NCBI GenBank assembly: GCA_963924565.1
Contig: OZ004611.1
Location: 23,808,001 to 23,872,000 of the forward strand
Length of the DNA: 64,000 nucleotides
Direction: 5' to 3'
Source: Ascidiella aspersa
Lineage: Eukaryota
In this document: piece by piece, positions 1-64,000 of the stretch
Layout of the letters: every line of letters begins with the position of its first letter
Position numbering within the stretch: position 1 is the first letter of the stretch
The notes under the pieces: model-generated
Seen by the model: the letters and a program-made list of their open reading frames with translations, nothing else
The model's database searches: none
What the model was told of the DNA's origin: nothing
Program-made: the position numbers and the translations under genes

Positions 1-168
1 AAGATTGTTAGAAAGTATTGCGCGAAGCAAATATTGTTTTGTTGGGTTTAAAATTGCGACAAAATAATTAGTCGAAAACGCAAAGAAAATTTGTTTACTG
101 GTATGGCGTTTTGGCAAACATTTTTCACTGGAACGCCAATCCGAATTTATTTCTCTCCTGGTACATAC

Positions 169-3100
169 CCTCAAATGGAAATCGAATGACAGTCGATGGG
201 TCGAAGCGATTCGGGTAACTAAAAGCTTGGTTGTTTTTCGGCATCGCAAACCTGAGTTTTTCCTTCATTCCTCTTCGAAATAAAATATTCTGAACTACAA
301 AAATTATATTTGCTAGGGCAAAACAGTGGAAAAGAAAAGTAATACATTTGGGTGTCGCAAACTTTTCAAAAGATTGACCTATTTCGAAACACGTAAACTA
401 AAAGTAATATTATTGTATCGTTCGCCAATATACACGTGCGGCCGTGCGCGATTGTAAAATCGATAAACTTTTTTATCTCTAAGTTCTTGAAAGAAAGAAT
501 TATGTCAAACCTTGACTTTCTGTAATTTATAAGATCATTTGGATACGAATTATTAAGTCATTTGGTGTTAATTCAGTATTTAAATACAGGTAATAACGTT
601 GTCAAATTTTGAAAGGGATAGTGAAAATCCATTATGCTTTTCTCGTGGTTAGCGTCAACATAAAGATTTAAACCTTGACAAAATAAAACTGCGAAAACAC
701 ATATTCATTTTAGTTCTCAGGTTAATGTTGTGGCAATCAAACAAACAAAGATAACATACATTGCTATTTGTACTGTTTTTAACAAAATTTACCAAGTGCG
801 ATTATTTAACTGGGTGGCGTACCCTATACACTTTAGTGACAGCTTACCTGAACAGCTGAACTGGCGGTCTTGTGAGTTTTCAAGAATACGAGATTTTTCT
901 TGGGCATCCGGCGTCTTCTTACGAGGTCCGCTGCCCCTCTACAGAGTTGAACATATTACCCGTTAATTGGTGTTTGTCGCATTCGAATTTTGCAACGAAA
1001 CTGATGAACAATTAAGCAAATGTATTGTATTAATTTATCGCTATTATACAACTGAAGGCAATTTTTGTTTTTTCCAAGCGCGATTCTTGCGAAACCCAAT
1101 ATTTTTATTGCCTGGTGCAGAACAAAATTTTCGAGGAAGAAAATTTGTTGTTTTTAGACTGAATGTCTTATCTAAGAATTTCATAGTTAACCAGTAAATT
1201 ATCGTGAAAACCATATTAAGAGCAGTGCAAGATTCCAGTTACAGATCCACGCATGTTTTGGTTTGCTTTAATTGTTTTACCTTACCAGCTCCGCTTCATA
1301 GAAGTCGACAGAGACTACCCAACCGGTGACATCACGTCTTGCGCGGTCCTTCCATATCACGTGACGTGCCAACTCACCAAATTCTGAATCGACGGTGGCG
1401 ATTTTCTTTAAGTCGATTAAGTGGCCGTTCACAAATTCTAAGCTTAACTTCGACAGATGTGTATGGACGTTTCTAAGAAAAATCAAGTTTAGCATGCAAT
1501 TGATCACATAACTGCAGTGTTCTGGGCTTTGTATTAAGTGGTTTTATATCAGGGTTTCTTAAACATTTTGTTTCCCGTCCCTTCTAGTTCGCGGTTGACC
1601 TAATACCTTTTACAATCACTAATCCATTTAGTTCAAAATATTGTCTGTATGATGCAAAAGGCGATATATAGCTAGGGTTTCCATAATAACTTAAACACCG
1701 CAAAGAATATAGTAGCGAATAATGCAAAATACGGTTGGTTTGGTATCTGTTGTTTTTTAGGTAAACGTTAGATTGGCAATATAATATATAAAATACAGAA
1801 CGCGCGATAGAGTACTGTTCATAGGTTTGAGTTCAGTGTTGCTTAAAACTTATGTGAGTGCCTATTCAGCCACACATTAAAATGTCCAATGTGTGTAGTT
1901 GATGCTGCCATGCAGGGCCGCCTAAAACGCCAAAGGGGCTCCAGCAATAAGACCCAAATAAATTAAGCACATTTGGGAATAAAACCAGAATATGACTAAC
2001 AGCTAGGAAGCAGGTCGAAATAGGGATAATACTTAAACTGGTCAAAATAAAAACCTTATACCCTCTATAAGTCTCCCCCAATTTAAGAACCCTTGCTTTT
2101 AGTTTTTTTTAACTTATATTTGGTTATTTTTGAGTGTTATATATATATGTATAAAATCCTATAATTTCAAAAACCATTAACTGTTTTACTAACTCTGTGG
2201 TAAGGACGGCTCCCCAAATGTTTCCGCTGATTCCTCGAAGAATCGGTGTCCACTTTTTAGGGTCTTCAGAAATTTTATCGTCTACTACGATGATTTCTGC
2301 TGGAAATTCTACTTTCGGTCTGCAAATAGATTAGGGCAGTGCTTCTTAACCCATGGGCAGTGACCCAAAACTATGGGTGGCCAACAGTTTCCATGGTCAG
2401 ATTTATTAAGATTGGTTCTTAGCATGATTTCTGCGAAATTTGAGAAAATTGCAGTAGATATACGAAGAAATGGACTATAATATTAAATTCAAACTTAATA
2501 ATGATTATTGGTGTTTCATGTTGTGTTCGCTTGCAAAACGTTTGGTGAAATATTTGCGTTACCAAAGATTCTCTGTTATACTTGCGTTAGCATTAGGGCC
2601 GTCCCGAAAAAAAAAGAATAAAAAGAAAGGTGAAACCGTGCTTCCTATATTATTGTGGCTTAGTCGTTATAGTTTTAAATGATAGAGTGGAAATCAGTAC
2701 TCTCCAAATACCTTCCATTCTTGCATTGAAACAGCCAACGTTCTAATATCAGAGAGTTTCTTCGCGCCAAAATAATTCCCATGCCTGTAAAATAAACATG
2801 TAGATAGACAAAAGTGTTTTCTAGAATGTTTAAAAAAACAATTTTTTGTAGAGAAGTGTAATAATATTGTTAAAAAGATTATGTTCAAGCAAAAGTGAAC
2901 GAATTCGAATGCTAAACTTATTCAAAGGCTATGGAAAACTTTCTTCAGTCTTCATTAAACATCCTGACAATAATTCTTTCTCAACCACAAGGCAAACCTT
3001 AAATAGTATTTTACTAGCAGTTATCTAATTTATATAATGAATAGCGTGGTTTAAAAATTTTATTTGTAATGCGCTTATTTTTTAAATTTACAAAATTTTG

Positions 3101-6100
3101 GTGCACAAAAAATCCTTTCAAGCACACTGATGTGCCACGGCACTCAACTTGAAAACCACTGTTAAACAGCAATAATTTAGCAAGAAATTAGAACGGTTGA
3201 AATGTGCAAAAAAATGGTCATTTACAAACCGACTGTCGTTGTCACTACGCTCATTTCGGCGTTTCTGTATTTCTCCAAGTTTTCAAAAATCACCACGTCG
3301 TTGCTGTATGCAATTCCACCGACTTCAACAAGAATTTCCAATCTAGCAATGAGAATTAGGTGTTGAAGGTCCTGAAATGGAACCAAAATCAGCTCGCTCC
3401 AGATTAAGGGGATATGAATATAAATAAAACTATAAATTTGGCAACACAATAATTTCACACATATTATTTTTCTGGCTTGCAAACGTTAAGCTTAGTGCGG
3501 TTGAAACATGTCCAAGCAGCTATAACAAAAATTCCGTTTATTATGGCCGCGTAAAGGTGTATTAAATTAAAAAGAATCGCAGCCTAAACCGTTTCGTAGC
3601 CCTGCTTTAGAATCAGGTCGCCTTTACGCATTTATTGCTTATGCTGAACTTGTAGTTAAACCTTGAAATATTTTTTTACCATAACCTGTTTGTTTAACTC
3701 TAGAAAATACTATTCTGACTAAAAAAATACTTTTTTAATTTAAAAAAAAGTCCTCCTTTAAAAATTATCTATTTGTTAAATAGCAAGTTACTATGTTTAA
3801 ACTTAAAGAAAGCTAACACCGAACTATATTTAGCTTAACTCTTACCTCGTAACTGGTCGGTGGCATTCTTTCTACAATCCTTAACTGGTCACGGGCAATC
3901 TGCTTTAGTGCAAACCAAAAATATCCTTTAGGTTCGCAATCGGTGTGAAAGAGCATGACGCGTGGTTTCTGATATCTCAAGACTGACAGAAACCTGAAAA
4001 AAAAAATTCTTTTGCTATCCACCGGTCCGACATTCGTTATTTGAGAAAAAAAGCCCAATGTTCATTATTGTAAAGCATTGACTTTCGATGTACTGCGATG
4101 ACTTTTGGCGTACTAATGAAAGGTAAGCCGTAATTGTTGGTCAAAAAGGAGCTTCAGAAGGGCTAGATCTCAGTTATTGAACACATATGTGTGTGTATCT
4201 TATGCTAAACGTTTATTGATGTTCTCATTTTTTAAAGCTTTACTTAAATCGATAACATCTTTGTAATGTGGCTTTTGTCTTGTAAATATAGCTAAAACTT
4301 TTCACGCAAACAAAATTGATGCATTGTACGGCTGAACGTTAATTTTTATGAAGTCACGTTTGTACGTAACTAATTGAGGTCACGTTTTGACGTAACTTTT
4401 AACGACATCTCTTTAAATAATATTCTTGGTCTTTAAACAAACACCTTGCATCATCCCGTGCTAGATAGATTAAACGGAACTTTATAGTTTTTAGTACGTG
4501 CTTTGGTAAACTTTCGCAATTGCCTAGCCGGGATACCATAATGTATTTTAAACAGTTTAAACAGCATTGGCTAACCTGGTATGAGCGTTTATCATGTTTG
4601 AGATGTCTTATGTCTAATCATAAACACTTACTTATTAGGAGAACAGCTCTAAATGTAAAAACACATCCCCTAAGAACGAAAACGATCAAAAAATAACATA
4701 TTTGCAGTTTTCTGGTTAAATGGCAGGATTTTGTTGCAAAATTTAACGGAGTTTTATATTAATGGTTGAATGCTTATTTGCCGCTGTCATGCAATGCAGT
4801 CGAACTATTTATTTTAATTGTAGTATTTCTTGTTTTAAGTTTATTTTTCGTTATACTAGTTGCTATAACATTAATGGTTTGAAATATTTCGTTATACGTT
4901 TAATTCTTTCGCAATCAGGACCAAAACTATACCTTTTAAAGCATATTTAAAACAAACATGAAAGAAAACTTACGCCATGTAGTTTTGCGCACTAAAGGGC
5001 ACACAACCAAATAGGACGAAGTGGCAAATGTTCGGGACCCTCGTCTGTTCGTCCACCAGCTCTACCGCCACCTCGTGGATCTAATTAAATATAATCATTC
5101 GGCATTTTGCAAATTAATAACGCCCCCTATTCCACGAAGTGTGCCCTGATGATCCAATGGTAGGGTTGCAAACGAGTATCTTTACATTGAGTCAAGTTCC
5201 AGTGAAGTCATTCTCAACAACCAAAAATTTCAAGACTTTGTTTACTAATGTCAAGTCCCTGTTCAGGTCATGCTATATCAAATCAATTCCAAGTCAAGTC
5301 CGTATAGCTGAAATAAATATTTTCATTAAAAAAATTGGTGAATTATTCCATATCTAGTATTATTTCACCTTAAGCAACAAAAAACTAAGTAGCAAAAAAA
5401 GAAAAAAACTCCTCGTAACAAAATTGTATTTAACTTGAACACTTAAATTTATTTTACGTCTTTTGCCAATTGACTGAGTTTCAAGTCATGTTAAGTTAAG
5501 TAACTATACCGGAAATACTTCAGTTTAGTCATTAAATTATAATGAATTTACTGCACTTTTAAGCATTAAAGTTTAAATCATTACAACACTGTCAAACGGA
5601 ATGCAATATTGTTGTTTCTTCTTGTGGTCTGAAGGTTCAATCTGTTTATAGCTGTCGCACCAATATCATTTTATTTAGCCTATCAGTTTATTAATTATGA
5701 CCGGTAGACAAACTCATAATGATAACAGGTTGAGTGTCCTGTAGGTCTAAAGTTTACGCGACGTTTTTTGTTTTGCATAGTAAAATGCCGCTTAGCTACT
5801 CTGCATTAAACATTGAAACTTCGACATGTGCTTGTAACCCACTGTAAATCAATCCAAAAAATTCGCCAGATAGGAAACATACAACTGAATACTAACGTGG
5901 CTTATATATTACATATTTACTGAAACAAAGAGTTAAGCCTGATATAGCCCGTCAACTGTAAATTATTATTGATATATATTTATGTCGGTATTTGTGGCCT
6001 AAATTGGTTTCTTAACCTTATCTTCCGGCGACTAGAATCCAAAAGACTGGTTTACACTAGACGCGTTAACGTCTAGCGTTAGCGTCTGGCGTCTAACGGC

Positions 6101-7816
6101 TAACGTCGTCCAGTTCACACATAACGCGTTGCCAGCGTTAACGGCAAATTTTCTCGCTTCTAACCGAAAGCGTCAAAGTTGAAATCTTTCAACTTTAACG
6201 CAACCGAAAGCGTTTTTTAAAACGTTTTACGTTAACGCTAGACGCGTCTAGTGTGAACCAGCCTTAAGAGTAAATAAAACAGCTAAGCCTTGGCGACACG
6301 ATTCTCAACAGTGTTTTTGTAAGCGAACAAACCACATAGCATTTGCACAAATAAGTTGGAATTTAATTAATATTAGCCATGTCTAACTTTTACTATTTTA
6401 ATTTTGAAGAAATCTTTCTCAAAACCAATATCAATAAATCGAAATATATACTAAGGTAGCTGACCCAAAAAATCAAACGGCGGTCAATTTCGGGCCACGA
6501 CCTAAAGGTTGCGAAACACTGATCTTAATTACCTTATTTCCAGCCACAGCAGTTAGGCCGCCTTGGACCAAATTTGTGTAAGTCAGCCAAAGGTCCACAG
6601 TTAGAGTACTTCAAATTGAAATTTAATGCACAAAATAAATTGTATACCATTTAAAAATTTTAACAAGAAAAAAGATTCAGGTATTTCACTTTTTTACAAG
6701 GATTGGATATCTGTAAGCATTGGCTATCGCGGGTCAAATAGAAAATTTTGCGTCAAACTTCAATTAATTAATTAATTATCATTAAATGAGGAAAGTATAA
6801 ATAACTATTTTTACAACCTGTTTGGTAAATAAATAGTCTCATTTTAAAATTCCGTGAAAATTAAGTTTGAAATCGCATCCGACAATATTTCTCTATATAT
6901 ATCTTATGAGGAAAGTATTTAGTTGGGCTTATGGAATTAGCTCGGCGATCTTTGTGTCTATAAAATTCAGTAACCTTACATCTTCCAGGACATTAAAGCC
7001 AGGTTGGTTCTCCTCTTCTTCTTGAATGGTCGTTTCTACTTTAACTTGCATTCGAGGGATTTTATGATATTTCTGAAACATTAAAGATATACCACTGATG
7101 GCAGTATTATCTAGTTTAAAATCAATTGCATTGACAACAAATAATAAAACCAAAAAAGTAAATGAAGTGTATTTACATAGTGAGTTAGATAAAAATATAA
7201 TTTACTGTGTCTGAAGCATTAAACGCGTCATAATAACTGTTATACATCAAGAATAAGCCCTTTTATTGTCGGACGCGTGCCAAATGTGGCAGGCGGCCTA
7301 ATAAAAAATGGCACGCAAGCCCCCCTAAAAACTTAATTTGTTATTCAGCCAATTGTCAAAAAATACTTAATATTTTGTACAGTAAATTGTCATTGTTTAT
7401 TCACAATATAAAACAATCGCGGCAATCACGACAACTAACAATTAGTTCTAATATACTAACATTACATTGTAGTGGAGTCTATAGCATTTACATAATCATT
7501 AAGTTTGGTGTGAAGAAACAAGAAGCAAAAGTCGGTCACCGATGGACGCTTAGATGCAGTAATACGCATTTCTACAACACGTTTTTATTGTTTGTAAAAA
7601 AACGCTTTTATTATTAGAAAGAATTAGTTACTAAACTTTGGCACGGGAAGAAGTTATAGGATAAAAATTGGAACGTCGGCATGTTTGAGTTGGACACCCC
7701 ATATTTAAACAGAAACTCACCTCAAAGTCCTTTTCACGATAAGTAGCGGTGAAATACGTACTAGCAGCAAGGAACAAAATCACGATCCACAGCATGATCA
7801 GTTTTGACCGAAACAT
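169..7816 (-). CDS. Type II membrane GT32-like (A4GALT/A4GNT family, degenerate) glycosyltransferase fused to galactose-3-O-sulfotransferase; 3' end lies beyond the left edge of the window
   Basis: Phase-consistent GT-AG exons: 7816-7721, 7072-6980, (optional 6608-6533), 5080-4974, 3993-3846, 3371-3230, 2784-2712, 2319-2194, 1472-1281, 938-848, 289-169. The translation begins MFRSKLIMLWIVILFLAASTYF (signal anchor). GT32-like motifs follow: VPNICHFVLFG, FHTDCEPKGYFW, ARLEILVEVGGIAYSNDVV, GIILARRNSLILERWL, DSEFGELARHV. It then reads NLVFLKTHKTASSAVQNILFRRG...FAMP...FSYP, the GAL3ST 5'-PAPS-binding signature. Confidence 0.8.
6045..6263. mobile_element. PIF/Harbinger-like MITE (palindromic)
   Basis: Terminal inverted repeats (TIRs) GACTGGTTTACACTAGACGCG / CGCGTCTAGTGTGAACCAGCC. 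The interior is rich in AACG/CGTT repeats and the right flank is TTA. Confidence 0.65.
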
Positions 7817-8454
7817 CTTGCTTTTAATGCTTTTTTGTTCTGCCTTATGACAACCTAGCATTTTCTTAGCTAAGCTTGAATGGGCAATGTTCATTTTGTG
7901 CCTCTTAAACGCTATCTTTGTTGCTTTTCAGTATTGTACTAAAGGTTCACACCATCTTGCTATATCGTCAATGAAACTGCAGTGTAGTCATTGTAATTAA
8001 TCCACAAGTTACCTAAATATTTTAAAGAATCTATCTACCAAAGATAACAGATTTGTAAATATACTCAACACCTTGCAAATAATGACAGTTGCACGAATCT
8101 AATCCAACTTACTTTATAGCGAAGCATGGCTAAACCGTTTTCCATCACGGTTTACGTTCCCACGTTAAACCGTCATGTTTTACGATAATGCAAAGCAATA
8201 CTACTTCCGAGATGCTATGTTAACAAAGTTCCAGTTGCAGCCTTTGTCATAACTATTTCTAAAGGGCCGAATATGAACGACAAATGTAAACAATGTAACG
8301 TTTAAACCAGTGGTGCATTTTTTATTCAAGGCACCATTCACCAAAGACAACTATATAGATTGCGGCACACTTACATGCCTTTTTACTAAGTGACCACTGT
8401 AATGCAGGGGTTCACAACTTTTTTGTAGTCGCAACCCCTCTTTCCAGTTTTCGA

Positions 8455-8872
8455 CAGTAATGTAAACAAGCCATTTTAAGACTTAAGTCTAATTCAAGTC
8501 ATTTTTAAAAACAACATAAGTCAGAGGCTTTTGGGGTAAATAAGTCAAGTCATAATTAGAGCAAGTATATTTAAAGTCAAGTCCTTGTCAGTAAAAATTA
8601 ACGGTAAACTATTAAATTTGGTATACTCTTCCGATTATGAGCGATAACTCAACTAAAAAATGACTCAAAACGCAACATTTAGTGGCAAGCTTATTGTTTT
8701 TCATGCATAAATTGAGATAAAATACCAAATTTTACAAAAATAACTATTCATGAAAACACTTCATTTCAACTCAAGTCATTTGTCCAACAAACTTAAATCA
8801 AGTCAAGTCCTTTGAAAACAGTGATTTAAGCGCACTTAGATCAAGTCATTGACGTAGGTCATTACAACACTG
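8455..8872. repeat. Copy of an AAGTCA/TGACTT-rich dispersed non-autonomous DNA transposon family
   Basis: Many AAGTCA motifs and a ...TTACAACACTG terminus. Similar copies lie at about 5190-5590, 13400-13570, 16937-17403, 25700-26080 and 59725-59940. Confidence 0.6.
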
Positions 8873-8904
8873 GTTTTTCGAAATCATCCACAAACCCCCA
8901 TATT

Positions 8905-9180
8905 TGTAGGGGTTAGAAATTGGGTTAGGGTTAAAATTATTAAGGTATTTAGTCATGTAGCCTACTTGGAATTTGAGATTAGGTAAAATATTGTATACAG
9001 GCTTGATACTGACCATTTATGTCTTAAATGGTCAGTATCAAGACTTAAACCGACGGCTTTCGGAGTTATTCCTATTTGGACGATTTTTAGTCTTTTAGGT
9101 CAGCCCTATTTTGGTCTTTTTTAAACTATGTTTTTTTTCGACGTTGATGTTGTTATTATTTCGGTCTTATGGCTGGAGTC
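8905..9180 (-). repeat. Dispersed repeat with (AACCCT)-like subrepeats and an internal hairpin (Helentron/HINE-like)
   Basis: Reverse-complement similarity to about 11845-12110 and 27890-28085 (ATAAGACC...AAATAGGACTAA...AACCCCACCC). Perfect 18-bp hairpin CTTGATACTGACCATTTA/TAAATGGTCAGTATCAAG at 9002-9042. The family assignment is tentative. Confidence 0.45.
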
Positions 9181-9658
9181 CGTATTTTTTTATGCTTTTA
9201 AATTCGTTGGGTAATATGTTTTTCTCGCACTTCGCAAGATTGGACTTTGATCGATTTTTATTATTGGAATGTTAACATAAGTAGCATAATATAATAATCT
9301 TTTCACCATAATAATAATCTTTTCACCATAATTTGGGAACTACTGGTTTATTCAATGCGATATAGGCCTAAAAGGCTATCTTTTTATTGTTTAGTTCATG
9401 GAAAACATCAGCAAGTTCAACCCATAAACATTAGTACATACTGATTTGTTGTTGAAAATTCATTTTAAACTCTTTTTTTTTTCGTTGTGAAAATGGTGCC
9501 AATGACAGTGCCGTTATCAAGACATTTTAAGGTTGAATCTAATTAAATTCGTATTCAACAAACACCATATCGCAGTTCAAGTCATTTAAATTACAAGTAA
9601 CATCAATTGCCCCGGGAAACAGTTGAGAAATTGTATTAATGTAACAGTTTGTCTAGAC

Positions 9659-9956
9659 CAGTACTTTTCAACCCGTGGGATGGGACGCACTGGAAAAAAA
9701 AAGTGCGGATAAAAAAATTGTAATGCGGATGACAAACGTCGTGCGGATGAAAATGGTGCACATTATTATTTTAAAATATGTGTAATACAGTAATCAAATA
9801 AGCTGGTGCGGCACACGGTTTTAATACATATACCCTTTTTTTGGTATTTCACAAATTAAACTAAAGGTTGCAAACTTACTGTGCTTGTTTCGTGAGGATG
9901 GAACTTTTCCGAAATAAAAAAGTGCGGATGGAAATTTTTAAGGTTGAAAAGCACTG
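9659..9956. mobile_element. hAT-family MITE with perfect 8-bp TSD
   Basis: TIRs CAGTACTTTTCAACC / GGTTGAAAAGCACTG. TSD GTCTAGAC at 9651-9658 and 9957-9964. Internal GTGCGGAT repeats. Confidence 0.85.
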
Positions 9957-10861
9957 GTCTAGACTAAATGACCAAACTAAAATTCAAGTATTTCTTTTCC
10001 TGAAGACCTGGATCAAGTCAATAAATCATAAGCGCCATTAAACCAAGTCTTTATAACACTGGTTAACAGCGTGTTGTTGCAATGCCTATCTTTCTTTTCA
10101 ATATCTATTACGGACACGTGCAATGAAAAACCGCAAATCATCTTAGAAATCCAGCTTCCGGATTAGTTTCCTTCATGAATTATAAGCTATTACTGCTAAC
10201 ACTCACTACACGTAATAACTCATAAAACTTGTAGTACAAACCTCTGGTGCTAAACAAGTAGTCGTACAAAACTGAAACGTATTTCAGATTTTCAGATATG
10301 ACGACGTAACTTAAAATAATTCTGTTGGAACAAATTTTCAATTTGCTAACTGCTCTCAGTTCTAAATGGGAACATTGTAAACATGAAAAGTTCAGCTTGT
10401 TACAAATTGTTTGGGAGTGGTGTGTTATAATAGAGGACGCTGTGGGGTTTAACCAGGGCTTGTTCCAGTGTTTACTTTATGAATCGTCAAACATACTTAA
10501 ACCATTTAGCCACGTTGTCAATATGTAGGCAAATAATGTGTTGACATTGCATTAGTTTAAAACAACGTTTGGTTTAAAACAACGTTCGCTCGGCTCAGTT
10601 AGTTATAGTGCACTTCTTAGTTTAGCAATATAACACGGACGCCTTCGTTAAATCTAAGTGTACCTGTACGGTATACAAAACGAGACCCGATACATAGCAA
10701 GTAAATTGTTTTTGCCTTTTTCGCCCGGAGGAAATTCTTTACACACGCGAAGGTTTTCAAGCTATCCATGCGCATACATTAACACACAAATATATATAGG
10801 CAATAGGTAAACGATTATATTCAGCATTTAGCTTTGCTAAATATGTGCACTGTGTATAGGG

Positions 10862-13800
10862 TCACTTTGGGGCCCCACAGTCGATGTACATTTGAAGAGG
10901 TGTGTGCTGGTAGTCGCTGTAAGGCGAGGCCGTTGGGCCTTCTTGGCAGTTGGTTCGGTACCACCAGCCGCCTTTGTTAGAGGCAGCACAGCCGCTGAAA
11001 TGGAAAACGCGGAGAGTCAATAACTATACAGCTAGTAAAAGCAAGTGTGAATCAAAGCCTTAAAATCACAAATAAAACTTTACGTTTAACATATTTAAGA
11101 CGTGAATGAAAAGTATTTTGAAGATTCTTTGGCGTTTTGATAAGCATATTGTGTCAGCTCAAAAGTAAATGTGGAATTAAAACGTTCAAAGGTCTCATGC
11201 TTTTAGGCCTAATTTTGTTTTAGTGTGAAGAAGCTTTTTGTTACCCCATGTTGTTAACCTATATTGTTTTGTTTCTATAAATTTACTTTACATTGAATCG
11301 CTGTGTTAGCTTAAAAATCATGCCTTTTTTTGTTAATTTGGTATCGTAATCCCAGTACCGATAGTCCGATACCAATACTTATCATCAGGTAACAGCTACG
11401 AGTTGATATTATCGGACTCCACTAATACGCATCGTAAGCCAGTTTTAAAAATTATGTTTACCCAAAACGTCTACCCGTTTTAAGGATCGGAAAATTAAGT
11501 AAACCAGCGATAAAACCAACATATTTTTAACTTTATTTACCTTTATTTATTTACAAGAGTCATGTATAATTTTAAACAACAGTTTAGATCAGCGTTTCTC
11601 AATTGATGCGCCGTGGAAGGTGGCCAGGTGCGCCGCGAGAAAATGGGGAAAAAATGTTACAAAAATTCTGTATTATTTGTAGAATTTGCGAATAATTTTA
11701 GAATAAACTCTAGTCACTATTTTCTGTGAACAAACACTGAGCAATATGACTGGATTCGTAGCCCTTATTGAAGTCCCATTGGATGTTGGCTCTTCGCTAG
11801 CAAAGAAAGAGGAACTATTGCAACATATCTAGCGGGGCTTTCGCCATAAGACCGCAAATAAAACAACAGCAACTTCGGCATAAAAAACAGTTCGGAGTAA
11901 GACCAAAATAGGACTAATACCTAATACCCGTAATAGCGTTTAAATCAAAATAAGACCTAAATTCGTCCGAATAAGGCCTAAATGGCAAGAATAAGGCCTT
12001 TGCAACCTTTTACTTAACTCCAAACCCCACCCATAACTTCAACACAAACTCCCCCAATAATTTTAACCATAACCCAAATTCTAATTCTACCCATTACTCG
12101 CGCCTAACCCCAAACAGAGGCAAACAATCCCGTGTGTTTTCATAATTTACAACAAGAAGGGCCTACTTCATTTGTTTTCTTTCTCTTTAGGCATGTCTTA
12201 TTGAGCACATCGTATTTTATAGCAGGTCTGTGGAGTCGGGAGTCATATTTGGGACTCGAAGTACCGTAATCGATTTGTTTTGCTGAAATTGGACTGTCCC
12301 GAGTCCGACGTGCGCAGTACCAATTTTAAAACTAATAATGCCGCCAAATGCAAATTAAAAAGGCGAAATAGCATATGGTGGATATTTTCCAGCAATGTAT
12401 TGTGGTTGGATGAGATATATGACACCCCTATGACGTTTTGAAAAGGTTTACAAGTGCGCCCTGGGGTGAAAAAGTTTGAGAAACACTGGTTTAGATTGAG
12501 AAAAAAATAGGTCCGTTATGCCCTTCACGTTTTGTTCATATCTCAAACACGGAAATCCGCTACACGCGAGGCGCGAAATAAAAACAATCGTCATTTCGGC
12601 CAAACTTTCACTCTCGCGTACCATGTATGTGGGGCTATGTAGCTAAAATATTTCCTTAAAGCGTGCTACAATATACTAGAACGTCAAATAACATGCGATC
12701 GAAGTGCTAAATTAAGTTGCTAATACGCAGTTCAAATAGGCAAAATGTATAAATTGGAGGAGGTCAAGGGTCTCGTGGGTTTTATGCATAACAATCAAGT
12801 TAAGATATCCACATTATACAGCGAAACGGACAGCATAGGAGGCATTAAAATCACTACAGCAGGACTGAAATTAGAATATTTTATTTTCTGCAAAATTTAT
12901 TTTACCGGTACACTGTCCCGGTGGCATTACTTTTAGCAGAACACCGTTCCGGACTATTGCAACTTACTTTTACAACCGCTATACAGAACATTAAATGTAT
13001 TTTTTCATAAAAGGTCTCTGCGTTGAATTATTTTGAAAAATGCTACAGTCTACACAGTACTGTTTAAGTTCAGTAATAATAACCTTCGTATGAATACCGC
13101 CTTACCCGCTACTGTCGCTGTCGCGGGTGAAGAAGGAAACCGAGGCTCGTCTTGGAAAGTCGAAGAAGTCATTGCGATGAACATGTCCCGTTTTGGTGAA
13201 AGTGCTAAACCGCGCCTCGTAATTGTTGCCAGCGTTGCCCACCGTAAAGTCGCTTTAAAAAAGTAATCCGCCTTTGCATAACCAAAACTGGTAGCCCACA
13301 TCATTTCACTTTAAGGTAAATACCGTTAAAAACACTTTATTAGTTTTCTTCATTGTGCATGGGTACTTTCATGAATCTCAAATTAGAGCTAATTATATCA
13401 ATTTCCAAATATTAAATCTAAGTCCCAGTCCAAGTAATTAGCTACCCTAACAAAACAAAAAATCCATACGAATTACCTAAAATGCTTACTAAAGATCTAA
13501 AGATTTGTATAAGGCAAGTCATTTGACTTGAGTGCACCTACGTCAGGTCATTGACATCATTGCAACACAGCAAAATAATGTACGATGCCACCTGATCGGA
13601 CCTTGATCATGTACCTATAAAGTATAAATTTTACCACATAAAATAAGCTTTGGTTGATTGCTAGTTTCAGGAGTAGTTGGGGTTATTAAATATTTGGCAC
13701 GTGAATTAGCACTGATAGCCTTAAATAGTTAAAGTGGTTTGCAATGTTAGAAGCTATTCCAGATGCTTTCAACACGTAATTTTTTAGTTTAACTGTTTTT

Positions 13801-16800
13801 AGTTTTGTTTATTGTCGAACGATGTTAATAAGACATGTTTTTTTGTGCACACGTCAAAACTTTCTTTCAACCTAAATATTATTTTAAGCAAAAGTAACAT
13901 ATTAACTATATAGTTACCTAAATGCGAAATAGTTCGATGAACAGCTGTCATAGCAAGTCGTAACTGTACAGGCATCGTAGTAAGTTGTAAGTTCATTTAA
14001 GTACTTCAAACCTGTTGGGAAAGAATTTTATTTAAAAAGCGCACAAATGTGTTCGGAAAACTAAATAAAAAATGTCGAAAGTTGGGTTTATATTTTACTA
14101 ATCGGGCACCATGGTGTGAAAACCATTAACTTGCACTAAGTTTTATTTCGGTTCGTTTTCAAAGTTTAATGTTTAAGTTTAAATATCAAATCGGTTTAAA
14201 TTGAATGAAGACTGTTTTTTTATTTGAGACATATTTTGCTTCTTATACATAAATGTTTTTTACAGTCGCCGCTCCACAGGCGAATAAAGCTGTTTTGATT
14301 TTCGATATTCGATATTTCATCAGAAGTGTTGTGTAAGCAAGGCGATAAATTACTAGCCTGTGGTGACGTGTAATTCTACAGACCCGGCCATAGCGGAACC
14401 TTCACTATTTTGACTGAGCTACGCAAGCTCAGTGATTTAGGTGGTCAAAAATACCATAGCACTGCAGGTCGACAGATTTCTGACACCGAGTGCATTCGGT
14501 GTATATAATAATTTTGTGTGACTTTACTTGGGCAGAATAACACAATAAATACACATGTGTTTTTAATTACGTCGTAATTATTGTCAAATAAGCAGTACTG
14601 ATAAAATGTAACCTTGAAAATGTAGTGTACACTTTAAATGGTTGAGCCAAAAATTTACCTTAACTTTAGGAAACGTAGTTATCTTTGTTGTGAAAATAGT
14701 ACTATTTTGTAAGAAATAGCTTTCAAGATGGAAAACGCTGAGTTACAATGGAAAACCTTGACTGAAACGTATATGGTGTTTGTAACCTGGGTTTTTGCAT
14801 TTTTTTTTATATATAACCCGAAACCCGGTTTATAAATTTATGGAAACCCGTTTTATATTTTTGAAAAGACTATAAAGTGTTTATGTTGGAATTGGCTCGG
14901 ATGAATGCTATATATACTGCTCGTTATTTGCTTACTGCTGTGTCATAACATATTCATCGCGATTGTCGCAAACAAACAAACAAAAAATTCGGCACTTCTA
15001 CACTTAGGCCACACACAGTGGCGTAGCCAGCCGAAAATTTCAGGGGGGAGGGGGGCAAAACGTTTGAAGTTTTTTTATTTAGCTTTTGCCATAGTGTTAA
15101 CTGCCGTATTGAACACAATTAATAGCAAACCGTTACTAGCAGCAACTGACCGAGTTTTAACGCAGTACTCAAAATCCATTTAAAGAGTAAAACCAAAATG
15201 ACTATATAAAGTAGTAAGAGTACATTAATAAGTATAGCAAACGTAATAATGTCTATATCGTTTGTGACGTAACAGTGCACGACAATTGAAGGTGTGGCAT
15301 GCCTGTGATCGACTGTTGTGGTTATGCTCACAAATGCGAAAAAACAAATTACTAAGAGTAAAATATTTATAATTTTTGTTTTTTTAGGGCGAGCTATGTG
15401 CGGATGGTGACGTGTCGACTAGACATGAACCAATATAACGAAAATTAGTCAAGAAGTGAGATTTTTGCAACAAACTAAATATGAACATTTCGTTAGTAAA
15501 ACACAAGGTGTTTCATAGTACATATCGAGTCGATTATTGAGAAAAAATTACATTTTTTTTAAACCCGTTGTTTGCTGACGCTTACCCGAAACCAGGGTTT
15601 TAAAATTTAGCCCCGAATATCACTATACTGAAAACCACAATGTGCACAATCGCAAATTGACAAAGCATAGCTTAAGCCGCTTGTGATTACTTAGGAAACC
15701 TCGTTAAACGGTAGAGAACCACAGCGCCTACCGAGAAAAAACTCGTTTTTTGTGTTTCCAAAGCCGTGTTCATAGTCCTTCAGGTTGCGGTCGAAGCTGA
15801 GCTGACTGCCGTCTCGGAAAAAGAACAGCTGGAAAGGTAAAGGCGAATTTACATCAGACCTCACATTCTCCTGTCATATTTGCCAAAGCGATTTTTACTG
15901 CTTGTTTAATATGGGTCAATTCGACAAATTTGAATTCGAGTATGTGATTAAAAGATTTGGTGACTCTGTTGCTCTGTGAAAATCTTTAGCTTCAAGATTC
16001 CTGAAAATTTTCCACCGAGAAAACCTGTATATTAGGCATCTTACGTATAAGTCGCCGGTTCCTGATTAAAGTACGAGTAAATGATACAATGGAGAATTTA
16101 CGTGATGACTTGAGTATATGGTTAATATTTTATTTGCCAAAACGCATAGTTTTCCATATCGCCTGAAGCGTTATTCTTTCCAGGTATGTTTGACAGGTGT
16201 AGGGTGTTTACCCGGAAAACAAAGTAGTTTAATTCTATATATAATTAGCAATAAATGTATTCGCAATCGAGCGAGCCGGACAAATAGCCAATAAACACTT
16301 TTGGGAACTATTTACCCGGCCTACAAAGCTAATTTATTAGATTAGAGAATTAATCACGGAAATAATGCAAATTAGGCAAACTAAATTAAAATAACCACAT
16401 ACCCAACCCAAACGCTAACCCCCAACCATAATCAAACTAATGTTTAATCAATAATAAGTGTATGCTGTCTACCCTATAGCGAACCGGGCATAATGGTCAA
16501 ACCCCATTTGGTATTGGACTACAGTGTTTTGCGGAACACGCGACCTACCTTTGAAAATGTTTCTTACCGTTTCGTCGTGATTAGCTACAGGAACGAACTC
16601 AAAGTAGTTGCAGTTGCTTGCTTCGCAGCAGTATAAACACGATCGACTCTGAAACGTTTATAAATGTGCCGTTTTGTTTTGCTGCTGGCTTATGTAGGAC
16701 CTCGGCATAATTAATCTAGTTAAAACGCGGGAAGATTTCTACGAGTTCATAAAACTACCATTTCTGCATTGCCTTCAGAAGATGTTTGATTTCGAAATTA

Positions 16801-19800
16801 TTGATTTACCGACGTTGGTTTTATTACAGAAAGTGATAATGCAATCTAATTAAGTTTTTTAAAATAAATTTAGTCGTTTAAATCTGGCTACAGTATATTT
16901 TAGGCATCTGTCGCGGAAAGCCAGTGTACATATTACCAGTATTGTAATGACTTGAGTCATTAAGTTGACTGAAGTGCACTTATGTCACTGTTTTTTTTAA
17001 GTATTTTGACCAAAAGACTTGACTTGGTCTTGTCATTTTGTCAAATATCTTGGGAATAAATTAAATGTCATTAAAATTTTTCTTAAGTGTTGCCCATTAA
17101 ACACTTTCGTTGCTATATATTGTGTCTGTGTTATTGTTTAGTTAAATTGCTGCCTATAATTGGACGAGTTCACCAATTTTAATAGTTTTACGTTTACTTT
17201 TTTGTCAATGACATGATTTAAAATTGAGTTGCTCTCATAATGATTTGACTGAGACTTGACTTAGGCAATCGATAACTTGGAATGGCACTTGACTTGTTAT
17301 TTTTGTAAAATCCTGACCTTAAGTCAAATCCTGGACTTAAGTTATTTTTCAAATGACCTGATTGGAACTTAAGTCATTTCAAAATGACTTGTATACAACA
17401 CTGCATATTACAATATAAACATTAGTAAAATGAACACTCAGCTATAATTATACAACACTCTTTAAGTACCGGATCCGCGCCTCCGCCGCTCATAGCACAG
17501 TCATCTTCGTCATTTTCGTTATGGTCCGTGCAGGTTGACCGAGCGGTACACCTCTTGGTCACAGTATAACGACGACCGTGTTCCTCGATCTTTGTCAAAC
17601 ATGCGTCCTGCCGCAAAATATTTTCTCCACCATAGGGATGTGTGATAATATCGATTACTAGCCGATACCCAATGCAAAGTCGAGTTATCGTAAACTCAGA
17701 TGGAATCAGTGCATATACCCCCTTTAAAATTAATATGTGCGTTTCTGTCGTGGTTTAAAATCCTCCGCAATGATTTTCTTCTCTTAATTTACAACTTACA
17801 AATCTTACATTTGCACACATTTTAATCAATTAATGACGTCATCTGGATTTGGATAAAACGAATTCAAGCTTAAAAAATTAGGCTTTGGAACAAATCATTT
17901 TTGTTATTATTTGTCTTCCAACGGACATGTTATTCGATCAGAAGGCCTTAGTTGGCGATGGCGAAAAAGGGCGTGTAAGTTTACACCGAAATGGATTGCA
18001 CTGGTAACAACTACGTTCATTATTTCCCAGTTTTGTCCTCTAGCAAGATCATTTATACCGAGTCTCTCGTCAATTTGTGAAGCTGACGTCCTCACCAATT
18101 TAAATGCTTTTGGTTGATGGATATTTCTAGGTTTGGAAAGTATTTTTCCAAATATTTCCAAGATTATTTGTAGTTCTTAGAACAAAATAGGTTTTAAAAA
18201 TGTATCCCGCTATATGGCTAACCTCATTATGTCGACCTATTTTTAGTTGAATTTGCTAAAAGTGATGATGTCCTACTGAGAGATGATTTGTACTGTGGCG
18301 ACTCTATGCACGCAGTCTCCCTCCAGCATAATTGCTGGCGTACAACAGCTCGAGGGTGACCAAATCAACGTCAAATTCGAGTTACCACACTGCAGATAAC
18401 GTGGCGTATATTTGACTTTTTTCTTGCGTACCTTTTCGTCGTTGTTACTAGTGTACATGTTAAACACCAGTGGTCGAAAAACTGTGGGCCGCGAGTTACT
18501 TTTGAATAGTTTAGTGTTATAATGAAGTTGTGGGCCGCGTGATAGCTATACATTCATTGCACTTTGTTTTAAAAGTTTGTGTAACATAGAATTTTTAAAT
18601 TAGCCCAGCTTGGAAAGGCCTTCTGAGCATTCTGAGAGCTTAAACTGTATGTAATTGAAATTTTTTTCACCCGCCATTCTTCGTTTTATACTAAATTTTA
18701 CATTATGATATGGCAGTGTTTTGGCCATAAAGGCTCCGTGTAATATTTCACCTTAACATCAAATGTCCTGAATCTGCCACTGTTTTAGTAGTCATTTTAC
18801 GTATTGGGTCTTCAGTAGCTCTAAAAAGAGTACTTTGGGCCGCGACCAAAAAGGTTTGCCGACCACTGTTATACGCGCTTCTGTGAGCGCTTCGTACAAT
18901 CATCATCGCTATAGTACAAATTTAATCGTCAATCTGCGCCCTTACTTGGTGCGGCAGGCATTCCGTTGATGGGAACTCCATCTCCTCGAATCGTTGGCCC
19001 ACTCCCACGTGACAGTAATGGTTTGTTGCGTCACGCGCAAAGTCCAGCAAATCAGAAGACCCGTCCTGCAATTGCTCTGGCGAATTGGCATCCTCTTCAA
19101 CTGAGAAACAAATATCGTTAATGAATGTGCTGTACTTGCCAGGCATTGTTTTAGTTGTACAATTGCTCTTTCGGCAAAATTTTAATAAAGTGCCAACGTT
19201 TCGACCAGTGCAATATGATTGCAACTAAAGGCGAAAACTGTACATATATAAAAAAATACATATATATATATATATATACCAAGCAAAAAGTAAAATAAAA
19301 ACCACAATGAAACACGTGGTATATAGGCTATATATGTGTGTTTTCGCCTTTAGTTGCAATTATATTGCCCTCAAAAAGATTACCCGAATAGGTGGTCGAA
19401 ACGTTGGCACTTCATTAAAATTTGGCCGGACGAAAATTGTACAATCGAAATATGGATAAACTATAAGTTGAGAGACCGTATTTCCGTTTGAAAGCACCGA
19501 TACAAGAGGATCTGGGCAATCTGTTTTAAACAATCGCAGTCTGAATCCAATAGCCGATAATAAAGTAGAGTTCGAATTCACCAAAATTAACCTCTCTCCT
19601 CGAGGCCCATATCCGACTCCGATTCCGTATAGCCTTGTTACACCTATTCGTGTAGCACAAAACAGGATGGTTATGCAGAATTTACTAGGATTTTGATACA
19701 ACTCATATAACTTGAGTGGAAAAAGTGCCACCTAACGTAGAGTGTACAAATCGTTCACCAGCTGCTATTTTACCTTAACGATTTACAGTGTGCGATCTTA

Positions 19801-20538
19801 TTGGTTTCAAACTTCACTACTAAAGCGCATTTCGGAGTCGCAAGACTCGAGTCCCGTGTCGCAAATTCGACTCTATAGCCTAATAAACCGGTTTGGTTAA
19901 GTCCCGGGTCCAGAACCAACAGTTAACTGTACCGTTACGAAACTAATGGTCAGTTTTTTTTAAGTTTATATAATAATCGTGATAATTAGAACCAAGACAG
20001 TTACTCGTCAAGATGTATTTTTGTTTTTTTAAATCAAACGGTGAACGCATTTAGCTTTCAATTTCAATTCAAAACAAATACTCTGAAAAGCTTGATATAT
20101 ATATACTTTAGGTAGGGTTTAAACTTGTCAAGTTTTTTAAATTAAAATAATTAAAAACTTCAAAACCGAATTTCGAGGCCCCTGGACGTTGAGGCCTTAG
20201 GCTTCAGCCTGCCTAGCCTATTGGTAAATCCGGCCATGATTAGATTCCACAAATCTCCCAACGTCGACTTTTTGTAGGATTGTACAATATGATAATGATT
20301 GATGGACTCCCACGTAAGATATTGGGTAAAATCCTAATTACTTAAATTAAACTAAACCTATATCAGACTCGACACCATGTTCTGGTTACAAGAGATTTTC
20401 ATAAAACTATGAAACTAACGCTAAAAGGATTACTAGCATTTTTTAAATATTGTAAACTATACCTTGTAATAATGGGCCAGCAGCAGACAACTTCAAAACG
20501 CTAAGAGCGGCCAACGAGAAGAGAAAAGTCGCTTTCAT
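10862..20538 (-). CDS. Secreted Ly6/uPAR (three-finger) domain + fibrinogen C-terminal (FReD) domain protein, 306 aa
   Basis: Exons 20538-20463, 19100-18946, 17607-17470, 16648-16568, 15828-15732, 14011-13918, 13252-13106, 10994-10862 (921 nt, all phases match). Signal peptide MKATFLFSLAALSVLKLSAA. LU-type Cys pattern ending SCLYCCEASNCN. FReD motifs RDGSQLSFDRNLKDYEHGFGNTKNEFFLGL, DFTVGNAGNNY, FFTRDSD and CAASNKGGWWYRTNC. Confidence 0.85.
11590..12488. mobile_element. hAT-family non-autonomous element with nested repeats
   Basis: TIRs CAGCGTTTCTCAA / TTGAGAAACACTG. Perfect TSD GTTTAGAT (11582-11589, 12489-12496). Contains fragments of two other repeat families (about 11845-12110 and 12223-12430). 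Confidence 0.8.
16937..17403. mobile_element. hAT-like MITE (TGACTT-rich family), complete copy
   Basis: TIRs CAGTATTGTA / TACAACACTG. 8-bp TSD CATATTAC on both sides. Confidence 0.8.
18468..18868. mobile_element. hAT-like MITE
   Basis: Termini CAGTGGTCG / CGACCACTG with subterminal TGGGCCGCG motifs. TSD is degenerate (TTAAACAC / TTATACGC). Confidence 0.6.
19155..19444. repeat. Foldback / long inverted repeat
   Basis: About 19155-19250 (AAGTGCCAACGTTTCGACCA, TTGCAACTAAAGGCGAAAAC) is the reverse complement of about 19330-19444 (GTTTTCGCCTTTAGTTGCAA, TGGTCGAAACGTTGGCACTT). The centre is a (TA)n spacer. Confidence 0.75.
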
Positions 20539-22367
20539 ATTTTGTAATTTATTTTCAGTTATTATACTTTTCAATAAACAAAAAACGTTTGGAAAAAAGT
20601 GATATTAATGAATGCTTTAGTATGGCATATTTTAAACAAACTGAAAGAAACAATTAGTAAAATCAAGATAACGTTTTACGAAAAATTCAACTCATTATAC
20701 ATAGTCCGACGCAACCACTCCTTTAAACTGTCGAAAAAAACTAGCATAAACATTGCGAGTCCAATACGAGCATTATGATAAATTTTGTTTCCTTAGAAAT
20801 TAGTTTTTTTTTTATAAATTGCCAACGGAAGGATCTTGACTCAAAATTGTACTTCGACTTACCTTTTGTATCATTGACATCCGGGCGGCAAAGCGCAATG
20901 CTATCCACGTATAGGTTTGTAGATTAAAAATTCACCAAGCTATGCACAGCAAAGCCTAATGTAGCAAAATAACCTTAATCGAAATTGGTCAAAGCGAAAA
21001 AGATGATGCGAGTGCAGTTCACATTCGCGAAACACAATGTTTATACACTTATGTAGCGTCGGGCGCAATATTCAATTTAAATAAACCACTCTGCCATAAT
21101 CTGCGGTTTCCATTGTTTTGCTTGCTTTAAATATAGCAGCGACAATACTGTATCGGATCATTACATCATAACATCCAAATATGTTACGTCAATATCGGAT
21201 TATACAGCGCCGTTCCAAATTTGAATAATCGTGGATGTTAGTTTCTGGAGTCTGTAAACCAGCGACGCAGACATAACTAAGTTATAGTGAATACCACATT
21301 ATGTATTTCACTGGCTCTAAATTTAAGCTAATTGCGTCACGATAGTGCAGAGTCGTTGAAGAGTAATAATTTTAAGGGATTGCTCTCTTACAGACTTTGT
21401 ATAAATTTACACGTCGAAACTGGCATTTTTTCTGTCGTAAGAGCGTTGCAAGCATTGCGTTTTAGTGCATTATGCCCAAACAAATATAACACTGCATTGC
21501 CTTAACTTATTGTCCCCTCAACCCTTATAGCAACCTGCTGCAAGGTGAATAGACCCGCTAGTGGATTTCTTTAGGTTATAACAAACAAATAAACTACAAA
21601 TTAACTGTGCTTCATATTTGCAAACTAAGAAGACCATCTCCTTATTACAAAAACAATTAGTCTACATCAAGACGCTTAGTAATAGGCCACAAATTAAATC
21701 TAAAATATCTACAATGCATCTCTCGGTACCCTTAATCATCGCAAAGGGTAGCCCATTTGTAAATTATAAATTTAAGCGTTCGGAAAAAATATGTAACTTT
21801 TTGACTGGGTCCGTTTCATCAAAAAAAGAAAATTCTATTATTGTAATGGCAAATGAAAGTTACCTTCTTTAAACCCTTTTGCAAGGTCAATATAAGTTTG
21901 TTAATCACTGTGGTGCTGTTGTAAACATAAAGGTGAAACTGCTTTGTGCTGGGTTAAGGGCAGTGGTTTAAATGTGGCGCAAAATCAAAGTTTCCAAGCA
22001 CTATGTAAACGCACAAAGCCAACAGCACTGTGACCGGTAATTTCAGCTTATCAGTGTTTCCTCATTACAGCACTAATAGAGTGGTGTCAGACGCGTAATT
22101 TAAGTTAAATGCAAATTAATGCCCGCGCTAGAAGCGCAAAAGCGAGTGAAACAATCGAATTGACACACCCTGCTGACAAGGATTACCGGCAGAGGCTAAA
22201 TTAGGACAAGGTTTCGGTCTGTCTGGACGTAGCATTGCTGTACTAATAATTGTATTTTATTTTATGGTAATTCATTTCAAAGGCAATGCTATCTTTAGAA
22301 AACCGCTAACGAAAGGTGGTGGACTTTTGCCTAATTTCACTATAACAGATAGCGCGTTTGTTTCACA

Positions 22368-22373
22368 TATAAA
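22368..22373 (+). promoter_or_regulatory. Candidate TATA box of the serpin gene
   Basis: TATAAA starting 58 nt upstream of the serpin ATG (22426). Based on position only. Confidence 0.3.
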
Positions 22374-22425
22374 CACGACGCGAAGCATGTAGCTTTACTT
22401 CAGAAAAATTCTAGCGACCTCAGCG

Positions 22426-25400
22426 ATGCTTAGCTGTGCGTGTGTTGTTCTGACTTGTCTTTTATCATGTGTATTGGGAGCCAGGACTTGCGTTTCGAAT
22501 CAGCAGGTAATTCATCATATTTACCACTTTGGCAATCTTACTGTTATGTATAGGCCGATAACCGTTGTTGAGGTTATTATTATATCCATAATATTTTGAG
22601 CAAATCATATATCGTTTAGATACGAAATGACGACATTACTATATGGTTACATAAGGAGGGAACAGAAACGTTTAAAGGTATTTTTTGTCCAGGAGGTTAG
22701 ACTAAAATTGATTTTACACCGAGAACACCTTCAGTTGTTAACTTACAACTGTCCAGTACGTAGCATTTTCTTGGTTAACCTATCAAAGGTAAAGTGGCAA
22801 CACTGGGTATCGAACTTTACCTAAAAACTTATCCGTTCGGTATGAATTGGGGAACAGATAGCACCTCGGTATCGGTCGGATACCGATAATTATACTTGAT
22901 GTCACGTATCGGCTGCGATATTACATTATCGGACATCCCTAGTTTACATAAACCAATATTTTCTACGCAATATGGTCTGTCTTTACTTCCCAAAATAAAT
23001 GCTAAAAGTTCGTAAATTAAACCAATTTTGTTTTGCAGGTGGATTTATCCAAGGCGTCTTTGACAATCCGAGACAATCTGTGGACTTACACTTCTCAGTT
23101 ACTTCGCGAAAGTCAAACTTTTCGCCAAAGCCCGATGAAAAACAAGGCGTTCTCCGCCTACGGAATAGCAGATATACTGATGGCAATGATCTTTCTCTCA
23201 GGTCAACATGATAGGTGCGTAAACAACACACCGTCTTCATTTACCTAAATATGTAATGAGTATAGGGCGATTATTTTTTGGCTTGTCAAAAAAAGTCAAA
23301 ATTTTGTCAAAATTTACACGTTAGGTCAAAATTTGTCAGCTTTTTGAAATTGGTAGTTCAGTTTTTTTTTAAAAGTTAGTTTTGATTTATATTCAAAGTC
23401 ATTTTAACCGTATTATATCTTTATTAGAGCAATATACTGTATAAAAAACGTGCGAATAACGACGCCTATGTTATTTAAATAAATGTATTACTAACAGGTC
23501 AACATTTTGTCAAAATAAATTATTTTTATGTCAAAATTTGTTAAAATTTTAACTTTTTAGGTCAAAATTTCTTAATTTTTTGGTCAAAAAATAATCGCCC
23601 TAGTAATGAGTTATCAAAACAAGGCAAATTATTGATTGCAAAAAGAATCGACCCCTGGGAGGAATTAGGAAGGAATGTAAAATACGTAAATTTATTGTTT
23701 AGCAGAAAATATCTCACTAATGCACGGTTGAATAATTAAATATTCTCTTTTGAAATATGATCTACATTTTTTCTGCAACGAAATAAAGCAGTGGTTCTCA
23801 ATCTGGGAGCCGCGGCGCCCTGTTGTAACATTTCTAATGCTTAAGGGCCGATAGGTATTTTATTTTTAATAATCTGTTTTTTGCAATCGGCAAGCTTTTT
23901 AAAACAATTATTTTTGTATGATTAGAAACCTTTGTATCAAATGACATTTTCCTTGTTTTAAGTTGTTGTTTCAGTTTTTAGTGACATTTGCGTAAACTAC
24001 TCACCAAAATTCCAGTCGGGGTGCCGAAAATATTTATTATTTTTTAGGAGTGCCGTACGCCATAAAAGGTTGAGAATGACTGGATTAGAGTATAAACTAT
24101 TACAACTATGTATACCACAAAGACAAACAAGACTTACCCGATTTCGCATTGACCCTTGATCATTTTACATTGACAGTCTACGATTGGCTTCCCACCCCTT
24201 GTTCGCTAATGTGCGTCTGCGACAATTCTCGGGCGCGTTAATTCGGTTGAGGCTTGCCGTTGAAACGCAACGCTGCAAAAAAGACGGAAGTCATCAGCAG
24301 ACAAGCGAAACCCGATTGCCCCTGTCACTCACAGAGGTCTTCAAGCGATCGCCACTAACTAATGTGTTCGACCCGGAGGACCCGGATTCTGAACGCTGGA
24401 ATTGGGACGTCTTGCACACAAATCAACGGTTGGCCGATTCTAAGGTAAATACCGTATAGTCTTAAAGTGTTAATCCAGTGTGTTTGGAATTGAAGAAAAC
24501 GCGCCGTGACTGCTGTTGAGATAAAGTCGACGTCTGTAAAAATGGACTAAAATGTGTAACGTTGTTATATAGCAAATCTGAAACATGATAATGAATGTTA
24601 AAGCCAAAAAGGTCGAGTAGGTTGAAATCAACTTGATTAAGACGTTTCGATACGGACTTGTGTCATTTTCAGTTAATGTGACCAAGAAGTAAATCAAAGC
24701 ATCTCTTATAAAAGGTGGGGCGCAATTTTTTTAACTGATGATGCTAAAAGTTCGTACTGAAACGTCTTAATCAAGTTGATGTCGATCTACTCGAGCTTGT
24801 TGGCTTTGCAAGTCATTATCAAGATACATTGCAGATTCGTGCATTATATAGATGCATAAACATATGCTTTGTTTCAGGGGCAGGGTGGCACCAACCTTAA
24901 CGCTATGCTGTCCGGTGGAAAACACACAGATGTCTATCGGATTCTGCGAGAGAACACCCAGGGCCCCAGAGAAAGCCTGGTGCTGATGAATGTAGCCAAC
25001 CTGCGAGCCTACTGGAAAGTTTCGTTCGCGAAAACCGATGCAATGTTGGCCTTCCAAGGGTTTCGAGAAAAAGCTACCAAAGTATGTGTTACATAAGCTC
25101 TACAGAGGCTTTTCGTTGCGTTATAGCGTAAACTTATAGCACAATGTCATATAATACAACGTAAAGGGTCAAATGTGTCTATTGAAAAATTGAGAGATTT
25201 AAAAAAGGCAAACACCTACGGTCAAAGACTTTTAATATTAGAGAAAATATTGCGCAAAAAAAGAGATGCCTAGTAATTTTCACAGGCTAGGATTAAAAAT
25301 AACTCAATTCTGTAGGCTTTATAGTTTAGCTGGAAAAAAGTCTGATTTCTGGTAACTGTAACACGAAAGGTTGCTGTCAAAAATGCTAAGAAAAGCTACC

Positions 25401-27595
25401 TTTCAGCTGTTTTTATATCTCTTTAGGTAGAAGCTATGTATGCATCCGGGCTTTTTCGTTATCGACTAAACAACAAGGATTCCGTAAAATTGTACGCGAC
25501 CGAGTTCCCAGACCTACTTGAAATTCCGTTAATGTAAGTGAATCAATTTATATTTAACTTAATCCAGATTTAAGCAATTTCAAAGCTTATAGTTGATATC
25601 TATAGACTTTTCGTCGAGTCCTAGTTATTTAGTTAGGCAAATCAACAACAACATTTTCGTCACTGTATCCCATATTGACAGATCTGTTTTAAATTTAATC
25701 AATGACTTAAATGCAGTTCAGTCAATGCTTTTCAATGGACTTGACTTGACTTCAGCATTTTTGGTAAAGTGTGCAAAACAACCTTATACTTGATCAGTTT
25801 TTTTGTTTTTTTTGTTGTTAAAATTCGAACGTTTGTTCACTTTTTGGCGTAAAATGTGTTTTGTTAGGTGGTTTTTACGTGAAATAGTTGAGATGGAACG
25901 AGTTTTTTGGGGGGAGTTTAACGCGCTGAATTTTAATGCAATTAAAGTTCAAGTTGACTTGGCTTGAAACGGACTTGGACTTTAATTGTATTAAAAAAAA
26001 GGAAAACAGCTCCACTTTGTACTTTGTACTTTATTTATTGTGCACAAGATTGGACCCAAACTCATTTCAAATGTCTTGTTTACAATTACAATGCATATTA
26101 ATTGATGTATCTATACCAAAATATTGCAAAGGTGTATAGCGTGGTTTTAAATCTTTGGAATGACGCAGTAAAAGTTTAGAATCATATGTTCTATTAAATA
26201 TTTTTTTTCATATATATCTAATCTTTCTTAAAGCCGGTGATGCTTTTCATTTATAATTTAGGGCATTACCTGAGTACATATCATTTAACGTCAAATTTGA
26301 CCTTTTACAAAATTTACATAAAACTGTGTATTACTCAACTTCAGTGCACAGTCTGGTGAAGAGTTTCGTCTAACAATTTTTCAATCAACCAAGACTTTAT
26401 CTGTCATTGCAATTCAAAATCAATTTGCAAACAATTGCAAACGTTGGAAGAAAACGTTAGGCGGTAGACCTTTGCGGAAGGCATCTATTATGATGCCCAC
26501 CATAAATGTAAGTGCATATAGGCTGATACACATAAATTTTAGTGTTTTAGCACAATTGGCGTTAATATAACAGTTTGGCAATAGTGTCAAATTTTATTTT
26601 TTTGCGCAACGTGATTTACGCCTATGTCGTTTTACCCAGAGTTATAAACAAGCAATTAATAGATGTAACGTTTTTTAAAAAATAGGCAAATTAATCTCTT
26701 TCCAGAAGTTGCACCTCAAATGCGGGCATTGACTTTCAACTGTAAACCTAAAAAACACCCAAATGTCGGAAAAAATACAGGAATAAATATTTTTTTACAA
26801 AACTATTCATTAATATTTCTAAATTGAACAAAATAATTATTTGCTGAAATGGATAAGAGTTTCAAGTCAAGACGTTAAACGAAGGACCTTGTTGGACTAA
26901 TAAAGCCACTCTACCCTAAATAAATAATGTTAACTGTAATATCAAGTGGTATAGTGTTTGTTAGACATGGTCCTATCTTTGCCGTTAAAATGCCATGCTT
27001 TTCACTTGCAGTCTATGCAACAGACTTTTAGGCAGGTTTAGAAAAAAGTTTGCCTTGTTTGATCGATGTGTTTCGATGTTTACAGATCACAAGTATGGTT
27101 GACTTTAGCAAGACAATGTTAAGTAAAAGCATACCCACGCACATAAAAACAAACTACGACGACCCTTACTCCCCACCACATGTTTTATCGGCAACAACAG
27201 AAGTAAAGCACAACATCACTAGACGTGAGACCAAGTTTATATAGTTGTACCGTGCTGGCATACTTATCTGATGATGTTTTGTAGTTTCGCTTAAAAGTTT
27301 GAAAATCAAGATATAGTGAAATGATATCGTGCCTTTCATTTTAGATTTAGATAAACAGATCATTTTAATTTAAGAATATTCACAGTGTTATCGGTCTCTC
27401 AAATCACCATCGATGAGAACGGCATTTCAACAGACATGTCGCCACAACCAACGCCTTTGAGAACCTTCTCGAAAGAAACGTCGGGTCTGGTCGTTAAAAT
27501 AAACACTCCGTTTGTTTTATTCGATCGAACACGTGCCGTCCAGCACTTTGGTTAGTGCCGGACGAGTTGCTACGACGGGATCACAAGTCGGATAA
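22426..27595 (+). CDS. Divergent secreted serpin-family protein (probably non-inhibitory); 1-nt frameshift in the last exon
   Basis: Exons 22426-22506, 23039-23214, 24177-24444, 24878-25081, 25427-25533, 26345-26507, 27086-27224, 27386-27555 (or to 27595 if the frameshift is corrected). Signal peptide MLSCACVVLTCLLSCVLG. Serpin motifs NKAFSAYGIADILMAM, LVLMNVANLRAYWKVSF, VEAM, LLEIPL, SIMMPTINI, ITIDENG, KINTPFV, and in the shifted frame SIEHVPSSTLVSAGRV. Confidence 0.75.
23263..23602. mobile_element. MITE with GTCAAAA subrepeats
   Basis: TIRs TAGGGCGATTATTTTTTG / CAAAAAATAATCGCCCTA. GTAATGAG is repeated on both flanks. Confidence 0.75.
23789..24082. mobile_element. hAT-like MITE
   Basis: Termini CAGTGGTTCTCAATCT / AGGTTGAGAATGACTG. 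Confidence 0.6.
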
Positions 27596-27768
27596 ATTTA
27601 AGGAAACATCCACACACTTATATGTATATTTACAACTGTGATCTGGCCTTCTGAAGCTGCTTTTCGACCAACGATTACGGCTTACGTATAAATACACCGA
27701 AAGGCATCGTAGACTCCCCGAATCTGTCGATCAATGATGTAAGCAAGGCAAACTAGAAAAACAATTAT

Positions 27769-27843
27769 AGCCTGCAGTGAGGTTCGAACTCACGACCTCC
27801 GGTCGTACCAGGACCGTCGCTCTACCCACTGAGCTACACAGGC
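27769..27843 (-). tRNA. tRNA-like gene, anticodon GGT (Thr), 75 nt with lengthened anticodon arm; tRNA, pseudo-tRNA or SINE head
   Basis: GCCTGTG TA GCTC AGTGGGTA GAGC GA CGGTC CTGGTAC GACCG GAGGTC GTGAG TTCGAAC CTCAC TGCAGGC T. All four stems pair, the A and B boxes are intact, and a T5 Pol III terminator follows within about 10 nt. Confidence 0.65.
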
Positions 27844-29552
27844 TAAGTATATTAAACGTTGACATTGTCGATATCGCATAGGACTCCAACCATAAGACCA
27901 AGATAAGAACAACACCAACGTCAAAATAAAACACAATTCGCAAAAAGGCCAAAATAGGACTAATGCCTAATGGTATTTCTATCGTCTAAATCGGAATAAG
28001 TCCCAAATCCGTCGGAATAAGACCTAAAAGGTTAAAATCAGGCCTAATATACACTTTAACTAACCCCAAACCCCACCCCTAGCGTTATGTGAATCAGACG
28101 GGCCTCGGATATTTTTGGCACTTAAAAACGTGTTTAATTACATTTACATAGGCAGTAAAGTGTCAACGCAAATCGCGGAAAAAAGCATTTGTTTGGTTAA
28201 AAATTCGGCCAAGATATCTAAGTAATTTGTCGTCTAATGTGTTGCAAAACGTTTAAGCGTAACTTTAAAACGAGAAGTGTTGATTTTGTTTATTTAAGTT
28301 TGATTTTTCAAATCCAAACAGCCTATAAACGTAAGGCGTAACTAGAAAAAAACAAACGTATAGCCTATGTTTAAAATTTCTGACAATTTTTATTTTGCGC
28401 TCAGCGTAATAACTTAATTGCGCTTGTTTGAATAAATAAACAAAAGCAAACGTGTATACTGCGCCTATTGCTTGGCATCAGCCGTTAAATGTGTGATATT
28501 TCGTACAAATAAATAACAGAGACACCTAAAAACAGCAGTTTATCGCTTTGTACACGTCTGAAATCATGCAAAGAAATTGTGATAAACCTTTACCTTACTA
28601 AATGTCTTCAATTTAAACAAAAAGTCGTTTGATGTAAAGAATAAATGATACTTGGAACAAACCTTTTCGAACTCGTTCACACTTTTAAGTGACGCAATAC
28701 TTTTTTTTGGACAACGGAAAACCAAAACTGATAGCTGAGACCATTTTGAGTTGGCTCTCGTCTGCTACAAAAAAAAAATTAGCGGCTTATATTCCTGCAA
28801 TTCAATTTCACAAGTTTGCGTGTTGATTACACTAAAATACTATGCAGTTATGCAAAAAATCTTTTACAAGTCTAGTCCTAGGTTAAAGTTTCACCAGTTA
28901 ATACTTACTAAAAGCGAGGATATTCCTTAATACGATAAAAACTTATTACAAATTTTAGTCAATAGCCAAGAGTTTCTGAAGTCAATAATAAGGTTTGACA
29001 CGAAACACAAAAAGTGCACTTGGTGGTTTTTTAACTTATATTGCGGAAGACATAAATATTTACTTTATAACCTGCAAAAAGCCTCTTTCTTAAAACTATA
29101 GATAGGCCTGTGAAGCCAAAAAGTTGTAAGAATATAAAGATGTTACGGAGTAACCTAAAATTTACCAAAGTGAACTCTACGCAGCTCTTTCCGTTGAACC
29201 GATTTTACAACATAGGCTAGTGATTTATATACCGCATTTTCTCAATGAATATCTAAATTTTATTCAAGTCGAAAAGTGCTCGAATAACGAAAAATAATTT
29301 CTTGTTTACAAAACAAACAGCCTTTGGATGCCCATTTGAGTTGCTAAACTCATAGAAACCACAGATGATAACTTTGTGCTTCCTGTATTGTTTGTATACA
29401 TTTTTCTCAGAGAAAAAAATTTCACACTTTCGCCCACAAAAAAATATAAAAATACCCATAAAAGGTTTCTCTGTTGAGTTGTAAATAAATTATATGTCGT
29501 TGGTCTGTCTTGTTTATTGGAAGGGTGTAATGTAGCATTTATTAATGTACAA

Positions 29553-30482
29553 CAGGGGTCGGCAACCTTTTTCTAGTCGCGGGCTAAAACCAAACTCAGA
29601 AGGGTCTCTGCGGAACGAAGAATTATGTTATTAAAATGTTGGAACAACTGTAAATCAGGCGGGCTTCGGAGATGTTTTCATTAAAACTAATTTGCCTCGA
29701 CCAATCAACCTCGCTATTGCTTCAATAAGCATTGCTGTAGTCTGATTACAAATCCACACAGTTTTTGTTGGCTATTATGGGCAAGCCGGCAAATGCCGGC
29801 AAGCACAACCACTCACTGTATTGTCTAGACAAGACTGGTTATATATTGATATAAGATTCGCATATATAAGTTGAAAGTTTGCATAAAAGAGGAAAGGCAA
29901 CACCAAAAAGCGGAAATGATTTATAACCCGGAGCCTTTTTGGCAGCCGGGAACTTTAACAATAACGCGTTCACACAAGTGAAATACTTTTATCTGTTACG
30001 GAAGTATGTGTCACGATATAACATTTATCATGTGTGAAACAGCCAAATGCTTTGTTCTCAGAATGACAGCGAGTGTTTGGAAAAAGGCGTGAAAAAAAGT
30101 GACAAATCATAAATCGTAACATATTTGATAAATACACAATACAATAAATTTCAAATTATCCACTAATTATTACTTATGACGCTACAAATGTATGTCCAAA
30201 TTTTTTTAATACGTTTTCCGCTTGTACGCGACGCACTTTGGCACTTGGCAGTCAATCTTCCAAAGTGCAAGAAGCGCTAATCTAGTTCAAATGACAGCAT
30301 CATAACGTAAACAAACCTGATGTATAAAGATCGTTAACGCAAAGCGCGAAATATTTCGCACTTTGAAATAGTCAAAAAGTATGAGAAATGGACTCGTGTC
30401 TAGTTTGTCAAAGAGGCTGCAGGTCGGATAAATTACATTGCGGGCCGGATCCGGCCCGCGGGTCGTAGGTTGTCGAACAAGG
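29553..30482. mobile_element. hAT-like non-autonomous element
   Basis: Left TIR CAGGGGTCGGCAACC. Right end GCGGGCCGGATCCGGCCCGCGGG...GGTTGTCGA. Homologous to 33068-33653; a related fragment lies at about 28090-28210. Confidence 0.65.
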
Positions 30483-31106
30483 CCGTACAGCGTATATGTG
30501 TAACTTTTTTAATTTCTTGTCATATCGCCACGGACCACCTGAGCAGTCGTCGCGGACCACAGTTTGGGAAACCCTGCATTACACAATTTAACGTCATTAC
30601 GCACGTGACCGATGTCCACTGAGGTGTGACTAGACCCACACGGACTGTTTTGGTATTGAGTTTCGCGCTAGTTTATTGCAAGGGATAATATAACATTAGA
30701 AATAATCTTAAACTATTTTTTAATAAGCTAAACGTTGAATATAGCTTAAGGAACCTCTTGCTTTATGAAAATAGTATTAAGCTACTAACTGAGTTTGTAA
30801 TAAAACTCTGGCCGCAGATTGTGACTAATCGAATACCATGATTTATTTTTTTTTCTTCTTCAGTTTAGACTGAAGGTTGGTTTTCAGCTAGGTGCAAAAT
30901 TGACCCGGTTGGTTGTCTATTACACCAAATAAACCCAAACAAACATTCTACTCGATACGGCTTAAAGACTAGCAACATTACTGTGTTCTTTGTCGTGTTA
31001 TTACACTTGTGAACGAGCAAAATATACTGAGTGAAGTAACTCTGTCTAGAGTTCAATACGTTAAGTACAGGTATTTTAGCGGACTGCTCTTTGAATCCAG
31101 TATTGA

Positions 31107-31323
31107 CAAGGAATGGGCAGCCGTCGGCAACAGGACTCAAAACCAAAACGTGCACATATCGCAAGTGCACATTGTGCGCACAGTGTACACGTTTTGGTTC
31201 GTGCACATATGATAAGTCCACATTGTGCACCTTCGAATGCTGTGCACATATAACAAGTGCACATGTGCGCACAAAGTTGAACATTTTGGTTTTGAGCCTG
31301 TCTCGCCGTTGGCTCTCGCCTTG
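31107..31323. mobile_element. Foldback MITE with GTGCAC/GTGCGCAC internal repeats (5' UTR intron of the MS4A-like gene)
   Basis: AGCCGTCGGCAACAGGACTCAAAACCAAAA pairs with TTTTGGTTTTGAGCCTGTCTCGCCGTTGGCT. The interior is repeated TGCACA(T) units. Confidence 0.7.
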
Positions 31324-31604
31324 AGAGCCCCGTCTGAAAAATATGTCAGATCTCGCGGGTGCATGGCCAAAAAAATCATTGTGACCGGGTGTAACAAAGG
31401 TTCAACATATGGCAAAAAAAACATACCCATTTCTTAATCGCTAAAATTGCAAACTAGCCATCTACACTCAACAAATTGTAATACATCATGCCAGTAAATT
31501 AATTATTAATCTTATTTTATTCAGCTTTGTACTGTGCCTTATTACAATATATCAAAAAATATTAATACCTAGACTTAATAGAAGAAATAAATATACCTTA
31601 GAAG

Positions 31605-34600
31605 ATGGCTAATGTCGTTGTCACTTCTGCACCCCCTGTGGTTGCTCCATCAACCCCTTATGTCCATCCAGCACAAAAGCATGCAAAGACATTCAAGTTA
31701 CTTGGGGTATACTAGATGTCTTCTACTATATGTTTGTATATCTGTATTTATATATATATGTGTGTGTGTATACTCTACAATCCTTCTCTGTAATTGTTTA
31801 GCTTTTTTATAAGTTTTTTATTCAATGAGCTTTTAGGATTAAGTACAGACTTGGAATAAGAAAGTCACTGTTTTAGATGGTAAAATAGGCATACTGATAT
31901 TCAGTTTCTAAGTTTTGTTCATTGTTTGATCTTAATCACTTAATGTGCTAACAGAATCATTTTATTTTGAACAATTTTAAATCAGGTAGATTATTATATT
32001 GTAAAAAAAATTTCACGATTAAAATTGTTTGTTATGTCGGTCATTATACCCACAAGTTATTAGCTGCTTTATTCTGCACTTCCGTTAATTTCTATTAGAC
32101 CAAAAAATTAAAATAACACTATTCTTTGAACATTGATTGAAAACAATGCATAACCTCATAAACACCATAGGTTCACTGAAACAATGCAATAAATATAATG
32201 AAAACATAATTCTGACCTGATGAAGCACAGTTGTGCAACAGCTCGTCAACGGCTAAATTCAATATATATGTCAACTGTACCACTTGTTTTTGTATTTTTG
32301 ATAGGACAATACGGCTATCAAACAAGATAAATAGAATGGTTAGCAAGGTTGTGTTTTTTAGCTCCTTTGATATTGTTTAATTTCTCCTTCATACATTTTT
32401 TTTCTTCTAAATTTTTCCTTGAACAAATAATTCATGCCAACCCTCAGACAACCCCTTGTGTGTCCCTTTGAGGGTCGCAAGCTTCAGATTAGGAACCACT
32501 GATATAGGTGGAAAAAAATTATGTGCAAACCATAATTAACTGTAATAATTTTATTTAAAGATAATTCAAGTTGTGGTCGGAGCTCTTTCTATTATCTTTG
32601 CATCTGTAGCGATGGGTGTACAGGGTACATACTATAGTGGTTTCTATGGCTACTACTACTACAGCTCCACCAGTTTGACCTTTGTGGCTGCAGGAATTTG
32701 GTGTGGAGTTTTAGTAAGTCTTTAATTAGTTTAAATGGTGACTTTAGTGTCTTTCAATGTAATGTTGAGCAATAAAAATTGATATTTTTGTTTTTGTTTC
32801 AGGCAATCATTGCTGGAGTCCTTGGTATTGCATGTGGTAAGACTGTTGACAGTTGCAAGGTAATTTTTGGTAAAAATTGTGTAGAAATACAGATTTTTTG
32901 TGTGTCACATTAACACAAATTAATTTCTTAAGATATGTCATGATAAATGGCACACCAGGTTAAACTTAGCAGTTAATCTGCTTCTTATCAGAACTGTTAT
33001 CAAGTTGTATGGTATTTTAGTACTATTTCAATAAAGCATAGAAGAAAGTGGGACCTATCATTTAAAGAAAGCAGGGCAACCTTTTTCTAGTCGCGTGCCA
33101 AAACCAAACTCAGAAAGATCTCCGCGGGCCGCACAAAACGATAACTAAGAATTGTGTCATTTTCATGTTAGAACAACTGTGAATCAGTTGGGCCTCGCCC
33201 TCGTATCGTTTTTTTTGCACTTAAAAATGTGTTTAATTACATTTAAGGATGTAGTAAAGTTAACGCAAAGCGCGAAAAAAAGCGTTTGTTTGGTTTAAAA
33301 TTTAAGTTCACACATCGTCATCAATACTCCTAATGAAAAGTGTAATAAAACTAATTTGAGGAATCGCGATAACATTCAAAGTTAATCTGGCTCAGTGTTT
33401 GTTAACCTTTTTAAGTCCAGGCACATCTGGAGAGCGAATGTAGCGCGATTTTTTTTGCTATACCTGCATTTCTTGCAAGTTTTAATTACATAAAAATAAA
33501 TGCACTTGGTGGCCTTTCACGGAGCATTGGTAATTAGAAGCGCTGATCTAGGTGAAAAGACAGCATCATAACGTAAACAAACTGGACGGACAAAGATGAT
33601 TTAAGTAGTTAAAATAGTCAAAAAGGCAGGATGAATCAGGTTGCCGACCCCTGATTTAAAGCCTTGGTTTGTCTATGTATTTTAAAATATCTGATTGTGT
33701 AAAAAGTAATATGAAGTCCTATGGGTTTGAATCCAAAACTCGATTTAAAATCTGCCGTTATGTATATAAAGTCATCACAAGATTGCTACAAAGTCTTTTG
33801 AGTCTTTCAAATGGTTTTTGTGTAGTGATAAGTCTTTGAAAATCCCTATATTTTTATAAAGTGTCTTTAAATAGTCAAAGCTTACTTAATATGTCTCTAC
33901 AAGTTATGTGTTCAGTAAGACTAGTTGAAAAACAATTTTTTAATGTTTTCTTTTAATACTAACCAAGGCATTTATACTGTTTTATTTTCAAATTTTATCA
34001 AAAAAGGTCAAACAAACTAATTTTAGGTCTCAAAAGGCTATATATAAATTTTCTGTGATAAATGTCTTTGAGTTTTTTTTATTTAACTGTGTGGCAACTC
34101 TGAGCATTATTTTATTTGTACTTTATAATTTGTAGATATGAATCTTTACTTTAAGGGGCATTTTATTTGTACCAACTTTAAATGCTGTTGAACCTATATT
34201 GTTTTAACTTTGTTTAGATTACTGCTTCGGTAATCATGACTGTTTTCGCCGCCATTGCTGCCGGTTTGATGTTCTCCATTGAAACACCAGCTGCTGTTTA
34301 TTCACAATACGGAAATGTAAATATGCTGCCATTATACTTAATGTTAATACTCTAAATATATAAAACACTGATTCTCAAACTTTTTCTGCTTGCAGCGCAC
34401 TATTAAAGGTAAAAAATAGGGCACAATTTCTATTGTTTTGTAACAAGTCAAAACATTTATAGCTTTACCTTTACTACATAACAAGCCAAATTCTGTTATA
34501 TTTTTGTTTCATAGTGTGCGTTTAAGTCTTTGCTTGTCTGCATGTCTATTTATAAACATTTTTTTTTTATATGCAAAGTTATGTGGCTCGCTTTCTTCAG

Positions 34601-37600
34601 GCACACTGTTTGGAATCGTTGCATTATATACATATATTATATATTCCATTTAAATTTCTTTGATTTTTTGCAGAAAACAATCTATGCCATGCATATCTTG
34701 ATGTCCATTCTAAGCTTTATTGAGCTTGTGGTTGCTATTGCCCATTCTGCATATTCCTGTGCAGGTGGATGTTGTGCCACAACCCAGGGCCATGTGATGG
34801 TAAATATATTGCGTGCATCCTGTTTGCAAACTGTTTCTCTTTATAAAAAATAGTTCATGATTTTGTTATGAACAGTTCCACTGAACTGCCATTTCTCCAG
34901 GTTTGCCTTTTGTAAGTTTTTATTCGAAATTATTTTATATTCAGCCGAAAGTGCTCAGAAAGTGTAAAAAATTCTGTGCTCAGAAAGTGTAAAAGTTTTA
35001 CTATATATATATATATATGTAATTGTGTTGACCATAATATTTTATACTGTTTTGTTTTTCAATAACATTAAAATAAGGTCAATTGATCCATTTTTAGATC
35101 TTTGCACAACTAGAAATTTTTTTTGCAATTTCTTTGAATGTCTTTAACATTTTTAAACTGCATGACATTCCTGTTTCTAATATGAAGCAATTTGTATTGT
35201 AGGACAGAAACATGGTATAAAAACCTATTCTCCATGTCAGCTATTGAGCTTATGTTAATACAAGTTTAAGAAGCACAAAATGGTTTAAAGTCCTTAAAAT
35301 GTTGATTTTATCAATATATTGGTTTTTCTTACAGACTTCAAGTAGTAGAAACTATATAGAATATTTTTATTTTTCACCATTTTCTAACGTGATTGACCTT
35401 TTTACCTTATATATTGATTAAAACCTTCGCCAGGGATGGGACTGTCCTTGGTTGTTGATAGTTGTATTTGCCTTATTCAAAAACTAAGAACTAATAGAAG
35501 CCAAAATGTGAAATTTTATTAAAACTTTTATTTTCAGCCTCCTATGCAGACAGTTGTCACCACCACTCACTACCCAAACCAGATGCAAGTTACCGCCATT
35601 CCAGGACAACAGCAGCAGATGTATGGTAGGTTAAGCTGTCAGTTGTATGCTAGTCCACTACAAGTGTAAATATTACATTACACATCACATTATTGGCACA
35701 CTAGCGGCGATCCATTTAATCTACCATAGAGCATTATGTATAGTCATAAATATGTTTATGTGTGATCACAAATTATTGGATTCACACAAATTCAGGCAAT
35801 TGCATTGGTCATATATATCACAAGACTGTAAACTCTAACTTTGCATAGTAACACAGTGCAACTGTACAACATAACAAAAACAAATGAACACATTTATTAA
35901 TTATGCATATTATCTATGGTTGGCACTGGCCTATAAGTTAACTAGTTATGAATTATTGATGCTTTGATTTACTATGACGCCTAACATTTTTTTATGAAAA
36001 ACATTACTAACAAAACCAAATTGCTAAAAACTTAATTAAACAAATCATGGATAATTTTCTTTAGTCGGCAAAGTTGGCCAATTTATTTATTTTTTACCAG
36101 AGTACAGTTAACATTAAATTGTTATTGGTTCACCCTATAAAGTCAAATTTAGTGTTTACCCGTTCAATCAATTCGGAGTAAATCTCCAAAAACTTTTCTA
36201 AACAAAGAAATTTCTGTTATATTTGAATATGTCCAAAAGGCTTTTAGTTCTCTAAACCGATGACTGCAATTCTAAAATAAGATTTTTGCATGATTACTCA
36301 AATGGAGTCATTGCTTTATTTCGCAAGAGTTGTGTAAGTACTGCTTTTTGCACTGACGTTATTATCCAATGTTGACTGAATTTAAAAAAAGTTCCCAAGG
36401 TTAAGTTTTTGGTTTTAGGTGCTGTTCACCTGATAGTGTTGAAAATTTAAATGTTCAATGTTAACTGTTTTTCACCAAACAACCATTCCAATGCCTCACT
36501 ACTCAGCCTTTGTGCGAAATGAACGTGTGTACTGTTTAATTCATTTTTTTTGTTTGGCCTTACAGGTTTGAATTACCAGCTATGTTTGTATAACACAGTC
36601 TTCTCAAGTTTTTTTGTATTCCTCCTTTACAATCCCAAACACTTATGAATTCCTTCCCAGAAAAAACACGGAAGTATTCTACCTTTTATTATTTATTACT
36701 TTGATGTGCCGTGCTAACAGAAAATCAAACCTACAGGAAAGAGTCGACAGGATTAAAAAAAATATATATATGTAAAACTGCAATAGACACATCTGCACCA
36801 AAAGTGAAGACTCGTTGCAAAATTTGGATGCACTATTCTCTGAAAGTTGTATTTGTTTAAACGTATGACGTGTATAAGAATTTTATACCTATGTAACAAT
36901 GACTACATTGGTGTATGTTTCTTCAACGGCTGTAACCGTGAAAAAACAAAATACATAAATAATATGTAACTGTGAAGAAACAATACGCTTAGATTACCGG
37001 CCTTATAGGCTTTTTACAATACTAATCATTACAGTTAAATAATTTTTTCATTACATATAACCAATTAAACAACTTCTTTTTTAATCCGTTTTTCCTTCCC
37101 AATTCCTCCCTGGAACAAATTTCCGTTTAGATCAGTGGTTCCCAACATTTTTTAGTCACAGATCTTTAAAAAAAGTGTCAACCTTACGGCCTGTAACTTA
37201 AAACTAAACACATCAAATTGTGTAAAAAAGTAATCACAAATCAATTAAAAGACTCAAAAACTTTGTAGCAACCTTTCTGATTGATGTTAATTATTTTTTT
37301 TTTACCCTCCATAATAATTGGTCCTGTCTAAAGATAAAAGTATGATCTGTTGCTAATGTGTTGCATAAAATTAGGTTCACTGTGACATCATAATACAGGC
37401 GAGACTTATAATCCCCCCCACACTTGGAAACCTCTGCATTTGAGATAATGGTACTTAGATTGCAAACAAAAAATACCAAAGGGATGTATGATCTGCAGCC
37501 TTTGGACAACATAACAATAAAATTGCTGGCCGAATTTGTCCTAAAATCTAGCCAGGAATACAAAAATATTCAGGTGAAAAACAAAACAACTGGAGATAAT

Positions 37601-40483
37601 TGTTTCGTCAAAAGAAGTGAGAAATACTTCTTGAATTACTGATACAGATAACTATTTTTTCTTGTCTCCGAATGCAGCCGGCCCAACATGTTGCTTTTCT
37701 AACTGGTTTCCTTATTTTATCTTTTGGTTCCAGTTTTTTAAACGCTTTTCCTTTATACTTTTCAGCAGTGAACCAAGGGTATGTCGTTGGCCAACAACAG
37801 TATGTTCAACAACAGCAGCAGTTTGTGGCCCAGCCCCAGCAACAATATGCCCCCCAATCCCAGCCCCAGCAACAATTTGCTCCCCAAGCTCCGCCCCAGC
37901 AAAACATGGTCAGTTGCCTTCTTGTATGTGTTCAATGTTGGAATATGATTATGTTTTTATACAGCCACTTCAATTATTTTAACACAAATTGTTCTTTAGC
38001 AGGTTTCATACCTGTGTTTAATGAACATTTTTCTATAAAAACTTCATATTTTTTAATGTGTCAAATGTTGGAATACAATTATCTTACTTCACTTTAACTT
38101 CGCTTATTTAAACACAAAGTATTTTTAACAGGTGTTAGGGAAAAATGTAACCTGTTTTTAAATTAACATGGTTCTTGAAAAAAAATCATGTCATATTTGT
38201 AAATAACATGTTATAGGACTATGCTTAGAAAGCATGCATTTACTGTTTTAAATCAGTGTACTGCACCATTTCAGGTTTTGTTGCTATGTGTTCAGTTGTA
38301 CAGTTTGCTTCATAAAAGCGATAAATAATTTATTTAAAAGATGTACAAAACGTTTATAGGAGAACAAAATACAAACCCAACTGTTATGTCATGTCAGCAA
38401 TTTGTTTTAAGTTAGTACTCCTCAGTGTTAGTTTTTATGGAGCGGTTTGTTCAGATTAAAGTACCAACAGGTTTAGATTAGTTGAAAAGGTCCTATTTCT
38501 TTCTTTAGTAAATTCAGGTTTGTAATAACTTTTGCGGATTAGTTAGTCTTAACAACAGACTTTTATAGAATGATACATAATGCAATATATGGTTCATTAC
38601 TCATTAGTATAGTTCCTATTGATTTGCCAGTTTTCATTCAGTTAAACAGCCCGGTGTTTCAAGTACGCTCCAAGAAGGGAGTACAGTTACAATAAAAAAA
38701 TTAGACGAGACAGTGACTTCAATAACAGATCAGACGCACAAAGGCGCATACTGAGGTAAGTCATAGCAATGAAACTAGTGAGAACGCATTGTTTAACGCG
38801 AATTTCCTAGTGTCAATAGCAACCCTTATTATTGTGGTTTCTTTGTGACTATCACAAAGGAGCAATCCGGGGGGAACACTGTTCCCATTATAAATCAAAA
38901 ATGTCACCTGCTTTCATACAGCGTCATTACGGTGTATATTTCGTCACGGCGTGCTGTTGACTCAACATACCAGTATCCAACGAACTTTTTGCAGCCATCA
39001 GCATGCCAAGAAAATTGAAAAAAAAAACGCAACTCATTTTTTACAAAACAAAGTTGCTTTAAAAAATTATTCTGTAAATTTCAATGCCAAGACAAGATAC
39101 AGCTATATACCATTAAACCAATTACCAGTTGTCTAATCTAATGGACAGTTAAGTCACGTGGTTTCCTACAATGCCATCTGTTACATAAATAGGAGTATAG
39201 GGTTGTCGATGTACACTGTATATGGTTTCCTTGTATAACACAGTGCTGTTTTATTTCGCAGAACGCTCCCGTGTACTCCAACGATTACCCGCCACAGTAC
39301 ACGGTAAGTGATTTTGCAGAAGCTTTTCTTTATTTACAAACGCGCGTTTTGAGTTCCGCATTCCGAACAAAGTCAAGTTATGTGATGGGGGCAATATCTG
39401 TTTCGGTAATACTTGCTGAACGCTAGACCCAATATTTTTGGCATATGCGAGTGCGACACTGTTTGGTGATATGCCCTGCTGTTTAGCATGAAAAATTGCT
39501 TTGGGATTTCCTTTTTGGTGGGTTGACGCACTGAGCGTAGTTTGACATCAGCATGAGTTTCTATTTTTTTTCAGTCGGAACCTTGTATTCTCCATGGCAC
39601 AGCTTTGCCTAGCGATTGGCGCAATCACCTGATTGACCCACACTTTTCGCATTGCGATGTATCACACATGCTTATTACCGTTCTGCCTACAGGGCCGCAT
39701 ATATGACGTAGAGTTTGTCATTATAGCGCGTGATTAACAACTGCGTCAATTTGCGTATGGTTATAGTAGGTTGTTTCCGACCACTGTTGTGTGGTGTAAT
39801 TTGGATGTTCCCTGCGTCAGGCTTTGATACACCTCACTTGCCATTTGACTGTGTACACCATACACTGTACTCTCTGGCTGTACATCTCGTTTTTTTTTTG
39901 TTTTTTTTTTAGGGATTTTTTATTTCTACTTTTTCACATTGCATAACAGTTTTGGTCGTTTTATGAAAACATAGCTTGGTGTTTTTTTTATTTCTCTGAC
40001 ATTTTCGTACCTTTGACGACTTTTTTCGTATTTTAACCGGGCATGTTATGAATTAGGACGTCGTTAAAAAAATAGAGAAAAAAATTAAAACTATACAGGG
40101 TTGCCACATAATCTAAATCTTTAAAAGTCTTAATCTTTGAATTTATTTTAAGTGCTGCTTAAATTCTTAAGTTAAATGTTGAAACCGTGATAAAACCAGT
40201 TTTTCAATTATTTGTTATTCTGTTAAACATTGTATTTATACACTGTTTTTTTTTTAGTTTGATTTTTTTGTCATAAAATTGTGTGACGACGCTCTAATAT
40301 CACCACCTTTTTAACATTTGTGTAGAAAACCAATTGAAATAATTACAGGCAACGCAAGTTTTGGTGACTTTTTGAAGTTTGTTTTTCAACAAAACACGAG
40401 ACATTTGATTTTCAAAAATATCTTTGTGCCCGTTGGCCCTAATACACAACTTTTATTTTTTTGTTTTTTAGGAAAAAGCATAG
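31605..40483 (+). CDS. MS4A/CD20-like four-transmembrane protein with Q/P-rich C-terminal tail, about 273 aa
   Basis: Exons 31605-31706, 32561-32713, 32803-32859, 34218-34316, 34674-34799, 35538-35625, 37766-37908, 39262-39303, 40472-40483 (last exon EKA* less certain). Four hydrophobic helices: LGIIQVVVGALSIIF, AGIWCGVLAIIAGVLGIA, ITASVIMTVFAAIAAG, ILMSILSFIELVVAIAHSAYSC. Probable 5' UTR exon at about 30864-30891. Confidence 0.8.
33068..33653. mobile_element. hAT-like non-autonomous element
   Basis: Right TIR GGTTGCCGACCCCTG; left TIR degenerate. TSD ATTTAAAG at 33060-33067 and 33654-33661. Homologous to 29553-30482. Confidence 0.7.
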
Positions 40484-42476
40484 AGTGGATTGCAGAAGAC
40501 AATGCCTTGAAATGGAAAAGCTATGTTGTACATACAAGTTTCAGTTCCGTTGTGTCGTGTGTGTCTCTTTTGCTTTACCATAGGCATGCACTCTTCTTTG
40601 TAGATCAACCTTGTAAAGAACAATTAATAATAGACATCTTTTTAAAAAAAAATAAGTTTCTCTTAATTTTCTGTTGTATACATTTAAACATTCATTTCTT
40701 GTAAAATGGCTTTGTCATGCAATATCTAAAGGCGATTTTAACATTTCTTTTTCTGTATAGGATTGAACGTCTTATCTGTTCCAAGTTTTTCATTTCGTAT
40801 GCACTTCGTGTCTGTTTTCTGTGACTGTTTTTGTTTTGAAACTGTGTTTCTTATTCTGTCAACTGACTTTTTTTATGTTTTAGAATGCCTGTTTAATTTT
40901 TCACTCACTAGTTTTGTTTTAAAAAATGATTGCCTTTTAACTTAATTATAGTTGGCGTTAAGCTATAGTCTATTCAATACCAATCCATTCTCTTGCGAAA
41001 ATCATGTTTTCATTCTTGCCTTTCAAACAAAAAAACGCCGCAGTAGTAAACCGCTCAACATCTACTTTTCATTGCTTTACTGTGTTTGATATTTGAATTT
41101 CTTAGCAGTGTGTAGTATCCTTTTTCAAGAGCTATGTTGTTAAAATGTTGATACATCATTTATATTGCATAGAGTTATATTTACCTTTTACTGAAGCTCA
41201 TAGCATGTCCCTTACTCTGTTTCATATAAAACTAAAATTACACAAAATTATTTTCTATTCAAGCCAGTCATACCATCAGCAAGTTTTACCTGTTACATAA
41301 CACAAAAATAGATTATTTTCTTGCCTATTTCTTTATTGACAAAGTCAGTGCCTTATTTGCCCAGCAATGCTTACTTTTTGTTACGACCCCGTTCTTATGC
41401 AGCTCGAAGTGTTAATTGAATGCTAACATAATCGCCTAAAAAATATAGATGTAAATTAATTCCCTTGAAAAGTTACCAGTCCTGAGAATTTAGCTCTCTG
41501 TGCTTGCCGTAGCTCCCATTTTCTCTTTTCTCTTACATTTTATACTGGCAAATTAAGTTTTCTTCACTTTCCTTGCTTCTCGCACTGCTTGTACCGCTTT
41601 TTACTAAAATGTAAATAAAGCGTAATAGTTAAATTACCCGTTTGGTTTAAGCAGCCCAAAAAGACTACCAAGTACAAATCATATTTTTTTTATCCCAAGG
41701 CAATGCGATTTCGTATTAAAATCAAAATCGGGTTCGCTTCTTTTTATAGTATACTGCAGACCGGTAATAGTTCACTGCAGTGGTTCTTAAACCTTTACTC
41801 GCGACTCGGCGGAGTCGATTAATTGTGCTGGAGTCGAACTCGGATCTCGAATAAGAGTGTAGAACTATCGTACCTCGACGTGCGCATGCGCAGTATTACA
41901 TTTCGAAGTTGATAAGGCCGTAAACTGAATGGTATAGGCGGAATAGCATATGGTGGATATCTTCCAACCATGTATTGTGAGTAGATGAATTATGTGACAC
42001 GCTTATGAGTGGATTAATCAAAATCCACATTATGTTTTACATAAATGGGTCAAATACATGCTGTAGAGTCGGAGCCGGACTAGACGAAATCGCACATTTG
42101 CCCGTAGTCGGATTCGGGTTAATTTTAAGCGACTCTTCAGCAGTGGTTTTAACTTTTTTTTGCGACGCCCTTCAAGAAGATAAATTGCTTGATTGGTCAC
42201 GCACTAATTGATGATAATTTTATTTGACAATTTATTTTGCACCAAATTAAAATTAGTTATTCGTTTGTTTTAGAAAATCAACTTCAATTGCTACATTTTT
42301 TCGTAATAATAAATTTTGCATGATCGGGGTATAATGCTATCGGTAAGCATTATTTTATTACCGCAATCGAGTTTACACGAAAGAAATGCTTTTGCGACGG
42401 CCTCGGGTAATTAAAATGACTCGCCGGGGCATCGCGTCGTAAATTTTGACAAGTTTTACTTTAAAGTTAGTTAAAC

Positions 42477-43329
42477 CAGGGGTTGGCAACCTTTTTTGCA
42501 ATACGGACCGGTTTCAAACCGGAATTTTGTCGCGGACCGGCCTTGGAAAAACAACAAATTTTCAGTAAGACATTAATTACAACTTTTTTAATGCGAACTT
42601 TAAGCATTTTTTGCCGCAAAGAGATGCTCCCATCTAGGAATAATTAATTTAACTTAAACCCGCGGGGCGAAACCCAGCCCGGCAAGCAATTTAACCCAGC
42701 CCGCAGTTCAGTTCAATAAAGGCCTTGGGCCGTAACGTTTTTTTTTTAATTACACTTGCATACCATTATTAACAATTCCTGTTTTTACCAGCTTGTCAAA
42801 AGTATTTCAAATACCATTTTTGACCAGGCTCTACACGACACTTTCAATAGTTACGTAATGGCTAGTAAAACTAAAAAACTTGAAAAAATAATGGCAATAT
42901 GAAAATGTAAGTCAAAGACCAATACCTGTAAAGTAGAGAATAGACATACGTACAAGGTTTGCCAGATTGGCTTTTTTCTGTTTTTTTGTATAAGTGTAAG
43001 TGACTAGGAGTTAGATCTTGTAATAAAATATGCTTTTTTGTATGTTGCAAGCATGCTATGTAACTCATATCGCTGCAGCACACTAGTTGTTTTGAACGAG
43101 AGCTTGATACTAATTGTGATCTTTCATCATACCAATTATTCAATTAACCATGGAGTATGTTTAAACAGAAGGGAATGTGTTTTAAATCTAAAAATACATT
43201 TAATTTTTTTTGACTTTTTTCCAGGTTTTTACGTATGGCTAGAGTTCTGGTTTAAATCAAAATTTTAATCTGGCCTGCTACGGACCGGGCAACATAGGCT
43301 ACTCGCGGATCCGAAGTTACCGACCACTG
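42477..43329. mobile_element. hAT-like non-autonomous element
   Basis: TIRs CAGGGGTTGGCAAC / GTTACCGACCACTG. Near-TSD AGTTAAAC / GTTTAAAC. CGGACCGG subterminal motifs. Confidence 0.7.
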
Positions 43330-43752
43330 GTTTAAACGAGTTTGAAATGTTTTTTTGTCATTAAACTTTAAATTTGCATTGCATGCAACAATACAAGTGA
43401 GCTAGGCTAATGCAATTCAAATATCTAAAATGAAATATATAATACATATTCGACACTTAGTAAAGTTGTTTCGGGAACTCCATGAATGGGAACTAAGTTA
43501 TTTAAAAGTGACTTGTTTGAACACTGGTAAATCTAAGTGACCTTGTAACCTCATCCAAAAACATTTTTATTTTCTTGCTACGGTAAATTACGATGAGCGT
43601 TCTGTCGAATTTTATGACGGCCAGCTTTTATGACGCTTTGTGAACGTGGATGCGGGACTGTCCGTAAAGTATGGCTATTGTGCAGGTGTGTTTTACAATC
43701 CTCGGTTTGTACACAAGCGAAGCTTGATGTAACATCTGTGGACTTGTGCCTG

Positions 43753-44215
43753 CAGGGCCGCGGAGTCGGTTAAAAATAACCCGAGTTCAAGTCCCGAGCC
43801 CGACTCCGGCCATTAAAATGAACCTGAGTCTGACTCCGGCCATTAAAATGAACCTGAGTCTGACTCCGGCCATTAAAATGAACCCGAGTCTGACTCCGGC
43901 CAAATCTGCAATTTCGTCGAGCACCGAATCAGACTTACAACTCTACAGCATGTATTTCAGGATTTTACGTAACTCAATTAATATGGGCTTTCAGCAATCC
44001 CCGCATAAGGATGTCATATAATTAATTTACTCACAATGCATGGTTGAAATTATTCCACCATTTGCTATTACACTTTTACGAGTATTAGTTGTCGGCAATA
44101 TCAATTTTAAAATTAGGAACTGCGCATGCGAACGTCGGACTCGGGACTCGGGTATTTGTACATTTTGCGAGCTACTGTGACTAACCTTTGCAGCTACAAA
44201 CCTTGCAAAGCACGG
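43753..44215. mobile_element. GGAGTCGG/CGACTCC-type MITE with internal 30-bp tandem repeat
   Basis: Begins CAGGGCCGCGGAGTCGG. GACTCCGGCCATTAAAATGAACC(T/C)GAGTCT occurs three times at about 43802-43900. Related copies lie at about 41790-42140 and 12223-12430 in the opposite orientation. Confidence 0.6.
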
Positions 44216-46652
44216 CCTATGCAACTTTAAATTTTAAGTGCAGACATTTATCCGCATTTTGCGCTTGCAGAATCAAAGCTTGCAGTTTAAGAATGTTAAA
44301 ATTTCCGACTGACGTCCGATTGTGTTTTTTTTTAAAGACAGAAAATGCCGCAAAATAAAATTGTATTAAGGTCTTTACACATAAACAAAATAACGATGAC
44401 CATTTTTATGAAATATTTCAAACCATTGAGGAAAAACCTTTGAGGAAAAACCATTGAGGAAAGTCACCATATTTTCAATTCGATGAATAGTTTGTCAAGT
44501 GTGAAAAAAGAGTTAATTTACCTGCTCTTTTGTCCATTAGTCTTAAGTTTGCTCTCGCGTTCTTAAATTGCATGTTTTGTTAGAAGATTTGGCAGTGTAA
44601 CTGTCTTTAAAAATAAGTAAAATACAAATTGTTTTAAAGAAAGGTTCGAAATCTTAACCAGTTTGCTTAAGTTTTTTTTTTAATTTGTGGATATTTTACA
44701 TATACGAGTGAGTGGACTTGTAATCGACTAGCAAAAACAGGATGTTGATGGTTTCTGTTTACATAAAGAAATATTCGATTGTTACGTAAGGTTTATTCGA
44801 TTGTTACGCAATAGTAGCGCGGATCAAACCTGTAATTATGAAACAATGCACAAAATTCGGGAGGTGCCATATGCTATGATGGTTTAGAACGGTGTTTTTG
44901 CCAGACTGACTTTCCCTTTAAAACGACAATTACTGTGAACAAAGAATCCCGATCAAATATTGTTTGGCGAATTTTACGTCGTTCTTTTTAGAAGGCACCT
45001 ATCGTCTTTTATGAAAATCCTTTGATAAGTGTGTAAACTTTATGGGCGGCAAATCAATAGTTTTTCTGTTATTCAATAAGCGACATTAAGAATTTGCCAC
45101 CTAAGCACGCATTTGTTCCAGAATAAGTTTGAGATTTTTTTAGTCAAAAAATAAATTGAAATTTCATAGAGGTTTTCGTTTCCATTAAATTACGAGCAAA
45201 AAAGGTTATACAACAGACAGAATGAAGCCTTTTGGCAACTTGACTTTATCAAATTTCATGTTAAAGGTGTAGTTGATATTTAATAACATTTTTTTATTTA
45301 TATTTTAATAACAGTTCGTCACTTTGATGCGAACACATTTATAGCGCTGCCACGTGGCTAATTTTAGGCAGTAGTGTATTGTTTGTTCCTATAAAATTCT
45401 AAGTTTTATTTTTCCTCAAAACCGCTTAGGAGGTTACCCCTGCTGTGTTGCTAAAATAAAATAATGGATATACAACTTTATTCAGTAAAATGCTTTATGC
45501 ATGCGCTGATCGAAAAGCATTTTCCTGTATTTGGTAAACAAATTTTAGTCGAACATTTCGCTGTTTTCTAGAAAGTCACAGTTTCGCAAATTTGTTTCCA
45601 TAATTTATGTCCAAAAGACATCCAGAGCCTATGCTCACTGAGATAATGATTTTAACGGCAAGTCGTACATTTTCTAATCTGAATATTTGTTTATGCGAAA
45701 TGCGTTCAACAATCTTTGCTTGTTAAGAACAAGTAAAATTACAACGTTTGTCCGTATCCAAAAACATTTATTTAGTCTTGATCCGAAAATAGGCTCGAAA
45801 ATCCGTACCTAAGTAACAACCATAGTTATGCCCTGTTAAAATGTATCGGCGCCATAGATAAAGTAATTGTATAGATGACCTTTCGATATTATGGGTGGTA
45901 TCGGCGCCGATTTTAAATAAAGGTGTTCATTTTAGCTTTGGATTGCGGTAATTAACACAGCGTTTTCAACATAAAAGTAAATTGCAGTAAAATAAAATTC
46001 GATAAATAACTAAAACTTGTTTTTCCCTACGGCCAAAACATTACGATGTCATTTGGTATTTAGATATTTTATATATAGTTTACGGTATGAAACACAAAGT
46101 ATCCACACCCCTACAGTTACAACACAATGTAATGCTTTATAATACAGTTATAATACAGAAGTCCAAAGATTTGTATTGTCTCAGCCCCGGCAATTAACTC
46201 TACAAAGAACAAAACCACATCTGGACCGCAGTAATCGACCGTCTTTTGTTGATTAATTGCAGCGGTCCATTCCCCCTTGACCAGCCAACAGCCCGCGGGC
46301 GCCGTGCGAAGAAAAAAGTTCGCGATGTGAGAAAACGAAAATCCGCCTCGAACTGGGAACAAATAACGGAGGATCCAAGCCGAAAAATCACATTTCGATT
46401 GAGAGTCGTCAAGCAAACATCTTGCGCAAAAGGTAAACCAAGTTGTGTTCTTGCTTTAGAGATTACGAGAGTTTATATTTTAGCATCAAAGACTTTCATT
46501 ATTACGTTTAGAATCGTTTTCAGATTTGCTAACTATACGTATTGCCGAGACGTTAGTCTGATTAGTCAAAATTGATTCTACATTGTGAACGAAATATTAC
46601 TAATACGGGGGTGTTGCTTTTATGTAACCAGCGTGTTTAATTTCAGAACAAA

Positions 46653-49600
46653 ATGAAGACGATTATATGTGTTCTTATGCTGCTGGCTTCAGGAAGAGCA
46701 GGTATGTTGCAATTTTTTTGTAAATTGATATATCGCTTTTTGAGCGTTTTATCTTGAATGTTAAATGTATGCCAGTACTAAAACAACAGTTATTCTTAAA
46801 ATGCTTGAAGGTCCGTTGTTTATACTGATATGCAGCTATATTTATTATATACAAAATAAGTATTATTTTTTAATTTTCTTACAGCTCCAACCAACGACGC
46901 AAACAGCGGTTACGGTAAGTGATTTCAAACATATATTTTTTAAGTAGGAATTGGCCTCCTTGAAATTATGTCAAGCCTGTTGCTTTAAAATAACATTTTT
47001 TTAATCCAATGAAAGCTCAAATGTTCTATCTAAACTATAGCTGCTCTCTGGCATTTAATATTTCAAAATACTTCAACGTAAAAATACAGGCACGAATAAA
47101 ACAGTTGGTAAAGACACACACAGTTTAGTGAAAATCGATACCTAAAAAATATTTCTCAAAAAACAATTGTTCAAAATTTTCCAAGAACACTAAATGCGCT
47201 TACCTATTCTTGTTATAATTTTATCGTTACTAATATTGAATAATTTTACAGATGTCGACAACGAGGCCCTTCTCATTTATTCGATGGTTTCTGCGCAAAG
47301 AAACGGAGGTACTTCAAATGATAAACAAATGTGTAACAACGTTTTGTTTGGCTCTAACGATTAAGTACCCGTCGACAGGTTAAAGTTTAGTTTTAAAATC
47401 CGACTTTCCAATTATAATTTTTAAACCCGAATTCTAAAACTGGCAACGTACTCTTACTGTTGCTGTAAAATTTAAATTTTTGGCAACGAAAGGTCCAATA
47501 TTTTGTAAATAATAAAAATGTAACAACATATGGTATGTCTCTTCAGACATCTATAATTCAAAGATTAACTTTACCCTGGCCACGTATACTCTTACTGTTG
47601 CTGTAAAAATATATTATGTAAGAACGAAAGGTCCATTATTATCGGGCTTATTTTGCAGGCGACCCGTCTTCTGTTCTTGAAGTGATGCTTCCAAGCCTGC
47701 TACGCGACGATTTCAAGTTTTCGCGACAAACCCAGATCGACCTTCTCAGCAAAGGAGGCCTCAATACCGGTAAGTCCTGCTCCTATAACGGTGCATGGGA
47801 AATCTTCAACCAAAAACATTAACGTCTAAAAAAAAACAAGATATGTTAGAAAGATAAAAACTAAAACTTTATTTGTTGTAATTGGATAAATTGCACAATT
47901 ATGCTGTACTTTTATTTAAAATTATTAAAAACTATTCTTAATTTCGGTAATGGTAAACGGCATATGTTCTATAATTTGAAGAAATTTAAGAGGCCCGTCC
48001 GCTACACCGAAACACTACACCGAAAAAAACTGATCAGGAATAACGCACAAAAACAAATCTTGCAGATTACGCGACCGCCCTTCTGAGCAGCCTCATGCCC
48101 ATGCTCAAGGAGGAAGGCAAGTCTACCGAAGAGCAAACCATGGCTCTGCTGCTCGCATCCAAGCAGTTCTGCACCAAGAACAAGGACGACCAATCTAGCT
48201 GTAAGTAGTTCTTAGTTTGTGCATGTTTTAAGTTTTAACACATGTTCACATAGTTGACTTCGGTTGGATTAATTCTCGAAATAGCTGCGCAAATCAATGC
48301 CTGACCTACTTATTATGACCTTAAAAACAGCTCTGAAAAGTATATTTTGGTGGCGATTATATCCCAGGGGTTTTATGTCCATTCTTTTGTTAGACCCGAC
48401 AAACTAGATTTTTTATTAAATCAAATTTTATTAAATCGGCCAAAGTGCCGAACTAAGTTGACAGAAATGCTGTTCAAGTCGTATTAATAAAAAAGTTACT
48501 GGAGGGTAATAGCTGAAACTGTAATAAAAAAACTCATTTGTATTGCTATTAGGTTAATTTTCTAAATAGACCTAAAGCTGACATTAATTTACCACAATGC
48601 CTGTTTTTTTGACGAATACTGCTAGGGATTTTTGTAAGTAGGAAACAATTTATAAAAAAATACAGTATTAAGCTTATCAAGCAGTAAGCTTCTCAATAAA
48701 TTCGAAAGTTAACTTCTAGTAAAATAAACGTCTGGAACAATATATAAGCTGTTAAACTTTATTCCGAAATCTTTACTTACTCCATATCTTTATCGTTCTA
48801 TTCCAGGCCCAGCTGAAGAAGAAACGGTCCTGCCTTTGGTTGCCATGCAAACGGAGCGCGGTTGCCAGGGAAATGACGTCACCATTTCGGGAAACGTCAC
48901 ACTGGCCGAAAACGAAACGTGCCTCTGCAAGGACCAGTCCGATCTCATGTTCTGGGTTTCACTTTTCCAGCAGTTTTCAAGCAAAAGTGAGTTAAAAGCG
49001 TTTTTTTGGTACACTGTTTTTTTTAGAGTTCTCAGGCAAAACTTTTATTGAAGTTACCAAGCCAAAAATTAAACCGAAAATTCGCAAGTTTTTTTGTGTG
49101 AGTTGCAAAAGCAAAGAATCATTATCGATATTTTCATAGTTCAAGTTTTTAATACGTTAAAGAGCTTTTACAAATGATAAAGCTTCTCTAGTGATTAAGC
49201 AGTTTATTGAAAAATATGTGTAAGATGTCCGACTGTGTATACGAATCAAGATGCCTAAACAACAATCCATGAATTTTAATTTTTAAAGATTTATCAAATA
49301 ATACTTGAATTGTTATTTTTGCTAGCTGCCTCCTCGAAGCCTGACCAATTTCCGATTCTTCTCATGATGATGTTGGACGATTCGACTTGCACGTAAGTTG
49401 GATATTACAAGAGTTTCAAAGCCCTTTATAGTTCGGTAAAGCGCAATTTTCACGTCTCTGCCACTAATTACGAAAAATGTTATTCCCGTACACATGCAAT
49501 CCGTATTCATTGGCATATTTTGATTAAGATTTGACAGTTTCGATTCTATGCGTGCCTCAGGAGACAAATGCTTGTGCGACATAAGCCTAAGATAAAATTT

Positions 49601-52600
49601 GTAGTTCTCAGTTTACTAAACCTGCGTTTGTTTATAGCGGAACATTGAAATCAACCGGAATCGATTGCAATTGTGCGTCCGTCACCAAAGGCCACGAGGC
49701 AACCCTGATGCAATACCTCATCACGTCACCACAATTACAGGATCTCTTGACCGGTGAGTTGGTGGGGAATACTTAGGGCAGAGCACCATAGCTCGTATTA
49801 TTTTGTTCCACGCTTTACAGTTCATTATAAACAGAAGTCAGTAGAACCGAAAATTAGTGAGGTGCGGTGTAAAGTGTTAAACTGTGATTTAGCGCATTTT
49901 TGTTAATGAGAAAGAAAAGGATCGCCGATCGTATTGTCTTTCGACAGCCTAAAAAATGGGTTAATCGTCCCCCTTTTATCTGAAAACGTCACCCGTGGCA
50001 CCGTTTATTTTTTATTTTTCCTAATTTCCTTTGGAAACTCAACGAAATGCCTTTTTTGCTAAATTTCGACTTACGGAGTAGGTTTTTCAACGGAAGTTCA
50101 TTTACATTATAGACCATAAAATTTTAAGAGCCTGAAAAAGCCCGTAGTTCGCCAGTAAACACTCTTTTTGCTGGCTTGTCACAAGTCAATTGACTTGAAG
50201 TCATAAAAGCCACCTTTTCTTCCGACAGAGGAGCAACGAAGCGTGGTACGTGACGCAATCGGCACACCGTCCCTACGCGCCACCACCGCCTTTAACGACT
50301 ACCTCTACTCGGTCATGGCCGGTTTCACCTCGCCCCAGGTGCTTTCCCTGTTGCAGAACCAAGGCCAGGATCAACAGTCAATGATAAAGTCGCTAATTCT
50401 TTCCAGCATCGGTGAGTAGCAAGTTTCTTTAAAACGTTAATAGCTAAAAAATATGTATGTACAATTGTACATTGTGGTATATATATATATATATAAGCAA
50501 CATTTATGTGATTTTACCAAAGTAGTGATGTATAAATAAAAATGCATAATAAAATTGAATTTCCTATAAATACATTATTTTTTTTTTACATTTATTGATG
50601 AAATTATTTTCTGTTTTAGTGTGATTATCTTTTAAAAAATAAAAATAAAATTACTTCGCGCGATTTACTGCTTAATACTTGGTTGTCGAATTTTACGATT
50701 CATATAAGCACCAAAGATTAAGGTTTCTTCCAAGCACACGTCTTTCAAAGCCCACAACTTTACCTCATTTTTTTATATACCTTATTGATTTATTTCACCC
50801 AGGTCTCGACACCTCAATGGTTCAAATCGTGCTCAACGGCGGCTTTCAGGACGACGCCAACAAGGTTTCGATGATCAACTATCTGACCAATGCCGGTCTG
50901 CTGGAGGCCACTTACATTCCCTTTTTGCTCGGCGTGCAGAACGGCAAGGACTTCATGTTGGCCAACTTAGTCAACTCGGTAGGTTTCTTCTCGTTTGCTA
51001 TAACTGACTTACTGCCGTTAAGCCGTTGACCCTGTCTGTTAAATGTAGGTGTGTTTGGCACAAGTTAGATTGTTTGCATACTAGCTCAAATGTAAAGGTA
51101 TAATTATTTTGCAGTTATGGCGTTTAACGAATGTCCCGGTTTAAGTTCAATCCGTAATTTAAAGCATATGGTTGTTTTGTATGTATCGGCTGGTTTGTAA
51201 GGTTTATTGAAACTTTCACAGCTCACCCGTGTTCTTGACAAACTCAATTTTGAGTAATTTATACTGTTTAGAACAAGCAATTCGATCTTAGTAATCGAAA
51301 TTGCTCTTTTTAAAACTAGATATCATATTGTAGTTGATTGAAGCGTAAAATTAATAGTGGTAGAGACAAAACTATAATATCAAATAAAAATGTTCATCGT
51401 CACGAATTTTCGGTGTAAATAATAACATACCAACATGAATGTTTTGCTTTCCAGGGTACGTTGGACCCCAGCATGGCGTTATTGCTGCAGGCAATGCAGG
51501 GCGGTTTAGACCAATCAGACCTCATCGGCATCTCTATTCTATCGAGTAAGTGATCCTCTTGCTAAACGACAGGCGAAACAACACAAGTGTATAAACATAA
51601 AAAGAAAAGAATGATTAGATCTTGTAAAACATGCGTTTTTTGTGTTTATTTCTACCATGATCAACAGTAAATAACCCTAAGTTAAATCTTACTTTATCAA
51701 CACAATTATGCTGTGATCGCATTATTTAATAATATAATCACGCCATACCTTGTCTGCAGTGGCCAACGGACAAAAGCCCGGTTACCTGGACCCAATTGGA
51801 AAGCCGTACGTTCCCGATCTTCCCAAGGGGATTTACCCGGGCAGTCAGCTCTACTTTGCTCATTTTGAAACTCTCGGAATTGACACGTGCTCGCTTCACG
51901 ACCTCAGAAGCAGGTAAGCGCTGTCAACATTATTTTGAAATATTTTACGGTGTTCACCAGGTGTTCGATTCGTCCGAGTTACAAGTGTTTAGCATTATCT
52001 GTCTGGCGCTGGGTTCGTTTTTTGCAAATCTATATCTTAAATTAATTAAAACGTCGCTTATTGCAGTTGAGGATTTTTAATTACACATACTAAAAAGCTA
52101 TTGGGTAATCAACGCATTTTTATCAATGTTTTTTTTATTTCATACACGCTTTGAAAATAACGATTGCTGATATTTACGTAGGACGTTTTACGTTTGATCG
52201 CAGTTTGTACAATTTCTTAAAATTGTGGAATGTAGTTAAAATATAAAAATACTCAACTTTAACGGTAATTTCTATAATATATCTAAAAACTGCTTTTGGT
52301 GACCATGATGCAGAAAGCTGAGCGAAATTATGTTGTAAAGAAATCGTTGTTTATTTCGTCATACCCCTTCTTACAAGTTTATTTTTAATTCTAGATTCGA
52401 CTGTGGTTACATCGGTATCAGTGCTGCTGAATGCGAGACGGTTCCTTACTGTTGCTACAACGTAAGTAAACCGTTTGATTCTACAAATACAATCAGTCAT
52501 ATAACGCATATGAGAATCTTGTACCCAAAAGAGTGCATAGTACCATTAGTAATTCAGATACTATAGGCTCAAAATCTAGACACCTGTGCCAAAGTATAAT

Positions 52601-55600
52601 AGTTAAAATTGCTATTATATTTGATGACCCGACTTTTGTGCTTTAAATAGTTTTACTAACTGTGCCATTTACAAGCAAATTTACTTATGTTTTAAACAAG
52701 AAGCAGTTTTCCCGATAGGTTCGATTTAACCTACGCCACACTATACTTAAAACTGTGAATTTAAGCGCACATTTTGCGCAACTTTCGAACGATGCTGACA
52801 AACAATGGCGATTGTGGTCATTTGAATGACGATTGTTGTTCTTATTGTTTTGTTGTTCTTATACCTGTAGCCTGTGTTCCTTACCGACATCGAAGTAGGC
52901 AACGCCACCAACAACCAAATCACGTCGGCCCTGGCAGTCCCCTGGTGCTACTACAACATCTTCTTTGTCTATTACAACAGCTGTAAGTAGATTGTTGACT
53001 ACCTTTACTAAAAGACGCACTTGGTTCAGAAAAAAAAAGATCAAACACAAGATAAGCATTAGCGCCAATGATAGCTATGTTGTCTTGGTTATATTCTGAC
53101 CATTAATTGTAACATGCGTTGTTGCACATTTGGCAAATCTAAACTGCCTACCAGCTAAAATCATTTAGTACCATTTGGTTAGAATGCTTGATTTTGTAAA
53201 TGGGGGATACTCCTATTAACCTGAAAATCATCGGCATCACAGCTACATTTGTTTTTTTGGTTTTTGAGAAAATTTGATATAGGAAGAAAATAATAAAAAC
53301 TTGTTTTTAACAGTTTACGTACAAAACACTATGTTTTGATTTTTGATCCGTATTTGTAAAAGTTACTAATAAAATTAGTGTAATGCAACTCAGTAAACAA
53401 TTTTTTTTTATAAAATGCTTCAAACGTAATGGCAAACTAATTATCAGTTTGTGGATTTAGCCATTGGCTAGTGTGTTCGATCTAGCAAATAAGGGACATT
53501 CTTAATAACCTAAAAAGCATTCGACATTACATTTCAGTGGTATGTAGAGCAAGTTGTAATGACGCCATTGTTTCTCCATCTGTTGTGTGTAGATTAACCC
53601 GTTCGTATTAAGTCTGCAGGGTAGAATTATATTTTTTTGTTTTTTAAGAAAATTTGATATGAGAAGAAATTATTAAAAACTTTTTTTTACATTTTAACGT
53701 AGAAAAGCACTATGTTTTTAATTTTTACAAATTAGCAATAAAATTGGTGTAATGCAACCCAGTTGAGAATCATTTTTTTATAATACGCATTAAACGTAAT
53801 GACCAACTGTTTAGAAGTTCGTGGATTTAGCCATTGGCTAGCGTGCTTGATCTAGCGAATAAGGGGCATTCTTAGCATTGGGCATCACATCCAAGCGGTA
53901 TATAGAGCAAGTTTAACTAACGCCGTTTTTATTTTCCTGCTGTGTTCAGATTACATGGACGTGAAGACACCGGGAGAGTTCGCTGCTCCCATGGAATGTT
54001 ACGGTCTGTTCAAGTTCGGAATCAAGCTCGAGCCTAGCCTGTACTACCTCTACGACCCACAGAACCCCAACTCGGGAATGTCCAAGTTCATTAACTTCGT
54101 ATGTGATAGCTTTCGTTTGCCTAATTTTTATCATATATTAAGATATCCTTTCAGGATGGCTGTTGTTACAATGAGGTAGCATGTCTTACCTTTGAAGGGC
54201 AAAGAGTCATAGGATTCTCAGTAACGCAGGCTTTCTACAAACCAAATGGCTATAATATCAATTTAAAATCGCGTAGTGTTAGTTAAACCCTTCACAGCAC
54301 ATTAATTTAGCAGTTTGTTTGATTTATAACGATTGTCATCGTTTTGCATGGGCCAGTCTTAGTTTTCAATATAAGTATTTGTAAATTAACATTGGGTAAA
54401 ATATTAAGCGCTGCGCATATTTCAAATGTAAGGAATCTGTTTACCTGTGAATTGTGACATGATTACGTCACAAAGAGCCAAGAATCGTAAATTGCCAGAT
54501 TAACAATTGAATGTTTCCAAACCTATATAAAGCAGAGCTCGGTGTTAATTCGTCAAAACATACTGGCGAAAATACGGATTAAAAACCAATCGTTGGCTAA
54601 GAATTACAATTACCAGAGGGACTGTTTTGATTAATATTACTATGCGTATAGTAGCAACAGTTTAAATAAGAACCACTCTTTCACGTCGAGTTATACTCTC
54701 TTCATTTTGCAGAGGCTGGAATGCGGATTCCCGGGCATCTCCGAGTTTCAGTGCGTGGCTGTGCGCGGCTGTTGCTGGGACGGTGACGCGCCTTACAGAG
54801 TACCGCAGTGCTACAAGCCAAACGGAGCAACAAAGTACGTCTTCGACACCAAAAAGATCCCGGCGGCCTACATGCCACGTGAGTATATATAGCTTAGGTT
54901 TTCTTTATACCAGCATATTTAATCGCTGGTAAAGGCTCAATGCCCTGTGTGACGTATTTTGCGGTTTTATTGACTCGCGACAAGGCATATACTTTAACGT
55001 AAAAACTGAACTGGCTTTTGTCAAGGAATGGTAAATATTCCGCACAGTAATGTGACCAAACGTTTTAATTTAAGGCCGAAATCACAACTTTTTTCTAACC
55101 GGTGCGTGATTACAATCACTGTTCTTTTATGAATTGTCTGAAAATTATCCCACCGATAAAATAAGAATATTCAATAAATTATTAATAAATCAAATCTTTT
55201 TCATTGTTAGTCAAAAAACTTAAAAACAAAAATGTCTGTTTGTCACACATAAAATAACCCGCATCGTCAACAAACAGACACTTTACTTCTGCCGACCCAA
55301 CACATTGTCCCACACCTGCTCTCTAAAGTTTCATGCGATATTTTTGGCCACTCAGGCCTTATACGAATTTAGCACGTAAACTTTGGCTGTAATATGTCGT
55401 TGATCTTAATACTAAGGTTTTTTTTAGAATTTTCTGCTTTAGGCATTGTTGCTTTTTAGGTCATATAGTGTGTTTCTGACGAAGGGTTAGAGTTGGCGAG
55501 ATAGTTATGTCGCTTCCCGACTTTCTTGGCCAAAAACTTAATCGCCCTAAACCTAATATGACTTCTGCACTAAAGTTTGGCACAAAGTGTTGTTACGTGT

Positions 55601-57093
55601 TTTTTAGACGTTCTGCTTGATGTATTTTCGCTTTTTAGCACTTATTGCGTGTTTCCTTTTTGTTTTCTTTCTTTAACCTTTGTCTTTTCATCAACAGCGA
55701 AGGGAACCTGCAACTTGAACCAGCACCAAATCCCGCTGCTCTACTATCTGCGGGTTGCCTGTCACTACAGCTTCGATTTCTACATTTCCGGGTACAACAT
55801 ATTGGCGATGCCCAACGAGGTGGACTGCGTTACCAAGCTAGGTGAGTAAAAGGAAATTATTATTATTCGTTCCTTAGGGCGCCCTCGCGGAAAGATATGG
55901 CCCAGTGGTTTGCTTGTTCGTTGAATTTTTAAACTTAAAACAAGAATATTTAGCTAAGCAACTTGCCAGTATGTAGTCCTCTGCCATTGCACCTTGAAAT
56001 TAGTAATTTAAACGTATTTGAACAGAATAGTTTTTAATTCCTAAAAACAAAATGAACCATGCGCATGGAGTTTTGAAATAAGTGTATGACCGACTGCTGA
56101 AAAAACAGAAAAACTGTAAAACAAATACTTTGGAACACAATAATACTTTAATATAAATTCTAAACGGTGTGCATTCCATAAAAAAGTAATTTCTTTTTAC
56201 ATTGATGTTGCCTTGCGTCAAAAGCAAGCTGAACGATTAACATCCGTCAAAATTCTCTACTGCAGCGAAAACCCTAACCAGCATATGTGGACTCTGTGCA
56301 TTTTCGCGTGGTAACAATCCTTAAAACTCCCATCCTTTCGTTTCAGGCTGTTGCTGGGAAAGCGACAAATCGGTGCTTGAGACTTACCCGAAGCTGCCTC
56401 AGTGCTATCAGCGGGTTGGAGGTCACCACTATCACGCGCCAGAGGGCTTCCCGAGCGCGCAAACCCTGATCGGCTACAGAAGTGGAGGTAAGAGCATTGC
56501 TTTGGTTTTTATTTGCCTCGTTTGTGGCTCTAACTGTCGCTAATTTGCCCGAAGTAGGCAGCTGTCTGTTTTAAACCTGAAAATACACAGCCTGTCTTGA
56601 ACCTGAAAATAAACAGTCTGTCTTGAAGCTGGAAATATACGATCTGTCTTAAACCTGAAAATAGATAAAAAAAAATGACCAATTAAATAGTAATTGGAAA
56701 AGTTTGGGACTTCCAGTGAAGTTAATTTAACAAGTGCAATTCAACTAAAAACCCATAACGTGTTTATTTGCTCAAGGATGGAAACTTAAAAGTCTTGTCT
56801 GACTTTGTTTGTAGTTTTTTTTGTATAAGATTACTTGCTTTCATGGTAAAACTATTTTCTTAACTATAGCGTTTTAACTCGTTAATGATTTTTCCACTGT
56901 CCTTAAATATCGACGGTAGAACGAGCGGCCACATTTCACTATGATGTACTGCATACCGACACTTCATTTAGCCTGCGTTCCAAATTTACCTTTACTTTGT
57001 GTTCTTTCAGATTCCTCGGTAGCATCGACGGTGCAGCAATACGCTGCTGAAAAGGGCATGCCCATGGTTCGAAAACCCGAAGAAAAGTCGTAA
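46653..57093 (+). CDS. Secreted protein with three P-type trefoil domains, 736 aa; resembles ascidian epidermis-specific Epi-1
   Basis: 19 phase-consistent exons (2211 nt): 46653-46701, 46885-46914, 47252-47308, 47659-47769, 48066-48200, 48807-48986, 49326-49392, 49638-49753, 50229-50411, 50803-50978, 51455-51545, 51760-51913, 52395-52461, 52871-52982, 53950-54098, 54713-54878, 55698-55841, 56347-56487, 57011-57093. Signal peptide MKTIICVLMLLASGRA. Trefoils RFDCGYIGISAAECETVPYCCY...VPWCYY, RLECGFPGISEFQCVAVRGCCWD...VPQCY and RVAC...DCVTKLGCCWE...LPQCY. Confidence 0.85.
53249..53925 (+). repeat. Intronic tandem duplication (about 300-bp unit, two copies)
   Basis: About 53249-53570 and 53632-53925 share AGAAAATTTGATAT...GTGTAATGCAAC...GTGGATTTAGCCATTGGCTAG...TAGAGCAAGTT. 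Confidence 0.75.
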
Positions 57094-57862
57094 CCTATCG
57101 AACTCTCCGCACGAATCGCGTCACTAATATAAAATTCTTGCAGATGTTGTTGGCCCACTTGCAGTGACGTCATACGAGGGGCGTTTTCTTTACTTATGAC
57201 GTAGCTAAGCGTCTTTACCCGAACCACCAGGGCCGCGTTGTTTGCTATAAATGACAAAATTAGTGCTAACTTGCTTTAAATACTCATTAAACAGGTTGTC
57301 CTCCAGGGTTATTGTTGGAACGGGTTAAAATAATTTATGATTAAGCCTAAAATATGACGTCATTGCATTGAGGGCCTTTTGTGCCATGATAAGCCAGATG
57401 TTGTTTGTCTTGGTATAGTCATAGCTTTCCTAGTCTCTGCTAATATATTTCGCATTTTATTTCTATACGTTTGCTTCTTTTTTTATTTTTTTATGCATGC
57501 TTTTTTTTCGCGACCTGCAGTTACTTACAAAGCGTTGCCACTGCCAAATTTGTACCTGAAATTGCGCCTAATAAATTATGCTGTTATTAACACATTGTAT
57601 TATTTAACCACATGAAAAAAGCAAAACTAATAGTTGTTCTAAAAATCATATAAGCCGAAAAGTTTCACCAAAGGTTGGAAACCTTTTCATAGCGGTTGTA
57701 CTACTAAACAATTCGGCCTTGTCGTCCCTCAACCACATTTTTGATAATATTTATCAAACTGTACGTTATTTACACTAATTGAAACTTTACATTAAAAGAG
57801 CTGCAAAACCACAAAATTACGGGTTGCAATTTTTATTGCGAACAGCTAGTTTTAGCCAAAAA

Positions 57863-60800
57863 CTAGTACAAATTGAACTCCACTGGATAATGGTCGCTCA
57901 CGTCTTTAGCCTGCGGAAAAATTAAAAAGACTTGAAATTAAAAAAAAAATAAATTGATGCAAGGCAATCAATTTGAATTATGTTAAAATAATGACTAATA
58001 TATTGGGTCACAAAAAACGCTAGGTCTATCATAATTTTTTTGTTTGAAGACAAAAATTGTATTTTTTACTTTAAAAGTGATAGCAATTAATAAGTTGCTA
58101 TACATCTAAAAATATATAAAAATTAAAAAAGTAAATAATAAATGTTACCAAAATGTTCGAAAAACGTGTCTTAAGATTACTAATTACCTCCTCATAACTC
58201 AAGTTGTACTCTGTATCATATCTGAATACGGTTCCAGGACTAGAGTTTAAAGTCATCTCATCACCAACAACCACCAATCTGCAACACATGTTTTATCGCA
58301 TGGTTATTTTCAAAATATTTATATTTTATATCATAAAAAGCTTCACACCCTTTTTCTGGCAAAACATTTTCGCCCAAATGCGCCACCTATACTGAAAACA
58401 ACAGATGCCGGGAATTCCAAAGTTTTGTTTTTTCATGTTTGTTATGTCACTTAAAGACAGCTTTCCCTTGTGCTGTACAATTAACGTGGTTGGTTTTACA
58501 AAGCTTTTTACAGTTCTTACTATATTTTGTGAGGTGTCACGTGATAGGAAAGTTGATAGTTGAGTTAGGTTTATCATCTTTTCATAAAACCTTTAAAGGG
58601 CCCATTTTATTAAGTTATAGTTTTCAAGCGAAAAACGTCTCTTTTGTTTTAATGTTGATTGATTTTGTGTATTTTTGTTACCTTTAACCAGTTACAGCCA
58701 AATTTTAATCCTAAACTACTCATTTTTTTCTGGAAATGGAAAGACAAGTATTAACTCCAATTTACAATAGCTGGGCCTTTAGGCTTTGTAAAGTCGTCAT
58801 TAAGTAAGGGGTCATTGATTAACGATTTTAGCATAACAATGCTTTCAAACAAGTGCAGCCTCGTTTTTGACAAATTTCAGTCTGCTTTCCTGCTGGCGGA
58901 TTCTGCCAAACGCAGACTTTATATTTAGGGAAAATGCCCTGTTTGGGTTTTGTTTAGATAACAATTAAATATTTTAACACACGTAAAAAAGGAAAAGAAA
59001 AGCCTGTCACGGACATTGTGGGCCCGAAAGCCGTTTTTCAAGTTTTTTAGATTATAGTTTTCGGTCAGTATAGTTTTATAAGGATTTAGCAGATGCTTGT
59101 GTTACCTAAACTACAGTACACAAAATGCAGCCCATACTCTACTGCAAGGGAGTGTGATGTGCGCCCCCAGAGGAAAAATATCAGTGTAAAATCAGTATAA
59201 AAGATTGCACACACACGGACTACTGCATTCCAAGCACTTATTATAAAATAAAACTTTATATAGTAAGTATTCAACGAAAAAGTGATTTTCACAGCCTGAA
59301 CTTCCTGGATGCTTAACTAGAATCAATACATTTTCAACTCAGATTGATACCTATCATAGGCACAGTTGGTGTTGGTGTTGACTGTCGTATCTGCGCTATG
59401 CGGAGTAAGCCAGCTGAAACGGCTTTCGTTCCACATGTCAATTTCGTCCCAGCATGAGGCACAAACATAACTGCAGTCGGCATTGAAGTCTCCGGCTATC
59501 AGCGCGTCCTAAAAAAGACCAGCAGGTTAGAAATCATTATTTTATTTATTGCACTATAACCGAAAACATGTGTGTGTTCTTTGCCAAGAAGTCGGTTACG
59601 TTGCTTTCTTTTCAAATGTATACTAATCTTGAATAGGTGGCCTGTTTATCTTTAAATAGTTGACGCAAATAGAGCGCACGCTGCAGGTTTCGCAAGCAGT
59701 AAAGTACAGAGATGGAAAGAAAGCAGTGTTGTAAACAAGCTATTTTGAAATGAATGAATTATTTGTAAAAATAACTTTAGTCCCGTCAAGTCATTTTTGA
59801 ATAAATAACAAGTCAAGTCCAATGAAAAATGATTTATGTAGACATTTCATTTTAACCCGAATCATTTGTCCGAAAGACTTCAGTCAATTAATTTTAAAAA
59901 AGTGACTTAAGTGCACTTAAGTCATTAACTTTAGTCAACAGTGAAAGGAAGAATGGTTACTAAAGCGCTAACGTCCTTTATCTAAAGAGCACCTAATGAC
60001 GCTATAAACTATTGAAGCGAGCAGGTTGACCGAAATAGGAAGTTTCACCTTGAATGTTTTCCAATTTTTAGTATTGTAACAAACAAAGTAAAACGTTGGA
60101 ACCAGGGGCGTAGCGTGGGGGGTTTCTAGGAGTCTTGACAGCCCCCTTTGAAATCTCAGTAAACAATGATCACAAAACTACAATCGTGATTGCTGCGACG
60201 TTACATCAGTCACATTGCACCTGGCATTAAAAACACTTAAAAACACACGAAAATGTATTTTATTGTTATAACAAACATTTTCAACTACGTGAAAAAACAG
60301 GCGCGTAAGCTACAACAAAGTCTTTCACCGCAGGTCGCCTCAATCTCGAAAGAAGCGCTTGACTGTCGCAGTTTGAAACATAGACTAAAACGTCAGCGAA
60401 CTATAGCTTCCCGCTAAACTGATATTACCGGCCGTCTAAACCGTAACTTAAGTAATAAGCCATGTTTGTGATTTTCTTGAACAGTTTCAGCTAAATAATT
60501 TACTAATTATACAGAGTTTCAAAACTGCCATTTTGAAGCCACGCTTCATACCATCGGTGAAATTAAACTACAGTTATCATCAAATTCGTTGATAAGTATC
60601 GTTAATTTTGCTGACAACGAAGTGCAACAGTTTGTAATTGTTACGCCACGGAGGCTGTTCTGACACCGCAATTCCATAGCGTTTTATGCGCAATCAAAAT
60701 CACTTAACAATCGGACGTGAATAAGTCGACGAGGTGTTGCAATTTTTCTAACGCCAAACAGACAATTTTAAACAGCCGTAAGCCACTAATAATCGCCGTT

Positions 60801-63800
60801 TTTAGCGTCTAAAATACACGACACCCCAGACCCCTTAGGTGATTTTAGTTATTGATCATGTGCCACAGTGGCGTATCCAGGGGGCTGGGGCTTGTGACCT
60901 CCCCTTTTTGTCAGTGATATTATCGTTTTTTGTTCGTTATGGTCAGGGTTTAGCAAACTGTCCGAAGCAGCAATGATTTTAATGTTATTAAAAGTTAGCT
61001 AATGCGTAACCAAAATCCTACGCAAAACTCCGTTTTTGACTTTTTTTGGTCGACTGTAAAACGCAGTATATTTTTTCTCTTTCGTTTATGTTGAAGTTGG
61101 CTGATTATCAAGTGTGAATTCGAAAACTAACGACGCTTAGTCAAACCGTATTTTTTTCACGCTAAAAAAACGTCGAAGTTAGGCGCAGCGAATGCCCATT
61201 GCTGTTCGCTGTCTGCTCTACTATTAGATATTGATTAACAACGTATTTTTTTTTCAACTAAAGCAGATTCATAAAAGGTGGTATAATGATGACTATCGTG
61301 CGCGTTTCAAAGTCGCAATTTTCAAGTTATTACAGTTAACACAAAATTATTCTCTATAAGCATATCCTAAGACCACGTGTTTATGTGTGCAATTGACACA
61401 ACTTATTTTCCTTCAACAGCAGATTGTATTTCAGCTGACTTGTCACACAGCTCAGCGCAGTTGTTGCGCTAACTGTGGCATAATAGCACTCGGGAAAAAC
61501 TATCTTCGTTCAGTATTGCAGGTGGCGAAAGGCGTGCTTTGCAGGTGGCGTAAAGACTTCGTAATTTAGCGTAGTGCCCTACATGGAACTTAGGAAACTG
61601 CGCTGCGGATAATTTATGGTTCTTCATAAATCTATCACACATATTTTACGGTCTTGGTTTAGTTTTTCGCCTGGCAGGAGTGTCGACGACGCACGTGTTC
61701 GCTTTTCCTGGACGTTAGTTGTTTCTGATTAGTGTGTTTTATGACGTCATTACAATCACATTTTTATGACGTCACACCCGTCACTGTTTTATGACATCAT
61801 TATTCAGTTACTTCAGACGGGATAAGTTGAAAAATTCGGGACACCCCCTTTAAATGGTTACGCTACGCGCCTGGTTGTAACTTAGAAATGGCAGATTGAA
61901 ATCGTCTTTGACTTCTGCAAATGAATGGCGACCTCGAGAATTTATTTTCATTTAAGGTACTGATGGTGCTCACACTTGGAAAAATGCGTATTTAATCGAC
62001 CTTGGCACTTATTTCTACAGACTGTTGATTGTAATAGACATGGACCTATACTTCAGTGAATATTTATTTGCTAATTTTGATTATTTATGTTACCAAGTGT
62101 ATTTCGCTGGTTTGATTTTTTTGAATTAGCCTACCTTGTAATTAGGCCGCCACACCCAATTTGAACAATATGATACTAAATATTAATTCAGAGTTGTGTT
62201 ACCGGGTAATCTTTTTTCCACGCCAAAATGTCGTAAACGTCGTCCAGGTAGTCGATCTCAGCCACAGCGTCATCTGGTTTCGCGTGGAGCGACATGTAAC
62301 TGAATGTGCGTTGATAACCTTTGGAAGAAGATGCATTTCGGATTAGCGTTTGCACCAAATAACTATGCCCAGATTTAATTTTTTTGTGTGTCAAACGCGT
62401 CATGTTGTGTCAATGCGATTAAGTCTTACCATTTAACGCCAGAAAGTGAAGCTGTTTTTTATTGATTTGACAACAATCAGGTAACAGCCTTATACGACTG
62501 AAGAAAACCCTTTGTCGTGACACCAATTACAACTTAAGTAACAAATGGTTTTACAAGAACAACACGTATTAAATCAATAATGTACATTGCGAAAAATTAT
62601 ATCAAAATGTACCAGCTAACAAAAAGTGACGCACAGCGTTAAATAAGTTGAGAGATTCAGAGTAATTAAAATCGGGATGTCCGAACACAATATAACTTAA
62701 GAGGAGCAAGAGACAACGAAAAAACAAACAAATTAAAGCTGGAAATATCAACGCCATGTGCAACAGAAACATTTATCAGCAAAAGTGAATTTTTCAAACT
62801 ATATGTTTCCAGGTTATTAACTGGTGACTGTATGATCAAAGTGTGCATTATTATTGCTTTTTATATGGATAACCCAAACCATTTTATTTACAAAACTTAA
62901 ACACACTAACATAGTGGTGAATTGTATAGCATAAGGAAGATCACGAATCTAAGTTACATTAATAAAACAACCTACTTTAAAGTACAAATACACAAACTTT
63001 AAAATACAATTACTGTATATAGAAAAAAGTAAAATTCCAGTTTTTACAGCTACGTAAACTCCAGTTTTACAGCTACGAACTATTGCGAATAAGGCAATCC
63101 CGTTTCTTACCATCGACGGTTGTCCTCTCGAAAAGTACAGTGTATGGTTCCCTTTCAAACACGTCTTTGTTATCAGGATATTGATATTCAGCAATCACTT
63201 TCACTCTATCGCTTCTATATAAAAAAAAAGAACACTTGAGATGGAATATACACAAAAATGAATACCTCTAAAGCGGATTTAGCTATGGGTCAACAATAAA
63301 AACTGACAGACCAAGGAATAACAATGAAAACAGTATAGCACCTATAATAAAACTGGAATTTTTCGCAATCATACTTTCTGATCTCAGAGGTAATTTTCTG
63401 GCTCGTGATATGTGTATTCATGATAATCATGATACGACATAATCATGATTTGTGCTCCGTGCACCATACAATATAGGGTTATTGATGGTCAAAAGTACAA
63501 ATTCTGAACGGCTTTTGTGGGTAGCTTTCCACGTATGTACCGTGCCGTTATTGTTGATCAAAAAGACGACTTATGAAGGCTATAGTTCACAGTCGTCGTA
63601 CACATATGCAATATGCATGTTGCGCACGTATATTTCATGTTTGAATTCAGCTTTCATGGATAGATCCCGCGTTTTTACTGCGAGAGATTTCCCGCTGTCG
63701 CCATACCGCGTGCTCTTTCACGAGTTCCTAATCATTTATTGCGTTGTGCGTTGATTGTATCGCAATTTAAACCAACCAGACTACTTGCCTATAAATTGTG

Positions 63801-63869
63801 ATATACTGCTGCTTACTGTTGGCCCCATACGAGTTAAACCGTTTCCTTAGTTTGGGCTCTGTTACTATA
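57863..63869 (-). CDS. Deoxyribonuclease I family protein; 5' exons lie beyond the right edge of the window
   Basis: Exons 63869-63789 (GC donor), 63214-63111, 62318-62203, 59508-59351, 58278-58188, 57910-57863. DNase I motifs [22 protein letters not shown] (His134 equivalent), [16 protein letters not shown]...CAYDR and VSDHYPVE (His252 equivalent). Confidence 0.9.
60103..61873. mobile_element. 1.77-kb hAT-like non-autonomous element in a DNase I intron, with a probable nested element from about 60866
   Basis: TIRs CAGGGGCGTAGCGT / ACGCTACGCGCCTG. TSD GTTGGAAC / GTTGTAAC. No transposase ORF. Confidence 0.7.
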
Positions 63870-64000
63870 CTAGCAAGGCAAAAAAGACAAAAAAAAAAAA
63901 AAGAAACAAAAGAAAAAAGCGGAAAAAAATGTGGGAAAAAGAAACACACACACTGAAATCAAGGTTAGAAACACAACTTCAACTTTTAAGGTAAACCAAA

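What the first reader, a model, noticed from the sequence alone, without database searches (positions are those of the whole stretch)
169..7816. GT32 glycosyltransferase-galactose-3-O-sulfotransferase fusion gene: candidate sulfated-galactan (tunic) biosynthesis enzyme
Seen in sequence: the last GT32 exon (1472-1281) ends ...EAELV-AG|gtaaaa (phase 2) and joins, across a 342-nt intron, an exon at 938 that starts in phase 2 and reads RGAADLVRRRRMPKKNLVFLKTHKTASSAVQ, followed by NILFRRG. The GAL3ST part has no transmembrane anchor of its own; the only signal anchor is at 7816. Established: the GT32 enzymes A4GALT and A4GNT make alpha-1,4 linkages, GAL3STs 3-O-sulfate galactose, the two are separate genes in vertebrates, and ascidian tunics contain 3-sulfated alpha-1,4-linked L-galactans. 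I know of no identified biosynthetic enzymes for those galactans. Inference: one Golgi polypeptide couples recognition or elongation of an alpha-1,4 galactan with 3-O-sulfation, matching that chemistry.
Basis: partly seen in the sequence, partly recalled or inferred. Interest (0 to 1): 0.82.

Follow-up and report, generated by a model that had tools for sequence, protein, structure and literature searches.

The report
Probable GT32-like/GAL3ST fusion gene
In a sea-squirt genome, a well-conserved galactose-3-O-sulfotransferase with no membrane anchor of its own lies 342 bases behind, and in frame with, a glycosyltransferase-like gene that has lost its catalytic motif; the two probably make one Golgi protein, but no RNA evidence could be obtained and the link to tunic galactan is a guess.

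Summary
The observed structure is real. On the minus strand, 12 GT-AG exons give one open 684-codon frame. Ten exons are in the window and two lie left of it. The parts are a signal anchor, a GT32-derived domain, a short basic linker and a complete GAL3ST domain.

Three points change the reading.
1. The N-terminal domain belongs to a nine-locus GT32 (PF04488) paralog family in this genome, but it is the most divergent copy. It has lost the first Asp of DXD, the preceding Tyr, the upstream Asp and half of a conserved exon. It gives no Pfam hit and is probably not a working transferase. Nothing ties it to A4GALT or A4GNT.
2. The proposed donor overlaps the ancestral stop codon of the GT32 family. 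An unspliced transcript would therefore end as a normal GT32-like protein.
3. The GAL3ST part keeps 49 of 52 near-invariant family positions, two conserved cysteines and a sequon. It has no anchor exon of its own, whereas three paralogs examined do.

I favour a real fusion in which the dead GT32 domain serves as anchor and stem (about 0.5). The main rival is an ascidian operon mis-joined (about 0.27). No fused relative was found. The tunic-galactan role is unsupported.

The parts
7721..7816 (-). Exon 1: start codon at 7816 (in-frame upstream ATGs at 7894 and 7861) and a type II signal anchor, about 7801-7745
   Evidence: It is the only ATG-started hydrophobic segment on this strand between 939 and 14000. 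The donor is GTGAGT. The exon is predicted from ORF and splice signals only.
6980..7072 (-). Exon 2: acidic stem segment, phase 0 at both ends
   Evidence: Open frame and GT-AG junctions. There is no homology support.
4974..5080 (-). Exon 3: start of the GT32-like domain
   Evidence: tblastn matches the first conserved exon of paralogs L006 and L009.
3846..3993 (-). Exon 4: conserved GT32-family exon
   Evidence: 45-62% identical to ten loci in the same genome.
3230..3371 (-). Exon 5: degenerate nucleotide-sugar site; SND at 3305-3297 stands where paralogs have D-x-D
   Evidence: Alignment A1. Each paralog exon scores 35-40 bits on PF04488, and the window exon scores nothing.
2712..2784 (-). 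Exon 6: conserved GT32-family exon
   Evidence: 45-55% identical to the paralog exons.
2194..2319 (-). Exon 7: shortened, strongly diverged counterpart of a conserved paralog exon of about 58 aa
   Evidence: Only a 12-residue stretch aligns. The tryptophan-rich first half of the paralog exon is missing.
1281..1472 (-). Exon 8: last GT32-like exon, with donor AAG|GTAAAA after 1281
   Evidence: 42-56% identical to the last exon of the paralogs. Carries two bases into the next exon.
1278..1280 (-). TAA that ends the GT32-like frame if the intron is kept; it lies at the family's ancestral stop position
   Evidence: Five paralogs stop at or within four codons of the same aligned position.
939..1280 (-). 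Intron 8, or the 3' UTR plus intergenic gap if these are two genes: 342 nt, with AATAAA at 1109-1104 and ATTAAA at 1272-1267
   Evidence: It holds no anchor-coding ORF.
848..938 (-). Exon 9: basic linker (four Arg at 919-908, Met at 907-905) and the 5' PAPS-binding loop at 880-857
   Evidence: PF06990 positions 62-83. The acceptor phase equals that of paralog L011.
169..289 (-). Exon 10: the GAL3ST domain continues. Exons 11 and 12 lie left of the window at L002:8909-9431 and L002:8280-8622 (minus strand, stop included)
   Evidence: PF06990 positions 84-118. The outside exons match positions 125-279 and 292-398. The sequence was read and the model built.

Best explanation
One gene makes one type II Golgi membrane protein of about 684 residues. 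It has an N-terminal signal anchor, a short acidic stem, a GT32-derived domain that no longer transfers sugar, an 11-17 residue arginine-rich linker and an active GAL3ST domain. That last domain moves sulfate from PAPS to the 3-OH of a galactose on an unknown acceptor.

The likely origin is as follows. A GAL3ST gene lost its own anchor exon, or never brought one, and came to lie behind a GT32 paralog. The last sense codon plus stop of that paralog (AGG TAA) reads as a splice donor. Splicing from that donor to the old phase-2 acceptor of the GAL3ST PAPS-loop exon joins the two frames.

The dead GT32 domain now supplies membrane insertion and the stem. It may also supply Golgi retention, pairing or glycan binding. 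Keeping the intron would give the GT32-like protein alone, so both products may exist.

Shown: the anatomy, the homologies, the motif losses and the conservation of the GAL3ST part. Inferred: the splice itself, loss of transferase activity, the role of the dead domain and the acceptor.
For: The frame is continuous over 12 GT-AG exons.

The GAL3ST part looks like a working lumenal enzyme.
- It covers PF06990 positions 61-398.
- It keeps 49 of 52 positions that are identical in at least 9 of 10 homologs, including the PAPS loop, His407, the N-x-T sequon at 584-586 and Cys617/Cys658.
- It is only 43-47% identical to its nearest paralog or to Clavelina proteins, so an unused copy should have decayed.

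The GAL3ST part has no anchor of its own.
- No anchor or signal ORF with a usable donor lies upstream, except exon 1.
- Paralogs L011, L016 and L017 and the Clavelina proteins each have their own.

The junction and the upstream domain fit a fusion.
- The exon 9 acceptor sits at the same position and phase as in paralog L011.
- The GT32-like copy is the most divergent of its family (44-54% against 45-80% among the others) and has lost catalytic-site residues. That fits a new, non-catalytic job.
- No AATAAA or ATTAAA lies within about 160 nt upstream of the acceptor, unlike abutting Ciona operon junctions.
Against: The TAA directly after the donor is the family's ancestral stop, and an AATAAA lies 168 nt behind it. 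A stand-alone GT32-like mRNA is therefore fully possible. Donor GTAAAA lacks the usual G at +5, and a stronger out-of-frame donor GTAAGG sits 5 nt upstream. The first ATG after the acceptor is in frame with the GAL3ST part, so a trans-spliced mRNA could encode an anchorless enzyme. No relative with both domains was seen among 150 representative hits or 32 word-search hits. Operon genes in Ciona are often wrongly predicted as fusions (PMC2760879).
Confidence: 0.5

Rival explanations
1. These are two genes in one ascidian operon or tight tandem. The GT32-like mRNA ends at the TAA (1280-1278) and is polyadenylated inside 1280-939. The GAL3ST mRNA starts by spliced-leader trans-splicing at the 938 acceptor and is translated from the Met at 907-905, giving an anchorless enzyme. 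The in-frame join is a prediction artefact.
For: The ancestral stop codon is intact at the exon end. AATAAA lies 168 nt after the stop, within the range seen behind the paralogs' stops. The first ATG after the acceptor is in frame. About 19-20% of Ciona genes lie in operons, and operon genes are often mis-predicted as fused genes (PMC4122922; PMC2760879). Other first-stage notes list many candidate operons in this genome, none of them checked. No fused relative was found.
Against: The product would lack any signal. Yet it keeps the conserved cysteines and the N-glycosylation sequon typical of the lumenal family. Every close relative examined has its own anchor. Ciona operon genes abut with under 100 nt, usually none, between them. 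Here no canonical poly(A) signal lies within about 160 nt of the acceptor. The 31 nt between the acceptor and the ATG are about 65% G+C in a 33-36% G+C region, which looks coding.
Confidence: 0.27
2. One reading: a bifunctional enzyme in which an active GT32 alpha-1,4 transferase elongates, or specifically recognises, the tunic L-galactan and the GAL3ST domain 3-O-sulfates it.
For: The fused frame exists. Ascidian tunic galactans are 4-linked alpha-L-galactose sulfated at O-3 (PMC3366676). No paper naming the enzymes was found.
Against: The DXD motif and other site residues are lost, and there is no PF04488 hit. No Gb3_synth signal was found. This is one of many GAL3ST loci in the genome. Characterised GAL3STs act on beta-D-galactose termini, not on internal alpha-L-galactose (own knowledge). 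There are no expression data.
Confidence: 0.06
3. A decaying locus: the GAL3ST part is a 5'-truncated duplicate that is not translated, or the GT32-like part is a pseudogene, and the open frames are leftovers.
For: The GT32-like copy has lost site residues, a sequon and a cysteine. The GAL3ST part has lost one conserved cysteine pair.
Against: There is not one stop or frameshift in 684 codons over 12 exons. 49 of 52 near-invariant GAL3ST positions are kept, despite less than 50% identity to any relative. The cysteine pair is lost as a pair, as in stand-alone homolog P0004.
Confidence: 0.08

Closest known systems
Stand-alone tunicate GAL3ST-like proteins (Clavelina lepadiformis P0001, P0151, P0152; Ciona P0157) and vertebrate GAL3ST1-4
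   Same: The catalytic domain is the same PF06990 family. It is 44-46% identical to the Clavelina proteins over residues 339-677, with the PAPS loop and nearly all invariant positions kept.
   Different: Those proteins are about 400-450 residues long, with their own N-terminal anchor and a short stem. This one has no anchor exon and sits behind a GT32-like domain. It has also lost one conserved cysteine pair.
GT32 glycosyltransferases (Pfam PF04488 Gly_transf_sug; for example Och1-type alpha-1,6-mannosyltransferase, A4GALT/A4GNT)
   Same: There is exon-by-exon homology to nine loci in the same genome whose motif exon passes PF04488. The motif region of those paralogs aligns, weakly (E about 1), to the nucleotide-sugar site of solved GT32/GT44-type enzymes.
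   Different: The window copy gives no Pfam hit. It has SND in place of D-x-D, has lost the upstream Asp and the Tyr, and lacks half of a conserved exon. It shows no Gb3_synth signal.
Two-domain Golgi enzymes and dead-enzyme helpers (NDST deacetylase/sulfotransferase; Cosmc, a degenerate GT31 chaperone; lectin domains of ppGalNAc-transferases); from my own knowledge, not tested here
   Same: The idea is the same: a Golgi sugar-modifying enzyme carrying a second domain, sometimes an inactive one, that helps folding, targeting or substrate capture.
   Different: None of them pairs a GT32-type domain with a GAL3ST domain, and no sequence relationship is claimed.
Ciona-type SL trans-spliced operons
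   Same: Two same-strand coding units lie a few hundred bases apart, with an acceptor ahead of an in-frame ATG.
   Different: The gap from stop to acceptor is 339 nt, with no canonical poly(A) signal close to the acceptor, and the downstream unit lacks a signal. Typical Ciona operon genes abut directly and are complete.

Membership tests
GAL3ST (Pfam PF06990) | Match to the family profile over the catalytic domain | tested here: met
   Four exons cover profile positions 61-398 of 402. The two large exons score 120 and 56 bits against a cut-off of 27.
GAL3ST (Pfam PF06990) | PAPS-binding loop and the family's near-invariant residues | tested here: met
   49 of 52 positions that are identical in at least 9 of 10 homologs are kept, including the KTHKTA loop, His407 and the R-x-P..FES block.
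GAL3ST (Pfam PF06990) | Own N-terminal type II signal anchor | tested here: not met
   There is no anchor ORF with a phase-2 donor between 939 and 14000 other than GT32-like exon 1. Paralogs and the Clavelina proteins have one.
GAL3ST (Pfam PF06990) | 3-O-sulfation of galactose | not testable with these tools
   This needs an enzyme assay.
GT32 (Pfam PF04488) | Profile match of the DXD-containing region | tested here: not met
   The window exon gives no hit at E up to 10. Five paralog exons score 35-40 bits.
GT32 (Pfam PF04488) | Common descent with GT32 genes | tested here: met
   Exons 3, 4, 5, 6 and 8 match the corresponding exons of PF04488-positive loci at 42-62% identity, in the same order.
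GT32 (Pfam PF04488) | D-x-D motif with the upstream Asp/Arg and the Tyr of the nucleotide-sugar site | tested here: not met
   In alignment A1 the window has Ser for the first Asp, Ala for the Tyr and Leu for the upstream Asp. Only the Arg and the second Asp remain. That these residues are needed for activity is my own knowledge from the related clostridial glucosyltransferase domain.
A4GALT/A4GNT subfamily | C-terminal Gb3_synth region (PF04572) | tested here: inconclusive
   There is no match anywhere in the genome at E up to 1, and none in the control genomes. The search works exon by exon and may be blind here.
Ciona-type operon | Genes abutting, or less than 100 nt apart, with the poly(A) site at the acceptor | tested here: not met
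   The stop-to-acceptor distance is 339 nt. The nearest AATAAA is about 170 nt upstream of the acceptor. The criterion is taken from PMC2760879.
Ciona-type operon | Spliced leader on the downstream mRNA | not testable with these tools

The most novel reading that the evidence does not exclude
A Golgi galactose-3-O-sulfotransferase has captured a catalytically dead GT32 domain and uses it as a built-in glycan-holding module. This lets it sulfate a long galactan, such as the 3-sulfated alpha-1,4 L-galactan of the tunic, along the chain. It would be the first identified enzyme of that pathway and a new way of building a polysaccharide sulfotransferase.
Probability: 0.07. Interest if true: 0.8.

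Novelty: new variant of a known kind. Interest (0 to 1): 0.42.

Why it matters
If the splice is real, this shows how a gene fusion can arise. A stop codon that doubles as a splice donor lets a downstream gene that has lost its anchor exon borrow the anchor of its neighbour, while the neighbour's own catalytic site decays. It would also add a domain combination (GT32-like plus GAL3ST) that I found in none of the relatives retrieved. It would give one concrete, testable candidate among the many GAL3ST genes of an ascidian for work on sulfated glycans. If it is an operon instead, the locus is ordinary apart from an odd anchorless GAL3ST.

Tried and rejected
- **Context in other species.**
I therefore could not inspect the contigs that carry P0115 and P0133, the fragments that appear to share the exon 11/12 intron position.
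  - The metagenome scan gave only two short, distant contigs.
- **Joined protein.** The joined 684-residue model has no reference and was not sent to any search, family or fold tool. It was built and compared only inside scripts. Pfam and genome searches were done exon by exon. No structure prediction was made, for the same reason.
- **Fused relatives.**
  - Among the 150 best of 1,501 representative hits to the main GAL3ST exon, the 20 I scanned, including the longer ones I picked out, show only PF06990. BLAST of the N-terminal 330 residues against all 150 gave nothing below E 3. An apparent extension into P0031 is spurious.
  - The word search with P0001 gave 32 proteins, all PF06990 only.
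  - I could not search from the GT32 side, because the exons are too short for the length window of the word search.
- **Conserved donor in the GT32 family.** All copies have GT at the same spot. That follows from a last codon ending in G plus a stop starting with T. Two of five have poor donor contexts, and no shared downstream exon exists within 6-7 kb. I rejected this idea as unproven.
- **Other searches that led nowhere.** The ESM Atlas gave no usable hit. The bacterial promoter/terminator scan is irrelevant here. No ORF of 90 aa or more lies on either strand in 1-9000.
Full report
**What is there.**
- The window is G000:C5:23808001-23872000 of a 308-Mb assembly.
- On the minus strand, ten exons between 7816 and 169 form one open frame of 684 codons, with GT-AG at every junction. 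Two more exons lie left of the window at L002:8909-9431 and L002:8280-8622.
Exon 8 ends at 1281 with two bases carried over, the intron is 342 nt, and exon 9 starts at 938 in the matching phase.
- No ORF of 90 aa or more lies on either strand in 1-9000, so nothing else is hidden in the introns.

**The genome is a tunicate.**
- The best relatives of the sulfotransferase part are named proteins of Clavelina lepadiformis and Ciona.
- The genome holds a GH6 exon. Among animals that is a tunicate mark; this rests on my own knowledge of the tunicate cellulose synthase.

**The C-terminal half is a good GAL3ST.**
- Pfam PF06990 matches exons 9 and 10 when scanned alone. It matches the two outside exons at 120 and 56 bits. 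Together they cover profile positions 61-398 of 402.
- I aligned it with ten homologs from tunicates, an echinoderm, a hemichordate and a shark. It keeps 49 of 52 positions that are identical in at least nine of them. These include the PAPS loop, a histidine, an N-x-T sequon and two cysteines.
- One further conserved cysteine pair is lost as a pair, as in stand-alone homolog P0004.
- It is only 43-47% identical to its nearest paralog and to the Clavelina proteins. A copy that was not used would not look this clean.

**It has no anchor.**
- The closest full-length relatives are 400-450 residues long, with their own N-terminal hydrophobic anchor.
- Three paralogs in this genome have candidate anchor exons with phase-2 donors upstream of their PAPS-loop exon.
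- The PAPS-loop exon of the closest paralog starts at the same intron position and phase as exon 9 here.
- In the window, two scans found no such exon between 939 and 14000 apart from exon 1 at 7816. One scan was strict; the relaxed one covered 939-7700.

**The N-terminal half is GT32-derived but degenerate.**
- Alone, none of its exons hits Pfam, and the genome-wide PF04488 search does not touch the window.
- Exons 4, 5 and 8 nevertheless find about ten other loci in the genome. These are the same loci whose motif exon passes PF04488.
- Exon order and boundaries agree.
- In the motif exon, six paralogs share His-x-Ala-Asp..Arg and Gly-Gly-x-Tyr-x-Asp-x-Asp. The window copy keeps the His, the Arg, the glycines and the second Asp. 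It has Leu for the upstream Asp, Ala for the Tyr and Ser for the first Asp (alignment A1).
- The paralog motif aligns, weakly, to the nucleotide-sugar site of solved GT32/GT44-type enzymes. In those enzymes, from my own knowledge, these residues are needed for activity.
- A 58-residue exon conserved at 48-69% among the paralogs survives in the window only as a 12-residue match, with its first half gone.
- Over 114 shared columns the window copy is the outlier: 44-54% identity against 45-80% among the others. It has also lost a conserved sequon and a cysteine in exon 8.
- The A4GALT-specific Gb3_synth model finds nothing in the genome, though that search may be blind exon by exon.
- I conclude that this domain is a GT32 relative that most likely no longer transfers sugar, and that nothing links it to alpha-1,4 chemistry.

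**The junction.**
- Read through, exon 8 ends one codon after the donor in TAA. Five paralogs end at the same aligned position or within four codons of it. The donor AG|GTAA therefore is the last sense codon plus the ancestral stop.
- All copies have GT there. That follows from a codon ending in G before a stop, and no shared downstream exon exists. I do not count it as a conserved donor.
- Four splice outcomes are possible from two donors and two main acceptors. Only one gives the long frame.
- An AATAAA lies 168 nt behind the stop, as behind the paralogs' stops. A GT32-like mRNA on its own remains possible.

**Fusion or operon.**
- About a fifth of Ciona genes lie in operons. Operon genes abut without intergenic DNA and are often wrongly predicted as fused genes (PMC4122922; PMC2760879).
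- Other first-stage notes list many candidate operons in this genome, unchecked.
- Against an operon here: the downstream unit would start at a Met four residues before the PAPS loop and would have no signal, yet it keeps lumenal hallmarks. No canonical poly(A) signal lies near the acceptor. The 31 nt between the acceptor and that ATG are G+C-rich like coding sequence.
- For an operon: the intact stop, the weak +5 position of the donor, and the absence of any fused relative.
- I put the fusion at roughly 0.55-0.6. The full reading, a fusion with a dead GT32 domain acting as anchor and stem, I put at 0.5.

**Search for the architecture elsewhere.**
- A HMMER search of 1.84 billion representatives with the main GAL3ST exon gave 1,501 hits. 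The best was 50% identical, from a 423-residue stand-alone protein.
- The 20 of the top 150 that I scanned, including the longer ones I picked out, carry only PF06990. None of the 150 resembles the N-terminal half.
- A word search seeded with the Clavelina protein gave 32 proteins, all PF06990 only.
- Two short fragments, P0115 and P0133, break off where exon 11 ends here. They may be orthologs from other species, but their contigs could not be fetched.
- I found no paper on GAL3ST in tunicates or on a glycosyltransferase-sulfotransferase fusion of this kind.

**Limits.**
- The joined protein was used only inside scripts and was not sent to any search or fold tool. All family and genome searches were done exon by exon.

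**The tunic idea.**
- The transferase half looks dead. The GAL3ST family has many loci in this genome (67 exon-level matches). Known GAL3STs act on beta-D-galactose ends (own knowledge).
- I give the tunic reading about 0.06-0.07.

**Verdict.** This is a new variant of known kinds, of moderate interest, pending one RNA experiment.

Noticed in passing
window 6043-6265: A 223-bp element with 24-nt terminal inverted repeats (92% complementary) sits in intron 2. It looks like a miniature inverted-repeat transposon.
   Followed up: partly
G000:C4:13594003-13813639: A tandem cluster of at least six GAL3ST genes, some of them broken by stops. The family gives 67 exon-level matches genome-wide.
   Followed up: no
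G000:C6:4183797-4239960 and G000:C9:20342027-20380756: Tandem clusters of intact-motif GT32 paralogs of the window's N-terminal domain. None lies next to a GAL3ST match.
   Followed up: partly
L005, L007, L010 (last exon of GT32 paralogs): The last codon plus stop reads AG|GTGAGC or AG|GTAAGC, a near-perfect splice donor spanning the stop codon. This is the kind of latent site that could let read-through transcripts capture a downstream gene.
   Followed up: partly
window 7894 and 7861: Two in-frame ATGs lie upstream of the 7816 start. They would lengthen the cytoplasmic tail by 26 or 15 residues.
   Followed up: no
window 919-908: Four arginines in a row lie just ahead of the GAL3ST domain. 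They fit the pattern of a proprotein-convertase site, which in a fusion protein could release a soluble enzyme. This is speculation only.
   Followed up: no
G000:C5:19613851-19614090: An exon matches the GH6 model at 28 bits. It is presumably the GH6-like part of the tunicate cellulose synthase gene.
   Followed up: no
P0115, P0133 (proteins from other assemblies): These GAL3ST fragments, 51% and 41% identical, run into non-homologous sequence exactly where exon 11 ends here. That suggests the same intron, and so orthologs in other species.
   Followed up: partly

Follow-up and report, generated by a model that had tools for sequence, protein, structure and literature searches.

A three-finger (LU) domain in place of subdomain A in fibrinogen-related proteins of the ascidian Ascidiella aspersa

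LYPD1 (Lynx2), LYPD6 and GPIHBP1 are GPI-anchored single-domain proteins with the three-finger (LU) fold. The LU domain is defined by core cysteines for the bonds 1-5, 4-6, 7-8 and 9-10 and by an Asn after the last cysteine, and the 2-3 disulfide of loop 1 is commonly lost within the family; the 2019 review that sets this out lists LYPD1/6 among the LU proteins and questions whether LU really is a mobile module (PMC6600238). An in silico survey describes a molluscan protein that pairs LU with a fibrinogen-like domain; it has amphioxus as sole chordate, includes no tunicate and terms such architectures phylum-restricted (PMC13719153, Acta Naturae 2026). Ascidians have small single-LU proteins, all uncharacterised (Ciona LOC100181139, Clavelina LOC143465469, Styela LOC120342551 and kin), which share a 10-Cys pattern with no 2-3 bond and an extra loop-3 pair, often carry an acidic spacer before LU, and stop after the LU tail. 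The gene described here has the same LU pattern and spacer but does not stop there.

The gene lies in a 64,000-nt stretch of the A. aspersa genome (the window). It has eight exons on the minus strand, with 921 nt coding for 306 aa plus the stop, and all seven introns are GT-AG, with phases 1,0,0,0,1,2,2. As the preliminary description had proposed, a predicted signal peptide, an acidic spacer and an LU domain are followed by subdomains B and P of a fibrinogen-related domain (FReD), subdomain A is missing, and all the motifs it quoted are present. The features are as follows.

Exon 1, 20463..20538, minus strand: start codon, then a signal peptide predicted for about aa 1-21 (putative cleavage site), the only hydrophobic stretch of the protein; phase-1 donor
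Exon 2, 18946..19100, minus strand: acidic spacer aa 22-52 (8 D/E, 1 K/R), then the beginning of LU, which carries Cys55 and Cys73 but no CxxC; Cys positions common to three paralogues
Exon 3, 17470..17607, minus strand: LU core with Cys80, 97, 103 and 114; Pfam UPAR_LY6_2, E 0.014
Exon 4, 16568..16648, minus strand: LU end with Cys127, 130, 131, 136 and Asn137, then a 13-residue tail; phase-0 donor; RNA joint to exon 5
Intron 4, 15829..16567, minus strand: 739 nt, phase 0, the fusion point; position matches the intron before VFQRR in ficolin-type genes of the same genome
Exon 5, 15732..15828, minus strand: 97 nt, opens FReD subdomain B; Pfam Fibrinogen_C positions 49-77; class-2 ficolins have an exon of this length and these phases
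Exon 6, 13918..14011, minus strand: subdomain B; Cys197, with which the extra cysteine pair begins; Cys202/Cys206 common to only one paralogue; RNA joint to exon 7
Exon 7, 13106..13252, minus strand: B ends and P begins; calcium loop FFTRDSDSS, shortened and without the third Asp (ligands per PMC3908420)
Exon 8, 10862..10994, minus strand: P disulfide Cys265/Cys279, no His after Cys279, P about 17 residues shorter, terminal strand with Cys302, stop

In one raw-read RNA run picked by species label (X3), the joint 16568/15828 between the last LU exon and the first B exon was crossed by five reads with three starts on the correct strand, and the joint 13918/13252 between exons 6 and 7 by five reads with three starts. 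The remaining five of seven joints were not listed in this run, where listing needs at least three reads and exon depth is about 1-7. Pfam scores per exon were below cut-off: exon 5 reached E 3e-4 (21 bits against 22) and exon 8 matched Fibrinogen_C at E 0.11, while four of the seven exons tested had no match; each FReD exon encodes fewer than 50 residues. The unlisted joints and the low scores would fit an artefact, an LU gene adjoining a decayed FReD fragment. This explanation is largely refuted already and we consider it barely credible, since five reads of the correct strand cross the key joint, the LU exon is not followed by a stop codon, and the same open exon chain recurs in four genes at 33-40% identity. 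In 30 shuffles of the window the CxxCC..CN motif arose once and the FReD motifs never; the real window has one of each. A hidden A-subdomain exon or a split into two genes had been named as a possible undoing of the chimera. No subdomain-A motif was found in the 739 nt of intron 4, and its sole open phase-0 exon candidate is unrelated and is skipped by the reads that join LU to B. The observation of a spliced, expressed LU+FReD gene is thereby confirmed.

Cys55, 73, 80, 97, 103, 130, 131 and 136 and Asn137 align, via profile A3, with LYPD1, the closest solved LU by sequence (E 0.027). The motif PHQ/DACLT straddles the joint of exons 2 and 3, and the LU core in exon 3 has six invariant columns across 12 copies in the genome. 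Exon 2 contains no N-terminal CxxC in four of four chimeras, and therefore the 2-3 disulfide is absent; because such loss is common in the LU family, the assignment stands. LYPD1 has extra loop-3 cysteines and GPIHBP1 an acidic stretch before LU, as in the chimeras, but LYPD1, LYPD6 and GPIHBP1 keep the 2-3 bond, and the matches imply no orthology. Structure searches on a Ciona LU homologue (P0002), folded with the window exons in the alignment (pLDDT 87.9) and used as a stand-in for the window protein, bear out the predicted three-finger fold: with Foldseek every row listed was a three-finger protein (best LYPD1, E 0.005), and with VIA ranks 1-39 were all LU folds, among them GPIHBP1 at Z 9.5 (rmsd 2.6, 75 aligned) and Lynx1 at Z 9.3. 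LU had been described as directly preceding LFFFRDGS; the order is right, but 13 residues separate it from the LU CN, and these are the LU family's own tail. The YFEFVP of this tail was considered as a remnant of subdomain A and rejected, LU-only genes showing the same tail pattern.

At least four intact chimeric genes occur in the genome, the window gene and three paralogues, on contigs C5 and C7. They have the same phases and even cysteine counts (14-16). On an LU tree of 26 rows, the four chimeras and the two LU repeats of a neighbouring gene form a single branch (support 97/98). Two apparent extra LU genes that follow on C7 were rejected as such; together they are one signal-LU-LU gene. 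The donor site of the fusion is also reused for the LU-LU gene.

In the fibrinogen half, the subdomain B motifs (R..G..F.R....Y..GFG...E...GL) are present, with a paralogue exon 5 scoring E 1e-10 (42 bits), whereas subdomain A (C...YCD...GGW) is absent in all four chimeras. PDB 1fzd is a 201-residue FReD chain that begins at the GGW motif. Subdomain P and its disulfide around GGWW are also present: the best 45 of 52 PDB rows found with a last-exon profile were FReDs, with ANGPTL4 on top (E 9e-6). That match, the proximity to LYPD1 and a LYPD1-like extra loop-3 pair could be taken to indicate a signalling modulator, in which a receptor or channel would be bound by a LYPD1/LYPD6-like LU, with the fibrinogen half serving as an angiopoietin- or scabrous-type receptor ligand. 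The matches are weak, however, and reflect the fold only, and the introns and cysteines favour ficolins over angiopoietins, so that we regard such a role as improbable.

The preliminary description had also taken the fibrinogen half for a working recognition module of the ficolin type, and this is not supported at the level of the pocket residues. Ficolins bind acetylated sugars in a calcium-dependent way and activate complement. The S1 acetyl pocket of FIBCD1 is made of Tyr405, His415, Tyr431, Ala432 and Trp443 (PMC3908420). The first two positions read N/N/V/S and Q/N/D/R across the chimeras, and the region of the other three has 16-20 residues instead of 34-37; judged from the alignment, all five appear changed or deleted in four of four chimeras. 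The calcium loop of the window protein, D-S-D-S-S, is three residues shorter than that of FIBCD1 and lacks one calcium Asp, so that it does not have the pair of Asp side chains of the ficolin loop. The three paralogues have that pair and a complete DxDxD, and may therefore carry a new glycan site. A pattern receptor of lectin type, its pocket rebuilt to a new specificity and LU taking over from collagen as effector or docking arm, would agree with the ficolin ancestry, with the P disulfide retained in four of four genes and with DxDxD in three of four. We nevertheless think it unlikely given the S1 changes and the calcium Asp missing from the window gene; moreover, five of five modelled intact class-2 ficolins have the full-length segment and two of five the His after Cys, and the chimeras differ.

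The fibrinogen half most resembles class-2 collagen-ficolins of the same genome (L035, L036, L039, L040, L042, L050, L052, L053, L054). The two groups have in common four intron positions with their phases, exons of 97 nt, the extra cysteine pair and the P disulfide: four class-2 models with clean chains follow the pattern phase 0, 97 nt, phase 1, 97 nt, phase 2, 129-147 nt, phase 2, and L050 agrees at these joints. The chimeras differ in having no collagen, either in the 306-aa model or in any of the three paralogues, and no subdomain A at all, in the loss of S1, in a P 15-20 residues shorter and in one extra residue between WW and Cys. Both extra cysteines occur in seven class-2 loci and the four chimeras and in none of five other FReD loci, a co-occurrence among related genes and not a set of independent events; two loci are readable at one site only. 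The idea that the Cys197-Cys302 pair arose with the fusion was rejected, as class-2 ficolins already carry it. Collagen lies upstream in eight of the nine class-2 loci, and their subdomain A is Cys-less in four, shortened in four and not found in one. The FReD tree, with long branches, does not place the chimeras with the class-2 ficolins; in the AU test a single clade was not rejected (p-AU 0.42 for the chimeras, 0.40 for chimeras plus class 2). The shared intron positions and extra cysteines make the class-2 lineage the likely source of the fibrinogen half. Of the first suggestions, the architecture, the phase-0 joint at the ficolin intron position and exon shuffling as the origin of the fusion are supported. 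The joint had been equated with the GGWT/VFQRR intron of both ficolin- and tenascin-type genes; the ficolin part stands, but the one tenascin-like gene examined (L055) has no intron at GGW/VQRR.

Our best explanation, to which we give a probability of about 0.5, is that this small ascidian family was made once by shuffling and that its product is a soluble, extracellular two-headed protein binder and not a sugar-binding, complement-activating ficolin. In a gene of ficolin type, the exons for signal, collagen and subdomain A would have given way to a secreted LU gene. A Cys197-Cys302 disulfide may pin the last strand and so make subdomain A dispensable. With no collagen, and without the loop of subdomain A that makes oligomer contacts in FIBCD1/TL5A, the protein would be a monomer or assemble differently. 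Since the collagen stalk and the usual sugar-pocket residues are missing, a secreted two-headed protein binder is likelier than a classic lectin; LU and the remodelled P face may each bind a protein partner. The ficolin ancestry would make defence, or a mucosal or tunic surface, the most probable setting.

A tentative reading, which we find possible but doubtful, is a stepwise transplant: the clamp disulfide was gained, A eroded, and LU took its place, packing on B via the conserved F-E-F-V-P tail to give one fused fold. The window protein is predicted to be secreted, has 16 Cys, a pI of 4.7 and no membrane anchor, and would also suit a disulfide-rich structural or adhesive coat component (tunic, mucus net or vitelline coat) without immune function. 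Fibrinogen-like proteins are known from the ascidian vitelline coat (PMC7018956), and the long FReD branches agree with a lost lectin job. No polymerising domain was seen in the protein, however, and read depth was low over the exons in the single RNA run, of unspecified tissue, which leaves a coat role rather unlikely.

The allorecognition role raised in the preliminary description, that of a v-Themis-like self/non-self egg-coat ligand, fared worse and appears very improbable. Ciona v-Themis-A/B are likewise secreted fibrinogen-like ascidian proteins, compared here by gene context and variation, and the chimeric paralogues evolve fast. But v-Themis genes, which are multi-allelic and hypervariable along their whole length and act in ovary and vitelline coat, are nested antisense in intron 1 of a PKD1-like s-Themis gene, and no such host was found for the window gene: none of the 147 window frames has a PKD-type Pfam match, and the 15 REJ matches (a lower bound from exon-level searches) lie on C1-C4, none on C5 or C7, which hold the four genes. 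A search for LU+FReD genes in 20 stretches adjoining five REJ loci found none. No sign of hypervariability was seen among the exonic differences listed in three runs, at least four, of which three are silent and one a replacement, in a mapping that alleles less than 90% alike would escape.

No full-length LU+FReD homologue was found outside the A. aspersa genome in searches of low sensitivity. Exon 3 gave one candidate, the LU alignment 7993 and the last-exon alignment 80, all with no match, and the second overlooked known LU proteins such as P0001. A 46-position LU profile, run with HMMER against 1.84 billion representatives, gave 18 matches, none with Fibrinogen_C. One metagenome scan returned no loci and another seven, of which five are ordinary FReDs; a credible LU exon chain was seen in none of the seven. 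The ESM Atlas gave generic FReD and LU clusters only. The molluscan case has the same domain pair in one predicted invertebrate protein, but both halves of the ascidian genes belong to ascidian groups, a subfamily of LU and a class of ficolins, and we therefore infer an independent origin. The chimera is less unusual than first thought, the pairing being in print for a mollusc (PMC13719153) and the genes numbering at least four; an A-less ascidian family, of which no description was found in the open-licence literature, is the new part as far as searched.

In this family LU exons became attached to a domain foreign to them, at one of its internal introns, and four copies of the result have been retained, diverged and intact. 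Standard Pfam scans would under-call such proteins, as most of the ascidian homologues of LU (13 of the 18) have no Pfam match. The finding adds four uncharacterised, predicted secreted proteins from the sister group of vertebrates; were the transplant reading true, they would present a new composite binding surface and count as a new tunicate family of recognition proteins. Likely intermediates, ficolins whose subdomain A is full, shortened or Cys-less, occur in the same genome, which therefore offers a testable case of a disulfide freeing a subdomain for replacement.

The chimeric gene of the window was modelled as eight exons on the minus strand, encoding 306 amino acids and a stop, which is exactly the span and length given in the preliminary description.

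Exons of the window gene and other features of the window
20538-20463, minus strand: exon 1
19100-18946, minus strand: exon 2
17607-17470, minus strand: exon 3
16648-16568, minus strand: exon 4
15828-15732, minus strand: exon 5
14011-13918, minus strand: exon 6
13252-13106, minus strand: exon 7
10994-10862, minus strand: exon 8
836-955, minus strand: weak galactose-3-O-sulfotransferase match (E 5e-5, under the cut-off), exon of the gene downstream of the chimera
22999-25128, plus strand: a number of coding-like frames that point away from the chimera, without Pfam hits
37621-38094, plus strand: signal-peptide-like stretch, then a Gln-rich tract; no Pfam hits
52339-52563 and 54635-54889, plus strand: a pair of trefoil (P-type) domain exons belonging to a larger gene at ~48-57 kb
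59326-63267, minus strand: exons which, by eye and from their motifs, we take to be DNase I-like; no Pfam hit

All seven introns are GT-AG, with phases 1, 0, 0, 0, 1, 2 and 2. RNA evidence for the gene came from one run, of which 7.8 million records (~6 in 100) were read. The joint between the LU (three-finger) domain and the fibrinogen half (16568/15828) and the joint 13918/13252 were each spliced in 5 reads with 3 starts, whose strand fits a gene on the minus strand; the other 5 of the 7 joints were absent from those listed in this run, at a read depth of ~1-7. The LU and fibrinogen-related domain (FReD) motifs are beyond chance expectation, and no subdomain-A motif was found in intron 4. 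The exon chain, the spliced joint and this intron confirm the architecture first noted, an LU joined to a FReD without subdomain A, and that the gene is an artefact is extremely improbable. High-copy interspersed repeats lie in its introns (11600-12500, 15000-15400, 16900-17400 and 18450-18870), with a contig depth hundreds of times that of the flanks.

The sole hydrophobic stretch of the protein lies at its N-terminus, and an acidic stretch covers residues 22-52. The mature form has a pI of 4.7, and no N-glycan site was found in the protein. That it is a coat or matrix component is an unlikely reading.

The window LU has 10 Cys, namely the 8 core residues with the terminal CN and, in loop 3, an extra pair; loop 1 has no CxxC. 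A profile built from exon 3 and 11 genome copies matched 18 proteins among 1.84 billion representatives. Twelve carry a name (10 from the ascidians Ciona, Clavelina and Styela, 1 sea cucumber, 1 hemichordate) and 6 do not; 13 of the 18 have no Pfam hit and none has Fibrinogen_C. The Ciona homologue P0002 was modelled with a pLDDT of 87.9, from an alignment that included exons of the window gene and its paralogues. In Foldseek all listed rows for this model were three-finger proteins (best LYPD1), none reaching E 0.001, and in VIA ranks 1-39 were LU folds (best Z 9.5). By homology to this model, the window LU would adopt a three-finger fold. A receptor modulator is a distinctly unlikely role for the protein. 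Row 6 of the ESM Atlas structure list for P0002 is a chordate cluster of 878 aa in which VWA and Sushi domains occur; its alignment to the LU model has a TM of 0.66 by query, and it may be a further chordate mosaic containing an LU-like domain.

The Ascidiella aspersa genome (308.6 Mb; window at C5:23.81-23.87 Mb) was searched by exon, which gave three paralogues.

Chimera paralogues of the same plan as the window gene
C7:26.788-26.781 Mb
C7:26.776-26.769 Mb
C7:15.155-15.161 Mb

Their exon chains are open, with the same phases as the window gene and a candidate signal exon in each, and subdomain A was found in none of the three. Pairwise identity among the four chimeras is 33-40%, and four is a minimum since genome searches give lower bounds. 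One paralogue (L019) has an extra intron that puts the calcium loop on a separate 39-nt exon (C7:26770349-26770311, minus strand). A signal-LU-LU gene (L017/L018; C7:26764622-26756192, minus strand; one exon end of the model is a few bases off) lies directly behind two chimeras, followed directly downstream by protein-kinase exons recognized by eye (L016/L017; C7:26751400-26744000, minus strand). In the LU tree a branch of 97/98 separates the four chimeras and the two repeats of this gene from 20 LU-only rows, in a tree that omits the long-branch C9 copy, which fell on the chimera side in another tree. The repeats group with the adjoining chimera (92/81), which suggests that the LU-LU gene arose by secondary loss of the fibrinogen half. 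LU-only clusters of the same ascidian subfamily lie at C5:30.10-30.12, C5:25.70-25.71, C6:6.44-6.54, C1:1.21, C9:7.34 and C2:17.63 Mb, some tandem copies being near-identical.

From 154 FReD exon matches in the genome, 13 loci were taken by an exon start at profile position 43-45, a choice that biases the sample; all 13 exons start at VFQRR or its equivalent (the preceding AG was confirmed in all 12 examined). L055, a tenascin-like locus, lacks an intron at this point. Class 1 loci (L037, L038, L041, L051) keep a full subdomain A. Class 2, the collagen-ficolins, comprises nine loci on C2-C7 and C9 (L035, L036, L039, L040, L042, L050, L052, L053, L054), with upstream collagen found in 8. In the loci with a clean automatic model (L035, L039, L042, L053), class 2 has the four intron positions in common with the chimeras, and L050 has the same joints; L036, L040 and L052 were mis-modelled and L054 was not modelled. 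Class 2 also has one Cys where the 'ELRIDL' strand begins and one where the 'MKIRP' strand ends (in context, a C.LRID strand and an MKLRCD end), equivalent to Cys197 and Cys302 of the window protein. Both occur in 7 class-2 loci and the 4 chimeras and neither in 5 other loci, while 2 loci were read at one site only. Because the strands that carry them are neighbours in the fibrinogen gamma-module structure, we infer that the two form a disulfide. In the tree of subdomains B and P (14 rows) the chimeras sit on long branches and do not join class 2, and a single clade is not rejected; the donor claim therefore rests on the introns and cysteines, from which a class-2 collagen-ficolin is the likely donor of the fibrinogen half. 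Metagenome contigs (L079-L081) carry intronless full FReD genes with the same three-residue WW-to-Cys spacing, an intact subdomain A and no LU gene attached.

Subdomain A is shortened in 4 of the 9 class-2 loci, has lost both Cys in 4 and was not found in 1. The solved FReD chain of PDB 1fzd starts at GGW, which suggests that B and P can stand without subdomain A. That the LU physically occupies its place is doubtful.

In FIBCD1, Asp393 and Asp395 are calcium ligands, Tyr405, His415, Tyr431, Ala432 and Trp443 form the acetyl pocket, and loop L1 near the N-terminus of the domain makes oligomer contacts (PMC3908420). At the position of Tyr405 the four chimeras carry N, N, V and S, at that of His415 they carry Q, N, D and R, and the stretch with the remaining three pocket residues is 16-20 residues in the chimeras against 34-37. 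The calcium loop of the window gene is shorter and misses the third Asp; DxDxD is kept in all three paralogues. With the pocket so altered, a lectin with a rebuilt pocket is quite unlikely. Ficolins usually trimerize and dock proteases through their collagen; the chimeras have no collagen, so neither function is expected of them.

Among the listed exonic differences in the window gene, 3 are silent and 1 is Gly-to-Asp, although reads of divergent alleles would escape placement. A ligand like v-Themis, the egg-coat self-incompatibility ligand of Ciona, is very improbable. The observation of the preliminary description stood, its interpretation in part only. Two REJ-domain genes lie head to head ~120 kb apart (C2:33.74 and 33.87 Mb; L058-L069), a layout like s-Themis-B/B2, but motif and tblastn searches detected no fibrinogen-like exon in the interval that separates them.

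A molluscan protein with an LU and a fibrinogen-like domain, the same pair as in the chimeras, has been called a new architecture in a text that does not survey tunicates; the likeness is to the text description, domain order being given in figures and supplements (PMC13719153). A paper that defines the LU domain doubts its status as a true mobile module (PMC6600238). The pair of domains is not unprecedented. No ascidian LU and FReD family, or LU in place of subdomain A, was found described in the open-licence literature, and weak searches found no full-length homologue in other species. What appears to be undescribed so far is an ascidian family of four members that lack subdomain A and the pocket, and whose ficolin donor can be traced. 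With a probability of about one half, the window protein would be a ficolin-derived, secreted binder of proteins with two heads, probably serving defence or working at a surface of the body.
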